A stretch of 64,000 bases of DNA, from positions 744,001-808,000 of the forward strand of contig CP145410.1 in NCBI GenBank assembly GCA_036867785.1, written 5' to 3'. Every line of letters starts with the position of its first letter. Position 1 is the first letter of the stretch. The notes under the pieces were generated by a model, which saw only the letters and a list, made by a program, of their open reading frames with translations, ran no database searches and was not told where the DNA came from. Made by a program: the position numbers and the translations under genes. Source of the DNA: Plasmodiophora brassicae (taxonomy: Eukaryota). Of the stretch, positions 1 through 64,000 are shown piece by piece.

Positions 1-646
1 GATGAGGAATTGGCGAAAAAGCAACAGACGAAGAAAGCTGCATCCGCTGCAGTTTCTGTACCCACGTCAAAGGATGCCTTGAAAGCATCGTCATCATCAT
101 CATCAGTTGCGACTGGAGCATCGAAGCAGGCAGCCGCGCCTCCTCGCTCTGCCCACAAATTCGCTGTGCCTGCTGTGCCGCCATCTCCCGAGCCTGTTGT
201 TGAAATCCCCATCAACGCGCCGCCGAGGTAAAGACTGGCCTGCTCTCGTTGACGCAACCCTTCTCCTGACTCGCGTTTATGCTATCCTAGTGACAGTGAC
301 GAAGATGATGAGGATAGTGACCGGGAGCAACAGAAGAAGCGAATACCCAAGTGGGCCCAGCCGGCGGCGCTCCTGTCGTCATTGGCCGAGCAGGCCCGCA
401 TTGATCCTGACACGATATTCCCGCCCGACTCTCTCAAGTCCTGCAATCTAGAAGGTGCAGTGCTGTTCGCTGCCATTTGGCCTATTGCTAGCATTCTGAC
501 AGTAGTATATTCGTAATGTAGAAGTGTTCGTTGACTTTTCATCCAAGACGCGGTTCACTAGACGTACTAGCAGCGGGAATTGGGTTAGGGATCGTCTCGG
601 CTGGAAGGAGGAGCTTGATTACAAGCGTCGCAATGGATACCTGTAG
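1..646 (+). CDS. INCENP: INCENP-like chromosomal passenger protein, 3' end with IN-box (Aurora-B-binding); 5'-truncated, 2 introns (~228-290, ~455-520)
   Basis: Spliced translation gives acidic stretch then KKRIPKWAQ...EQARIDPDTIF...CNLEEVF...RFTRRTSSGNWVRDRL...GYL*, matching the IN-box pattern (IPxWA, DPxxIF, LxEIF, RTSSxNW); GT-AG introns restore frame. Confidence 0.85.
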
Positions 647-932
647 TTCGCTACACTTCACATCTTGCTGCGAGTCTATTTAAAACAGTGAACGTTTTGA
701 TTTATGAGGCAACGAATCTCTCAGATAACTGCATTGTAAGGGAATAGCAGGCTGCAGACGCAGACCCATTTCTGCGATATGAGAAATATACGCCGGTTTT
801 GCTTTATTCACTGAATCTTTGATGGGCGTGTTATTACAAGTGATGACGCCAGAAAACAGTGAATAGACTGAAAGTCCACAATATAATTTCATTCGGGAGC
901 AGAGTCGACTGGTACACTAGACGAATTAGGGT

Positions 933-2130
933 TCATGCATCAGGGCTGTTCGGTAGCTCTGCATCAAGATCAGAACCCCCCAGACTGTGATGTACATTGA
1001 GGACCAGCTCGTTCGTACTATCGTCAACCGCCGCGGCGTTCTCCGATTCAGATGCACCAGCAGCCATGTCGAGCAAGTGGGAAGTTGATGATTCGTTGTT
1101 GGCAGGTTCTTGACCGTCTGATGCTGATGGCGTTGAGGCGTGATCGCCGAAACCCGTGACGCTGCTGCCGTCAGGGGCACTGGATTCAGCAGGGTGCTCA
1201 ACCTGATGGTCAGCGAAGCTATCGCCATATAGCCCGACGTCATGATAGTCGTCGTTCGCCAGACTCTCGTGTTCGCGGCCACTTGGGGCGAGAGGGTGTG
1301 ATTCCAGCTTCAATCGCTTCTTGCTGTCCTCGGTGCCCGACTCAAACGAATGCAGGGCGCCGCCATCGTCCAGGCTGTCGTTGCTTCGCTTGTTCGACAG
1401 AACCGAGGGCGTTTCATCAGCATTCAAGTCGCTCCGTGCGTCGCCATCGGTCTTGTAGGACTCCATTTGCCTTCGGTAGCGCTCGCGGTCTGCCGACGCC
1501 CTTTCTTCGTAAGGCCTCTTCTCCTCTGACGACATTGTTCGCCATATTTCACCAAGCTTCGCTCCAATCTTTCCGAACGCCTGACGTGCAACACACATAT
1601 ATATCAGATTTGTAAACATATAATAGGAACGAGACCCAATTACCAGATCGGGATTCTCCTGCTTTAATTCCGCTCGTCGCTCTTTGCAGAAGATCATATA
1701 GGCATTAGATGCCGCTTTGGGCGCATTCGGATCCTTCTTCTTCTTCGGCGGTTTAGTCGGCATGACATTCCCATCGTGCAGCAATGTACCAGCAGCGCCG
1801 TTTGGGTTGGCGTTGGCACGATTCTCGCGCGCGTTCTGCGTGATCATGCATTTGGGGCACTGGATATACAGAGAATTGGCAGGGTGCGCTAGCAGCGTCC
1901 CGCATCCGATGCAGACAGTCTGCTGCGGCGCGTGCGGATTCTGTGTCATCTGGCATCGCGGGCATTGAATGTACATCGATCCACGCGGGAAAGACAACTG
2001 GACGGAGCAGTATGAGCAATATATGGTTTGCTGTGCAACGGTATTCGTCAGTGTCAACCAGGGGCGCCGACGGATGCGCGACACCGACCATGCCGCCGCT
2101 GGGATTCACGGCGCTGTTCATGGCCTCCAT
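933..2130 (-). CDS. Two LSD1-type C4 zinc fingers plus HMG-box protein with acidic tail; introns ~2033-2088 and ~1582-1644
   Basis: CSYCSVQLSFPRGSMYIQCPRC and CIGCGTLLAHPANSLYIQCPKC; KKKKDPNAPKAASNAYMIFCKERR...FGKIGAKLGEIWRTMSSEEKRPYEERA is a typical HMG box; in-frame intron inside the HMG box. Confidence 0.85.
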
Positions 2131-2597
2131 GGCAAGGCCGCGTCCGTAATCGTGAATCTGTACCCGCCAACGGCAGTCGTCGCAGTCGCTGATCGACGCC
2201 CAGTCGTGATTCGATCACAGTGCGTGCGCGTGTGCCCTGCGGTATGGTATCAGAAATCCAGCGCCTATCGAGATACGCGGCGCACGGCGGAAAATCCGGC
2301 GCAGATGCGGCGGGCGACGGACTGACCGACCGATTCGTAAACGGTGACGCGCGCGGCGGCCGTGACGCCCTGTGCCGACTCCCTGTCGTGCGGACCCGGC
2401 GACCCCACTGACAACCCACTCAGGCACACTGACGGACGGAGCACGACCAGGCTCCCGACGCGCACGTGGAATGGACCTTCCCACCCAAAACTGACAGAGA
2501 TTTTTGGATTCCGAAAGTCCTGCGACGGGCGTCCCAAAATAGCCGCGCCTGCCAACTGGCCATGGCCGGCGCGGTTTGCGTTACGGCAAGGGCCGTG

Positions 2598-2617
2598 GCG
2601 CGCGCGCGCGCGCGCGC
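2598..2617. repeat. (GC)10 alternating dinucleotide tract
   Basis: gcgcgcgcgcgcgcgcgcgc read directly. Confidence 0.9.
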
Positions 2618-2977
2618 ACTCCAAACCCGAGGGAGGAACCAGAAACCTCACCGCCGCCGCCGCCCGCTCCTGGCCCTCCTCGGGACTCCTGGGCGTCCGC
2701 CCTCCAGTGCGGGCGCGAGGATCACACAGAAGCGACCCATGCTCCCCCGTTGTTCAAGGTTTTACGAATGGCCATTGCCCATTGCTCAGCGATGCAAAGT
2801 ACTGGGCCCTGCCTGTCACCACCCCGAATCGAACATCAACGAGGACATCGAGAACCAACGAATTAGTACAATGTATTTATCGTTAAGGCTGTACACAGCA
2901 TGATGAGGGCATTTTCATCGTCGCGAAATCGGGGTACGGAATACGTGTCCCGGAGCGGACCTCCAGATGAATCACGT

Positions 2978-3816
2978 TCATTCAGGGCGGTCCCCGTTCG
3001 TGATCTCGGCGCCTGCCGACGCGTCGTGCTCGCGTGCTTGCTTACCAGCAGTCGTGCCACGAACGTCTTCCTCACTTGACACAGCCGCCTGGACACTGCC
3101 GCCCGGCTGCAGCGGCGGCAACGCCCCGTTTGATCGGCTGACTTCTCCGTTCTTATCGCGGGAATTGAAGCAGGCGCTGCACTTGGGACACTGGATCCAG
3201 ACACTGTTCGGCGGATGGGTCAGTAACTGAGAGCATCCCCTGCATAGCGTTCGATGTGGGGCTTGCGTCTGCTGCGTCGACTCGCAGACGGGGCACTCGA
3301 TGAACTGGGCACTGTCTGGATACTGCAACAGCGACGAACACTTCAAACAGTAGATGCTGTTCTGCGGTCGCGCCGCCTTGGCCGGATACGATGTCGGCGG
3401 AACAAACGGCGGGATCATCGACTGCGATTTCGACGATGGAAGCGGCCCGGGCAGAACAGCGCTCGTGGCACGCAGCACAGGGTCGCCCGAGCATTCGAAT
3501 GTGACCGCACAGCGAGGACACTGGATGTATCGGGCATTAACCGGATGCGACAGGACCGCGGAGCAGCCGATGCAAACGGTCCGCTTCGTGACGGGCGGAT
3601 CCGGAGTCATATTCGTCTGCGAACGAAATATTGAGCATAACCAGTTCGTTGCTGAACACAGACGCATGTACCGACCTTGCACTCGGGACATTGGATGAGA
3701 CGACTGCCGGCCGGGAATGCCAACTTGACATTGCAGCATTTGCAGTTCATGGTTTGCTGTCGGACGGACACACACACACACAGCGTCAGACAGGGCGGCG
3801 CGGGCACGACGCTCAT
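2978..3816 (-). CDS. Four LSD1-type zinc-finger protein, tandem paralog of the upstream gene (start uncertain; introns ~3760-3810 and ~3619-3676)
   Basis: CKCCNVKLAFPAGSRLIQCPEC, CIGCSAVLSHPVNARYIQCPRC, CLKCSSLLQYPDSAQFIECPVC, CRGCSQLLTHPPNSVWIQCPKC. Confidence 0.8.
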
Positions 3817-3961
3817 CGCTGCATTACGATCTCGGACGACGGCCGGGCATTGTCGCGCCCCATGTGAACGCAGGCGGGTCGCGTACTCCACTGACCACGG
3901 ACTGCGCTGTGTCGGCGTCGGCAACCAACGTCGACGGAACACGCGGCCCACCGGGCCACCA

Positions 3962-4450
3962 CTATGGAATTGTTGTAATAAAGGGGTGTTTTTTACAAGC
4001 CTGTTTTTTACATGTAAATTACACCTCTCGGGAACCAACTTTACACTGTAAAATACAGGTAACGTAACGGTTTCCCGATCCGCGGATACACCTCCGCCGT
4101 CCAGGAGCCATTCGCGTGCGCGTCGTCGTCGTCGTCTTGTCTCATGTCGTTGTGGTTGATTGTTCGTAAATAGCCTGCTGGCCGCGATAGGACCGAAGCG
4201 ACTGGGGTTCGCAGGGTTCGTTGGCATTTCGAGGCAGGCACACTTCCCGAGGCGATTTCGGACACACATTTGTACCCCGTTGGTGACGAAGAGGTCATCG
4301 AATCTGGTCAGGTTGTCAGGACCGTGACCATGGTATGAAGGCGTACTGCGAGGGGGCGCAGCCCCCTGCTGTTTTAAACATGTTTTTTACGTGTAAAATA
4401 CATGTATTTTACACTCAACCAGCCATTCTCTGTTTTTAACAATTCCATAG
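3962..4450. mobile_element. MITE-like non-autonomous DNA transposon (~489 bp)
   Basis: Perfect 13-bp terminal inverted repeats CTATGGAATTGTT (3962-3974) and AACAATTCCATAG (4438-4450); flanking direct repeat CCACCA (3956-3961 and 4451-4456); AT-rich subterminal TGTTTTTTAC-type repeats at both ends; no coding capacity. Confidence 0.8.
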
Positions 4451-4527
4451 CCACCACCCACCACCTGCCGTTCATCGTTCCGCAATTATTGGCGATCGAC
4501 ACATTCCTTTACCAGGGCGAACCCCGG

Positions 4528-5610
4528 TCATGTATTTGAAAGTGTTATTGAGGCGTGCGCCCGGTACTGTTTACGCCACCTGGCGAACGGGAAACAGCAT
4601 GACCCAGGGCCAGGCGGGTCGTCCAAGTCGGTGAAGCATGGGATGATCGGGTGTCGTTCAAAGGTCGGATGCGGATCCGAGCCACGACGTTTCTGTCTGA
4701 CTGGCCGGATGGCAGTCGCCGCTGCACACGTTGGCAACGCAAGCCGTCCCTGCGCGACAAGCTGTTTGAGATGGGCCTCAAGTGCAGAGCGCAGGGCGGT
4801 GGATTGGTCGGTCGGGGAGCGACGATGTCGGATGAGTTCATATAGGACTAAGGTGCATTCGTCGCCATCGAACAGCCTTTGGTCGATATCGTCCGGACCG
4901 GCCGCCAGGAGCGTAGCGATCTTTAGAACGGTATCGAAATCCGGCGATACAATCGCCCGCGGTAACTCGACGACCAGGTTCTCGAGTCCAGCCTGCTCAT
5001 CTCCTTCGTGACTTCCTTCTAACAGATGGGACAGTTTTTCAGCAACCTGCCGCGCTGTCGGACGGGCGTTCGGTTCTGCGCTCGTCATAGCATCGATTAG
5101 CGTCGTTAGGTGAGGGCCGGTGTGCCGCTTTGAGCCCGGCATGAGGCGAAGTATAACTCCAAGCGCGAAGATATCGCCGGCGAACGGATTCCCACAGCAT
5201 GGCGGCGTAAAGGGGGAGAGCGCCCCGGCATTCGGGTAAGCAAACCCGCGAAGCTTGACTGTTCGGGTATCTGCGTCAACGATAAACGAGGACAGTCTTA
5301 AACTGTGGTGAGCAATTGACATTGAATGGGCATAGTTAATGGCAGCGACCATTTGCTGGAAGCATTGCAGGACGTTGTCTGCGTCTGCTGAGCAGCGGGC
5401 AATATCCAAGGGTCGGTAAGGAGAACCGGCCGACAGATCAGAAGCCATAGCAATATTGGGATGGTCCAGAATAGCCAGAACGGCTTCTTCTCGGAGATGG
5501 TCGTGCAGATTGCTGGATGATAACATTCGTCCGCTGAGTCGAGTCTCGGTAAAGCGCGGCACCCACGCCCAACGTGTTGTGCCTGGTCGAGATTCTATGT
5601 GATCGCTCAA
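4528..5610 (-). CDS. Degenerate CAMK/AMPK-like protein kinase (probable pseudokinase); 5' structure uncertain
   Basis: EEAVLAILDHPNIA, FQQMVAAINYAHSMSIAHHSL, GDIFALGVIL, LIDAMTSAEPNARPTA align to kinase subdomains III-XI, but HRD and DFG motifs are replaced. Confidence 0.65.
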   Translation of the reverse strand: MSDHIESRPGTTRWAWVPRFTETRLSGRMLSSSNLHDHLREEAVLAILDHPNIAMASDLSAGSPYRPLDIARCSADADNVLQCFQQMVAAINYAHSMSIAHHSLRLSSFIVDADTRTVKLRGFAYPNAGALSPFTPPCCGNPFAGDIFALGVILRLMPGSKRHTGPHLTTLIDAMTSAEPNARPTARQVAEKLSHLLEGSHEGDEQAGLENLVVELPRAIVSPDFDTVLKIATLLAAGPDDIDQRLFDGDECTLVLYELIRHRRSPTDQSTALRSALEAHLKQLVAQGRLALPTCAAATAIRPVRQKRRGSDPHPTFERHPIIPCFTDLDDPPGPGSCCFPFARWRKQYRAHASITLSNT

Positions 5611-5651
5611 GGTACCAGGTCAAACGGACATGATTGTCTCTTCATTTGGTA

Positions 5652-7013
5652 CTATTTACAAGCATCTGAATTTCGCAGGATGTGCGAATGCAGAGCGGAC
5701 AAGGACACAAGAATGGCCTCTTCGGTTCGAATCGTGCCGCTCCCTTGATGAGCACACGTATTAATGTACGCGTCGAACAGTTCTTCAGCGCGTGTCGAGG
5801 GAAGCTTCTCGTCGCCTTCCACACAGGACTCGATGCCGCCAAGCCCACCGAATACGATTATAAGGTGTTTGAACGGTTTCAGGGTGAATGTACCCTCTTG
5901 AGCGAGTTCACCACGGTCAGACGTTCCCAATGCAAGGTCGTAGCCGCCTTCGTAAGGGCATTGTGTGAAGACCTCGGACAGGCCTGCCGCCAAACGCGTT
6001 GTGTACCCCCAGTATAGCCCGGCGGATTCTCGTGGAGCGCTTGGGGACACAGCGTGGCCTTTACCAACTTTCATAACCCGCTCTCAGATGTCAGTACGTC
6101 GGAGACCCATGCACAGGACCTGGTACCTTTTTTCGAGTTCAACAATTCAGGATCCTCTATAGCAACAGTAACACGAACATTCGGGGCAATGGTTTGTGGA
6201 ACGCGAACGTCCTTCCTCAGGCCCACGTTGACAAGTGTCCCCGACGACGACGGGCGCTTCAGCGTTATACCCTCACGAAACGGACTGATAGCGTCAGCGC
6301 GCAGATGGTGAGGAGCGTCAAGTGGGTTGAGGAGCCCAGCGAACCTGAGAGCAGTCAGAACAGAGGCGCACACGATAACAGAGACGCCACTGACTTCAGG
6401 TCCGGATGCATTGGGAAGAGAGCCTTGCGCAAATACTGAGGGCATTCTAGGTATTGAAGGACGCGAGCCAGGAACACGTTCGCGTCTGTCCGGTTGGCGT
6501 GAGACAACGCGCCCTCTGCGCTGTGCTCTTTGCCGTCCTTTGCGTAGCGATAAGGGAGCCGCAATCCGATGGCGTGGTCGCTGTCGTACCTCAGAAAATA
6601 CGACAATTTCGTCAACGTTGAAAATTGTCGCTGCTCGAGCGATTTGTCCAGCAAGGTACTATTCAAAGCTCGCCGTCAGTGGTTGCGGCTGCTGTTAAGA
6701 ATCGCAATTACCGTTTTTAGTTCAGGCGATTGGGCATTACCAATTATGCTGCCTGTACACACCGGAATTTGAGACATTGAATGGGGTCGAACGTACGTCT
6801 GTACTAACCAGGCACAGCGATGGACACGGTCCACTTCCTTGGACGTCTAATATCCTTCAACCGAAGCGTTGAATGCTGCCGAGGACTACTCGGATGCTGA
6901 TCCGGAGCAGGTAACGTTTCCGCTGGTGCAGGACGAGCTTTCTCCTCCTTCTTCCTGAGTTTCTTCACTTTGCGTGCAGCAATGTCCTCAGGCGTTCGCT
7001 GACGTTTCCCCAT
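5652..7013 (-). CDS. SPOUT1: SPOUT-family RNA methyltransferase (C9orf114/SPOUT1-like), multi-exon
   Basis: TVSIAVPG, VFLARVLQYLECPQYLRKALFPMHPDL, GLLNPLDAPHH, FREG, YWGY, YDLALGTSDRG, IIVFGG, YINTCAHQGSGTIRTEEAIL spread over successive exons. Confidence 0.92.
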
Positions 7014-7631
7014 TGTCAGGTCGTTGGGTTCTCGTTAGTCCGTCGCGCAGTCCGAAACCTTCATCGGCTTGCCATAAAAATAGCCTACGACCTGGTAGCG
7101 TCTCGGTTCTCGCTCGTATTTACACCATGCTGAGGTGAGATTGCCACACTGATCGTTAATGATCACCGAACGAAGCCGACCCTCACAACTGAAGTCTCAA
7201 ACACGTTTGCCATTACATAGTCGCAATAGCACAATCTATACGATGTCTCCGCGAATCCGTTTTCGCGGCTCGTTCTGGCGACAGTACAAAGGCCTGGGCT
7301 ATCGAGTGCTATTGCAGAGCAAGCCATGAAAGAAGACGGCATGATGATAACATTCATCCTGGGATCATCACAACGGTTTATGTAATTACAGCTGTATGTA
7401 AGACGCCAGCGGCGAGGAATCATCCTGGATGGGCGCCTCCCAATGAATAGTCAGTGGCGATTGGGCACGTTGCGTATTATAGGTTTGCAATGATTCATCG
7501 CGCATGTGGTCATCAGCGAGGTCGCCTAACGGTATGTTCTGGATCGTTTTTCTGGACTGTTGTGGTGACAGGTGGTCGAGGCCTCGCGGGCTCACCAGGG
7601 CGTTCGGCGAGTTCGTCGCCGAAGCGCGGCT

Positions 7632-9557
7632 ATGTCATTTGAGGACTTGTTCATCGACGTTGCGGACCTGCCCCGAAATGGATATGGCCTTGTCCAGGTC
7701 ACAACATGGGCGATGGCTGACCATTTTGCCATAGCGCTCAACCCCTGTTCGTTCAGATCATATTCCTTGGGATTGTCTACGGCTTCTTCCTCAAGCAAGG
7801 ATCTGGTTCTATATCGGATGGTTCTGAACTCCTGGCTCTTATTCCTTGTAAGCCAATTTAGCATTCATTTCGTTGCCTGTAATCTGATCAGTCGACCAGC
7901 GATATCATACGTCGTCGGCTCCGTCGTTCTTCCGGCTCTGGGCGCCCTTCCCGATGCGATGATCATCTTGTTCTCGGGGCTAGGTGACAATCCGCAGGAA
8001 CAGCTGTCAGTTGGGATTGGCACGCTAGCAGGATCAACAATCATGCTCCTCTCGCTCTCCTGGGGCTTATCCATTATGGCCGGTCGCGTTTCTCTCAACG
8101 CAGACGGATCGGCAAATTACACTCGACCGAAGCAACCTCCCCCTGGATGGACGAAACTGTACCCTGCTGACAAATGGAACCCAACAACGTCAGGGGTGGC
8201 ACCCGGCCCGCAGCTGAAGGTCAACTCGGCTGTTATGCTCTTCACTGTTATTATCTACCTGGTGGTCCAAATAGCGGCGTGGACGACAACTGGGACGAAG
8301 GCGAAGGATGCCAAGACGGATCCTGCCGTCGCGGCGAAATCAGTTAACATTCCGTCTCTGGTCGGAATGCTGCTCGCCATCGTGTCGTTCATCGGCTACA
8401 TGGTTTGGAACCTCAAATCCGTTTCGCGACAATATGTCGTCGAGGAGCAGTTGGAGGAGATTCAGGTCGACGCCCTGAAACGAGGAGACCTGTCTCTTTC
8501 CGCAGTCTTCGAGAAAGAGATTGAACTGCTGTCGGAGAAGGTCAGGAAGGAAAATGGCAAACTTCAGTGGGTCGACGTCAAACGTCTGAGAACGGTGCTG
8601 AGGCCATTCTTCAAGCGACATGACGCCAACGGCAATGGCGTCCTTTGCAAGAGCGAGATGCGGGACGTTCTTCACGATATGGGCGAAACGCCCAGCGATA
8701 CGTTGGTCGACGAATGGTTCGCCAAAGCCGATATTGATGTGAACGGCGCCATCGACTTTAACGAGTTTGTCCTGATGACGGCCATGTACCTGGTGGGCAA
8801 AATCGATGAAAGAAACAAATTTGAAGCGGACCGTTGCCTTCATCCTGGCCATGCGCCCCAAGCTGGGCCAGACGATGCGAGCGACGTGCAGCCGAAGTCC
8901 AACGATGTCGTCCGGATTTCACCTGATCCTCAACGAAACCGTTCTTCCAGCGAGGCCATCCACAGCCTTGTGCGCATCGACGGGGTCGACGAGGATAACG
9001 ACGAGGGCGAAGAAGAAGAAGAAGAAGACGACGAGATACCGGACGATTTGCGGGATCTGCCGCCCGAGGAACAGCGCCGCCGACTATGGCGACGTGCTGC
9101 CGTGAAACTGACCGTCGGGGCCATCGTTCTGCTGTTGTTCTCCGATCCAATGGTGGGCGTCCTGGCCGAATTCGCCAATCGCACCGGCATTCCAGCATTC
9201 TACGTATCGTTCATCGTGGCGCCGTTGGCGAGTAACTTCTCGGAGATCATGGCATCGTTCGTGTTCGCACAGAAGAAGACCAAGAAAACGATCGACATTG
9301 CATTCTCCACGTTGCTTGGCGCCGCCTGCATGAACAACACGCTCTGCCTCGGTGTCTTCCTTGGGCTGGTCTACTTCCGCAACCTGTTCTGGGAGTTCTC
9401 TGCTGAAACGCTATCCGTCATCCTCGTCGAGCTCGTCGTCGGTTTAACCGTGTTCCAGAAGACTATTCGACTGTGGCAAGGCTTCTTCATCATTGCCTTG
9501 CTTCCCCTCGCACTCGTATTCGTCGCTGTGCTTGAAAATGTTGCCGGTTTGGACTGA
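7632..9557 (+). CDS. EF-hand-containing Na+/Ca2+ exchanger-like protein (NCL/EF-CAX type); introns 7698-7756 and 7848-7899
   Basis: Spliced N-terminus IIFLGIVYG...SDGSELL, LPALGALPDAMIILFSG, GIGTLAGSTIMLL, EF hands DANGNGVLCKSE and DIDVNGAIDFNEF, acidic loop, FYVSFIVAPLASNFSE, GAACMNNTLCL. Confidence 0.92.
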   Translation: MSFEDLFIDVADLPRNGYGLVQVTTWAMADHFAIALNPCSFRSYSLGLSTASSSSKDLVLYRMVLNSWLLFLVSQFSIHFVACNLISRPAISYVVGSVVLPALGALPDAMIILFSGLGDNPQEQLSVGIGTLAGSTIMLLSLSWGLSIMAGRVSLNADGSANYTRPKQPPPGWTKLYPADKWNPTTSGVAPGPQLKVNSAVMLFTVIIYLVVQIAAWTTTGTKAKDAKTDPAVAAKSVNIPSLVGMLLAIVSFIGYMVWNLKSVSRQYVVEEQLEEIQVDALKRGDLSLSAVFEKEIELLSEKVRKENGKLQWVDVKRLRTVLRPFFKRHDANGNGVLCKSEMRDVLHDMGETPSDTLVDEWFAKADIDVNGAIDFNEFVLMTAMYLVGKIDERNKFEADRCLHPGHAPQAGPDDASDVQPKSNDVVRISPDPQRNRSSSEAIHSLVRIDGVDEDNDEGEEEEEEDDEIPDDLRDLPPEEQRRRLWRRAAVKLTVGAIVLLLFSDPMVGVLAEFANRTGIPAFYVSFIVAPLASNFSEIMASFVFAQKKTKKTIDIAFSTLLGAACMNNTLCLGVFLGLVYFRNLFWEFSAETLSVILVELVVGLTVFQKTIRLWQGFFIIALLPLALVFVAVLENVAGLD

Positions 9558-9579
9558 TATGTCTCCCTCTACATAAATG

Positions 9580-10447
9580 AATGTATCTGGGGAGCTCACT
9601 GCATGCAGTTGAGGTCTGCGCATCCGCTGGAGAATACCGACCGCTGATCCCAGCGCGTCTCGAGGGCCGGGAGTTGATGAAAGTAAAGCCGCGGCGATGG
9701 TTCGACTCGAAGCTGTGAGGGCATCCGCGTTGCCGGATTGGTCCAGGTCGTGCCACTCGGGAGATGTGCGGCTGCTGGCTTCGAATATCGTGAGGTTAGC
9801 ATGCTTTGTCACTTGACAGGAGACCCCGTGCTGGCGCGCGGCCGACTCGAACAGCACCAATACCGATCCAGTGCGTCAGGTTGTTCACAGGGGCTCACAG
9901 GTGCGTTCGATGAGATGCATGTATTTCCTACAAGATGGCCGGGTGGTATCCAAGCAGCCAGGTCAACCGGTCAGAGTCGCCGCGCTGGATGGCCCGGATG
10001 GGTTGCCGCTTGTAAGTACCTTCGTAGAACGAGTTTCGCTGCACGGCGACGGATTGCCAGTTACACAGAACGAGCTTCTGCTGAGCACCGGTTGCCCGCC
10101 GCCTGAGTAGCGAGGATACACACCGGAAGGAGCTTTGCAGTCGCCATTTGAAGACTGGTCAGCCGACAGCATGTAATTGATCCCGACGAAGCGCTCGAGC
10201 CAGCACCTGTCAGGTCGCCTGACCACAACCGGTGCACGCGTCACCGGCGAAGACAAGGATATGTCAGCAAGAGCGACGACGACGGGTACAGGCAGAGCAT
10301 TGGCGTATATTGCGACATGTGGAAGCGGAACGTGCGCGTGTGCCACAAACTGGAACCATCAGCCAGCCTCATACAGATGCCCCAGCAGGCGGCCGCCGTG
10401 TGGCTTTTGGGGAGTCAGAGCAACAATGGCGGCGACGCTGATCATGC
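9580..10447 (-). CDS. Hypothetical multi-exon protein (boundaries uncertain)
   Basis: Minus-strand ORF pieces 9963-10346 and 9444-9860 separated by plausible GT..AG introns; no recognisable motif. Confidence 0.25.
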
Positions 10448-10522
10448 AGCGTCCGAGACGAAGACGATGCGTTCGGATATAACGATGAGCTTAAGGTACT
10501 GTATAAAACGGGGAAGTAGCGC

Positions 10523-11539
10523 TCATGCCAGCACGAATACAAGGCATGCAACAACGGCTGTTAAGATAGGCGCTACTGATAGCGATGATGAATTCTCGTC
10601 TTGCTGGGATGGTGGATCGGCGTTGGTGTTCTGCTTGGCCGAGTAATGTCTAGCAGCATAAGTTGCCGCAGCGGCCGCACCTAGCGCCGCTGCTCCAACG
10701 GCCGCGATCCTATTGAATCGTTGCCAAACGCTCTCCCGCACATCAGATCTGGGAGGTGAGTCCAGCACGGAAACACGTGTCTGGAGAGGAGAGGATTGAC
10801 TGGCACGCAATTGCTGTGTAAGGTAGAGGCCACCGGCTCCCAACGCCGTACCGACAATGCCCGCCCCGAGGATAGCACCCTTGTTTGGAACGCGTTTCGT
10901 GTAACGGACGCTCCAGCGGGCGCCGCGGTTCATCAGCAGATGTGTCGTATTCTCATTACTAATCAGGGCGGCGCTGATCCACAACGGGGTATACCCAAAG
11001 TACGTAGCAGCACTGACGTTAGCGCCGCCTTCGATCAGTGTCGGGACGATTTCTGGGCTGAAGTACACCGCAATGTGCAATGGAGTGACACCCGGTTCGC
11101 CTCGCCAGGAAACCGTTCGTGCAGATGCGGCACCCTTTGTCTTGCACAGGAGAGTGGCAGCATGCTCCAGTTCCTGACCCTTGATTTCGAGGGTGAATGC
11201 CACCCAGTGCAGCACAGTCATGGATAGCTTGGACGATCTCGTATCGGGCCGGGCGCGCTTATCTCGAATCATCTGCACGATATCTGGTATCTTGACAGAT
11301 GGTTTCCGTTCACGTAGACGTCTGGCCAGGTCCTTGACGGCACGTCGAATATCGCTCTGCAAAGGCGACAACCCTGACGCCATCGACAGCGGCCGAACGG
11401 CCTCGATGAGAGTGTCATCGAGTTCGTTCAACACCTGCTGCACAATGCCCTGCTTATCATGCCCGCTCCAGGCAGCGCTGCACACAGATATCGGCACCAG
11501 AACGATGATAATTGCAGGGCCCCAGGACGCCGACATCAT
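10523..11539 (-). CDS. Signal-peptide ankyrin-repeat protein with C-terminal hydrophobic segments (candidate effector/surface protein)
   Basis: N-terminal MMSASWGPAIIIVLVPISVCSA; ankyrin motifs GVTPLHIAV...LIEGGANVS and GYTPLWISAA...LLMNRGA; three hydrophobic stretches after the repeats; intronless. Confidence 0.85.
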   Translation of the reverse strand: MMSASWGPAIIIVLVPISVCSAAWSGHDKQGIVQQVLNELDDTLIEAVRPLSMASGLSPLQSDIRRAVKDLARRLRERKPSVKIPDIVQMIRDKRARPDTRSSKLSMTVLHWVAFTLEIKGQELEHAATLLCKTKGAASARTVSWRGEPGVTPLHIAVYFSPEIVPTLIEGGANVSAATYFGYTPLWISAALISNENTTHLLMNRGARWSVRYTKRVPNKGAILGAGIVGTALGAGGLYLTQQLRASQSSPLQTRVSVLDSPPRSDVRESVWQRFNRIAAVGAAALGAAAAATYAARHYSAKQNTNADPPSQQDENSSSLSVAPILTAVVACLVFVLA

Positions 11540-11789
11540 CCGTGCCGGTATACCGGGAGCAAGCAGCTGTTCGCCGTCGCGTGACTGACCGAATTTCTAA
11601 ATCGGGCATGACGACTGCACGGTGAAGGCCGCGCACCGACTGCTGCTGCTATTCCCGGTTGCGGCAATTACAGTAGCGAACCTCGCTGGGTCACGGCGGC
11701 AACGACGGCCGTCACTTGTCGAAAAGAACGGGCGGCCGCTGTCGTTTCGGTGTGTCGGATTCGGGGTTAGGAGAGGACCAGCGGCAACA

Positions 11790-12665
11790 ATGACGAGCGC
11801 GTACGGCACCGTCCTGGTTGTCGTTATCGTGCAGATGCTGTCACGGTCGAACGGCAAATCGGTGCCAATGCCGTCCACGACGCTGACGAAGACGCTGATG
11901 GATGAGGGTGTCAAGCTCGGGTATGGCGCGCTAAAGTCAGCCGCAACTAGCCTGGGATGGGCGGCCGTTGGCGATGTGGCACAGAAGGCGATCCTGACGG
12001 GCCTTCCGGATCAGCCGCTGCTGGCGAACGGCGAAGGGATGAAAATGATTACGGACGGGAGCGGCCAGTCCCTGCTGAAGCAGGAAGAGGGCAAGCCCCA
12101 GCTGTCAAAGGCGTTAATCGCCAGCACGCTCTATTCGTCGGTCGTGAACAACCTTCGTAACGACTTCGTCGGCAACGTCAAATCGGCGTTTATTGGTAGC
12201 GCGAGTTCGCGTGTTGCAGAATGGATCGCGCCCGAGCGGTATAAGTCTATGGCGTCCATGCTCGGGTACTATGCGCCCAGTTTCGTGGAGACTCTGATGG
12301 CACAACGCAAGACGAAGCAACAGATGGACGCGTTTGACGCGGCGACTACGCTGAAAGGGTTCGCCGCCCTCGTCGACAAGTACGGGAAGTCGTCGCTCCA
12401 CGAGGAGTGGCTCGAGGGGCTGCGCGCCAAGAACGAAATGTTCCGGTTCAAGAACCTGTTCGACACGTTCCGTCCGATGGCGAAGCTGACGGGCGCGGAC
12501 ACGCCCGAGTACGAACGCAAGTACACGCACAGCGTCCTGCTCAAATACCACCCCGACAAGCGCACCGAGGTCCTCACCGACACGGAAGAAGCGCTGTTCA
12601 CGACCTTCATGCACCTTGACGACAAGGACAATGGCCAGAACGACGAGCTGCGCCTCGAACAGTGA
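11790..12665 (+). CDS. Putative secreted protein with C-terminal J-domain-like HPD motif
   Basis: ATG 11790 gives MTSAYGTVLVVVIVQMLSRSNG (signal-like); intronless ORF with strong codon bias; ...RKYTHSVLLKYHPDK near C-terminus. Confidence 0.7.
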   Translation: MTSAYGTVLVVVIVQMLSRSNGKSVPMPSTTLTKTLMDEGVKLGYGALKSAATSLGWAAVGDVAQKAILTGLPDQPLLANGEGMKMITDGSGQSLLKQEEGKPQLSKALIASTLYSSVVNNLRNDFVGNVKSAFIGSASSRVAEWIAPERYKSMASMLGYYAPSFVETLMAQRKTKQQMDAFDAATTLKGFAALVDKYGKSSLHEEWLEGLRAKNEMFRFKNLFDTFRPMAKLTGADTPEYERKYTHSVLLKYHPDKRTEVLTDTEEALFTTFMHLDDKDNGQNDELRLEQ

Positions 12666-12724
12666 ACGATTCCGACCGGCCAACAATACTACAGTATGCT
12701 CCTTTGTGTTTCAGTGTTTACTTA

Positions 12725-15700
12725 TCATCTTGGTGTTCCTGAGCGCCAGGGTCGCCAACCTTTAGCCCTCGCTTTCGGTGACGGCTGCTTCGTGGCCTGG
12801 TTTGAAGGGACGTCAGCCGGCACGGCATCAGGTGTTTCATCTTCGGTTGCGCCTTCTTCGTCGGCGTCCTTGACATCATCCGTCCCCGGTTGTGGCCGGA
12901 TAGGTTGCTCGGGAGGCACCCATCGTGTACCCATCACGGCATGGTCGACTAGAGTCTTCACCAGCTCACGTAGCTTGGCCTGAGCATCGAACCTCGTGTT
13001 GGGAACGTCAAAGTCGACGTACCCGAACCCCTACAGCGGTGTCACCCATTGACACGGTCGATTGTTCCGCATCCCACGTCATACCCATTCTGTTGACGAT
13101 ACGCGAACTCGTTGCTCAACAGGCGCCGCCTGCAACCGTTGCGATTGCAACCGCATCCTCAATGTATACTACGGCAACCATCAGGAGCCACCGCCGACAC
13201 ATTTCCATTACTGTCAAGGTACCTGTCGGCGGTGCTCTTCGTCGTTGCGATCCTCGATCGTCCACGTGTCGATCGCCCGGGACGTTGCATAGCAAACGGC
13301 AATTGAGTGGGACCCGCTGAAGACGGCCAGGTCGGATGGCGTTCTGCCTTGCGACGAACCCGGCAGGGCGATCTTCATGACGGTGGCGCCCGTGCTCAGC
13401 GAGATCACGGAGACGAATGTCGGCGACACGACCGTCAGTACGAATATGAAATCGGTGCCAGGCGGATCGAACACGTTGCTGATACGCCACACAGCGATCT
13501 GGGCACCCGTTGCCGACTCCAGATCGTCGGCAACGGCGATATCGGCAACGTGACGGAAGCGCTCTTCGCTGTCCTGCGCTTTCCCGTCGATGCTTCCGAC
13601 GTGGAAAGAGGCGCGAGACGCGCGATTGCCAACGGTGTCCTTCGGGAACCAGGACAAGATCACGAGGTCTGTCCCGGTCGGCGTCATCTGAGCACCGATC
13701 AGCGACGCACGACGCTGCCGGCACCGCACAGGGCGACGTTCGTGGGCGATTAGCCGACCCTGGTCGCGTCTGAACGCATGTGTCCAGCATTCCCCATCAC
13801 CTGCCTGCGGGTACAACGTATCCGGCGATCGCGACCGCCAGGAACGATACCCGGCCGTCACCAGGCGCCGTCGAAGCGCGTCCTCGTAGGCAGCACCGTT
13901 GAGCAGGTCGATCGGGACGCCGGCCGGAGGGAAGAGTTGCTGAGCGGGTCGCGACCTGTCGTCGTCGAAGTACGTTTCGGCGACCGAAACGTGGAACCGG
14001 CGACGGGGCTGGAACCAGTCGAAGCCCGACAGGCGATCGGTGCGCCAGACGATGACGTACCCGTCCTTGTCGGCGCTGACCAGATCGGTATCGGCCAGGA
14101 AATCCATCATGCAGATCGACGACCGGTGCCCATGGTGGAACTCGCGGCGAACGAACCCGCCGCCTGGCGCTGACACAGGCCCTGGTTCGCGTGACGCCGC
14201 CGACCGCCCTGATGGGTCATCAGCCAGCGCGTTCCTGACGGTCACGAGCGATACTGACAACCTGTCAGCATCTGGGCGGTGGCGTTCGACGTGTTCCATC
14301 GGACGAGGTCGCCGTTGTCCATGCCGACAACAACACTGGGCGTGTCCAGGTTAAACGTGACGGCTCTGTGCACCGCGATCGCAGACGGCACCGGGTGCGG
14401 CGGGTCGATCACGACGAACGCGCTCGCCACCTCGTCCGACATGTTCCTCTTGGGCGGGTCCGGCTTCTTACTGACCAGATCGACGAACGAGATCTCGTCG
14501 ACACGACGGGGCACCCGCGGTGCGACCGACGAGGCGCCCGGCTCCCCGACGGCAACGTCCCACAGGGCGACCGTACCCTTCGTCGTTGCGGTCGCGGCCG
14601 ACAGAAGACGCGACCATGGCCCTGATGCCATCAGCTTCCACCTTCGGGCCGTTCGGTCAGTGAAAGTTTCGACGTCAGGCCTGACCTGGTCGTCACGTAC
14701 CGTCGCGAATGGCCAATGCCGGGCAATTGCCGATGGGTGTGCCCGGTGGCGACCTCGGCCACCTCCAGCGACCCGTCGGTGCCCGCCCCCAGCACGAATC
14801 GTCCGGATGCATCGCCCCGAACGGCGACATACCCGCCGGCTGTGACGATCCCAGTTCATCCATGTACCGCCGGCGCGTCCGAGGCCGACCATTTCGTGTT
14901 TGTACCTTGCCCATGGACGGTGGTCAGAGCGGCGTGCCAGGCTTTACAGTAGGCCTCCTCGAACGACCCTGTGGGCGGTTGCCCGGCGAACCCATCGACA
15001 TCCACCACGACGACGCCTTCGTCCTCGTCGATCTCCTTGCGCTCGGTGGCGTCGTCGACCGGCCCGTCGACGGCCACCACCTTCCTCCTTCGTTTCTGGT
15101 TCTTGGACGCGTCAGGGCGCGCTCGGAGCCGCCCCAGCAACGTCCTCCGCCTGTCGTGCGCCCCACGTTCGGCATCGCGTTTCGCTTCGAACACGTCGGC
15201 GCGGGTCACCACGTTGCCGTGCCGGAACCGTCGACGGCCACGACGACGGCCATCCGCGTGCAGGTCGACGACGACGTCATACGCTCTGGACACGTCGTCG
15301 GTTGCCTGTCCGATCAGGCCGCCGATGATGACGTCCTTCACCAACGCGGACACGTCGTCGCGTGCCTTGCACACATGATCGGCGATCTGCCGCAGCAGGC
15401 TGTCGACGCCGTCACGAAGAAGGCCTTCCCAGACGAGAACCAGCGCCCGCTTCCGCTCATGCTCGCTCGCCTGCGCGTCGATCTCCATGCACGCACGCGC
15501 CCACTGTCGCTGGCGCTCCTCGAGTTCGCCCTCGTCGACGGGCAGCATCGCCGCGATCTGCCCCATGGCGCGAGGCACGACCACGTTGTCGACGATCGCC
15601 CGCATGGACCAGTAGATCGGGACCTGCCAGTCCGGGTACGACCCTGGGCCCATGTCGTCGGCGCCGACCCGGCCCACCCGAGCGCTGTCGGTCGCTAGCC

Positions 15701-16634
15701 GCGCGCGCCGCTCCACCAACAGGCGCCGCCCTTCCACCAACCGTTCCTGAACGCGAGCCACCATCTCCTGGACCGGCTCGATCGCGGGCTCCGGCGGCCT
15801 GTCGTCGTCGTCCGTGGCGTTCGCGAGGACGAACGGGGTCGGCGGTGCGTCGCCGAGCTCGATGGCCTCCAGCACGTCGACGCCACGCGCGGCCAGCAGC
15901 GTGTGCCGCTGCTTCCGTTCGAGAAGCGACCGCGTCTGTGCGGCCAGGGCGCGACGTTGCTCGGTCAGACGGCGTTGCGCCTCGTCGCGATCCATGCGGG
16001 CGCGGTCCATCTCCAGACGGCGCTTGGCCAGCGCCGCCTCCAGGATGCGTGTGGCGGGCGACGTCCCATCCGACGACGGCTTCAACAGGTCGGCAACCGC
16101 CTCGGTCGCGCCGTCGTTGAGCAATTCGCGCTGCAACGAGTCCGCCTTCTGCAGCAGATACCGCATGTCGTCGACGCTGGCGCGGTCGCGTCCGCTGATC
16201 TCGCAGCGGATGGCGAGCAGCTGGGCGTGTCGTGCCCTGATCAGCCGCTCCAGGTTGGCGCGATTGTCCCGCATCTGCCCGAGCTCGATGTCGGCGTACC
16301 GGACCAGGTCCAGGTGCTTCTGGCAGGTCAGCCGGTGCAGGTGCTCGGCCAGCGCGTTCTCCTGCTCGACCAGGTCGCGCAGCTCCACCTCGTGGTCGAC
16401 GACCTGGCTCTGCAGGTCCCGGCGGCGGGTACGCGCCTCCTCGATCGCCCGCTCGTGCCGCTGCAGGTCCTCCTGGAGGCGGGCCCGCACCTGGGCGCGC
16501 TCGTCCTTCCCGAACCGACGTACGAGGTCGCGAGCCCTGCCGACCTGCGCCTGCTTCTCGGCCAGCTCCGCCTCGAGCGCCGCCAGGCTCGCCGCTGTTG
16601 GCACCTGCGACGACGACGGCGCTCGGGAATGCAT
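12725..16634 (-). CDS. Coiled-coil plus WD40-like beta-propeller protein (single multi-exon gene joining several ORF-track entries)
   Basis: Long heptad-rich N-terminal ORF; introns near 14835-14905 and 14645-14700 join it in frame to ASGRFVLGAGTDGSLEVAEVATG, KGTVALWDV, VVVGMDNGDLVRWN, GHRSSICMMDF...LVSADKDGYVIVW (WD40 motifs). Confidence 0.65.
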
Positions 16635-16780
16635 CGATAGCGCGCCCAGCGGTCGCCTTGGCACGAGCGGCGTCCTGGGACAGCACGACCGCGTTCCAGG
16701 ACGTCAGCGGGCAGGGGCTGCGCCGCTTTGCTGCTGGGCGGGCGATCGTCGACGCGACTAGGTAGCGGCAGGCAGGGACG

Positions 16781-18094
16781 ATGACGACCAGGAGGAAGGC
16801 ACCAGCGCCAGCGAGGAATGGTGGTCGGGTCGCGACCACCAGGCGACGGTACACATTGGGTGACGTTCCGGACGGGGTCCTGACGAACGCGCTGGCCTGG
16901 TTGGCGTTCGACGACCTCCTGCGGGTCGCCTGTGTCGACAGGCGGTTCGAGCGCCTCCTGGAGCAGGACGCTCGCCTGTGGGCGCTGTCGTACGGTCGCA
17001 GGTTCCCGAACAGGGGGCTGCTAAGCGATGCGGGCGCGTCCCCCGCTGACGTTCGCCGGGCGTACTGGAGCGCGACGCAGGCGGTGGCGCGCGCCCTGTT
17101 CGCCAAGTTCATGAAGGCCATGCCGAAGACGGCCCTGATGACGGACGGCGGCCCGCAGTGCTCCCGGAAGATCGTCGACAGGCTGGACGTGCGATTACGG
17201 GTGTCGGTCGACGTCAGAGACCCGGGGGGCACCGGGCGGCGACGACGGATCCCGTTGGTGATGTCGCTGAAGGCACTGCAGGTCCACCGGCACTCCCTCG
17301 TGGGCAAGTTCGTCAGCCGCCACGAGATCGACGCCGGCGATGTCGAACGCGTCGTCGTCCGCGTCGTCAGCCACCGCCTGCTCTCAGCGGCGACGATCTG
17401 CGAGGCCGACGCCCCCCTGGAGTGGCACCCGCTGGGGCGGTCGTCCTCCGCCCTGCCAGGGATCACCATGCGAGAGCTGACGGGCGCGCCCGGGGGCGCC
17501 TCCGTCGCCATGGTCGCCGAGTCGCAGGGCCCGTTCGCGTTCCTGATCGTCAGCGCCCCGCTGTTCCTCATCTGCGCCCGACTGGTCGCTGCCGACCATC
17601 GACGCCCGATCCCGGTGCTCAGGGCGCCGTCGTTGAGGCAGCGCCCGACGTCGCTGCTCCTGGCCGTGCGAGACGCGCAGCGGACCGTCTGGGAGCACAC
17701 GTTCAGGGACATGGTCCCGGCGGAGGGGGCCGCGACCACGTACAGGCTGGTGGGCGGGCCGACGCACAGCCCCGAGTATCGCCTGGCGACGCCGGACCGC
17801 CGGTGGCGATTCCGGCTGGGCGCGCTCCCCGGCGGCCACTTCCCGAACATGGCGGCCGTCGACGCCACCGTCGTCGGCGACCGGGGCATGCGCATGTGGA
17901 CCTGCTGTCGCATGGCGCCCGGCGTCCGGCTCGACGCGCTGGTCGACAGCGAGTTCGCGGCCCTGTCGTTCCGGTGCATGGACGGGCGGGCGGTCCACCG
18001 GTACGAGGTCGCCGACGGCGACGTCCGCCTACGGATCGATGTCGTCGACGGCGACGACATCATCGGCCTGGACCTGACCCTGCCGCGCACGTAA
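16781..18094 (+). CDS. F-box protein
   Basis: LGDVPDGVLTNALAWLAFDDLLRVACVDRRFERLLEQDARLW is an F-box consensus near the N-terminus; intronless 437-aa ORF. Confidence 0.8.
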   Translation: MTTRRKAPAPARNGGRVATTRRRYTLGDVPDGVLTNALAWLAFDDLLRVACVDRRFERLLEQDARLWALSYGRRFPNRGLLSDAGASPADVRRAYWSATQAVARALFAKFMKAMPKTALMTDGGPQCSRKIVDRLDVRLRVSVDVRDPGGTGRRRRIPLVMSLKALQVHRHSLVGKFVSRHEIDAGDVERVVVRVVSHRLLSAATICEADAPLEWHPLGRSSSALPGITMRELTGAPGGASVAMVAESQGPFAFLIVSAPLFLICARLVAADHRRPIPVLRAPSLRQRPTSLLLAVRDAQRTVWEHTFRDMVPAEGAATTYRLVGGPTHSPEYRLATPDRRWRFRLGALPGGHFPNMAAVDATVVGDRGMRMWTCCRMAPGVRLDALVDSEFAALSFRCMDGRAVHRYEVADGDVRLRIDVVDGDDIIGLDLTLPRT

Positions 18095-18131
18095 AGCGTC
18101 ATCGCCTATCGCGCTGTGGGAGACTGTATTG

Positions 18132-18488
18132 TCAGAGGTAGGAGCGCCCCGGGATCCTCGCCAGATACGCCTCCAGCTGCGTATGCGATGCGGGCACTCG
18201 CGCGCGACGCCGATAACGCGAGTACGGGTTCCACTCATCGTCATCGTAGGGCGCGTAGGCGGAAGAGGTGGGCGGCGGCGGCGGCGGCGGCATCCGCTCC
18301 CTGAAGTCGTCGTCGTCGTCGTCCGGGTAGAACGGGGCCAGGCCGCTGTCCCATTTGGGCGGCCCCCGGTACGTGGCCGAGATCACGAAGACGCGGGGTG
18401 CAGGGCGCGCGGCCTGCACCCCGCTGCCCGGGCACAGGATGGCGGCGGCGGCGATGCCCAGCAGCAGCAGCAGCACGGCGCTGGCCAT
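18132..18488 (-). CDS. Small secreted protein (~118 aa)
   Basis: MASAVLLLLLGIAAAAILCPGSGVQA signal peptide; acidic and poly-Pro tracts; basic cluster RYRRRAR before a short C-terminal peptide. Confidence 0.7.
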   Translation of the reverse strand: MASAVLLLLLGIAAAAILCPGSGVQAARPAPRVFVISATYRGPPKWDSGLAPFYPDDDDDDFRERMPPPPPPPTSSAYAPYDDDEWNPYSRYRRRARVPASHTQLEAYLARIPGRSYL

Positions 18489-18883
18489 TGGCACCGCCTC
18501 TAAATTCAGCTGTGCCACAACCCAGACCAGCAGCGGGCCGGCGCGAGGTCTCTCTGTGCGGTCGACCGCGTCGTTCCGGTCGGCACATTGCGGGTGATGA
18601 CGTCACGCGTCCCCCATTTTGACATAACGCGATCGCGCGCCGCCGCCCATGATCGGGTTCCAGAACCTTCCATGCAGGAGCGCGCTTGTGACCTTCGGGT
18701 CGGTGTTCGATGACGATATCTGGCTCGTTTGGGGGAGGCACCGCAGCGACCGGGCACAGTCTGGTACTCCCCGCTGTATCGTAGCGATGGGCGCCGGGCC
18801 ACGTTACGCGAGTGGACGACGACGCCGGTCCCCTCGCCTCGCGCGGGGTGGGCGCCCGTCATTGTCCGATGTCGGATGCGGCA

Positions 18884-21800
18884 ATGATCATGGGTAGATC
18901 GCTGGTTCGGTGGCTGGCCGTGGCGGCGATCGCCGCCCGCGTGGCGACCGCTGTGGTCATCGACCCGACCAAGCTTCGCCAGGAGGTGCACTGGTCCGGG
19001 GCGTCCAGCGTCGTGGCGATCGATTTCGCCAAAGACGGGTACGTTCTGGGCTGGCCCCTGCCGAGATGCGGTGCGCGCCCGCCTCATCATGACGCGCCGC
19101 CGTGCAGGTCCGTCTTCCTGACCGAGAAGGACGGGCGTATTCGGTTGTACCCGTCGATCGAGGCGGACGAGAACGACTTCGTGTACGTGTTCGACCAGGA
19201 GTACGAGAAGACGTACACGTGGTGGGATCGAGGCATGCTGGGGGTGGCCGTCGACCAGAACTATCCGGACGCGCCCTTCCTCTGGGTGTTCTACTCAGTG
19301 AACCGCCTGCCGGGCCTGGACGGCCCCGACTTCAACCTGTTCGACAAGACGACGTGCCCGGCGGATCGGCACAGCTACTGTGGCACGGCCGCACACCTCG
19401 TCCGGGTTCGCGTCGACGTCCCGAGGCGCAAGGGCACCATCGAGCAGGTCCTCGTGTCCGACTGGTGCAGCGCCTCCGGGTCGCATCACATTGGCGACCT
19501 GGTCTGGGCGCCCGACGGCGGCCTGTACCTGACGGCCGGCGACGGCGCCTCGTTCGACTTTGGCGACGTGGGCGTGCCCACTGACCGGTGCTACAACCAC
19601 GACGACCCGCGCCTGCAAGGGTCCTTCCGGTCGCAGCACATGGAGTACCTGCAGGGCAAGCTCCTGTACTTCAGCAAGGAGTCGCTCATGGCCGACCGCG
19701 TCCTGTCGCTGAAGAACAACGATTTCAAGGTGCGTATCTACTGTATCGGAGGACGCGACGACGCCCGCCGTATGCTGACCGTGTTGTCGTAGATCCTCGC
19801 CAAGGGCCTTCGGAACCCGTATCGGTTCACAGTGGACCCCTACACGGTGCGGCGCGTGTGAACGCGGGCTTGCCCATGTGTGCGGTGCTGATCTCGGCAC
19901 ACAGGGCGACCTGTACGTCGGCGACGTCGGGTCGGACTACTGGGAGGAGATCAACCGTGTGCCGAACCCGCTGGACCCGGCCAACGCGGGCAAGATGCCC
20001 AACTTTGGCTGGCCGTGCTACGAGGGCAACTACCCGTACGTGGTGTTCGCCCCGAACAACTACCCGATCTGTCTGGCGTTGGCGGAGGACCCTCTGTACC
20101 ACCCGCCCTTCTTCTCCTGTAGGCAGCCCCGCGTTTCAGCGCCGGTGCCCGTCGCCCCGTGTGGTGTGTGCCGACCCCCTACTGTGTCTGCCCAGATACG
20201 CGGCAGGCGGCGATGCCCAGCGACGATCCCGACCTGACGCACTGCGACGCCGTCAACGTGTCGCCGACCGGCTTCATGTTCTACACGGGCGACTTCCTCG
20301 ACGAACAGTTCCGCAAGAAGCTCTTCTGGCTGGACGGTCGGTGGTGCGCCGACCTCCTGGGCGCGGTCCCGCCCATCTGACCACCCGTCCGGACAGGTTC
20401 CAAGCGCTGCGCCTTCTACTTTGACAATGACGGCAACGGGCGGCCGGACCCGACGAAGCTCCACACGGTGCTGTGGACGCCCGAGGTCATGAACCAGCAG
20501 ACGGGCAAGATGGCCAAGCCGGGGCAGTGGGTCGACGTGCGTCCTGCCACGCGTTCCATGATGGACGCTGCCGGTGTGCCCGTCGGGGTCCTGACGTGCA
20601 TGCCTTGCAGATCAAGATGGCCCCGGACGGCGTCGTCTACATTGTCGACTTCTTCGACAGCAACGTGCACAGACTGCTGGCGCAGGGCGTCGTCACCGAC
20701 CCGTACGCGTACATCGACACGGCCAAGTCCAGGTCGCTGGACGTGCCGTTCACGACCATCCTGGACGGGTCGCGGTCGACGACGCTGAACCCGGGTGCCA
20801 CCATCGCCACGTTCCACTGGGACTTTGGCAACGGCAAGATCATGTCGGGCGACCGCAGCGGGTTCGAGAAGGTCGAGGTCACCTTCGACTACGGCGTCCA
20901 CACCGTCAAGCTCACGGTACGGTGCGGCGTCCTCGTTTTCAACGTGCCGGCGCGCGCTGAGCACTCGTTCGTGTTGTGCCTGCACCACAGGTCACAGATA
21001 CAGTCGGTACGTGTGTCACTATCAGCCCGACGAGGACGTCGTTCGCTGAACCGTTCATTGCTTGGACAGGGCGTTCGAAGACGACGACGGCGACGGTGTC
21101 GTCGGGCGTCTTCTTCGACTACAACGTCGATTTCCATCCGCGCTCGCACGAATGGGACCTGTCGGACACGATCGCGTGGCAGGCGTCGATCGTGACCGAG
21201 AACGGCGAGCCGGTCGCCGCCGACAAGCTGAACTGGCGCGTCGTCGTCGATCACTGCGTCGAGTCCATCTGCGGCGATCGCGTCGACTGCCACGTGCACC
21301 CAGGTACGGGCGGTGCGCGCCCGCTCCACGCCTGCCGGGTTCGAGGCTGGCTCCTGACGCACGCTGCTGTGACAGTCGACATTGACACGCGATCGAGGAC
21401 GGGCGCCCTGGGGCAGTTCCGTCCGTTCTCGCACGAGTTGCCATCGTTCTGGGAGGTCGGTCACGCGTCCCGGCGACGGCGCACGTCGACGCGGTGGGCA
21501 ACCATGTGTGTGACTTAGCTGGGTGGGCAGGTGTCGGTGACGGCGGAGCACCCGCGCTTCCCCGGGTTCTTCGGCACGCACGCGTTCCAGACGAGCTCGC
21601 GGTACATCCAGATCGTCCTGGAGACGCAGCCGATGGGCCTGCCGCTGAACGTCTGCCCGAAGACGCCCTGCTACAAGAGCATCATGGCGGGGACCATCAC
21701 GGAGATGTTCGCCCTGGGCGTCGTCACCGACGGCACCGACCTGTACCGGTTCGAGCACTGGGACGTGCCCGGCGCCCCGAACGACACCCGGTGCGCACCG

Positions 21801-24800
21801 GCCGCCCGCAACAGCAGCGCGCTCGACAACGCCCCGCCCCCCTGACGAGCGCATGCTGACGCAGGTACCGTTTCCAGCCGACGGGCGACACGGTGCTGAC
21901 GGCGATCTACGCGCCGACGTCGTTCGCCGCCCGGGACGTGCCGTCGCTGCCGGTGCCGACCGGCCTGGGGCCCCTGCCCGGGTACGGGCAGATCGGCCTG
22001 AGCTGGAAGTCGGCGGGCGCGCCGCCCGCCTGGTTCGTCGTCTACCTGAACGACGCCGGCAAGCCCGCCCAGCAGTACGTCGTGCTCGGTAAGCGGTCGC
22101 GCGCGCGCCCCTGTCCCTCCAAGCGGGCGACGGTGCATGTGGTGCGCCCGCGACTCTGCCGCTGACGGGTGCCGGGCGCGTGTAGGCACGACAACGACGA
22201 CGACGATCACGGTGGCGCCCGTCGCCCATGAGTACACGATGCAGGTGGCCAGCGCCGACGCCGACCTGCGCCTGGGCGCGCTGAGCGCCCCGATCCCGGT
22301 CGCCAGCCTGGCCAAGCCGCCGGCCGGCTTCAAGGGCCTCTGCGTGCCCTGCTTCGACGACGACCTGCTGATCGACGACTTCGAGTCGGCGCAGCGCTTC
22401 TCGAACGGCGTCACGCTGCTGAACACGGTGGTCGGGACGGACGGGACCATGGCGGTGCAGCGGCGCGACACGTACCAGGGCAGCAGCATGCTGGCGGTGG
22501 CGCCCGACGCCGGCCGCGCCTCCCCCATCCTCTACTTCATCCTGGGCACCGCCAGCGCCTGCTTCAACTTCAACCCGCTGTCGCTGCCGTACACGGCGCT
22601 GGAGTTCGACGTCGTCCTGCCGGCGCCGGACGCCCGGTTCGAGGTGCGCCTCATGGGCAATCGCGTCCACTGCAAGCGATCGCAGGACACGCTCGCCCTG
22701 TACGCCCTGCAGGACTACGTCGACGTCGGGCAGGGCGGGCGCGGTCGCGTCCAGCACGTGCGCATCCCGATCACGATGCGCGACCTGAACGCCGCCGTCG
22801 AGTCCATCACGTTGTCGGCGTTCGAGCCGGCCGACGCCGGCGCCCTGTTCCGGTTCGACAACGTCCGCCTGACGAGGGCGTGCGCCGAGATCGCCACGAC
22901 GCCCCGGCTGGCCTTCGCCGCCTGCGCCCTGATGGTCGACGACTACGACGACCCGGTGCGGTTCGCCATCGGGCACAACCTGGTGCCGGGGCCGTTCGAC
23001 GACGACGTCGTGCGCGGCGAGTTCAGCGGCCTGGGCCTGGCCGACATGGCCCGGACCGACGACGGGCGCCTGTCGCTCGTGCCGGAGCGGGGCGCCCGCG
23101 TCTGGGAGGACTTGGCCCCGCCCGGCACCTGCTTCGACCTGGTCGCCCACGCCATCGAGTACGTCGCGTTCGACCTGTGGGGCGACCTGGGCACGTCGTT
23201 CAACGTGCGCCTGGCGCTGAAGCGCGACGACTGCTCGGTGCGCGACGACACGAACGGGTCCATCTTCCTGGCCGCCGTCAACGACTGGGGCGGGTTCGCG
23301 TCGCGCCACGCCGCCGACAGGGGCCGCGTCGTGATCCCGATCACGGCGTTCGGCACGTCGAACGTGCGCCGCGTGCACGGCCTCGAGTTCCTGCACTTCG
23401 CGCCGGCCGGGCGCCGCGTCCACATCGACAACGTCGCGCTCCTGCAGCGCTGCGCCGTCCCCATCAAGACGACGCGCCCGACCTGGTGCACGCTCGTCGT
23501 CGACGACTTCCGCAGCGCCAAGCGCTGGGCGCAACGGGTCAACCGTCTGGGCGGCGTCAACCGGGTGCCGGCGGCGGCCACGAGCGACGGCGACGGCGTC
23601 CTGGGGCTGCCGGCGGCGCCGGCCCCCGACGACGTCGTCGAGTTCGAGCTGTTCGACGCCGGCCGCAAGCTGTGCGTCGACCTGTCGCTGTACGACCAGC
23701 TGGTCGTGTCGCTGGCCGGGACCGGGTCCATCTCGATCGACTTCCGGGTGGCGCTGACCAGCCGCCCGAAGGACTGCGGCGGCGACCCGGCGGCCGCCGA
23801 CCTGACGAGCGCGCCGGTCCAGGCGAGCCGCTGGGTGGTGGCGGCGGGCGGCGGCGAGGCGCGCATCGCCATCCCCATGGGCGAGTTCGCCGGCGTGCCC
23901 GCGTCCAACGTGCACAGCGTGGTGATCAGCGCGATGCGCGGGGCGCCGTTCCGCATCGGGGCGGTCGCGTTCGAGCGCGCCGACTGCGTCCAGTTCCTGC
24001 CGGACACGTCCGTCTCGCTCGAGTGCGCCCGCGTCGACATTGACGACTTTGCCGAGAAGTCGACGTTCGCCAGCAGTGAGTTGCCTGCGTTGCGTTGTGT
24101 GTGCTATGTGTGTGTGTGCTGAGTCGCGACGGTGCCGACAGCGAACAAGCTGGGCCTGCTGCACGGCAGCGACGGCACGATGCAGTCGGTGACGAGGACG
24201 CCAACCGGGCGGATGCGACTGGTGCCCAAGGGCGCCGACTCGTACTGGTACACGATCGTCGGCGACTGCGTCGACTACAGCAAGTACACGTACCTGCACA
24301 TGACGGTGGACGGCGCCGGGCCCGGGTTCGACATGGACATCTACCTGCAGCGCAGCGGGGCCTGCGTCGGCGACCGATCCCCGCGGGCCAACGTCCGCAT
24401 CGGGGCGCTCTCCGACTTTGTCACCCCGGACGGCACCAGGAAGCACGTCTGGGTGCCGCTGAACAGGGTCGGCGCCGCCGACCTGAAGGCCGCCGCCGCC
24501 TTCTCGGTCAGCAACCTGAACGGCCCCGTGGTCATCGGCAACATCTACGCGGCCGCCGGCGGCTGCGTCCCCTACTACGTACGTGTGCCCGGTGTTCGCC
24601 CGTCGCCGTGCGCCGATGACAGCGACGACGACGTCGCGTTCGTTTACTGACATGGGCGGTTCCGCAGATCAACTGGCCGCAGAAGTCGTCGCCGGCGATG
24701 TCGCTGCTGGCATGGCTGGCCATTGGCGGGTCGATCCTGATCGTGCTGGTCGTCGGCGCCCTGCTGTGCCGCCGCCGGCGACGCCTGCACGAGCTCAAGG

Positions 24801-25012
24801 ACACGGACGAGGCGTCGTTCTCGGCGGGGTCACCGTTGGCGGCCAAGTCCGGCGACAAGGTCAGGACGCCGGCGGGCGGATCGCGGCTGTCGTCGAAAGC
24901 GCTGCCCAAGCTGGACCTGGCGCTCGCCGAGCCGAACTCGATCGACCAGGCGTCCCCGCTGCCCGCCTGGCTGAAGTCGCCGCCGGCGAAGACGCCCGGC
25001 AAGAACCTGTAG
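18884..25012 (+). CDS. Type I membrane protein: signal peptide, glucose/sorbosone (PQQ-dependent) dehydrogenase propeller, PKD domain, FN3-like segment, four ~170-aa CBM-like repeats, TM helix, short tail; more than 10 introns
   Basis: VFLTEKDGRI, DRGMLGVAVD, SHHIGDLVWAPDGGLYLTAGDG, KGLRNPYRF, LYVGDVG..WEEIN, NFGWPCYEG; PKD-like FHWDFGNG...GVHTVKLTV; repeats starting LLIDDF / LMVDDY / LVVDDF / VDIDDF; TM LLAWLAIGGSILIVLVVGALLC followed by RRRRR. Confidence 0.8.
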
Positions 25013-25219
25013 ATAGTAAACCCCCTGTTGTCTCGCACACCACAGTCTCTGGCCCGGCACCAACGTGTCTGCCTGCCGCTCGTACAGCAACCCGGGCACT
25101 AACAACGCGTTCTGTATTCATACGCGCATACACGGTTGGCGGAGGTGGCCGGCCGGTCCACTGCCCCCTTCATGGCATGATTACGCGCACCCCGGTGATG
25201 GCTAACGGATTCGGGTCGC

Positions 25220-28200
25220 CTACTCCTGCGGGGGACGACCGTCCGGTACACTGGGGCGCTTGGTGAACGCGCCCAGGACGACCTCGTTGACGGCGTCGGA
25301 CATGATGCGTTCCCGTCGGGCGCTGCTCTTGGAGAACAGGTCGGTCAAGGGCAGGCGCTGCAGGGCCTCGTCGACCAGGTTGAGGTAGTGGCTGTTGAGC
25401 AGGACGGAGAAGTACTGCCTGGCGCTGATCAGCATCTGGTGGTCGCGCGGGTCCCGGAACCCGCAATGGCTCCCGATGATGAACCGGGCGCGCGCGTCAA
25501 AGAACCGCAGGTCGGTCAGCTCCAGGACGCCGATCGCCCGCTGCAGCGTCCCGATCGACGGCGACGCCGACCCGTTCGACAGGCTCTCCAGCAGCTCCAG
25601 GCAGCCGGCGTACAGGTCGGCGATGCCCCGGGCGAACGCGTACCGCGACGCAAAGTCCTTCAGGCGTCGGACGACGACCGCCAGGTTCCGGCGCGCTTCC
25701 GCCACGTCGATCGCGTCGTGGTTGCGCGCCCGGCCCGCGGTCGTCAACGCGCCGGGCGACGCCGCTGCCGCGCCGCCGACCGGGTTGCTGCCCGGGAGCA
25801 GAAGTGTCTTGGAGGCGGCGGCGGCAGCGCCCGCGCCGGCGCCAGCACCACCACCACCAGCAGCGGCAGCGGCGGCCAGCGGCGGCTGGTTCTGTGTGGC
25901 GGCGGCGGCGGCCCTGGGCGTGTCCAGCAGGATCTGCACGAGGTACTCGGCGATGAGCACGTGCTGCAGGATGTCGTCCCACCGGGCGATGTCGGTCCGC
26001 GTCGAGTAGTCGAGGAAGAGCGTACCGAACCAGGCGGACGCCTTGCTGGTCTGGCCCAGGCGCAGGTAGACCAGGCAGAGGATGCCCTGGCCCGTGATGG
26101 ACAGCTCGACCTCGCCCCGGTACTCGCCCAGCAGCAGCGTCCGGCACGTCTCCAGCTCGTTGTACTGCAGGGCCATGAACGCGTTCAGCGTGGCGATGTG
26201 CCGGTGCATGACGACGCTGCCGTACTGGGTGCAGGCCCGGTCCAGCGTGGTCAGCGACGACCGCGCCTGGACGAAGTCCTCCTGCAGGATCGCAAGGACG
26301 GCCTGGCTCAGCAGGAGGCGGTAGCCGAGCAGCGGCTCCTCGTAGAGCATGCGGCCGACGGCACAGTGCTTCAGCTTGGGTTCGGCCAGCGCGAAGTTGC
26401 CGCTGGCGATGTCGAGGATGGCGCCGTACAACGTGACCAGGTCGGTGACGGGCGACGTGGGCGCGGCGGCCCGACGCGACGCCCGACCCGCGGACGAGTA
26501 CGCCATGTCGGTCCAGCCGTGCCACAGGTAGTACTCGCTGATCGTGGCGTCCGCCGCGGCCGCCATGGCCTCGCTGGCGGGGTCGCTGCTCACCGGCAGC
26601 GCTTGCGCCGCGTCGACCGCCTTCATCGCCGCGTCGAACCCCTCGTTGGCGTTGTTCACCATGACGCTGTTCCAGGCGATCAGCAGGTAGATCCGGATGA
26701 TGGCGATCAGCTCGGCGTTCGACGACGCGGGCGCCATGCCCGTCGACGGCGGCATCAGGCGGTGCTGCTGGAGGTCGTCGTCGCCGCCGACGCCCGACAT
26801 GGCGCTGGACACGACGCTGGCCCGGTTGTGGTGCGTTGACACGGCGCCCGACGGCCGTTCGTGGACCTTGAACAGCGAGCGGATCCAGTGACGAGCGCGC
26901 GCCGTCGACACCGACAGGCCATGCGACATGGGCACGGGACGACCGAGGTGCAACAGCGCGTTCTTCAGCGAGTCGACCGCCAGGGCATACTCCTCGATCA
27001 GCATGTAGCACTCGGCGAGCTCCACGTTGATGGCGTCGACAGCGACCGGCGTGATCGGCGGCGCCGCCGCGAACGCGTCCGTTCCCGCCGCCGGCGACGG
27101 TTGCCTGGACAGCGACAACGAGCCAGCGATGGCAGCACGGTAGGCGGCGATGGCCTTGGAGATGGCCCCGTCCCTTCGTTGGCTGCGTCCGACGCGAACC
27201 TGGTACATGATGCACCGGGCATAGTTACGCGCCATCCGCCAGTGATGCGCCAGCTGGTTGTCGTTCTCGGCGCCGAGTTCCTCGAGGACGCTGGCCACCA
27301 CGCCGTGCAGGCGGCGCTTCCTCTCGATGTCGACGGTCGACGCCACCGAGTTCAGGACGGCTTCGCTGGCGAAGGCCACCTGCCGCATGTCGCTGCCGGG
27401 CGGGGTCGCATCAACCATCAGGCGCGCCTTCGTTAGGAACGCGTCCAGTTCGCGATCCAGGTCAGCGTCCTCCTCCGGGTACGTCGCCCCATCGACGTTC
27501 AGCTCTGGGTTGGCGTTCAGCAGGCGGAGCACCGCCTGCAACGTCCTGTACTCGAAGCGCATGCCGATGACGCTACAGACGGCCAGCACGTCGCGCTGCG
27601 GTTTGGTCAGCTGGTCGGTCATGACCCGATCCATCCGAATGTTGGAGTCCCGAGCCGTCCTCTCGCGCATGCGTCGAGCCCGCTCGCAGACGACGTAGGA
27701 CGCCCTAGCGATCGCGATGATGCGGTTCGGGTGGCCGCCAGCCGACACCGACACGAACGACAGGAACTCGGGCGACGGAAGGAATCCCCCCAGCGACAGG
27801 GACACGAGCAGCGCCGTCTCCTCGGTGGACAGCGCGGGCAGGAGCAGTGACTCGCGTGCACAGTTGCTGAGGAACTCTTCGCCGTGCATCACCCGGGTGT
27901 CCAGCGTCGCTATCAGTGAGGCAGGACTTGTCGCGGATTGCCCGATCGGGACGCGTCTCGCTTCCGGAGCGCTTTCGTTGTACCCAAGGATGGCGAACGT
28001 CGACGGGGCGTGCCCGACAAGCTCGTCGATGCAGATGGCCGACCAGGGGTCCAGGCGCTCGGCTCGATCGACGACAAGAATGAGGCGACGGCCGGGCGGA
28101 AGTAGCATGCCGACGACGATCGACAGCAACTGAGCGGCACGATGACCGTTCGTCGAGGAGTCTGGGGCGCGGGGCGACATCGTGGCGTCAGAGGCGGGAG

Positions 28201-31200
28201 GAGCCGGGAACCCGTCACCGTCAATGTCGAGCAGCGGGTTCAGCAGCCATAGGTCGCGTGCCAGGCGAGGGGCCATCCGGTTCGTCGTTGACATGACCTT
28301 GGCACGAAGCGCGGCCCCACCACCGGCGGCAGCCGCGACCGGCTTGAAGAACTGTTTGACCAGATGGCGAATGGCGGTACCCGGAGGCAACGCGTTACCC
28401 GCAGGCGGCAAGTACGTCAAGAGGAACGCTGGCCGATGGGAACATGCCAGCAGGGCGGGCGTGACCTGGACGAGGTTCCGTAGCAGACCAGAGAGACCGC
28501 CCGTGTGCGACCTGATCTGGACCAGCAGCCCGTGGTTCATATCCAGGCGACTGACGACCATGTTCTGGAGGCGGGAGCGCAGGTCGTACCGGCCGACGTA
28601 CAGGACCGACCGGCTCAGCGACTGTAGTCGACGAACGCACGCCAGCTCGACAGCGTCGAGTACAAAGTAGACACGCAGCTGGATAGAGGCGGCAGCGGCG
28701 GCGGTGGCTGTCGTACTCGTGTGTCCACCAGCACTTGGCGGTTGCTGCTGCTGCTGTTGCTGCTGCTGCTGCATCTGCTGCGCGTCCAGTTTGCCTTGCT
28801 GCGCCAGACGGGACGCACCGAGCGGCACCGATGTGTTCGTGGCCTCGGCGGCCGCCATGGCCGCCTCGTCGTACTCGTGCGTGATGATCGACTTCTCGAA
28901 CGCGTCCTGCGTGTTCTCGTCGATCACGATGTTGGATTTGGCGATGGACAGCGCGATCTGGGCGTGGCGAACGGCGGGGCCGATGGCGACCGTGTCCTCC
29001 AGCGCCGACACCGTGTACAGCCAGCCAGGGCCGCTGCCGATCCCGACGTTGCATGCCGACCCGATCAGGCGTGATAGGCGGAGGGCGAACATGAAGGCGA
29101 CAGGCGGGCCCAGCTCGGCGGCGGCATCCACAGCGACCAGCGCCGACAGATGGAGGCCGGACGACGACAGCGATATGTGGAGGCAGTGTGGCTCGCTGAA
29201 CCGCATTGTTTGCAACTCGAACGATAACACGTCGATGAAGCGGCACGCTTTCAGCGGATCCTGTTGAGGCAATTCAACGCGAACGGCGATGACAATCAGG
29301 TCCAGGGCGGGGTCGTCCGAGGCCGAAGAAGCGAACACGCTGCCTGGCGATAGGGCAACCGACTCGAAGCTGCTGGCTGAACTGCCCACCTGGCCAGGTA
29401 GGTTGATCTGCAGAAGGTCGTTGCCCGATGTTATCGGAGCGCTCATGCCCGACACGTTCGGGGTCGTCCCCATAGCCGTATTGCCGGAACGCTGCAGCAG
29501 GCGATGGTTATGCTGGCTGCTATCACCGTTAGGTGGTACGATGACGCCAGGTGCATGGCGTCGCGTTGGGAGCCGAACGAATGGTGCCGCGACAAACGAC
29601 GCGGTCTTCAGCACCTGATACTGTCTGATGAGCGAGATCAGCGTCTGCGCGCCGCCGTCCTGGACGACCCCATCGTCGGACGCGTTTGAGGGTTGGAACC
29701 CATGCACGACGGCATATATGCGATCATCGCCTTCGCGACGAACGTCGACGCGGCCGCATAAGCGCAGGAGCTTGAGCATGTCCTTGTGGACGACGATCTT
29801 GCCCTCATCGCTCCACAGGTGGACGTCGTTGACAGCAGGACCGATACCAATGAACCCGCGCATGGCGTTCACGCCTCGAGTGTTCACAAACACGATATCG
29901 TCGCAGGCCATCAGCCAGCGGAAATCGAACCGGTCCTTGAACGTGCGCTCCTGCAGAGCGTGGCGCATGGCCAGCGCACAGAGCATGGCCTTCGAGCAAA
30001 GAGACGCCTGCGAGGATGTCGCACATGCGTCCCAGACAGCCAGCAGGTGCTGATCTGTCAGCTCAAGAACCGCCCCGCGGAATCGTTCGACACAGTCGAG
30101 CAGGACGGCGAAGACGGCCGCGTATTCCCCGCGGGATGATTGCTTGCTGACCGAGGCGAGCCGATCTGGTATGCAGACACGTAGGACGACGGCCCAGGAC
30201 GTGACTGGTTCCAGCGATGCGGCGATCGCCTTCGACTTCAAGTTCGACGCGTTCGACGTTGTCAGGGATGGCGTTACAGTGTTAGTCGTCGATGAGATGG
30301 GTAGGCAGACGTCGGCACTGCCGGTCGAGCAGATGGATCCGTATGCAATAGGCCGAGGCAGGATAGACGCCCAGGCGGAATCGGACGGCGTCGCACAGAT
30401 CGGCGGTGGCAAGGACTGCTGCGTCACGCTGGCTAGGGATCCCAGCAGAGTCGATCCGATCGTGTAAATTGTCGTGGGGAGCCGAGTTACCGAAGAGTAG
30501 GGCGTGCGAGAAACAGAGGGCGCCGCCGTCGATGGCGATAGTGTTTCCCCTCTCGTGAACGTCTTCACACGCGACAGCGCACTCTGCTTCGATTCGACAT
30601 CGGCGTTCTGTTTCGGTTCGCCATCAGCACCGGACAAGGCCTCAGGCACTTGCTCATTATCGTCTTCAGCTTCTGTGGGTGCGGGTTCCTGGTCATCGTC
30701 TCCGCTTTCAGAAGACGATGATGAGAATGGTGTCATCGGGGCAGGCGGCTCCGTTGACGTGGATGGCGGATCCCTATGTTCAGGAATCGAACGCATGCGC
30801 CCAAGGTTTGGGGCCGATGCGCTCACCGAGTTCAGGGACGGCTGCCGCAACAGGTCCTCATTCGAGACGGACTCATCATCGCCACTGGCGGCAAAGCCAT
30901 CCTCGACATTGGCAAACGTGAGGCCGGTGTTACCCGCCAAAGGATGGGGCATTTGAGTTAACTTTGAGACTTCTGGCAGGTCCACTTCGCTGTCCGCGTT
31001 CACCGCCATCTGGTCGAGGACGACGGGCCAGCGATCACGAATGATACGCGCCATGGACATCATACGATCTTCGTTACGACGTCTTGCCAGTGAGCGTGAC
31101 GACAGATCGCCATCCTTCGCTTCCTCCTCGATGTGCGGATCATTGTCGATGTTCTGGAAACGTCGCCGCAGACGGGCCAAGTAGTAATGATCGTTGCAGA

Positions 31201-34200
31201 GCGAAAGCGCCAAACGAGCATGTCGTCGTGGTCTGGACTGGCTTGTGCTTTTCTCAGTCAGGACGTGAGCCATGAAGAAGTTGATGACACCGCGCGTTCC
31301 GGGCAGGTTGAACTCGATAGCAGCGTCGTCGGCCGCGTTCAACATATGTGCAACATCGATCCAGGCGAGGCCTTTGCACCAAAGGAGGGCTGCGTGCCAT
31401 AGTAGGAAATGCGCTCGACAGAAGGGTGCCCGAGACGAGATCAGGTACAGTTCGTGAACGGCCGTATCAGCTTGGGACAGCAGCGTGCGCCACGTTCCAC
31501 AGCCAATTGCGGCCAGGAGCTCATCGTTTTCCCCATTGTCTCTGCGCTCCCGATCATTGCTAACGCTGACGCTGCCCCGTTTGTTGTGGTCGAATCGGCC
31601 TTGAACGGCGAGGTTGACGAGAACCTCCGCGGCCGTCAAGGCACCGAGAACGACCTGAAGACGGGATATACCATGGACGCGTTTCCGCAGAGACACAGAC
31701 GTGGTGTACGCTCTCCCAAACGCGCCTGTTCGCATCGCCACTTGGGCATCCAGTGACGCCAATAGAACCGCAGCATCCGACGAGGATGCAGGTTTCTGTG
31801 GATCCGCTAGGAGGCGCTCGACGCCAGCGCGCGATACAGCAGGGTACACGAGTTTCTTCGCCATGGATTCGATCACTGACATCTTCGGGGCCGACGTCAA
31901 CAACGCAGCAGATGCCCCAGTAGTTGCCTGCCCGCCAGCCTCACCGTCACTGGATACTGTCGATGGCGCCCGTGCGTTTGTGGGCGCTTCCCCGACAGGT
32001 GCCTCAAAGTCAACGGTTCCAATGAGGACCAAGGCTTCCAGCAGTCTGCTTGCGGAGAGCGTCGGGCTGTCCAAGAAGTGGACCTTCGCGGCCAAGAACG
32101 TGGCCTCGCCGAGAGCCACCGCCGCAGCCTTGACATCGCCAAGGAACATGTGCATAATGCCCAAGTGCTGACCGATCCGAATTGTCACTGGTACGTCGAA
32201 CAAGTCCTCGCGGTAGAACTGCTGGGTGAGGCCGGCGATGTTGACGGCCGTACGCCAGTAACCAAAGGCGGATGCTGCCTGCCAGATTAAGTCCAGGGAT
32301 TCGGCCAACGTTCTGGGCTGGCGCGACACGCGAATGCACCGTTTGGCCAGGACGCATGCCATATTCAGCAAGGCACCATTGTCATAACCGAGTTCGCTGA
32401 TGAGCAGGATCAACCAGGAATAGCGCAGGGCAAGGATGTCAGCGGAAGGAAGTGCGGACAGCGGCGGTGACGACAGCAAGGCTCGAATAGCAAACAGTAA
32501 GGCCCGTTCCAGGTTGCCCAGTTCGCGTTCAGTCCTGGACATGGAATCCCTAAGAGCGGCGTGCAACCCGTCGACGACCAAGTCGAAACCGACAACACCG
32601 CCTGCGGGCGCAGAGGTGGGCAACTTGCATGGAGCCACCGATACGTCAACCTTTTTCGCTGAGTCATGGGACCCGGATACCTTAGACGGCTCATGCGGCG
32701 ACCTGCGGTACCGAGCACAGCAGGACGCTGGACTGCAGAGAAGTAGATGCCCAACACCAAGGCGAATGCTGAGCCCCAGGGCGCTGGCCGAGATCGAGGC
32801 TGCCGAGTCGTTGACGCACGTCAAAGCGACAGTCAGCAGACGCTGCGCCTCTGGCCATTCCTCAGCCTGCATGTGCACATACGCGAGCCGGGCCAGCAGC
32901 TGTGCACGCATCACCCTGCTGTGTTCGCCCACCTGACTGCTGCTTTCGCCACCCGACTCGACAACGTGCGACAGGATATCAAGTGCTTCGGCTTTCATGA
33001 ACAGGTACATGAACTGTTCGCCCGCAAGAAGGCTGAACTTGCGATCCAGGGAAAACACTTGACCGAGCCGATAATGCTTGGCGACCTGCGAAAACATATA
33101 CGCCGACGAAGTCGACCCGCTTTCGTAGTACTCGGCAACGGCAACATGAAGTCTACGTCGTATTGGGTCCGGCATGGTATTGTACACGTCGTCGCGGGTC
33201 GACGAATGAGGAAAGGATACACGCGGTGACGATGATCTCATGTTGGCCAACAGCAGCCAGCCGAGCTGCGATAGTCGAGAAAGTTCCGCTTTGAATAGCC
33301 TCGTGTCCATGTACTGAGTCGACAGCATGCGCAGGACATTCAGCGGGAATGATACGCCAATGACAGACGCCAGTCGTAGAAGCTTGATCTGATTCGTTGA
33401 CAGGAAACTCGTCCGGCGTAACGTCAAGTCGGCGCTGCTTCCAGAGATTGCGAACAGGACGTCGACAACATCCGCGGTGAGGTCCACGCTGCCTCCCTGG
33501 ACGGCCATCAGGCCAGCTTCGTTGATTGCGGTCATGACTTGGAGCGCGGCCAAAGGATTCCCTCGAGTCTTATCCATGAGGAGAATCTCCAAGCGCGTAG
33601 TCAGATGTGTCGCGCGCAGGACACAACAGGCAAACAGTGACAGCGACTGGCGACGCAGCGGCTCGACACGTAACCACTGTGTCGTTGCCACAGGCAAGTA
33701 GAAGTTGCCTTCAGGTAAAGCAGCTCTGGCGAACTCACCGGTTTCGGCAATGGTCTGGAGCGTGCAAATGATAAAGGCCCCAGCAATAGGGTTGGCGGCC
33801 ATACACCCCAGAACATGCCATGTCCCCGAATCGAACCATTGAATGTCTTCGCACACGAGACAGAAAGGGAACGCTTGCGACACGCCGCGGATGAGCTCGT
33901 TGAAGACATGGGCCAGGACCTGAGCGCGCGCGACCTCCGACATTTGGCGCAACGCCGGCTGCTGGACGCCATCTGACGAGTAAATAACGTGCATCATGAC
34001 CTCCCTGAACTTGTTGTAATGCGGTATACGGTTGAAGAGAATGTCCATGATGGTGAAGACACTCATGACACCCAGAGTTCTGCCGTATTCGCCAATCATC
34101 TTCCGAACAAGGCGGATGACCGGGAGGTAAGGTTGCTGCTTGTACGATAACTCCCCGTACATGACAAAGGCACGGATGGTTTGATTTTCAGTCGTCACAA

Positions 34201-37200
34201 GGTGGACGAAACGTCGAGCCAGAGCCGACTTGCCGACTCCCGGTTCGCCAAACAGGACTACAGGGCAATGCTGAACAGAGACACCTGTGTCTCGTCGGAA
34301 AGCCTCTTGGAGAGCTTCCACGTGCTGCTCGCGGCCGACCAGCTCGTTCTCAGCATCGAGCCCGATGATCAGGGTGTGCTCAATTGGCGTGGAAGGTACG
34401 CGGTCGAGATCTGGTGTGTCAGGTGAGGAAGTCGGTGGCGTCTCGTTGACAGTCGACTCCTTCGTCTGCAACGATTCAGTCGACGGCGATGAAGTACCCT
34501 TGGAAAGTGGATGTTTGGAGAAGAACTCGACGTTGGCCAGGCTGCTGAAACGGACGCGGGCGTTACGTCCAGAAGGGCTAGGGGCTGAACCGGCCGCGCC
34601 GTGGCCTACTTCATCGTATAACAGCTGAAGCGCTGCCTCGTCGATTATGTCGCCAAGAGACGATAGATTAGCCTGGCGATAGCCCAGCAAGCGCATATCC
34701 CTTTTCGTTGCCGTGCGATCGTTCGTGTCTCCTTCCGATTCGACCTCACCCACAATGCGCTCTTTGAGCAGCGGTAGCAATAACATGGCGAACCCGTGCT
34801 GGCGAATCAGCGCCGCATACTGCTGCATGTGTGATGAAGCCATGGAGTCACCCGCGGTCCCGGGAACGATGTCCGCTTTAGGCGCCGGTGGAGTAGACGA
34901 CTGGGCGGCAAGCGTCTTGGCCTTTGATCCGAGGTCGGGCCGGCCAAGGGTCCCAATAAGGCGATGCGCCATGGCCTCCTCGTAGGGAAGGCGGAAAGAT
35001 ACAGCCAGGCCAAGTGCTTGGACCCAGTCAGATGTTGCCTGCTTGATGCGAGTCGGATCGCGAGTGATCGTCAGCAGTCCGTTGATAAGAAGATAACGTG
35101 GTTTAGCCAGCGGTACACGGTCCGCAAGCTCGCGAAACGTACGAACGCATGTAACGGCAAGGTCAAGGCCTTGGCGCACCTCCTTATCGCTGACATTATA
35201 GGCCAGCTCCCTGTAGTGCAGAATGGTGACCTGAGCCATCCAGGCGATTGCAGACAGAGCGTCGTATGCGACTCCGTGAGCAAGCCCAGCAATAACGGTG
35301 GCATGGGATAGGGCTTCATCGCGACGTCCCTCGTACCAGTCGGAAGCCATTCGACATGCTCGCCACTGAACCCGAGACCGGATATCGTCGATCAAGTCGG
35401 ATTCGCTAATGCCACCGAGAACCTCAGCGGTTGCACGGGTCTCCCCGTTAAGCAATCGTGCAAGAGCCAGCAGAATAGATGCACGACTTTGACCCCAGCG
35501 GAAAGAGCACCATTCAGATATCTGGTACATGCGCTGGACCACGTCCTTCACATCGTTGACTCGCCCCCATGTCAAGTATATGCCGGCTAGCTGGTCCAGA
35601 GCTCGGACGCTGTGATGGGGACTATTCACCGTTGTGAAAAGATCGCTAGCGTTGCGAAGGTACTCCAGAGCACGATCGATATCACCATATACAGCACAGG
35701 AAACGCTGGCTAATCGCATCCAGATGTAGCCCTTGACAAACATAGAGAACGGAGCATTTCCGGCAGAATTACGGTCATCATCCAGGCGCGCCAGCGTTCG
35801 CCTAAAGAACCGCCGACAAGCATGACGGCGCCCTTCGGTCAAGCCGCCCATCATCATATGGGCCATGGCCAGAACACGCTGCTCAAACGAGCCGGCTAAG
35901 TCAGCGGATCTGATGGCGAGGATAGCAGTATCAACGACAAGCCGGCCATCACCCATCTCGATAGCAATGTGGCTCAGCAAATTATAGGCTTTGGCGCGCT
36001 CCAGGAGGCGGGGTGTAATCGTATCCCCAGACGACATTCTCTTCGCATTGTTCATCACCATGCGTCTCAGGACCATGCACGAGCTGAAATCTCCGCTCAT
36101 TGAGCTTACCATAGAACAACAGCGATGATCAGAATCGGGAACGTAGCCACCCAGATTACGAATTGCGGATTCGACCAGCGGCCGGCACATTTGAAGTTCG
36201 AAATTCTCGAAATATGACTTTGCGACACTTCGCTGGAGCTTCGCGATCTCAAAACGATCGTTAGGAGAAAACCGCTGAAGCAAGGCAAGACCCTTTCCAG
36301 AGTTCAGCGATGCGGTTGCGAAATCGCCAAGAGAGAAAGCGGCATCGCCAGCTAGTCGATAATACTGGATCGCATTGTGCAAGCGGCCAGCACGTTCAAA
36401 GTGCCCCGCCAAATCGGCCGATGTTGCTGGAATCGTTTCCAAACGGCCAACAAGAAGCATGTCCTGCTGCTGGCGCTCGAGACGATCGACGATCAAGTTA
36501 TGATAGACGGAGGAGTCCGCAGCTGAAAGCAATTCATAGACGATGCCTTTCATAAGTGGTTGCCGAAACGCGTAGGTCACTTTAGGCACAGTCGCCGTTG
36601 TGACAATGAAATCGTTAGCTTCAAGCTGGGCCAGGTTCTCCAGAAGCCGCTCGTCATCGTACGGCGAAATGGCTTGCAGAAGTTCCAGCGGAAACACGAC
36701 GCCAATGACCGAAGCACATTTGAGAACCTCTTGTTGAGAAGGAGTCAGGCTGTCCAGCCGACTTGTGATGATCTGTTCTAGCATGTACTGGACAATCTCA
36801 TGTGCAGTCTCTGTAAATCGGTGAGGCGATATGTTCGCCTCCAGCAGCCCCGATGCCAGCGCAACGACCAAATACGGATTGCCTTCGCTGGATTTGTGCA
36901 CCGTGTCCAACAGCGACTCAGGCAACTGTGTCATATGGAGTCTCAGACACAGTAGCGCCTCGATGTCTCGCCTTGACAGTGGACCAAGCTTGACGCGAAC
37001 GAAGTACGGCAGGCTCCTGAAGTCTTTCTGGGCACGCGATGTCTTCTCCTGCACTGATGACAACTCTGAATGGGTACCGTTCGACGGAGCCGCCAGAGCA
37101 ATGGTCATCGCCTCTGCGTTCTTCTTCCCGTTGGTGCTTGGTGACGAATCGGCGTTCGCGGCAACCAACGATGCCGGGCTATTGACAGGCGGAAGCGGGC

Positions 37201-39733
37201 GAGATGTCAGTATGACGACCATCTTCGGAGGCAGCCGACAGCAGATGTAATTGAGATGAAACGCTGATAGGGGATCTAGATTCCGTAGATTTTCAACGAT
37301 AAGGCAGATCGGGCCGTGCATCTCGATGACGACTCGTAACAGATGGAGTAGTGCACGACTTCGTGGGCGCTGGTCACCATACCCTGAGCCCGACGAGTAC
37401 TTCGACTTGCCGGAAGACGATTTCGACGAACCGTAGAGAGCCTTCTTCGCTCTTCCGGTATGTCTTCCCGTCGCCGATGCGACTCGAGAAGTTGACGCTC
37501 CAATACCGATGATTTCCTCCACATCGCGAGCGGTTAGTCTCTCCTTACCGGCCATAACTTCCAGCATGGACGCGATCGGCAGCTTGGAGTCGGTGTCAGG
37601 AGGGCAGCACGATAGTATAAGCGGTGCAAGGATAGCATTCCACATTATCAGGGGGACCCCATCCGACATGCGGTTCGCGGCAAAGTGGAAGATGTCGCAA
37701 TGGAAATCTTGTGCGATCTCCCATATGCCTTGAACAAGGCGGGTCTTCCCCATCCCCGCTTCACCCTCAATTAAAAGGACAGACTTTCTGTTCGGATCCG
37801 GCTTGTCGCAATGAAGTTGAACGAACATTTGCTTGGCGATTGCCATTTCGGTGGCACGCCCGAGCATCAGGGTAGATGGACGTTCCAAAGACTGCTGAGG
37901 CACGGACGGTATCGGCCTGAAGATCTGAACGATGCCCAGGCGTCCTTTGACCTTGATGGGCTCCATTTTTTCAAAGTCAATCCACTGCGAGCGCCCACGA
38001 GAGTAGGCGGCGCGCTGGGTTTCACCGTCGCAGAGCAGGCCGTTATGCGACGCAACCATCAGCCGAGCGCTCAGGTTAACGATATCGCCAACGATGGCGT
38101 ATTCGCAACGAGTCTCGTCTCCCACTGAACCGCAGAAAGCCCCGCCGGTCGTGATGCCGATACCAGTTCGCATGCCCATGTCACCCAATTCCGACTGAAT
38201 CGTTAGCGAGGCCTGAATGGCACGAACGGGATCGTCGTCGTGAGAGTTGTACGGCAAGCCGAAAGCGGCAATGGCAACCGTGCCTTTGTCGTCTTGGATC
38301 AGCTGGCGAAGAGTGCCGTCGAATCGGTGCAACGCCTGCTGGATCGACCTGAACGCCTTCTGGTTCGACTGGATCTGCTGATCGGTATCGTAATGAAAAT
38401 CGGGAAGGTTGATGAAGACCATAGTAACCTGGCGTCTTTCTCCAATCAGCCCCTGTTTGCCCGCATTCAAAGCGAGAATAACGGATCGTGGCAAATAGCA
38501 GGCCAGGGCCAACTCGATAGGACGACAGTTCCGGGATCTCGAAAGGAACTGCATGAGATCAGGAACTGAATCCAGAACGGGAGACACGGGGGTATCGACA
38601 GACGTCAACAGGAACAAATCGTCGTCACGTACGGCAACCTGACAATGCCCTTTGATTAACTCGTACACTGAAGACTGCATGACGACTTCGCCTCGGACAG
38701 CCGACTCCAGGGCACGGCCCATCTCAACGATCGGTTGCCCGGCAAACATGTACTCCCACCGGTGCTCGATCCCGCCGAAATGCAACTCGTGCAGCATACC
38801 AGCCGATATACCGGAATGAAGGTCCAGGTTGATGCCAAGCGCTTTCAAAGTGGCCATCCCCTCTTGCATGTCGAGAGCCGCCCGAGCCGCCTTCAGCCCG
38901 CATTCCAGCAGATCGGCAGGGTCGTCAGATCGGGGGCGGAACACGGACAACAAGGCGTCGCCAGCAAACTTGGTGACATCGCCACCATACTTGCGAACGA
39001 TATCGATGAATCGAGAGAATACCGTGTTGAGGATACTGGCAAGCCGTTCGCCACCGGTCTTCTGCAGAACGCCAGATGCAGATGCAGATGTGGTGGCTGG
39101 CGCCATAGTTTTCCCTTTGAACGTGTCGGCAGCCTCTGAAGTGGCATTGGCTGTTGTCGACCCAGGTGTCGATGGTTTTACATCCGACGTTGAGCTTGGC
39201 TGGCCGCGAGCCGGCACGGTGCCAGGCTGGCCGACACCCTCGTTTCGCAGCCCTTTCGCGAGATCAGCAGCCAGCTGAGTAAACCCGCTGATGTCGGACA
39301 AGAGGACGACCCCGAAGAACCGGTTCCTGACGGCATCTGTTGACAAGGAACTTCCCGTGACATGTTTGCCAGTAACCAGAATTCGTAGCGAGACAGCTCG
39401 AGGGACGTATCGCGACAGGATCTGCAGGCGATGAAGTTGCTCGTCGGCCTGAACGTCCGAGCCGACGCCGATAACACGCCACCGGTTCAACACCTCGGTG
39501 TCGGATAGCACGGAAGGAACCAAAGAAGATCGGGACGATTCGATCACGGACCGAGGCAAAGAGCTCCCATTGACAGTGGTAGACTGTCGTCGTTGGGTGG
39601 TCGGGGAGTCCAGACCGAGGTTGGTGCCAAGCGAGGCCCGGCGACCCGAGCGCTGCCGATTGGTGAAGCTCTGCATGCTGTGCATGGAGGAGCGCCCGGG
39701 CTCGTCAACCACCTTGTCCAGTACGGGCATCAC
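25220..39733 (-). CDS. Giant (4837 aa) uninterrupted class III nucleotide cyclase (ADCY10/sAC-like C1-C2) with three STAND AAA-TPR modules and a second degenerate cyclase pair
   Basis: C1: LLSDISGFT, YGGDVTKFAGDAL; C2: RRQVTMVF, IQDDKGT, FGLP..HDDDPVRA, GITTGGAFCG, RCEYAIVGDIVNLSARLM; Walker A GEAGMGKT (~37750) and GEPGVGKS (~34240); GNP motifs; helical TPR-like regions; third module YVGR...LILVVDRAERLD...GGHP. Confidence 0.9.
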   Translation of the reverse strand: MMPVLDKVVDEPGRSSMHSMQSFTNRQRSGRRASLGTNLGLDSPTTQRRQSTTVNGSSLPRSVIESSRSSLVPSVLSDTEVLNRWRVIGVGSDVQADEQLHRLQILSRYVPRAVSLRILVTGKHVTGSSLSTDAVRNRFFGVVLLSDISGFTQLAADLAKGLRNEGVGQPGTVPARGQPSSTSDVKPSTPGSTTANATSEAADTFKGKTMAPATTSASASGVLQKTGGERLASILNTVFSRFIDIVRKYGGDVTKFAGDALLSVFRPRSDDPADLLECGLKAARAALDMQEGMATLKALGINLDLHSGISAGMLHELHFGGIEHRWEYMFAGQPIVEMGRALESAVRGEVVMQSSVYELIKGHCQVAVRDDDLFLLTSVDTPVSPVLDSVPDLMQFLSRSRNCRPIELALACYLPRSVILALNAGKQGLIGERRQVTMVFINLPDFHYDTDQQIQSNQKAFRSIQQALHRFDGTLRQLIQDDKGTVAIAAFGLPYNSHDDDPVRAIQASLTIQSELGDMGMRTGIGITTGGAFCGSVGDETRCEYAIVGDIVNLSARLMVASHNGLLCDGETQRAAYSRGRSQWIDFEKMEPIKVKGRLGIVQIFRPIPSVPQQSLERPSTLMLGRATEMAIAKQMFVQLHCDKPDPNRKSVLLIEGEAGMGKTRLVQGIWEIAQDFHCDIFHFAANRMSDGVPLIMWNAILAPLILSCCPPDTDSKLPIASMLEVMAGKERLTARDVEEIIGIGASTSRVASATGRHTGRAKKALYGSSKSSSGKSKYSSGSGYGDQRPRSRALLHLLRVVIEMHGPICLIVENLRNLDPLSAFHLNYICCRLPPKMVVILTSRPLPPVNSPASLVAANADSSPSTNGKKNAEAMTIALAAPSNGTHSELSSVQEKTSRAQKDFRSLPYFVRVKLGPLSRRDIEALLCLRLHMTQLPESLLDTVHKSSEGNPYLVVALASGLLEANISPHRFTETAHEIVQYMLEQIITSRLDSLTPSQQEVLKCASVIGVVFPLELLQAISPYDDERLLENLAQLEANDFIVTTATVPKVTYAFRQPLMKGIVYELLSAADSSVYHNLIVDRLERQQQDMLLVGRLETIPATSADLAGHFERAGRLHNAIQYYRLAGDAAFSLGDFATASLNSGKGLALLQRFSPNDRFEIAKLQRSVAKSYFENFELQMCRPLVESAIRNLGGYVPDSDHRCCSMVSSMSGDFSSCMVLRRMVMNNAKRMSSGDTITPRLLERAKAYNLLSHIAIEMGDGRLVVDTAILAIRSADLAGSFEQRVLAMAHMMMGGLTEGRRHACRRFFRRTLARLDDDRNSAGNAPFSMFVKGYIWMRLASVSCAVYGDIDRALEYLRNASDLFTTVNSPHHSVRALDQLAGIYLTWGRVNDVKDVVQRMYQISEWCSFRWGQSRASILLALARLLNGETRATAEVLGGISESDLIDDIRSRVQWRACRMASDWYEGRRDEALSHATVIAGLAHGVAYDALSAIAWMAQVTILHYRELAYNVSDKEVRQGLDLAVTCVRTFRELADRVPLAKPRYLLINGLLTITRDPTRIKQATSDWVQALGLAVSFRLPYEEAMAHRLIGTLGRPDLGSKAKTLAAQSSTPPAPKADIVPGTAGDSMASSHMQQYAALIRQHGFAMLLLPLLKERIVGEVESEGDTNDRTATKRDMRLLGYRQANLSSLGDIIDEAALQLLYDEVGHGAAGSAPSPSGRNARVRFSSLANVEFFSKHPLSKGTSSPSTESLQTKESTVNETPPTSSPDTPDLDRVPSTPIEHTLIIGLDAENELVGREQHVEALQEAFRRDTGVSVQHCPVVLFGEPGVGKSALARRFVHLVTTENQTIRAFVMYGELSYKQQPYLPVIRLVRKMIGEYGRTLGVMSVFTIMDILFNRIPHYNKFREVMMHVIYSSDGVQQPALRQMSEVARAQVLAHVFNELIRGVSQAFPFCLVCEDIQWFDSGTWHVLGCMAANPIAGAFIICTLQTIAETGEFARAALPEGNFYLPVATTQWLRVEPLRRQSLSLFACCVLRATHLTTRLEILLMDKTRGNPLAALQVMTAINEAGLMAVQGGSVDLTADVVDVLFAISGSSADLTLRRTSFLSTNQIKLLRLASVIGVSFPLNVLRMLSTQYMDTRLFKAELSRLSQLGWLLLANMRSSSPRVSFPHSSTRDDVYNTMPDPIRRRLHVAVAEYYESGSTSSAYMFSQVAKHYRLGQVFSLDRKFSLLAGEQFMYLFMKAEALDILSHVVESGGESSSQVGEHSRVMRAQLLARLAYVHMQAEEWPEAQRLLTVALTCVNDSAASISASALGLSIRLGVGHLLLCSPASCCARYRRSPHEPSKVSGSHDSAKKVDVSVAPCKLPTSAPAGGVVGFDLVVDGLHAALRDSMSRTERELGNLERALLFAIRALLSSPPLSALPSADILALRYSWLILLISELGYDNGALLNMACVLAKRCIRVSRQPRTLAESLDLIWQAASAFGYWRTAVNIAGLTQQFYREDLFDVPVTIRIGQHLGIMHMFLGDVKAAAVALGEATFLAAKVHFLDSPTLSASRLLEALVLIGTVDFEAPVGEAPTNARAPSTVSSDGEAGGQATTGASAALLTSAPKMSVIESMAKKLVYPAVSRAGVERLLADPQKPASSSDAAVLLASLDAQVAMRTGAFGRAYTTSVSLRKRVHGISRLQVVLGALTAAEVLVNLAVQGRFDHNKRGSVSVSNDRERRDNGENDELLAAIGCGTWRTLLSQADTAVHELYLISSRAPFCRAHFLLWHAALLWCKGLAWIDVAHMLNAADDAAIEFNLPGTRGVINFFMAHVLTEKSTSQSRPRRHARLALSLCNDHYYLARLRRRFQNIDNDPHIEEEAKDGDLSSRSLARRRNEDRMMSMARIIRDRWPVVLDQMAVNADSEVDLPEVSKLTQMPHPLAGNTGLTFANVEDGFAASGDDESVSNEDLLRQPSLNSVSASAPNLGRMRSIPEHRDPPSTSTEPPAPMTPFSSSSSESGDDDQEPAPTEAEDDNEQVPEALSGADGEPKQNADVESKQSALSRVKTFTRGETLSPSTAAPSVSRTPYSSVTRLPTTIYTIGSTLLGSLASVTQQSLPPPICATPSDSAWASILPRPIAYGSICSTGSADVCLPISSTTNTVTPSLTTSNASNLKSKAIAASLEPVTSWAVVLRVCIPDRLASVSKQSSRGEYAAVFAVLLDCVERFRGAVLELTDQHLLAVWDACATSSQASLCSKAMLCALAMRHALQERTFKDRFDFRWLMACDDIVFVNTRGVNAMRGFIGIGPAVNDVHLWSDEGKIVVHKDMLKLLRLCGRVDVRREGDDRIYAVVHGFQPSNASDDGVVQDGGAQTLISLIRQYQVLKTASFVAAPFVRLPTRRHAPGVIVPPNGDSSQHNHRLLQRSGNTAMGTTPNVSGMSAPITSGNDLLQINLPGQVGSSASSFESVALSPGSVFASSASDDPALDLIVIAVRVELPQQDPLKACRFIDVLSFELQTMRFSEPHCLHISLSSSGLHLSALVAVDAAAELGPPVAFMFALRLSRLIGSACNVGIGSGPGWLYTVSALEDTVAIGPAVRHAQIALSIAKSNIVIDENTQDAFEKSIITHEYDEAAMAAAEATNTSVPLGASRLAQQGKLDAQQMQQQQQQQQQQPPSAGGHTSTTATAAAAASIQLRVYFVLDAVELACVRRLQSLSRSVLYVGRYDLRSRLQNMVVSRLDMNHGLLVQIRSHTGGLSGLLRNLVQVTPALLACSHRPAFLLTYLPPAGNALPPGTAIRHLVKQFFKPVAAAAGGGAALRAKVMSTTNRMAPRLARDLWLLNPLLDIDGDGFPAPPASDATMSPRAPDSSTNGHRAAQLLSIVVGMLLPPGRRLILVVDRAERLDPWSAICIDELVGHAPSTFAILGYNESAPEARRVPIGQSATSPASLIATLDTRVMHGEEFLSNCARESLLLPALSTEETALLVSLSLGGFLPSPEFLSFVSVSAGGHPNRIIAIARASYVVCERARRMRERTARDSNIRMDRVMTDQLTKPQRDVLAVCSVIGMRFEYRTLQAVLRLLNANPELNVDGATYPEEDADLDRELDAFLTKARLMVDATPPGSDMRQVAFASEAVLNSVASTVDIERKRRLHGVVASVLEELGAENDNQLAHHWRMARNYARCIMYQVRVGRSQRRDGAISKAIAAYRAAIAGSLSLSRQPSPAAGTDAFAAAPPITPVAVDAINVELAECYMLIEEYALAVDSLKNALLHLGRPVPMSHGLSVSTARARHWIRSLFKVHERPSGAVSTHHNRASVVSSAMSGVGGDDDLQQHRLMPPSTGMAPASSNAELIAIIRIYLLIAWNSVMVNNANEGFDAAMKAVDAAQALPVSSDPASEAMAAAADATISEYYLWHGWTDMAYSSAGRASRRAAAPTSPVTDLVTLYGAILDIASGNFALAEPKLKHCAVGRMLYEEPLLGYRLLLSQAVLAILQEDFVQARSSLTTLDRACTQYGSVVMHRHIATLNAFMALQYNELETCRTLLLGEYRGEVELSITGQGILCLVYLRLGQTSKASAWFGTLFLDYSTRTDIARWDDILQHVLIAEYLVQILLDTPRAAAAATQNQPPLAAAAAAGGGGAGAGAGAAAAASKTLLLPGSNPVGGAAAASPGALTTAGRARNHDAIDVAEARRNLAVVVRRLKDFASRYAFARGIADLYAGCLELLESLSNGSASPSIGTLQRAIGVLELTDLRFFDARARFIIGSHCGFRDPRDHQMLISARQYFSVLLNSHYLNLVDEALQRLPLTDLFSKSSARRERIMSDAVNEVVLGAFTKRPSVPDGRPPQE
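28741..28782 (-). repeat. CAG/CAA trinucleotide repeat encoding poly-Gln inside the giant cyclase
   Basis: ttgctgctgctgctgttgctgctgctgctgcatctgctg on plus strand; QQMQQQQQQQQQQ in the translation. Confidence 0.9.
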
Positions 39734-40469
39734 CTTCCCATATTACGGGGCGTATCCGAGATTGTCGTCCAATGACGCAGTCGCTTAAGTCTCAGATCGA
39801 CATGGTACACGCGATCGGTCCAAACATGGAACGACGCGCCACAGAAAATAAACCATAAGCCCATGCAGACATCGGTCGCAGGTACTGACCTTGTCAAACC
39901 GATCATCGAGTCACGTCGCCGCTGTAGTCGGTCTCCGCGGCAGGGCATACGATTCCCTCCAATTGTTTGCTATGAGCCCGCCCCCCTTCCTCGCGTCGGC
40001 ATCGTCGTTTGGATCATGAATTCGCCGGAAGGCAACGGTTCTTCGAAGCATCTGCCTCTTATGCGCGTCGTTGCTGTGCTATCCGATCTGCCGCCGCCAA
40101 TATAATGGCCGTACCCCGCAGGACACGACGTTCGTCTGACTGCCGACATCTCCAGTCATGAAGAGCTGCAGCTAAAAAATGCGCAACGGCTTGGCGCGTC
40201 GTCCAGGAACGCGTCTGCATGGGGCCGAGATCTGGCAGATCGATTTGCCCACCATGGCGATCCGTTCTGCACGACCAGTGAACTTATGGAAAGGAATGTC
40301 GAGTTCTTTGTGGTTTCCCATCTTGTTTTAGGCGATAACATCGGCGGGACGTTGCCGGAGCGAGGAGTCGTACGGAATCGCAGGCGGATCCCGCTTCGAG
40401 GGACGCGTGCCGTGATGCCAACGATATCGTATCGTGTCTGGGAGACGCAGGCCGTCGTTGACGTAAACA

Positions 40470-42873
40470 ATGGGGAAACCCAGCACAACGGTTCGAGTCG
40501 TCTGTCGGTTCAGGCCGCGGAATAAGCTGGAGATCGAGATGAACTCGCCCGTGGCCGTTGAGGTCATCGATAATAACGTGGCCTCTATCATGGCAGGAGC
40601 GTTTGGTGGTAAATCGCACCGGTTTGATTTCGATTACGTCTTCGGGGACAAGAGCCGACAGGAAGACGTATTCGAGGCCACTGCTGGGCCGATGGTCGTC
40701 GAGGCACTCCAAGGGTACAATTCCACCGTTTTCGCGTGTGAGTTCCGGGCACGAGGCGAACGTACTGCCCGTCCTGATCGGTAATTGTAGACGGGCAGAC
40801 AGGAGCAGGGAAGTCGTTCACGATGATGGGAACGCCCGGAAACAAAGGGATCATACCCAGAATGGTCCAGAAGCTATTTGATGGTATTACGGCTGCCCCA
40901 AGCAAGATCGAATTCACCATCAAAGTGTCCTATCTCGAGATTTATCTCGAAAAGGTTGCCTTGCGCTCTCCAGTGTTCCATTAATGTCGACTAATAAGCT
41001 TCCAGGTTCGCGATCTGCTCGACGTGTCCAGGGAGAACCTTCGCATTCGTGAGGGTCCCAATGGAATGTGGGTTGAAGGCGCTACAGAGGTCTACGTTGC
41101 CAATGCCGAGGAGGTTCGGCAGGTTATGGAGCTCGGGTCTTCGAATCGTGCCATAGCGTCGACCCGCATGAACATGGAATCGTCGCGGTCCCATTCTGTC
41201 TTCATGATCAATATTCATCAGTAAGCGCACACCAAACTACGGCAATGGTCGGCCTAATCGCCATTGTCACTAGACTCGACACGATCACAAAGTCGAAGAA
41301 GGACTCCAAGTTGCTCTTGGTCGACCTTGCTGGTAGCGAGAAGGTTGAAAAGACAGAAGCATCCGGAATGGCCTTGAAAGAGGCCCAGAATATCAATAAG
41401 TCATTGTCTGCTCTGGGCAATGTCATCAACGCGTTAACGACGAACAACGCGCACGTTCCCGTAATGTCGTCACGGTCTGACCTTGTAGTATGTGAATCTG
41501 ACATTTACTCTGACATTCAGTATCGAGATTCGAAGCTGACGAAGCTACTCAGTGATTCGCTTGGTGGGAACTCGCTATGTTGCCTTATCATCTGCTGCTC
41601 GCCATCGGCTTACAACGTGGTCGAAACGGTGACAACTTGTCGTTTCGGGCAACGGGCCAAGCTGATCCAGAACAAGGCCAAGATCAATTCTGAAAAGTCG
41701 TTGGCTGAGTACAAGATGCTGCTGGAGGAGGCCCAGAAGAAGATCGAACAACAGGAGGGCATTATCCGCACGCTGGAGGCCGAATTAGGTATTCCTGAGT
41801 CCCAACGAACTCTTCATGTAATTGCGACGTCGTCCGCGGGTGACAGTGAATCTCTGTCTACTGGGCATCTTCAGCGTCACATGTCGACGACTCAGGGAAC
41901 ATCGTCGACGATCGTCGATTTGCAGGAAAAGCTGGATGCCATTTCGACACAGTTGCGCGAAGCTCGTGAAGATAACGAAGCCCTGCGGGACAAGATGGCC
42001 GACCTGCAATCTGACCTGGCAATCAAAGCGCTGGCCACCGAGGATCTGGAGAAGAAGCTATACAGCGCGGTGCACGAGTCGCAAGCAAGTGAGGATCTAA
42101 AGAAGGCCTGCGCTGACGACGTGTCGGAGATTCGATCGCATATGGAGAAGCTCGCCATGGAGGTGGAAGCACAGCGCCTGCGCGCCGAACAGGCGGAACT
42201 CGAAGTGGAACGTCTTGACACCGAGCAGCGAACCAGGCTGGAAACTCTGGGATCGTGGACCAAAACGTTCCATCCGAAGCCGGCCATTGATGAATCGCTT
42301 CCGGCTGCGAAACAACTCGACTCGGTCAGCCGTCAGTACGTGGGCCTGTTCCACGAGCTGATCAACAAATCCGAGCAGCTCGTGCAGATGCAGGAATCGT
42401 ATTCGGATCTTGAGGAGGAGCTCAAGGCGCACCGGGCGTTCCAGGAGAAGGGCTACCTGGATGACGAAAGCACAAAGCTTCTCGCGAAACGGGCTTTCGC
42501 AGAAACACAAGCAGCGAAGCTCCGCGAAGAGAACGATCGGTTGAAGCGAGTCGAGCAGTGCCAGATGAAGCTTCTGGAATCCTGGAAATCGCATATGGTC
42601 CAGATGGAAGGCGCCGTCGAGGTCATCGTTGGGTTAGGCAAGCGCCGGCAGGAGGACAGCAATGCAATCATAAGGTCGTTGAAGCGCGAGGCGGACGCGT
42701 ATAGACGACTCATCCAGAGACGTGCGACGGCAACGTTCGTTGCGCCTATGTTGCACGTCCACAAACCTATACATGGTGGCGGCGGCGGAGCGACCCAAGA
42801 AATCGTGGATAAGGATTCGCCCTCGGATTCAGATGATGACGTCGATGACGATGCGGTGAAGCTTCAGGTGTGA
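40470..42873 (+). CDS. Kinesin-1 (conventional kinesin heavy chain)-like motor, 4 introns
   Basis: VRVVCRFRP, FDFDYVF, GYNSTVFAYGQTGAGKSFTM (spliced), SSRSHSVF, LLLVDLAGSEK, INKSLSALGNVI, YRDSKLT, coiled-coil stalk, tail HKPIHGGGG resembling the IAK motif. Confidence 0.92.
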
Positions 42874-42937
42874 CCTCGAGCGGAAACCTCGATAAACAGC
42901 TTAGAGTATACAGCGAACAGTAATGAAGAGGGTGACA

Positions 42938-44419
42938 CTATATGTATATTCGAATACTGCCAGCAACAGCCATTTCCTGGAACTCATAACGCCGCTCGCG
43001 AAGATACTGCAAGATGGCGGGTCGAACCTTGCCAACACCGTCGTACGAGTGGCTGCCCACACCAGTGATAACATCCAGAAACCGCCCGTTCCCCACTGAC
43101 CCGTCTGCCGACAATTGTGCCAGGTATTTGTGAAGACGGTCGATCGCCTCAGTGACATGCAGGCCGTGCACGTCAATGATATGGCCGAGACCTTTGTTCC
43201 TCGCAAGGTCACGATTCCGGTTCTCAAATATTTCACCAGACGCTTGCTTGTGCAGGTCTTCCATTTGTTGGTGGTGGTACCGGCCTTTCCGAGACAGCTC
43301 CTTGGCCAACGCACCGTTCCCTGACGCACAATCAGAGACACCCGACATTAAACGTTTAAAGGCACCGCAGACCTGCCAGAAAGGCTTCCGTCGCAGCAGT
43401 AAACAGTGCCTGCAGACTGAAGTCAGTTATTTTCGAAGTACCTCGCTTCTGACGATACCGACGTTTCTTCGCCGAGCATGTTCCTCGGCAGCATCTCGCT
43501 TCTTCAGGTATAAGGCAGACATTGTGTCACCAGTTGAAACAATAGGTGTACTCGTAGCCAGCGCCTGATAAATGCGATTCGGTCCAGGTGAACGAACAGA
43601 CGTTAAGACAGAGCCACAAACCTGGCCAGCGTTATCGCGAGCAATAGGACGCCTGAGAGGAGGCACACGTATCGGAGCAGCCATCGGGGCCTTTAGCTCT
43701 TGAGACGGCGGTCCATATCGTTGACGAAGAATAGCGTCAGTGTAGGACGCCGTATTGTTACCCACTGTGCGGAAGCATTCCTCGATGATCTGAGGGTTCA
43801 CATGGGACCATTGGCGTTGTAGTTGCTCTAGCTTCAGTTTGGCAACAAGATCGAAGGGCATTGGAGCAGGGGGCGCGATTGGCGCCGGATGGCGAACAGG
43901 ACGCGGTTGTGGTGGAGGCGATGGGACAATGGGTCTCGAGGCAGGCGTAACGCTCTGCAAATCGTGCAGGAAATTGCACTTGTCCCCACGAGCGCAAAAC
44001 CCTCTGAGATGGAACCGGCACAGCGCAGACCTGTCTGTCTTCGAGTGAAGAAACTGACAGTTTGCAATCAGACAGTTGCCTGCAAGGAAATACTTGCAAA
44101 CAGGAACACTCGGTGATGCTTGCGCGGACGCCGTCTGCGTCGACACTCGTGAACTGGATTCTTGCGGTTCCGTAGGCGTCACATTTAATAGGCTTTCGAC
44201 GCAGAGCATGAGGTTGTTGTCATGTTCTGCAAGAAACCTCGCAAGACTGTGCGCATGCATGGGCAACCATTACCGAAACCTTCCCACACGGTCGACACCT
44301 TACCTGTCAACGCCAAATTCGGGAAATATACTCTGCAGCATGTCTACTGGATCGGCCAGTTCATTCTCGAAAGCAGCTGCAGCGGGACGGAAGGCGGACG
44401 CGTCTGGGTTCAGGTCCAT
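42938..44419 (-). CDS. PAM2 / CUE-like / tandem CCCH zinc finger / DUF1771 / Smr-domain protein, multi-exon
   Basis: MDLNPDASAFRP (PAM2-like); LQSIFPEF; CKYFLAGNCLIANCQFLH and CRFHLRGFCARGDKCNFLH; AKELSRKG...HKQASGEIF; IDVHGLHVTEA, DVITGVGSHS (Smr). Confidence 0.88.
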
Positions 44420-44751
44420 GATTCAAGCAACCTCGATCACAGCGGACGGACCACCAGCGGAAAACTCCGCGCGTCCGACCAAGCTGTCGGACGCCAGCAA
44501 GCCACAGTTATTACCACAAGTCCATAACTGATCGTACAGGACTTGCCAGTGCGATCAGAACCGCTGGCATAATTCGCCTATCGAATGAACTTAGTCGAAT
44601 CAGTGTCAATTTGACAAGGACTGGTCAAGTCGATTTCTGATTAAAGTTCATCACTACGTTGCAGAAGATCGTAGCGCTTCCAGGCGACAACGCCGAGCTT
44701 GGTTGGCCAACGTCCCAAGAAACTAGTCGTGGCGCTTTATATTGTAAAACG

Positions 44752-45414
44752 TCAACTGTCAGCTTCTCGTTCTCGCAAGGATGCCCTGCCTGAGGCAATT
44801 GCTGCGCGCAACTGCTGACACCGAGTGGTGCGCTGCTCGATTTTCAGTTCGAGATCGTAGAGCTCTTTCGCGGCAGCCAGTTGCGATCGTTTCCGTTTCG
44901 CGTTAACTACAGGAACAATTAGGCGGACAGACACTATACATATCCCTGATGACTTGCCTGTATCAGTCGAAGTCTTGACATCTTGTAATCGAACGTTCAT
45001 GTCGGCTATTTGGGTCTCCAACAGTGCGAGATGGCCTTCAAGAACCGGGCCAGCCAGGCGCTCATCTAACGTTGCATTAATCGAATGGAAGTGCGCAAGT
45101 TCTGTTTGCACTTGAGCTCTCTCCAGAGCGGCACGTGACAGCTCATCGGCACCCTTGTCCTTCACCGACGGAAATTGCCAATGATCCCAGCGCGTCGCAT
45201 CCCGAGCCGGTGCCGGCTCGCCGGCGCCAATTCTCTCCAGCTCCGCGTTCACCATTTCGGAACCGGCAAATTCCGATTCCGGAGCCACAGACGGGTGCCA
45301 GTGCGTCGTGTCAATGCCAGAACGTATGATTTCGTCGTCCACCAGGGCATCCGCCATTGCTCGGCTCTCTTGCGTCCCGAACGCATGCTCGACATACGCC
45401 AAAGAGTCCAACAT
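44752..45414 (-). CDS. BCAS2: Pre-mRNA splicing factor SPF27/BCAS2 family
   Basis: MLDSLAYVE...ALVDDEI, ELERIGAGEP, ALERAQVQTE...INATL, VNAKRKRSQLAAAKELYDLE; one in-frame intron near 44910-44960. Confidence 0.75.
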   Translation of the reverse strand: MLDSLAYVEHAFGTQESRAMADALVDDEIIRSGIDTTHWHPSVAPESEFAGSEMVNAELERIGAGEPAPARDATRWDHWQFPSVKDKGADELSRAALERAQVQTELAHFHSINATLDERLAGPVLEGHLALLETQIADMNVRLQDVKTSTDTGKSSGICIVSVRLIVPVVNAKRKRSQLAAAKELYDLELKIEQRTTRCQQLRAAIASGRASLREREADS

Positions 45415-45547
45415 CGTCGAACTCGGCACGCGGAGTGCGCAGAGCAGCGGCTGCTGTCCGTTAGGAGTTAGGACTTAGGACCCTCACCAGACCGCATGCC
45501 GCGCTGGAAATTAATGCGAAAATGGTTCCCAGAATCTCCATTTATCA

Positions 45548-46074
45548 TTAATGAAAGAGTTGGTTTACGCCAGGGAGCGTCCGGAAGACTGCCCACATTG
45601 CAGGGAACATATTCCTACCGTTTAAGACACATGTTCAGAAGTGCGCGGCCGTGAATGAGAAACATGAAGGTACCCGAACAGGTTGACGATGCCAAACAAT
45701 TCGAGGGCGATGCCAATGACAGGCCACCCACAGAGAACAACGCCAATCCCACCAGCGAAGCAGACCGTTCCCCGAGGGCGCCTCCAGAAGTATCGCCCTG
45801 TTCGGCGAACTCCCATTGTTGTCAAAATTCCAGCGATCAGCATGATCTGACCCGAAATGATCAATCGCCGCCAGAAAACGACAGCACCCTTTCTACGGCC
45901 TTACATTTCCCAGGGCAAGCAACGGTGGGTCACATAGTAAGAAGACACCAAGCGCGAGAAACGCAGCGCCTGCCGACGTCAACCCAATTCCTATTTCTGT
46001 ACTCGACAGTCAACCATTGCACGCCTAAATAACCACCATCGACACGCGGACGTACGACGCCTCTCGCTCAACAT
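45548..46074 (-). CDS. GOT1: Vesicle transport protein GOT1, 3 introns
   Basis: Spliced: MLSERRQIGIGLT...LGVFLLCDPPLLALGN / IMLIAGILTTMG...GTVCFAGGIGVVLCGWPVIGIALELFGIVNLFG / NMFPAMWAVFRTLPGV. Confidence 0.88.
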
Positions 46075-46335
46075 CGCGACGACACTGAACTGAACCTGTT
46101 AACGTTATTGGCAAATCGCCGTCCACGGACTCTGCCAGACGAGTGCTGACTGCTGACTGCTGACGCCACTGCCCCGTGTTACCACCGCACAAGAATGTCG
46201 CGAGAATGTTCCATTCAAGTTGTACTTTAACGCATTGTTGCCCCGTCGCTGTCTACGATGTCCTGCAGCGGCCATTAAGCACAGGCGCGAGTTCCCACGA
46301 CGGATTCGGTGGTCGCTTTGCGCGCAACTCCGGCG

Positions 46336-47202
46336 ATGTCGTCGCAGCAAGGACGATATCTGAGCGGAAAGTCGTATCATCCGTCAACGCAGGCGAACCA
46401 GAGGAAGGTATGGGAGGCAGAACAGGCCGCTGCGGCGCAGGCATCGCGCGAGAGGGAGCGCCAGCAAATGCTCAAGGCGGAGCGCGCACGTTTCGAAGCA
46501 TCGGCAGTCGAACGCGGTGTTGATGTCTCCGAGATACACGCTCGCGATAGCGTATCGTTCATGTACAAGCCGCCGCCTGGGTTCTTCCGCGATCGTGATG
46601 CGGAAGAAAAAGCCGACCGAGAACGAAAGCAGGAGGATCCACGGTTGTTGACTTGGAAGGACAAATTCCCAGAAATACGAGGCGCCCCAACGGCCACAGG
46701 CGAGGTTAAGCAGATGGACCTGCGGGTCAACATGTTGGGGAAGGTCCTTCGCGGTGTGCAATGCACGAAGTGCCATGCCTGGGGCCACAAGGCCACAGAG
46801 CGAGAGTGCCCCATGCGGGACGTTCTCGTACAGGCTGACATTGATCGACGAGATCGGGAAGATCCTCTTCATACCATGAACGTAGCAGGAGACACCGCTG
46901 CTGCCTCTGGTATCATCATCAAGGAAGACATTGTCATACGCGGCGGTGGTGACAGTACACACGAAAACCAGCGACTACTCCCACCGGACCCCAACGAAGA
47001 CGCGCCAGCTGCTGTCGTCGACGAGGACGACGAAGCCTTTGTCCGCAGCCTGACTCCCGACGAGCGGCGCGCTCTCCTCAAATCGTTGAAGAAGAAGGAT
47101 CGGAAGCGCAAACGGGACCGACCGCACAGGAAGCACAGGCATCGATCGCGGTCACGCAGTCCTTCTCACGACAGTGCAGGCAGGCGACCCAGTAAACGGT
47201 AG
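46336..47202 (+). CDS. CIR1/CWC25-type splicing-associated protein (Cir_N domain, zinc knuckle, K/RS-rich tail)
   Basis: YLSGKSYHPSTQANQRKVWEAEQ, VSFMYKPPPG, KFPEIRGAP, VQCTKCHAWGH...RECP. Confidence 0.85.
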   Translation: MSSQQGRYLSGKSYHPSTQANQRKVWEAEQAAAAQASRERERQQMLKAERARFEASAVERGVDVSEIHARDSVSFMYKPPPGFFRDRDAEEKADRERKQEDPRLLTWKDKFPEIRGAPTATGEVKQMDLRVNMLGKVLRGVQCTKCHAWGHKATERECPMRDVLVQADIDRRDREDPLHTMNVAGDTAAASGIIIKEDIVIRGGGDSTHENQRLLPPDPNEDAPAAVVDEDDEAFVRSLTPDERRALLKSLKKKDRKRKRDRPHRKHRHRSRSRSPSHDSAGRRPSKR

Positions 47203-47323
47203 ACTGGCATGTTCAATTGGCACTGCGGTCGTGATCCGATCGTGGCAGACCCAGCGGCAGCGCCTCGTCGGGAGTAACGTGGGCACAAAAATCGGAGTCG
47301 CGGACGCCGGCCGGCTGTCGACG

Positions 47324-47613
47324 ATGGTGCCGAATGCGATCTTCTATGGCACGCAGATGTTCGTCGTGCTCGGCATCGTCACCTGCATGATCAGCGGCGG
47401 TTTGAGGGTAGCGGGAAAGCATTCCCAGTTCGGGTAGGCGGAGGCGTATCGGTGCAGGTCGGGCGCATACCGGTCCTGAATGGCGGACCTGATAGGCTAT
47501 CAGTGACGCTGATCACAACGGCGACGTTCTGCATGTGGCTGATGTGGGTCCTGACATGGCTGATGCAGTGGCATCCGTTGATCGTGCCCGAGAAACCCGT
47601 TAAGCAACACTAA
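47324..47613 (+). CDS. V-type ATPase subunit e (Vma9/ATP6V0E), 1 intron
   Basis: Two TM segments; spliced C-terminus TATFCMWLMWVLTWLMQWHPLIVP matches CxWLxWxxxxLxQxxPLxxP. Confidence 0.9.
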
Positions 47614-47776
47614 GCGTAATCCGTAAATACACCTGCTGGTGCATACACCGATGGGACGGCGAGTCGGTGACAGGTCCATGACGGCGCTACGTTACGCGGA
47701 CGGGAAGGTGGGCTGCGACACCAACGTTTGCGGTCACAACGTCGCAGTGTGTGTCGGCAACGTTCTGTCGCCAGGC

Positions 47777-49084
47777 ATGTCGTCATCTAAGCTCTGGTAT
47801 TACTGCGACGTCGCTGGCAACCAGCAGGGACCTGTTGCAGCAACTGCCCTAGTCGCTGAGCTTATCGCCGGCAGAATAACAGCGGAAGGACTGATCTGGA
47901 GCGACGGCCTGCCTAACTGGTATGACGAATGTTATCCCGACAGGCTCAGCGGCCAGCGCATTAAGCAGAATGGATACAGGTGTCCTCTGAACGAAGTGCA
48001 AGACATCGCTAGCTTGATCCCTAAGTCTGAAGAGCCGCCATCACCAGCGAAAGGTCCTTGAAAAGGGTAGAGCGTCATGTTGCGGGGAACTAAGATCAAC
48101 TTGTGGTCAGCCAAAGGGTTAGGTAGCAAGGCTAACAGTGATGCTAGTGGTGAGGGTGTATATGTAACGCATTCGCATGCCCTGATTCGTCGTTACAGCG
48201 ATCAAACCGCCAGTCAGGTCGACCGCGACGTCGACTGATACCAAGAAGCTACCAGCAAGAGTCGGCGTCAAGCCTTCGCCCGAATCGGGTGACGAATCTG
48301 GCAAAGCTAATTCTGCCAAAGTCAGTTCCGTTACGTTTGCGACACGCTCGGCCACGAATGTGACCATCTGGTCGGTTGGTAGTCTGCGTCGAAATGGACC
48401 AAGGTTGTCGGTGCGGACGGGTATCCGTACTTCGTGAACTCGGAGACGCAGGAGACGACGTGGGACCAGCCCGACGATTACGTGGATGATGAGATAGCAT
48501 CAGCAGCGACTGCGCCAGCCCCTGCTACTGCTCCTGCTTCCTCAGCTCCTCAGTCGAGATCAGTGGGACCACCAAGGAAAACGGCCCCGGAAGGCACCAA
48601 ACCCGCACTGGCTCCGAGGGTCGCAGCACCGCCGCCACCGACATCGGTAACAACGTCCTCATCAGCCGCGCCTGCAAACGATGAAGCATCGGTACGATGA
48701 GCACACAGGGGCAACGCCGGCTGCCGTGCTGACCTTGGATCATCGCAGAAAGCTATCAGCTCGCTCAAGTCGGCTTTCGAAACCTTCAAGTCTGATTCGG
48801 AGAAGGTGCACTCGGAGTTGAAGGCAACGGTCAAGTCCCTGGAGAAGGCTCATGCCGACTACGTGGCAGCACATGACAAACTGGTCAAGGACTTGAAGTC
48901 TGAGGCAGAATCGAACAAGAAGACGGTCGCCGATTTGCGGCAAGAGGTTAATGACCTGCAGAAAGCACTGTCGGCCGCGCAGGACAAGCTAAAAACCGTG
49001 AGCAGCAATGTCGACGGCGTATCCTCGAACGTCAAATCCATCAAGGCCTTCGCAAAGTCCCTTGCTGACGGTCTGAAAGAATGA
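47777..49084 (+). CDS. GYF_2 plus WW domain plus C-terminal coiled-coil protein, multi-exon
   Basis: WYYCDVAGNQQGPV...LIAGRITAEGLIWSDGLPNW (GYF_2); WTKVVGADGYPYFVNSETQETTWDQP (WW); Pro/Ala linker; heptad C-terminus. Confidence 0.8.
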
Positions 49085-49207
49085 ATGTGCTTCGGGATAG
49101 TTGATATCACTGATTGCCACACGTAATATTCTATGACACGATAAGGACGTCCAACTGTTTATTGTTGCCACTTAGCGACAAGAGAGAGGTTGCAGACCGA
49201 ACACATG

Positions 49208-49971
49208 TCACAGCAACTGATAGGCGCCGATCAGAGCAGAGATCAGGCCGCCTGCACCGAGAACGCCGTCGTTAAACTGTCGCCCGAAGATCGCTTGGGT
49301 CAAGTTGAACCCATTAGCAGCAACGGGAAGGTCGCCGAACCCGGCGATAATCTTCAGGTAGATAGTCGTGCGCTCTTTGCGAAGGTTCGATAGAACGGTG
49401 GCCGATTCCGGAGATCCTTTGGCTGCCTCTTCCTTCTCGAAGTTGTCGCGCAGCTGAATGAAGTTGATCAGAAGGCCGAACACGATACCGAAGAACCATC
49501 CGCGATTGGCATGGAGGGTCCACTCGGCCGCATCTCTGGTCAGGAATTTGGCCTTGCACAGGTAGACCAGGTTGTCGTTAATCCAGTACCACGCGAACGA
49601 CGCTCGCGATAGAATGGTCAACGTCTGGATCAGCGTACCGTCTTTGGTGTTGTCGAGCGCGGCGAGAATCGTCTTGTACTCGCTAAATGTGTTTGGAATG
49701 CGCCACAATTTTCGAGCATCACGCGTCATAGCGAACAGCCCCTTGAAGCGCTGTCCAAGAGCGCTCTTCGGGTCGTTTTGCAACAGCAAGTACATCAACA
49801 AGCGACTGCCATACTGGATCGTCTTGGTGAACTTGTCCCGACCGGCATACGACTTGGTCAGCGTCAAGAACGTCTCCAGCGCCGGCGTCGTGTATGTCTG
49901 AGGGACCCGATACCAAGAATAAGCACGTGCGCCTGTCCAATGCACGACCCGTTCACCTTGCTGAGACTCAT
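49208..49971 (-). CDS. PEX11: Peroxisomal membrane protein PEX11, 1 intron near 5' end
   Basis: FLTLTKSYAGRDKFTKTIQYGSRL, RDARKLWRI, YWINDNLVYL, FGDLPVA, NDGVLGAGGLISALIGAYQ. Confidence 0.92.
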
Positions 49972-50374
49972 GGATGTCACGTCGAGGGGCTTGCCGTCAC
50001 CCACCACGGAGATATTGTTGTGTCGACACCCGACACGGTACGCGGCGCCATAGGACACCGGACCGGGTCCTATACGCGTCGGATATTTTGTTCCTGAAGG
50101 CTCGCCCGACTCTAAATCATTAGTGCACACGTTCATCGCAAAGTGAATTCTTGTATGCCTGTGTGCGATGTCTTGGTGGGCGGACAACACCCATATGGTC
50201 AATGGCCTGATTGCCCCTGTCCCAGTCGTCGCCGCTCGAAGCTGAGACGGTGGTCCAAAATAGGCGCGTCATGGATTCGCGAAGCTACTGGCGGGCGGTC
50301 AGCCGTGCCCGTGCGGCACCGCAGCGGACTCCGCGAGCTGTCCGATTTGCATAGCGTCGGTTGGACGGACGGAG

Positions 50375-51305
50375 ATGGCGGGACTGTTTGCCGGCCTGAG
50401 CGGCAAGATGGCGGGCGTCGCCATTGGTGTTGGCGCGGCAGCCACCCTGGTTCAACAGTCAATGTACGATGGTACGATATCGGCTTCCGCCACGCTCATT
50501 TGAAGTCGCTAACTCTCCGTGTGCAGTGGAAGCCGGGCACAGGGCCGTCATTTTCGATAGGCTGTCCGGTGTCAAGGAGTACGTTGTTCCTGAAGGTAAT
50601 CCTAGGCACGTTCTTTAGTTTCCTTCGACTTATCTGGTCGTAGGAACGCATTTCCTGATTCCTTGGCTCCAGACCCCCATTATCTTTGACGTTCGCACGA
50701 GGCCCCGTAACATCACGACGACAACGGGTACAAATGACCTGCAAGTTGTGAACCTTTCGCTGCGTGTGCTGTCGAAGCCCAACGAGCATCAGTTGCCCGA
50801 GCTGTACCGTCGTCTCGGTTTGGACTACGATGAGCGTGTTCTTCCTTCGATCGGCAACGAAGTCCTCAAGGCCACTGTCGCCCAGTACAACGCCGATCAG
50901 CTGTTAACCATGCGTGATCAAGTTTCCAAGGACATCCGTGAGGGACTGACGGCTCGTGCGAAGGAGTTCAACATTCTCCTTGATGACGTTTCCGTGACGC
51001 ACATCAACTTCTCGCGTGAGTTCAGCGCCGCTATTGAACAGAAGCAGGTGGCCCAGCAGGAGGCAGAACGTTCCAAGTTTGTCGTCCTGAAGGCGGAGCA
51101 GGAGAAGCTGGCCGCTATCATCCAGGCGGAAGGAGAATCTGAAGCCGCTCAGCTCATCTCGGATGCCCTTTCGAAGCACGGCGATGGCCTGATTGCCATC
51201 CGTCGTATCGAGACGGCCAGGCACGTCGCTGACACCCTGTCCAGATCAAAGAACGTGACCTACCTGCCGAACGGCAGCAATATGCTTCTCAACGTCGACC
51301 ACTGA
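50375..51305 (+). CDS. PHB1: Prohibitin (PHB1-like), 2 introns
   Basis: [82 protein letters not shown]. Confidence 0.95.
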
Positions 51306-51950
51306 GTGCCCCTCTTGTGTCACCTATTCTACAAAGATGATTACTGTTTTGGTCGCCACGGTCGTCTGCGACATGGATTGTCCTGTAGCATTGGAACCGA
51401 AACAGGGTAACGCAGCTCAGGGCGAATGCGAAAGGCAACGATGGTAACCATCCCCGCGGTAACAAGGTCGGCAAACGAGGGGACGACGTTCTCCTGCACC
51501 CACTACGAGATAGAGTCATGGATGCCGTCGGTCGTGGTTCGTCCTGTTCGCTCGGTCACTTGTGGAAGAACAACCGGATCACGACACGTTCCGAAGCCCT
51601 TGCTGTGCCCCAGTCGCACGCCTGCATGCGCCTCGGTGGCGTAGTTAGGTTAGGGCTGGCGCTAAAGGTCGTTCAGGGCAGAATAGCCGAGTGCGATATC
51701 GCTAAGTGTCATTCCACAGGAATCTGGAGGCGGGTTTTCAAGGCGGCAACAATATCGAGTCGCCGTTCGTTATGTGAATTTGGAGTGGCGCTCCAAACGG
51801 GTGTGCGCCCTCCGACAGGCCCTTGTGTGTTTCTCAGAAGACTGTTTATACGTGTGACGGCGACGCTTGACGGTCGTCATGGTACAGTACCAGGATTCAG
51901 TATAGTCATCGACTCATCGTAGAATACGCGCATTGGGTGTGGGGCCCAAT

Positions 51951-53585
51951 ATGGCGGGAGGACCTGGGTTTATCATGCCAGGATCGTCCATGGGCATGGA
52001 GCGCACAGTCATCGATGAAGGTCTGATACGCCAGGCAGTGATCGAGGATCGGAAGCCTGTGAAGGAGGAAGGGGCGCAGCCGACGGCCGACGATGACGAT
52101 GTCGACGAGGGCCTGGACGAAGACTTCAACTTGATCGAGATCGACTCGCTGTCGTTGTCGTTCCAGAACATCTTTAAGATCGACAACCTTCAGGGCTTCG
52201 CAAACCTGACCAAGCTCCAGCTCGACAACAACGTCATCGAGCGCATCGAGAACCTTGGGCACTTGGTCAACCTGACATGGCTCGACCTGTCGTTTAACAA
52301 CATCACGAAGATCGAAAACCTTGATGCGCTCATCAACCTCACCGACCTGTCATTGTTTCACAACCAGGTCAACGTCATCGAGAACCTTGATGCCCTGACC
52401 AAGCTCAACGTTCTATCCCTGGGCAATAACAACATCAAGGACGTGGAGAACATTGTTTACCTGCGGCGGTTCCAAGACCTTCGCCTGCTGAACTTGACGG
52501 GCAATCCCGTGTGCCGCGAGGACGATTACATGACGACGGTGCTCGCCTACCTGCAGCATCTGCACTACTTGGATTACGAAACGATTGATTCGGCGCAGGT
52601 AGTCAAGGCCAAAGAAGACAAGCAAGCGCAGCTTCTCGAGCTCGAAGAACTCGAGAAGCAGCACGCCCAGGAATCGGCGAAAGCGGTCAAGAAACAACTG
52701 TTCCGGGATGCGCTACAAAAGGCGAACCTGGCTGGTGTTGACGACCTCTTCGATGAAATGATTCGTGACGACGCGGAAATCGTTCGTCTACAACAGTTGC
52801 CGGGCTTCAAGACCGTCCTGCAAAGCTACAGGGAGAAGACGGAGAAGACGGTCAGCGAATTTGTTGAACGTATGCTTACTGCCAGCAATGCCGACCAGGA
52901 GGAGTTCGCTCTCTTCGTGGGCGCCCTCGTTAAGCTCCACAAGACCAACGAGACCGAATCCCTCGAGCGAATCCGCCAGTTCAAGAAAACGCAGAAGAAG
53001 ACATTGGGCGAGTTCACAAGTGGGGCCAAGGAGGGTGTTCCAGATGGCACGCTGATTGCCAAGCTGGCAGAAAGCGTGCAGAACCTGTCGGACGACTTGA
53101 TGGACCTGGAGATGCAGTGCACCGAGGAGGCGATGGAGTGCATCAATGAATTCGAGGGTACAGTCAGCAGGACGACAAAGGCGAACATTGAGCAGATGAG
53201 CAACTTTTTCCGACTGCTCGAGGATCTCGAACGTGTGTACTGGGAGGACCTCACCGCCCTTGTTCACGGTCTCATCGAGAAGTACAACGGATCGTCCGCC
53301 TCGGACAATCCCATCGAACCGGACACGACATTATCGACGATCCTGTCTGAGAAAGAGGCTCTGGAGACGTCCATCTCGAATTCGCACAACAACCATCTGG
53401 AGCGCATCCTCAAGTTCGGCGACGAGGTCGTCGATCGCGCCACGAAGAGCGCCGAACGCGTCTCCGCCGACGCCCGCAACAAGGAGTACCTTCGTAATCG
53501 TCGTCGCGTGTCCGAAATCTTCGACCTCGTCCAGCAGCTGAACACGCAGAACGGCATCGCCACGTCGCCGTCCGTAACCAAATAA
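51951..53585 (+). CDS. DRC3: Dynein regulatory complex subunit 3 (LRRC48/DRC3)-like LRR plus coiled-coil protein
   Basis: VIDEGLIRQAV, LSLSFQNIFKIDNL, LTKLQLDNNVIERIENL, LTWLDLSFNNI, LNLTGNPVC, YLDYE, C-terminal SHNNHL...RNRRRVSEI. Confidence 0.85.
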   Translation: MAGGPGFIMPGSSMGMERTVIDEGLIRQAVIEDRKPVKEEGAQPTADDDDVDEGLDEDFNLIEIDSLSLSFQNIFKIDNLQGFANLTKLQLDNNVIERIENLGHLVNLTWLDLSFNNITKIENLDALINLTDLSLFHNQVNVIENLDALTKLNVLSLGNNNIKDVENIVYLRRFQDLRLLNLTGNPVCREDDYMTTVLAYLQHLHYLDYETIDSAQVVKAKEDKQAQLLELEELEKQHAQESAKAVKKQLFRDALQKANLAGVDDLFDEMIRDDAEIVRLQQLPGFKTVLQSYREKTEKTVSEFVERMLTASNADQEEFALFVGALVKLHKTNETESLERIRQFKKTQKKTLGEFTSGAKEGVPDGTLIAKLAESVQNLSDDLMDLEMQCTEEAMECINEFEGTVSRTTKANIEQMSNFFRLLEDLERVYWEDLTALVHGLIEKYNGSSASDNPIEPDTTLSTILSEKEALETSISNSHNNHLERILKFGDEVVDRATKSAERVSADARNKEYLRNRRRVSEIFDLVQQLNTQNGIATSPSVTK

Positions 53586-53778
53586 TAAAGCCGCCGCCCC
53601 ATCAACCGCCATCCGCAAGCGTGCCCAGCGGGCCACAGTATCCAACTTGGCCTGCCTGCCGTCGCGTACAATGACATGCCAACGTGGCCACGGCACTTGT
53701 GATGTGCCCCGTGTCCTGTCACGACTCACGAGAGCGGTGACAGGCCCGCAGCAACTGCATTTTGCGGGAGCCCTCGTC

Positions 53779-54353
53779 ATGTACCGGTGGGCGCGTCGAG
53801 CGTACAGGGCGGTGGTTGCGACGCCTGACGCACCGAAGGCAATAGGCCCGTACAGCCAGGCTGTACGCGCGAATGGGTTTCTGTTCGTGTCTGGCATGAT
53901 CGGGTTTGTTCCCGAGGTCGGGGGTGCTCGCCTGATGCTGGAGGGCTCTGGGCGATCCTGAATCCGAGTTGCACAGACTATGGAGCTTGCATCGAAGAGT
54001 GATGTAAAGCTACAGACGGAACAAGTTCGTACCTTTGGTAGCTGTGGTGCTGGGGTTCTGACGCGCCAGACAGGCGCTGAAGAACATGGTCAATGTTTTA
54101 CGTGCTGGCGGCAGCAATCCGGACAAGGTGGTCAAGACAACGGTCTTGATGACCGACATGGATAACTACAAAGTAATCAATGAGGTTTACGCGAAATGTC
54201 AGCCGTCGATATCTTTGCATGTAGCCGTTTCGTCTAACTTTTGTCTCAGTCTTCACTAAGGATTTCCCAGCCCGCGCCGCGTTTGCTGTCAAGGCGCTTC
54301 CTGCCAATGCTCTCGTCGAGATCGAATGCGTGGCGATGTGTGAAGAAGACTGA
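53779..54353 (+). CDS. RidA/YjgF/UK114 family enamine deaminase, 3 introns
   Basis: APKAIGPYSQAV, LFVSGMIG, QTEQALKN, VVKTTV, INEVY, PARAAFAVKALP, VEIECVA. Confidence 0.93.
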
Positions 54354-54716
54354 AGCGTCGAACATGCGCGAAACACCAATACCACGCGGTTGTCGTAATG
54401 CAATCCTATGGCAATCGTTGCTGTGTACGCGTTGCCGAAAAGGTCGTAGTCGTATCGCTTGGCCAGTTGGTTTATCGTAGTATGCCAGTTCGCCAATAGT
54501 GGAGCTTCTTCCGCAGCAGCATGTTGAAGTCAATGTCATTGCCAGGCGGTGGCAGATTGCGCTGCGCTGTCGCTTTGGCAGGATCGAATGGCCAGTCGTT
54601 CTGCAGATCTAGATGCTGTGGCTCAAGATAATCCGATCGCCTACAACGCCACTCAGAGATCTCGCTGACAAGAACCCTGGTCACGTACAGGGCTGTGCGA
54701 ATATCTGGGCGCCTCT

Positions 54717-56423
54717 CTAAGGATTGCACCCACTTCGGGTCAACTTGTTTTGGTATCTCCTTCTTGGGCGGCGGAGGGGCTTCAACATCAACGGGAGGGA
54801 GCTCGCCGAATACGGTTGTATTTCGAATGTCGACATGAACGGCCTTAGCATAATGTCAGTAGTTGGACATAGACAGTTCGAGAACGCTACCTTTGTTGCA
54901 GCACGCTCCCTCACAGTAGATTCATCAACAAATGGCGCTTCGGTCATGGCACTTGACATTAACTCATTGCGATGATGCTGGAGCCACAGCGTCGAATTCG
55001 GTGCTGGCCGTGCCAGGACAGAATCAGATTCAGTGGCCGTTGCACCGCTGCTTAACACTGCTTTGATCTTTGCGGCACTTGTAAACCGTCCGACCGGAGG
55101 CAGCGGAGGAGTTGGCCTTGGTACAGTCGAGTCGCCACTCTGCGCCCCGACGTGTACGGCTGGTTGAGGCTCAGGTTCTGGAAGCGGCGCCGGCCCAGCG
55201 CGCGGCAAGAGAGAATCGTCGTCTTCATCTGCCTTGGCAGCGTCCGAGAATTCGTCAGAAAAGAACCCCGCATCTGCCTCCGCTTCTTCTCGCTGGGTAC
55301 TCGCCTCAGCACACTCTTTCGTCGAACCCAGTGTGGCACTTTCAACGCGAGCAACTTGACTCTCTGGCATCTCAGCAGATACGTCATCATTCGAGGGCTC
55401 CAATAGAGAACGGCGTGCGTCAAGTTCGTCATGACAAGTTGAATCGGGCAGCGCATCCGCAGATGTCGCGATTGGCCAAACTTCCACAGATCCATCATAG
55501 AGCGCGACAAGCAGCTGAGGAGACTCTGTTGGTTCCCCTTCGCGATTAAACCCGAGGAAAGCGAGCGCGACCACAGCGCTGTTGCAGGCAAGCTGTGCCA
55601 GGACGCACCCACCATCAAGATCTCGAACGGACACGATGCCGTTTGCAAGCCCAATAGCAACGACATGCATTGGGCCGGTATCCATGCTGACAACAGCAGC
55701 ATCCTCTTTCCATTCATGAGCAACAGAGAATGATCCTTCTCCAGGCGAAACGACGCGAATGTTCCCGTCAGCATCGGCGAATAACGACGACGTTCGATTT
55801 CGCCATGCGATCGCAGAACGGGAAACCGAACTCGTGCTTATAGCGCATTGCAGAGTACCGTCAAGAGCATTTCGAATGACAATGGTACCGCTTTTGGCGG
55901 CAGCAAAGACGACGTCATCGCAAGCGGCGATCGCAGTAATCGCATCGTTCAGCGTCAGGGCGGAATAAGACCAAATAGGGCCATGTGCGGCGAGACTCCA
56001 CAGAGTCGTTCGCCCATCCGCATCTCCGATCATTATCTGCGAATTGCCCACGACGTCGATAGCAGTAATCGCGGCCTGCCCAGCCTGGATCTGCAGCACA
56101 ACCCCATCCATCGTCATGGAAGTGTAGAGTACTCGGTTGGAAGGCGACTGGAGCATGTACATATAGTCTTCATCGGCACGTAGCGATATGATGGGCGCAC
56201 GTCGATGCGCACCGGTCGCACTGACGATGAGCGCGAACGTACGATGCGGGGCGGCGTCGTCCCGCAACGACAGCACATGGACCTGTGCAGTTGCAGTGGC
56301 CAAGATCACCACCTTCTGACGATCTGCGACGCCCCCGCAGACCACAGCGGACAGGTCACAGGTCGGGATCCTGCCGAACCGGACCGTCGTGTCAATGTCG
56401 GGCGACAGCGACGACGACGCCAT
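54717..56423 (-). CDS. WD40-repeat protein with low-complexity C-terminus (3' exons may extend to ~54400)
   Basis: AAITAIDV..IMIGDADGRTTLWS, AAAKSGTIVI, ADADGNIRV, AIGLANGIVSVRD, VALYDGSVEVW. Confidence 0.75.
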   Translation of the reverse strand: MASSSLSPDIDTTVRFGRIPTCDLSAVVCGGVADRQKVVILATATAQVHVLSLRDDAAPHRTFALIVSATGAHRRAPIISLRADEDYMYMLQSPSNRVLYTSMTMDGVVLQIQAGQAAITAIDVVGNSQIMIGDADGRTTLWSLAAHGPIWSYSALTLNDAITAIAACDDVVFAAAKSGTIVIRNALDGTLQCAISTSSVSRSAIAWRNRTSSLFADADGNIRVVSPGEGSFSVAHEWKEDAAVVSMDTGPMHVVAIGLANGIVSVRDLDGGCVLAQLACNSAVVALAFLGFNREGEPTESPQLLVALYDGSVEVWPIATSADALPDSTCHDELDARRSLLEPSNDDVSAEMPESQVARVESATLGSTKECAEASTQREEAEADAGFFSDEFSDAAKADEDDDSLLPRAGPAPLPEPEPQPAVHVGAQSGDSTVPRPTPPLPPVGRFTSAAKIKAVLSSGATATESDSVLARPAPNSTLWLQHHRNELMSSAMTEAPFVDESTVRERAATKVAFSNCLCPTTDIMLRPFMSTFEIQPYSASSLPLMLKPLRRPRRRYQNKLTRSGCNP

Positions 56424-57094
56424 TTTTGCTGGCTGGGCCCCCAGTCCCCCACACGATCGGAACTTGCCCGCAGCATATGCCGCTCTTATGTTACGCGTCC
56501 GAAGACGCAGGATGGTTCAGATTATCTTGTCAGGTGGTGGTGGTGGTGGGAGGCAGCAAGTGCGGGTGTGTCATCCGCGCACCTAATGCCCCTTGCACGA
56601 GAAGCGAGGCGCTAGTTTACATAATTATGGTTCGTCGTTACGGTGCCAACGTGGAAGCTATTGCAGGGGCGGGACGGGTGGTCTATAATGAGAGCATTGA
56701 TAGGCGTTTCAGGCTGAAATCCCAAAAATACGTATCAGGTGTCAGAGCGCGCGGTATAATAGGTTGACGACCGACGCGTGGAGTCATGCACTGCGGAGCG
56801 TGCCATTATTGGCGGCCATAGTCATTCTCATTCGCGCGATCAACCACCGGAGGTTGTCGTTCATATCGGCTGCCGTTGTTACGTTGCGATTCGGGCGCCC
56901 GGGTGGTTCCCGCGTGCCGTATCGATCTGTGACTGGCTGCACACGGTCTCGCTGACAGTCAGCCTGTCTCGAACGCGTGATCTCAGCGTCTGACCCTGGG
57001 CCTGACCGCGTGCTCTCATTCGGCAATCAACACCGGTCGTCCTTTGCATCAACGGAGGCACAGGCGACGATCGCGATCACGATCGGGAGCCCGC

Positions 57095-57451
57095 ATGTCC
57101 AGCAAGACTATTCGGGAGCGCCATCGGCAACATCATCCTCGGCCACGATCCGACGACACGCCGCCGCCACTCATGACGACGTCCACGGGCACCGACGGCG
57201 AATCGGAAACGGCATCATATCCCAACTGGGAAATGCTGCCGGATGCACCGTTCAATGGGTCAGGCAAACTCATGACCAGGCACCAATACCATCGTCGACG
57301 GAAGCGCAAGTTCAAGTCGTCGTCACAGTGCGACACCGAGCTGAACCCGTTCAACGTCCAAGAAATTGGCTCCATGACGGCATATGCTGTTCAGTCAGGT
57401 CCACCTGCACACAACGCCGACGACGAAATAAATGCAATGGACGTGCTCTAG
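57095..57451 (+). CDS. Hypothetical protein (possible upstream exons)
   Basis: ORF MSSKTIRERHRQ...EINAMDVL with basic cluster HRRRKRKFK, followed by an AT-richer 3' region; no recognised family. Confidence 0.35.
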   Translation: MSSKTIRERHRQHHPRPRSDDTPPPLMTTSTGTDGESETASYPNWEMLPDAPFNGSGKLMTRHQYHRRRKRKFKSSSQCDTELNPFNVQEIGSMTAYAVQSGPPAHNADDEINAMDVL

Positions 57452-57654
57452 TACGTCTGTGCAATAGTATAGTAAATGTGAACCGTACGTGTATGGCACA
57501 TCGTGTGTGCAACCCGAGTCCTCGAGCTACTACTAGTTACTGTCTCTCGCCCTGAGCAGAGGAGAGGTTCCGGTCCGATCACAGGTTGCCCTGCTTAAAC
57601 CAGGAAATGGCAGCACGACACGCTTTAGGAAGTAGGAAGGGTGCAATAATTTCA

Positions 57655-60600
57655 TTAGTTAGCCTGCCTTCTGTAGAACAGCACATACGCGTCCTTTGTA
57701 CAGATTTCCTCCGATTCGACAACGCGGACGACATCGTCGTCGAACAGCCGCCACGCCCCATCAAGCCCTTTGCAGAACGCGGTGTAGTGGCCGAAGAACG
57801 AGGCGCCGTGGTGGTTGATTACGCTAAACAATTCGTAACGAACGGGAAGCTGACCATCGCTCCACGAGACGAATCCGTCCAGATCGAGGTCACGCAGCGG
57901 AAACTCGACCTTCTTTGAGATCTTATTCGGCGTGTTTCCAAACAGGAAATGCTGTCGGATACTGTCAAAGCGTTTCAGATGGAGAACAAGAATATCCGGA
58001 AGCCGGTACAGGCTAATCCGCTTCGACGCACTGCCTAGCTTATGGCAAGCCGGGCAACGCCAGTCGTTGATGCCCAGCGACTCCACACGAGTGAACTCCC
58101 TGAGGCAATCCCCGATCGTGACAGGACGCTCGCCAGACGGCAAATCGAGATTAGAATCCGACCCTTCTTCACCCGCTTCCGCATCATCAATCGCGTTAAA
58201 CTCGCCCATGTCGAAGTAGAGGAGATGCGCCGTTTCAGCCGTGACAGACAGAATTGCATCGGGAGCGACGTGGACGACCGAATCAGCGTCTTCAATACCC
58301 ATGATGCGCTGCTCTGATGGGATCAGCAATTCAATGCGCCAGGGCGATGCCGATGCCTTGCCCGACTCGGATCCACGTGCGAGCATGGTCCGAACACTGT
58401 CGTACAGGGCAGAGCCGAGCACGTTACGATCTTGTGGAATATCGATAACGAATGGACGGCCACGGAACAGCATCTGGTCGCCACGCATCGAGATCTGCCG
58501 GATGATGCAAGACAGAGGAGCCGTGCCAGGGCGTATCTCAAACGCGGCAAGCATCAGGGAACCCTGATCCCGGTTCGGAGGTTGTCCATTTTCAGGCATC
58601 ATGATCAGCGGATGAGACTGCGCGAAATACGCCATGACAAGAGGGTTTCCTTGGGTGTAATCGCGTCGCGACAGCAACGTAGGAAGCAGGCATCGCTCGA
58701 GCGTCGAAGGCGTTACCTTAGAAGGGACCGCAATAGTAAGCTTTGTCGGACGAGCTCCCGAACGGGGGCAATAGATGACAGTACGCGGGGACATTGCCTC
58801 GGGGAGCGGCAGGGAAACGCAGGTAAACGCGTCAAATTTCACAGATGGCGGGCACGTGCCATTAGGGCATACCAGTTCCGATTTGAACTGCCCACACAGG
58901 TAATCGACAATGATGGACTGGTTTCGGGCGAGATAGTTTGTCCATTGCTCGGCAGCAACGAGTTCGTCGGGGCGGCCGTTGCTGTCCGTGATGGGAATAT
59001 ACGGCTTCGAGTGGATTCGGTTCAGATCCTCGTGTAGGCCATCAAGTAGGAACGCGAGAAATTCCTGGGCGTCATGTTGCTGAGTACCGGCAAACTGGGT
59101 CGCATGTGCCGCCAGCGTGGATTTAAATTCACGTGCGTCGACGACATCGTGTGGACCAAACCACATCTCCTTCAGAAGGCAAGCGTAGGCTGCGGCGAGG
59201 CGGCCTTGGCAGCCCAGCGGATTGTCACAATTCAGTTCCAGTCTGAAACTGTCAGACAGAAACGGGCGAGATATCTCCCAGCAATTGCTCAGGCACTGAA
59301 GCGCCGCGTTCACGTAACAGGAGTTGCCAATGTTGCGAATCCCAACCGTACCAGGGGCACGCTGCCTAACGACGGTCAGCTTGCCACATGATTGCTCCAT
59401 ATGATAGGGGCGATGGCTTTGGAGACAGCCGCTTGAGCAATAGCGGACCAGGCTGCAGCGAGCACATCGAAAAACACGAGCGCCAGCAACGATACGTTGG
59501 TAGCAGGCATCACAAGAGTCGGCTTCGCCACGTGGAGATAGAGGACAGACCGAAGGAGGCCAGAGTCCGGTCGGAAGACGACGTTCAATGGCAATTGAGT
59601 CGCCATTGGCAAACCCGAGCTCGCGCAAAGTTACGTCGACTGGCAAAAGTCTGCCAAGGTGGACGGCACGCACCTCGGTCGCGGTGGCAACCCATACGGA
59701 ACAGAGGGCCTGGAGGATAGACCGAACAGTGTGCAAGGCGCTGCACGTAAAGACAACGACGGGCTTGTCGGTCGACTTCGCAAATAACGTCGTCGGGTAC
59801 AATTCGCAGTCGAGCTTGACAACTGGTTGCCAAGTGCTCAAGCCGTCGTCCCCCGATGGTGCTATAACATGCCGTCGAACACAGGGGCCGCCACCGAAGC
59901 GCTTCATCAGCATATCCCACACTTCATCCGTCACGATCACGTAGTCCTGCTTGCGAATACCGGGACGCACGCTGAGGCCGTCGTCGAATGGGGCGAGTGT
60001 CTGGTGAACGGCATCTCCAGCCGACTTCATATCACCAGTGTCAGGCGAACCAGAGTCTCGGTCGCGGGATTCGTCGCTATCCAATAACGCCGCATTATCA
60101 ACCGGCCCTGGAGAACCATCGTAATCCGCCTTGCTGAGCAACTCGAACTGTGCCCACCAGGCACCTGAACGCAGTTCTAAGATGGTGTCCAAACAAGCAC
60201 GCACACCAAACATCGAAATTACCATTAACAATGGGAAGCGTGAGAGGACTCGAGACGTCCACGGTCGCGTACTGTAGCCTGGACGAAACGGTCCCGTAGA
60301 AGTCCCGGTCGGTTATCTCAGACGATGGCTCGCCGCACAGACGATTATATGATTCCTGAGCTAAAGCAGAATTGCCCAGCTTGAAGGACGTTGCATAGTC
60401 ATCTTTAGCATCGGCGAACCTGCCCATGACCTCTCGCGCACGGCCACGATTGAAGTAGGACTTCGGGTTCTTCGGGTCTACTTCGATCGCTCTGGAAAAG
60501 TCCTGGTCGGCCTCGACTGGCTGGGACATTCTCAACCGGGACATGCCGCGGTTTCGAAGCAAGACGACCAAACGGTCACGGTCGGCGTGATCCAGCGCGG

Positions 60601-60769
60601 CCGAGAACAACTCAACGGCACGCGCGTACTCGCCGTTACGGAAGGCGTCGTTGCCTGCCTGGTGCATCGAGGCCAGTTTCTGTTGTCGCCCAGGGACAGC
60701 GGCACCGTCTTCAACGCTGCCGCCCTCGGCAGACTGTCGGTCGTCAGCAGCGGCCATGCCGTCGGTCAT
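57655..60769 (-). CDS. Ubiquitin-specific protease with TPR, DUSP, UBL-like and MYND domains; intron ~60165-60222
   Basis: TPR QAGNDAFRNGEYARAVELFSAAL; DUSP AWWAQF..PGPVDNAALL..DYVIV..VWDML; MYND CDAC..CARC..YCSSGC..H..H..C; Cys box GIRNIGNSCYVNAALQCL, QQHDAQEFL, His box INHHG..GHYTAF, WRLFDD. Confidence 0.9.
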
Positions 60770-60935
60770 TCGTCGCGCAATACTCGTCCGCGGGTTTTCT
60801 GCGGCCACGCGGTACTACTGGTGGTAGTCGGTGGAGTGGACGGGTGAGGATGGAGGACCTTCCCCGCATCCCCTTGTTCCGCATGCGTATGCCACAGGAG
60901 CCTGTTTATTGAGCCGACAACGACCTAGGTAGCCA

Positions 60936-61490
60936 TCATTTCAAGATGACTGTGTCGATCTCCTGGACGATGCCTTTGCTGTTGCAGTGTATGTCCTTTT
61001 TGACAACGTCGGCAACGCCGTTCACGTTCAGCACTTTCTCGTTCTTGCATCTCTGGAACTCCCTGCCGAAGATCTTCTTCTTACTGCATTTGTTTCGGCT
61101 CACTATGCGAAACGTAAGGGTGTCGCCTGATATGGACTTGGCTTCCTTGTTCTGTTCCAGATCTTTGGCGGAGTTCTGATTCGGGATGGTGAGCCGGCCA
61201 AGGATGGGGGCCACCGTGTCGTTCTTCCCGCTTAGCAACTGGGACTTCGTATCCGTCGACAGTTTCGCAAACGCATCGTCATCAGGAGCCAGCAGCGTCC
61301 AGCTGGATAAGGACGTCATGGAGTCAGCAACTCCCGATTCATTCATGACCTTGATCAGCGTCTGAAATTGTGGACCCGCGTTCGAAAGGCATTGCAGAAT
61401 CGGATTCGCATACATAACAGACTCTATACCAGGTGGCGATACGGCCAGCACGGTTACAATCGCCAGCGTTACACTTATGCGGACGCTCAT
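60936..61490 (-). CDS. Secreted fasciclin (FAS1) domain protein
   Basis: Signal MSVRISVTLAIVTVLAVSPPGIES; H1 motif WTLLAPDDDAFAKL; H2 motif DIHCNSKGIVQEIDTVI. Confidence 0.88.
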   Translation of the reverse strand: MSVRISVTLAIVTVLAVSPPGIESVMYANPILQCLSNAGPQFQTLIKVMNESGVADSMTSLSSWTLLAPDDDAFAKLSTDTKSQLLSGKNDTVAPILGRLTIPNQNSAKDLEQNKEAKSISGDTLTFRIVSRNKCSKKKIFGREFQRCKNEKVLNVNGVADVVKKDIHCNSKGIVQEIDTVILK

Positions 61491-62352
61491 GGTTGGTCGC
61501 AACACCCGTGTATCACAATGACGAAGGGCTCGGCCGGTCGGAACGGAACTGCTGGGCAATGCGGCCAGTTTGTGGATCGGAGCAACGCCGTTCTACGGAA
61601 CAGTTCCGCCTCATCTTGCCATTCCGGTATCTGCGTAGTCTACGATTCTCGTAAATTCCATAATTCGACTCCAGGTTGGAGATCCGCATGCCAGAGTAGG
61701 TTATGTAGGCAATGATAGTTTAGGCGACTCGACGCACAAATCACAATCCTCGCGGACGGGGTGCGAGGACCGCCATGGAATCGGCGCCGGCCCCTGCGGG
61801 ACGTCGCACCGATCGGCCAGTTGGCTTCATCGAGACGATCATGATGGAAGGTACGCATCCGGTTGGCCTGCGTACCGCGGTTCTTGATCTGATCGTAGCG
61901 GCGACGCAGCCATAACACCGGGCGCCAACTCGTCTTCGCTATTGCTGCTGAACGTCACGGTTGCTGTCCTGGCCATATGCATCGTCCTCAGCCTCATCAC
62001 CGGTCTAGCCAACATCCACATGGTGATCTTGCTGGGCCTGACAGTCTCGCTTGGCACCGCGCTTACTCTGTAGGAACGTTTGATGATGGCAATTCCGGGT
62101 CGGTACTCAGCTCGGCGCACGCCAATGCAGGTTTCAGGTCGAATTACACAAGCAGGCAGCAGTGTCGAGCAATACAAAACGGGAATGAACTTACTCGGCA
62201 GATGATTCTCAGGGTGGGCGCGCGCGGGTCGGGATTCCGCGCACTGTGACCGTCGGTGGCGCAACCGCCATCGTCGTGTTGACGAGTGAACCGGATCGGT
62301 CCAAGCGGGTACGAGTTGGCGCCACTTTGCCCTGATCGCGCGCACGTCCAGC

Positions 62353-64000
62353 ATGCTGCGCACCGTGCTTGGTACGAGCGCCATCGCGGGTGGTATCGGC
62401 ACCGGGTTGTTTGCACATTACTACGAGCACGACGTTTGCAGACCGCCCGATCTGTACTATCACAAGGCAGGTCCAACCCGCACACCGAATCTTCAGTGAT
62501 TAGTAACACGCACGTCCCCACCTAAAGGACTCGCTGAACGTCAATCTCGTTCGGAAGTGCCCTTCGCTAACGAGCAAATACGAGCCGACATTCTGGATGT
62601 TCGGGGCGCACCTTCAAACGAGTATATTCATGGCAGGCAGTATGCTCAGGCGTGGGTGCAGTGACATCCGTCTCTTTCAGTCCTGGGGGCGTTCTTTCGC
62701 GCACGGCCGGCCGTGAATCTCCAGCGCGACATTGTCGAGTGCCGCGACGGCGGTCATCTGTCGCTGACCTGGGAGGCGGACTCATATATGGCGTCGAGGG
62801 ACGACACGCCGATCTTGCTCATTCTTCCCGGTCTGACGGGGTCGTCACGGTCGAAGTACATTTGCCAGCTTATGAAAGATGCTTCCAAGCAGGACCTGCG
62901 TCCCGTCGTCCTTGGGTACCGCGGCTTCGACGTGAATCTGAGGGTAGGCGCAAGCTGTACGCCCGCCCCTCATGTGGTACCACTACTGAACCGTTGGTAC
63001 AGACACCAATGGTCACGACCTGCGCAACCGTTGGCGATGTCGAAGACTCGCTGATGTTTCTTCGTAAGAAGCACCCAGACGCACCGATCTATGCGATAGG
63101 CTTTTCTATGGGTGCTAATATGCTAGTCAAGTAACGGTTCGGCGCCGGAATCTACGTTCGGTTTGGTCACACGTGATACGCCAGGTATCTCGGCAGCTCG
63201 CACCGAGAGGGACGACCTCAGATCGTTTCTGGCGCTGTGGCGGTGTCGAATCCGTTCGACTTCGTCAAGCTATCCATCAAGTACCGCCCGAAAGTGTCAT
63301 TAGCAACCATTCAGCTTGGCTTACGGGTGTTGATTGCAGGCTGAGGGAATTCTCCAATGAGTGGCTCTATAGCAGACCTCTGTGCATGCGCGTGAAGTGG
63401 TTCATCAATCAGCACCAAGAGTAAGCGACTTCTTGGTGGGTAGCTGAGCTTCGTTGACTTTAGGTTGTACAGGAATGCCCAAATCCTTGCTGAGCGTGTT
63501 CACCCAACAGCCTTTGCGGTATCCGAGTACGCCTGAATGCGAAACGGTTACGTGCTGAACAGAACAAGTCAGGCAGCGACAATATATGAGCTTGACGATC
63601 GGCTGTCGAGGCATCTGTACGGGATAGCAACTGTCGAAGAGTACTACATGCTGTCGTCAGTATGCGTCGTCCTGATGACCGCATTTCATTGCAAATGACT
63701 GATCGCGACCGTATCCAGAGCCTTCACTTTCTCGAGGATGTTGACTGTCCACTCCTGCTGCTGAACGCTCGCGACGATCCGTTTCTGGGAGGGTACTTGG
63801 GTTTGGTCGGATCATGCGACTGCCGCTTCGAGTGACTGGTTGCAGCGAAATACCTTACGAGATGTGTCAACGAAATCCAAATTTGATGCTAGCGGTAACT
63901 GAACGCGGTGGCCATGTTGCATGGACCACGGGCGTCTTACCGCGCTCGTGGATGCTGGAGACCACCCTGCAATGTCGGTCCTGGCATTCCGCCGAACTGA
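62353..64000 (+). CDS. Alpha/beta hydrolase, ABHD1/2/3 (YheT/Eht1) family; multi-exon, 3'-truncated
   Basis: KCPSL..YEPTFW..AHLQT, RDIVECRDGG, ILLILPGLTGSS..YI, YAIGFSMGANML (GxSxG), AVSNPFD, LLLNARDDP, TERGGHVAW. Confidence 0.9.

What the first reader, a model, noticed from the sequence alone, without database searches (positions are those of the whole stretch)
25220..39733. Giant uninterrupted cyclase-STAND protein with three NTPase-TPR modules and a second, dead cyclase pair: possible single-chain NLR-like signalosome
Seen: one 14.5-kb stop-free ORF with architecture [C1-C2 cyclase ~39320-37910][AAA1-TPR ~37870-34800][AAA2-TPR ~34350-31150][pseudo-C1/C2 ~30200-28900][pseudo-AAA3-TPR ~28610-25350]. 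Established: mammalian ADCY10 and bacterial cyclase-AAA-TPR proteins carry ONE cyclase pair, ONE STAND NTPase and one TPR region, and STAND proteins generally signal by ligand-induced oligomerisation. Inference: internal triplication has put three STAND-TPR units in one chain, which may act as a pre-assembled asymmetric oligomer with several sensor arrays controlling one active cyclase. I do not know of this architecture being characterised.
Basis: partly seen in the sequence, partly recalled or inferred. Interest (0 to 1): 0.9.

Follow-up and report, generated by a model that had tools for sequence, protein, structure and literature searches.

The report
Giant three-switch soluble-type cyclase gene
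The clubroot parasite Plasmodiophora brassicae expresses one intron-free 14.5-kb gene for a relative of animal soluble adenylyl cyclase that carries one working-looking cyclase pair, a second dead pair and three ATPase-switch/sensor modules in a single chain, a layout that has not been studied.

Summary
Window 25220..39733 (-) is one stop-free frame of 4837 codons (ATG at 39730). It is 100% identical to P. brassicae PBRA_001450, which is annotated only as a hypothetical protein.

- an ADCY10-like C1-C2 pair with its metal-binding Asp pair and its Asn/Arg pair intact;
- STAND module 1 and STAND module 2, both with intact P-loops;
- a degenerate cyclase pair;
- a third STAND module without a P-loop lysine.

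RNA-derived contigs from four studies cover the gene end to end and show no splice. They break only inside two low-complexity repeats. One contig reads through the 282-nt intron of the database gene model.

The history differs from a simple triplication. Three distant giants (P0003, P0004, P0212) have [C1C2-STAND-sensor][dead C1C2-STAND-sensor], so a whole soluble-cyclase unit was duplicated. Module 2 is an extra seen only here. An unrelated giant (P0130) triplicated the unit independently.

The idea of a pre-assembled oligomer was not tested. This scan has noted single-unit relatives in prokaryotes before, but not this multi-unit form. Verdict: a new variant of a known kind, of moderate interest.

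The parts
25220..39730 (-). Coding sequence of the giant cyclase: ATG at 39730, stop codon at 25220-25222. It gives 4836 aa if nothing is spliced out.
   Evidence: 100% identical to PBRA_001450 over residues 1-1700
25095..40123 (-). Approximate transcribed span, taken from where the RNA-derived contigs end.
   Evidence: contigs start at 25095-25099 in 4 of 4 runs; the longest contigs end at 40108 (X1), 40123 (X4), 39754 (X9) and 39981 (X11)
38654..39322 (-). Cyclase domain C1 (residues 138-360), with metal-binding Asp147 and Asp259, Lys255 at the bicarbonate-lysine position, and a low-complexity insert of about 65 aa.
37916..38521 (-). Cyclase domain C2 (residues 405-606), with Asn553 and Arg557. 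Gln477 stands where human sAC has Lys334.
36314..37876 (-). STAND NTPase module 1 (NOD1, residues 620-1140). Walker A is GEAGMGKT and Walker B is LIVEN.
34754..36313 (-). Sensor domain 1 (residues 1141-1660), a helical TPR-like domain homologous to the C-terminal domain of animal ADCY10 and of bacterial relatives.
   Evidence: 222 of 262 short relatives hit; sea-urchin ADCY10-like 192 bits, pike ADCY10 140 bits; Pfam TPR_12 24.9 bits, below its cut-off
33008..34348 (-). STAND NTPase module 2 (NOD2, residues 1796-2242). Walker A is GEPGVGKS and Walker B is LVCED. This module is not found in the three related giants.
   Evidence: (AAA_16 60.9 bits)
31034..33007 (-). Region after NOD2 (residues 2243-2900), presumed to be sensor 2. 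Its similarity to the family sensor domain is only weak.
   Evidence: 8.6 and 3.9 bits; TPR_2 E 0.075
30203..31033 (-). Ser/Pro/Thr-rich linker that looks disordered (residues 2901-3177).
   Evidence: read from the sequence; no Pfam hit
29714..30202 (-). Dead cyclase domain psiC1 (residues 3178-3340). It has no D-x-x-G-F-T motif, and the second metal-binding Asp is replaced by Gln.
   Evidence: (hhalign 93-94%, aligned to C1)
28814..29326 (-). Dead cyclase domain psiC2 (residues 3470-3640). Arg and Ile stand in place of the Asn and Arg of the catalytic pair.
   Evidence: hhalign 9.5-24.5%, collinear with C2; strand-helix-strand-strand-helix-strand topology; human sAC aligned over 470-520 columns
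28734..28783 (-). CAG repeat encoding poly-Gln between psiC2 and NOD3. All RNA contigs break inside it.
27164..28576 (-). Degenerate STAND module 3 (NOD3, residues 3720-4190). The P-loop reads RSHTG-GLS, without lysine; the Walker B strand is LVVDR.
   Evidence: AAA_16 E 0.007; 63 bits
25334..27163 (-). Sensor domain 3 (residues 4191-4800), homologous to sensor 1.
   Evidence: 26.2 bits over profile positions 83-467, plus 5.1 bits
25658..25939 (-). The 282-nt stretch that the database gene model removes as an intron (GT..AG, in frame, G+C 0.77). The RNA contigs do not show it spliced.

Best explanation
This is a real, expressed, unspliced gene of Plasmodiophora brassicae. It encodes a 4836-aa cytosolic class III nucleotidyl cyclase of the soluble adenylyl cyclase (ADCY10) type.

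What is shown:
- Unit 1 (C1-C2, NOD1, helical sensor) is homologous along its whole length to full-length ADCY10 and to its bacterial relatives. It keeps the residues needed for catalysis.
- Further along the chain lie an extra STAND-sensor module (module 2, with intact Walker A and B) and a second, ancient copy of the whole unit. In that second copy the cyclase pair has lost its catalytic residues and the NTPase has lost its P-loop lysine.

What is inferred:
- The N-terminal pair makes cAMP, or possibly cGMP.
- NOD1 and NOD2 act as nucleotide-dependent switches whose helical arms sense ligands or partner proteins, and in this way hold the cyclase in check or release it, as in MalT-type STAND proteins.
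- The dead unit no longer catalyses anything. It serves as a folded regulatory or scaffolding partner, giving a cis substitute for part of the self-association that single-unit relatives would achieve between chains.
For: Gene and transcript:
- The ORF is intact.
- Contigs from 4 of 4 runs carry a spliced 89-nt GT..AG joint in the neighbouring gene, so they derive from RNA. They cover the ORF with pieces of 10.5-11.3 kb (28.8/29.5 to 39.8-40.1 kb) and 2.7-3.6 kb.
- One contig reads through the annotated intron, and none of the 4 runs shows a joint there.

Unit 1:
- Human ADCY10 is the best solved match, E 3e-31.
- D147, D259, K255, N553 and R557 align with D47, D99, K95, N412 and R416 of ADCY10.
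- The sensor profile hits animal ADCY10 C-termini with 140-192 bits.

Modules:
- The family NOD profile finds three NODs.
- Walker motifs are read.
- The sensor profile hits module 3 with 26 bits.
- Language-model features place residues 3700-4200 among AAA_16 clusters, score 0.95.

Dead pair:
- hhalign gives 93-94% for psiC1 against C1, and psiC2 aligns collinearly with C2.
- 28 of 30 nearest Atlas clusters are in the Guanylate_cyc set.
- The model shows the strand-helix-strand-strand-helix-strand pattern twice.
- All 32 listed Foldseek rows with E <= 0.001 are class III cyclases.

Conservation: P0003, P0004 and P0212 share the two-unit layout, including the dead pair and a second NOD.
Against: - No activity, nucleotide binding or oligomeric state was measured, so the mechanism is inferred from family knowledge.
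- The residue at the purine-specifying position (Lys334 of human sAC) is Gln477. The same column among relatives holds K 52, Q 25, R 20 and E 9, so substrate specificity is open.
- The Arg176 bicarbonate position aligns to Gly339, with Arg340 one residue off.
- The model of the dead pair has a mean pLDDT of 39.9, and TM-scores to cyclases are low (0.35-0.51 per domain).
- psiC2 alone reaches only 9.5-24.5% in hhalign.
- Pfam finds nothing in residues 2901-3700.
- All TPR hits are below Pfam's cut-offs.
- The runs were labelled 'RNA?' only as a guess.
- Contigs cannot prove a single molecule, and no contig bridges the CAG repeat at 28734-28783.
- In human sACfl, none of the nucleotides tested changed cyclase activity (passage read in PMC12802110). 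Even in the best-studied relative the STAND switch has no shown role.
Confidence: 0.6

Rival explanations
1. The enzyme is a guanylyl cyclase, not an adenylyl cyclase, as is the Dictyostelium homologue of soluble adenylyl cyclase (sGC). It would feed a cGMP pathway, for example in zoospore or amoeboid motility.
For: Gln477 replaces the adenine-contacting Lys334, and Ala546 replaces Thr405. The Dictyostelium sAC homologue is a guanylyl cyclase, and its C-terminal AAA-ATPase domain is needed for function (passages read in PMC8684759).
Against: The residues are not the Glu/Cys pair of canonical guanylyl cyclases (that pair is recalled from memory). Gln at this position is common in the family, in 25 of about 115 aligned relatives, most of which are unstudied. 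The closest solved relatives are adenylyl cyclases.
Confidence: 0.25
2. The full-length chain is not the main working form. As with mammalian sACt and sACfl, a shorter product made by proteolysis or an alternative transcript end carries the activity, and the C-terminal two thirds act separately or only inhibit.
For: Mammalian sAC works largely as a truncated isoform with higher specific activity than the full-length form (passages read in PMC12802110). Long disordered linkers (residues 1660-1795 and 2901-3177) and a poly-Gln tract separate the units. No single contig bridges the CAG repeat.
Against: Depth is even along the gene within each contig, and contigs of 10.5-11.3 kb join C1-C2, module 1, module 2 and the dead pair in 4 of 4 runs. 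The one-chain layout is conserved in three distant relatives.
Confidence: 0.2
3. The protein acts mainly as a non-catalytic scaffold, for example at the cytoskeleton or flagellum, and cyclase activity is secondary.
For: In Dictyostelium, the sGC protein has a function that does not need its catalytic domain but does need the AAA-ATPase domain (passage read in PMC8684759). Two thirds of this chain has no catalytic role.
Against: All residues checked for catalysis in C1-C2 are kept, and the cyclase pair is the best-conserved part of the protein (40-48% identity to relatives, against undetectable-to-weak similarity elsewhere).
Confidence: 0.1
4. The giant frame is an artefact: an assembly join or read-through of two or three neighbouring paralogous genes.
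For: G+C and GC3 change sharply within the gene (GC3 about 0.6 rising to 0.94). The database model differs from the plain ORF.
Against: Contigs from four studies match the window with 0 differing letters over 10.5-11.3 kb. There is no stop codon in 4837 codons. Three independent relatives carry the same order of parts in one frame.
Confidence: 0.03

Closest known systems
Full-length soluble adenylyl cyclase (ADCY10, sACfl) of animals
   Same: - The catalytic pair is C1-C2. Human sAC is the best match in the PDB, E 3e-31.
- It is followed by a P-loop STAND domain and a C-terminal helical domain.
- The sensor profile seeded from residues 1140-1660 hits sea-urchin and pike ADCY10 C-termini with 192 and 140 bits.
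   Different: - ADCY10 proteins are about 1600-1860 aa long and have one unit. This chain adds a second STAND-sensor module and a whole second, catalytically dead unit.
- Gln stands at the Lys334 position.
- C1 carries a 65-aa low-complexity insert.
Bacterial and archaeal sAC-like C1-C2 / AAA_16 / TPR proteins (about 1300-1450 aa; Chloroflexota, Planctomycetota, Actinoplanes and others)
   Same: The order of parts is the same as in unit 1. These are the highest-scoring relatives after the giants (330-366 bits, 33-38% identity). The sensor domain is homologous with 408-431 bits.
   Different: They have a single unit, and many carry clear Pfam TPR_12 or TPR_MalT hits, which this protein lacks at threshold.
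Unnamed giants P0003 (4790 aa), P0004 (5529 aa) and P0212 (3644 aa, cut at its N-terminus)
   Same: The layout is the same two-unit one: active C1-C2, NOD1, sensor, dead cyclase pair, second NOD, sensor. Identity in the cyclase pair is 40-48%.
   Different: - They have two NODs, not three.
- Their second NOD keeps a P-loop (GGEGTGRT, GEAGVGKS, GQNHVGKA) but lacks the acidic Walker B residue. The P. brassicae NOD3 shows the reverse.
Unnamed giant P0130 (5195 aa)
   Same: It has several sAC-like units in one chain: three C1-C2 pairs (362, 354 and 196 bits) and three NODs. The third cyclase pair is the weakest.
   Different: It arose independently: its three NODs group together with support 1.0. 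It has an EF-hand-like N-terminal region and no long sensor domains between units, and it is only 29% identical.
Dictyostelium discoideum sGC (the sAC homologue that makes cGMP)
   Same: It is a protist sAC homologue that is much longer than the animal enzyme, and its C-terminal AAA-ATPase domain is needed for function (passages read in PMC8684759).
   Different: As far as I recall it has one cyclase pair and one ATPase module. Its sequence was not compared here.
MalT / AfsR-type STAND regulators and mycobacterial cyclase-ATPase proteins (Rv0386, Rv1358, Rv2488c)
   Same: They combine an AAA_16-type NOD with a helical repeat sensor arm, and their signalling model is ligand- and ATP-dependent self-association. 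This is recalled; Danot et al. 2009 appears in the reference list of PMC12802110.
   Different: They have a single cyclase domain or none, DNA-binding outputs, and one NOD per chain.

Membership tests
Class III nucleotidyl cyclase, soluble adenylyl cyclase (ADCY10) type | Two different catalytic domains (C1, C2) in tandem on one chain | tested here: met
   Pfam Guanylate_cyc matches in 2 stretches, E 7e-11. Both domains align to human ADCY10 at residues 38-197 and 260-433.
Class III nucleotidyl cyclase, soluble adenylyl cyclase (ADCY10) type | Two metal-binding Asp residues in C1 (human D47, D99; their roles are recalled) | tested here: met
   D147 and D259 align with them. The D259 column is D in 97 of the relatives that have a residue there.
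Class III nucleotidyl cyclase, soluble adenylyl cyclase (ADCY10) type | Transition-state Asn and Arg in C2 (human N412, R416; their roles are recalled) | tested here: met
   N553 and R557 align with them. These columns hold N in 112 and R in 113 relatives.
Class III nucleotidyl cyclase, soluble adenylyl cyclase (ADCY10) type | Adenine-specifying Lys in C2 (human K334; its role is recalled) | tested here: not met
   Gln477 aligns with K334. Family counts in this column are K 52, Q 25, R 20, E 9, so substrate specificity is left open.
Class III nucleotidyl cyclase, soluble adenylyl cyclase (ADCY10) type | Bicarbonate-site Lys95 and Arg176 (their roles are recalled) | tested here: inconclusive
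   K255 aligns with K95. R176 aligns with G339, and R340 lies one residue away.
Class III nucleotidyl cyclase, soluble adenylyl cyclase (ADCY10) type | C-terminal STAND P-loop domain and helical domain homologous to those of sACfl | tested here: met
   The NOD profile built from single-unit relatives fits residues 620-1140. The sensor profile hits animal ADCY10 C-termini.
Class III nucleotidyl cyclase, soluble adenylyl cyclase (ADCY10) type | Makes cAMP, with stimulation by bicarbonate, calcium or pH | not testable with these tools
   Needs an enzyme assay.
STAND NTPases (AAA_16 / MalT-like) | Walker A GxxxxGK[ST] | tested here: met
   Module 1 has GEAGMGKT and module 2 has GEPGVGKS. It is not met in module 3, which reads RSHTG-GLS. 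Pfam AAA_16 scores 90.1 bits for the whole protein, in 3 stretches.
STAND NTPases (AAA_16 / MalT-like) | Walker B hydrophobic strand ending in an acidic residue | tested here: met
   LIVEN (module 1), LVCED (module 2) and LVVDR (module 3) are aligned.
STAND NTPases (AAA_16 / MalT-like) | Helical / winged-helix part of the NOD after the NTPase core | tested here: met
   Family profile positions ~285-518 match residues 2016-2242 (105 bits) and 3953-4190 (63 bits). Internal BLASTP: module 1 vs 2 E 2e-7, 1 vs 3 E 8e-5, 2 vs 3 E 0.02.
STAND NTPases (AAA_16 / MalT-like) | Nucleotide-dependent oligomerisation on ligand binding | not testable with these tools
   No complex prediction was run. Biochemistry is needed.
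TPR repeat proteins | Pfam TPR-family match above the curated cut-off | tested here: not met
   The best hit is TPR_12 at 24.9 bits against a cut-off of 30.1 in module 1. Modules 2 and 3 give E 0.017-0.075. The domains are nevertheless homologous to regions of bacterial relatives that do carry TPR_12/TPR_2 labels.
Pseudo-cyclase (catalytically dead class III cyclase fold), residues 3178-3640 | Cyclase fold kept, catalytic residues lost | tested here: met
   Fold: hhalign 93-94% for psiC1, the strand/helix order in the model, Foldseek rows and Atlas features. Residues: no D-x-x-G-F-T motif, GD replaced by DQ, and Asn/Arg replaced by Arg/Ile in the alignments. Model confidence is low (pLDDT 39.9), and psiC2 alone is weak.

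The most novel reading that the evidence does not exclude
The chain is a cis-assembled STAND machine. NOD1, NOD2 and the P-loop-less NOD3 would pack against one another as the protomers of a STAND oligomer normally do, and the dead cyclase pair would dock on or beside the active pair. Three different sensor arms would then be read out by one active site without any concentration-dependent assembly step. This would be a single-chain counterpart of an NLR or MalT signalosome, with division of labour between live and dead subunits.
Probability: 0.15. Interest if true: 0.75.

Novelty: new variant of a known kind. Interest (0 to 1): 0.48.

Why it matters
What the STAND/helical half of soluble adenylyl cyclase does is still unknown, even in mammals. 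The 2025 study of purified sACfl found no effect of any nucleotide it tested (passage read in PMC12802110).

Natural chains in which that half has been duplicated, partly inactivated and kept for a long time show which parts can lose catalysis yet stay under selection. Here these are the P. brassicae protein, three distant giants with the same two-unit plan, and an independently triplicated one. Together they give candidate systems for asking whether STAND modules of this family work by pairing with each other.

For clubroot biology, the result marks one large cyclic-nucleotide source that is transcribed in infected-tissue data from several studies. It also corrects the gene model: the annotated 282-nt intron is not supported.

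The practical value is limited, because the organism cannot be cultured and the protein is about 520 kDa.

Tried and rejected
- **Self-BLASTP of the whole protein** gave nothing usable. Comparing segments pairwise did work.
I used local profiles instead.
- **Metagenome locus scan**: 10 loci were confirmed out of 180 pattern matches. All were too short or ended too early to show the downstream architecture, so they were not used.
- **Aligning the 501-aa middle region to full-length P0003 and P0004** (A2) scattered the query along the long rows. I discarded it and made A3 from the matching stretches.
- **Single-sequence model of NOD3**: mean pLDDT 38.2. Its Foldseek search gave 0 matches with E <= 0.001. 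The weak rows include clamp loaders, ORC and Apaf-1, but they carry no weight.
- **Search for shorter proteins related to residues 3150-4837**: none among 8000 candidates scored. The search is word-based, so this is weak evidence that the dead unit never stands alone.
- **The window's own genome** is not held, so paralogues in the genome could not be counted.
- **The look-up of sequencing runs** listed no holder on record as RNA. I treat the four laid runs as RNA-derived only because all four carry the spliced 89-nt joint.
- **A 78-nt joint in one contig of X11** (29395->29474; side 28; GT..AG on the plus strand, which is the wrong strand for this gene) was dismissed as an assembly effect.
- **NOD tree**: module 2 groups with the module-3 clade at only 0.75, and P0003's second NOD falls elsewhere. 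I do not draw an origin for module 2 from it.
- **Complex prediction** was not run, because shallow alignments and low-confidence folds made a usable verdict unlikely.
- **Supplementary files of papers** were not opened. Expression tables of P. brassicae transcriptome papers may list this gene.
Full report
**What is there**

The window holds one open reading frame at 25220..39733 on the minus strand, 4837 codons long and without a stop. Its second codon is ATG (39730). The translation is 100% identical over the queried residues 1-1700 to a deposited protein, "hypothetical protein PBRA_001450 [Plasmodiophora brassicae]" (P0002, 4742 aa). That protein starts at this ATG. The organism is therefore the clubroot parasite of brassicas, a rhizarian protist.

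The deposited model differs from the plain frame in one respect. It removes residues 4599-4692, which is window 25658-25939: 282 nt, GT..AG, in frame, G+C 0.77.

**Is it one expressed gene?**

I laid Logan contigs of four runs from four studies on window 24400-40600. The runs were labelled RNA only as a guess. However, all four carry the same 89-nt GT..AG joint (24578->24668) in the neighbouring plus-strand gene, which the genome sequence does not have. I therefore treat the contigs as transcript-derived.

- In 4 of 4 runs contigs begin at 25095-25099, about 125 nt beyond the stop codon.
- Single contigs run from 28784-28829 (29474 in X11) to 39754-40123: 11280, 11333, 11013 and 10508 nt. These join the 5' UTR, C1-C2, module 1, module 2 and the dead cyclase pair.
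- The breaks fall inside the 50-nt CAG repeat (28734-28783) and inside the GC-rich Ala/Gly-coding stretch around 25.7-25.9 kb.
- In X9 a 3676-nt contig (3639 nt of it laid) covers 25095-28733 and reads straight through the annotated intron. No run shows a joint there.
- The relatives also conserve sequence inside the removed piece. The motif before "DFASRYAFARG" has counterparts in P0003, P0004 and P0212 (read).

I conclude that the unspliced 4836-aa product is the better model. Contigs cannot prove a single molecule, so that point stays open.

**The N-terminal unit**

- Pfam finds Guanylate_cyc in two stretches (E 7e-11 on residues 1-620).
- The best solved relative is the human soluble adenylyl cyclase core (4clf and others, E 3e-31), aligned over both domains.
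- Counting along that alignment, D147, K255, D259, N553 and R557 stand at human D47, K95, D99, N412 and R416. The roles of these residues are recalled from the sAC structure literature.
- Gln477 stands at K334 and Ala546 at T405.
- In an alignment of 153 matched segments from relatives, the K334 column holds K 52, Q 25, R 20 and E 9. Gln is thus a common family variant, but the substrate cannot be read off.
- R176 aligns with Gly339, next to Arg340.

After C2 comes a P-loop module (GEAGMGKT) that Pfam sees only weakly (AAA_16 19.6 bits, NACHT 19.5 bits on the segment). A family-specific profile built from single-unit relatives fits it over 521 positions.

The next 520 residues seed a profile that hits 222 of 262 shorter relatives. 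These include bacterial proteins with Pfam TPR labels (408-431 bits) and the C-termini of sea-urchin and pike ADCY10 (192 and 140 bits). Unit 1 is thus a full counterpart of sACfl.

**The extra modules**

- *Module 2.* Pfam AAA_16 matches residues 1797-1981 strongly (60.9 bits). The family NOD profile finds module 2 at 1796-2242 (32 + 14 + 105 bits).
- *Module 3.* Pfam AAA_16 matches 3790-3911 weakly, without the P-loop part (E 0.007). The family NOD profile finds module 3 at 3953-4190 (63 bits, C-terminal half only).
- *Internal similarity.* BLASTP links the modules pairwise: 1 vs 2 E 2e-7, 1 vs 3 E 8e-5, 2 vs 3 E 0.02.
- *Walker motifs.* Aligned with the relatives' modules, module 2 has GEPGVGKS and LVCED. 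Module 3 has RSHTG-GLS, with no lysine, and LVVDR.
- *Language-model features.* Residues 3700-4200 fall among AAA_16 clusters (score 0.95, 218 of 256 features).
- *Sensor regions.* The sensor profile hits module 3 at 4323-4766 (26.2 bits). Module 2 is hit only weakly, at 2652-2832 (8.6 bits).
- *TPR label.* All Pfam TPR hits are below their cut-offs. "TPR" is best read as "helical sensor domain of the sAC family".

**The dead cyclase pair**

Pfam finds nothing in residues 2901-3700. Four other lines of evidence agree that a cyclase-like pair is there.

1. A C1-C2 profile from relatives hits 3207-3336 (12.4 bits) and 3560-3649 (4.2 bits). It also hits the equivalent place in P0003.
2. Profile-profile alignment of the region from three or four giants against the C1-C2 profile gives 93.2-94.1% probability (E 3e-7 to 1.2e-7) for the first half, aligned to C1. 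For the second half it gives a collinear but weak match to C2 (9.5-24.5%, E 0.0034 to 8e-4).
3. 28 of the 30 nearest ESM Atlas clusters are in the set that carries Guanylate_cyc.
4. An AlphaFold2 model from a four-row alignment is poor (mean pLDDT 39.9), but it shows the order strand-helix-strand-strand-helix-strand-strand twice. In its Foldseek search, all 32 listed rows with E <= 0.001 are class III cyclases. Human sAC aligns over 470-520 columns, though TM-scores are low.

In the alignments the D-x-x-G-F-T strand motif is absent, the second metal-binding Asp is Gln, and the Asn/Arg pair is Arg/Ile. The linker between the two halves in P0003, P0004 and P0212 even keeps the "LY(I/V)P.L" motif of the true C1-C2 linker (read).

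**Relatives and history**

- A word-based search among proteins of similar length found 3 hits among 1282 scored candidates: the protein itself, P0003 (4790 aa) and P0004 (5529 aa).
- An exhaustive HMMER search of 1.84 billion representatives with residues 100-1140 gave 42614 hits. Among the best 150, four exceed 3000 aa: P0002 itself, P0003, P0212 (3644 aa, cut at its N-terminus) and P0130 (5195 aa). The other 146 are 510-1887 aa.
- P0003, P0004 and P0212 each have two NODs and the dead pair between them.
- Their second NOD keeps a P-loop but lacks the acidic Walker B residue, the reverse of P. brassicae. The second NTPase is therefore degenerate in a different way in each lineage.
- P. brassicae module 2 has no counterpart in them. 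In a NOD tree it sits beside the second-unit clade with support 0.75 only, so its origin is open.
- P0130 is a separate case. It has three C1-C2 pairs (362, 354 and 196 bits) and three NODs that group together with support 1.0. It multiplied the unit independently.
- No shorter protein related to residues 3150-4837 was found.

**How it most likely works**

Shown:
- one catalytically equipped cyclase pair;
- two NTPase modules with complete Walker motifs;
- one dead cyclase pair and one NTPase module without a P-loop lysine;
- three helical domains, of which two are clearly homologous to the ADCY10 C-terminus.

Inferred from what is known of STAND proteins (recalled; the review by Danot et al. 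2009 is listed in PMC12802110): the NODs switch between closed and open states with bound nucleotide, under control of their sensor arms, and this gates the cyclase. The dead unit serves as a folded partner.

The weakness of this inference is that purified human sACfl showed no regulation by any nucleotide tested (passage read in PMC12802110). In Dictyostelium the sAC homologue makes cGMP, and it has a non-catalytic role that needs its ATPase domain (passages read in PMC8684759).

**Literature**

- Full-text searches for the locus tag returned 0 papers.
- A search for P. brassicae with "adenylate cyclase" returned 6 papers. None is about this gene, judging by title and abstract.
- A search for P. 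brassicae with cAMP and zoospore returned 84 papers, of which 12 were listed.
- Searches for sAC/STAND/tandem/pseudo-cyclase terms turned up no description of a multi-unit sAC-like chain.
- I read passages of two papers only. Supplements were closed.
- Earlier notes of this scan describe single-unit sAC-like proteins in bacteria and archaea, not this form.

**Verdict**

This is a new variant of a known kind: a multi-unit soluble-type cyclase, deposited but unstudied, with a gene model that should lose its intron. Interest is moderate.

Noticed in passing
window 25220-39733 (gene) and 14000-30000 (block): There is a sharp compositional gradient inside the one gene. GC3 is 0.58-0.66 over codons 1-3200, then 0.76, 0.79, 0.90 and 0.94 over codons 3201-4800. 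This matches a GC-rich block of the window at about 14-30 kb (G+C 0.64-0.73, against 0.53-0.58 elsewhere). The boundary of an isochore-like domain therefore runs through the coding sequence.
   Followed up: partly
window 25658-25939: The deposited gene model (PBRA_001450) removes 282 nt as an in-frame GT..AG intron. One RNA-derived contig reads through it, and none of 4 runs shows the joint. The intron is probably a prediction artefact in a GC-rich Ala/Gly-coding stretch.
   Followed up: yes
window 24400-25036: A plus-strand neighbour gene has a genuine 89-nt GT..AG intron (24579-24667), seen in 4 of 4 runs, and converges on the 3' end of the giant gene. The 1254-aa minus-strand ORF at 20889..24653 overlapping it has no Pfam hit and is probably spurious.
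   Followed up: partly
window 24459-26024: All 17 base differences listed lie in this 1.6-kb stretch. 15 of them are shared by runs X1 and X9, and two (25805, 26024) are seen in X9 only. None is listed between 26025 and 40600, so strain variation is concentrated at the GC-rich 3' end and in the intergenic region.
   Followed up: no
protein P0130 (5195 aa, unnamed source): An unrelated giant has an EF-hand-like N-terminal region followed by three tandem C1-C2-STAND units. It is an independent triplication.
   Followed up: partly
window 41245-42873 (+), 57655-60231 (-), 51933-53585 (+), 7572-9557 (+), 54717-56423 (-): Neighbouring ORFs carry the C-terminal part of a kinesin motor domain, a UCH/DUSP/zf-MYND deubiquitinase, leucine-rich repeats, a Na/Ca exchanger with EF-hands, and a beta-propeller. 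Some are probably exons of spliced genes. Nothing links them to the cyclase.
   Followed up: no
window 38900-39290 (residues ~163-227 of the protein): A low-complexity Ser/Thr/Ala/Pro insert of about 65 aa sits inside cyclase domain C1, between the first metal-binding strand and the following helix. P0003 and P0004 have inserts at the same place.
   Followed up: no
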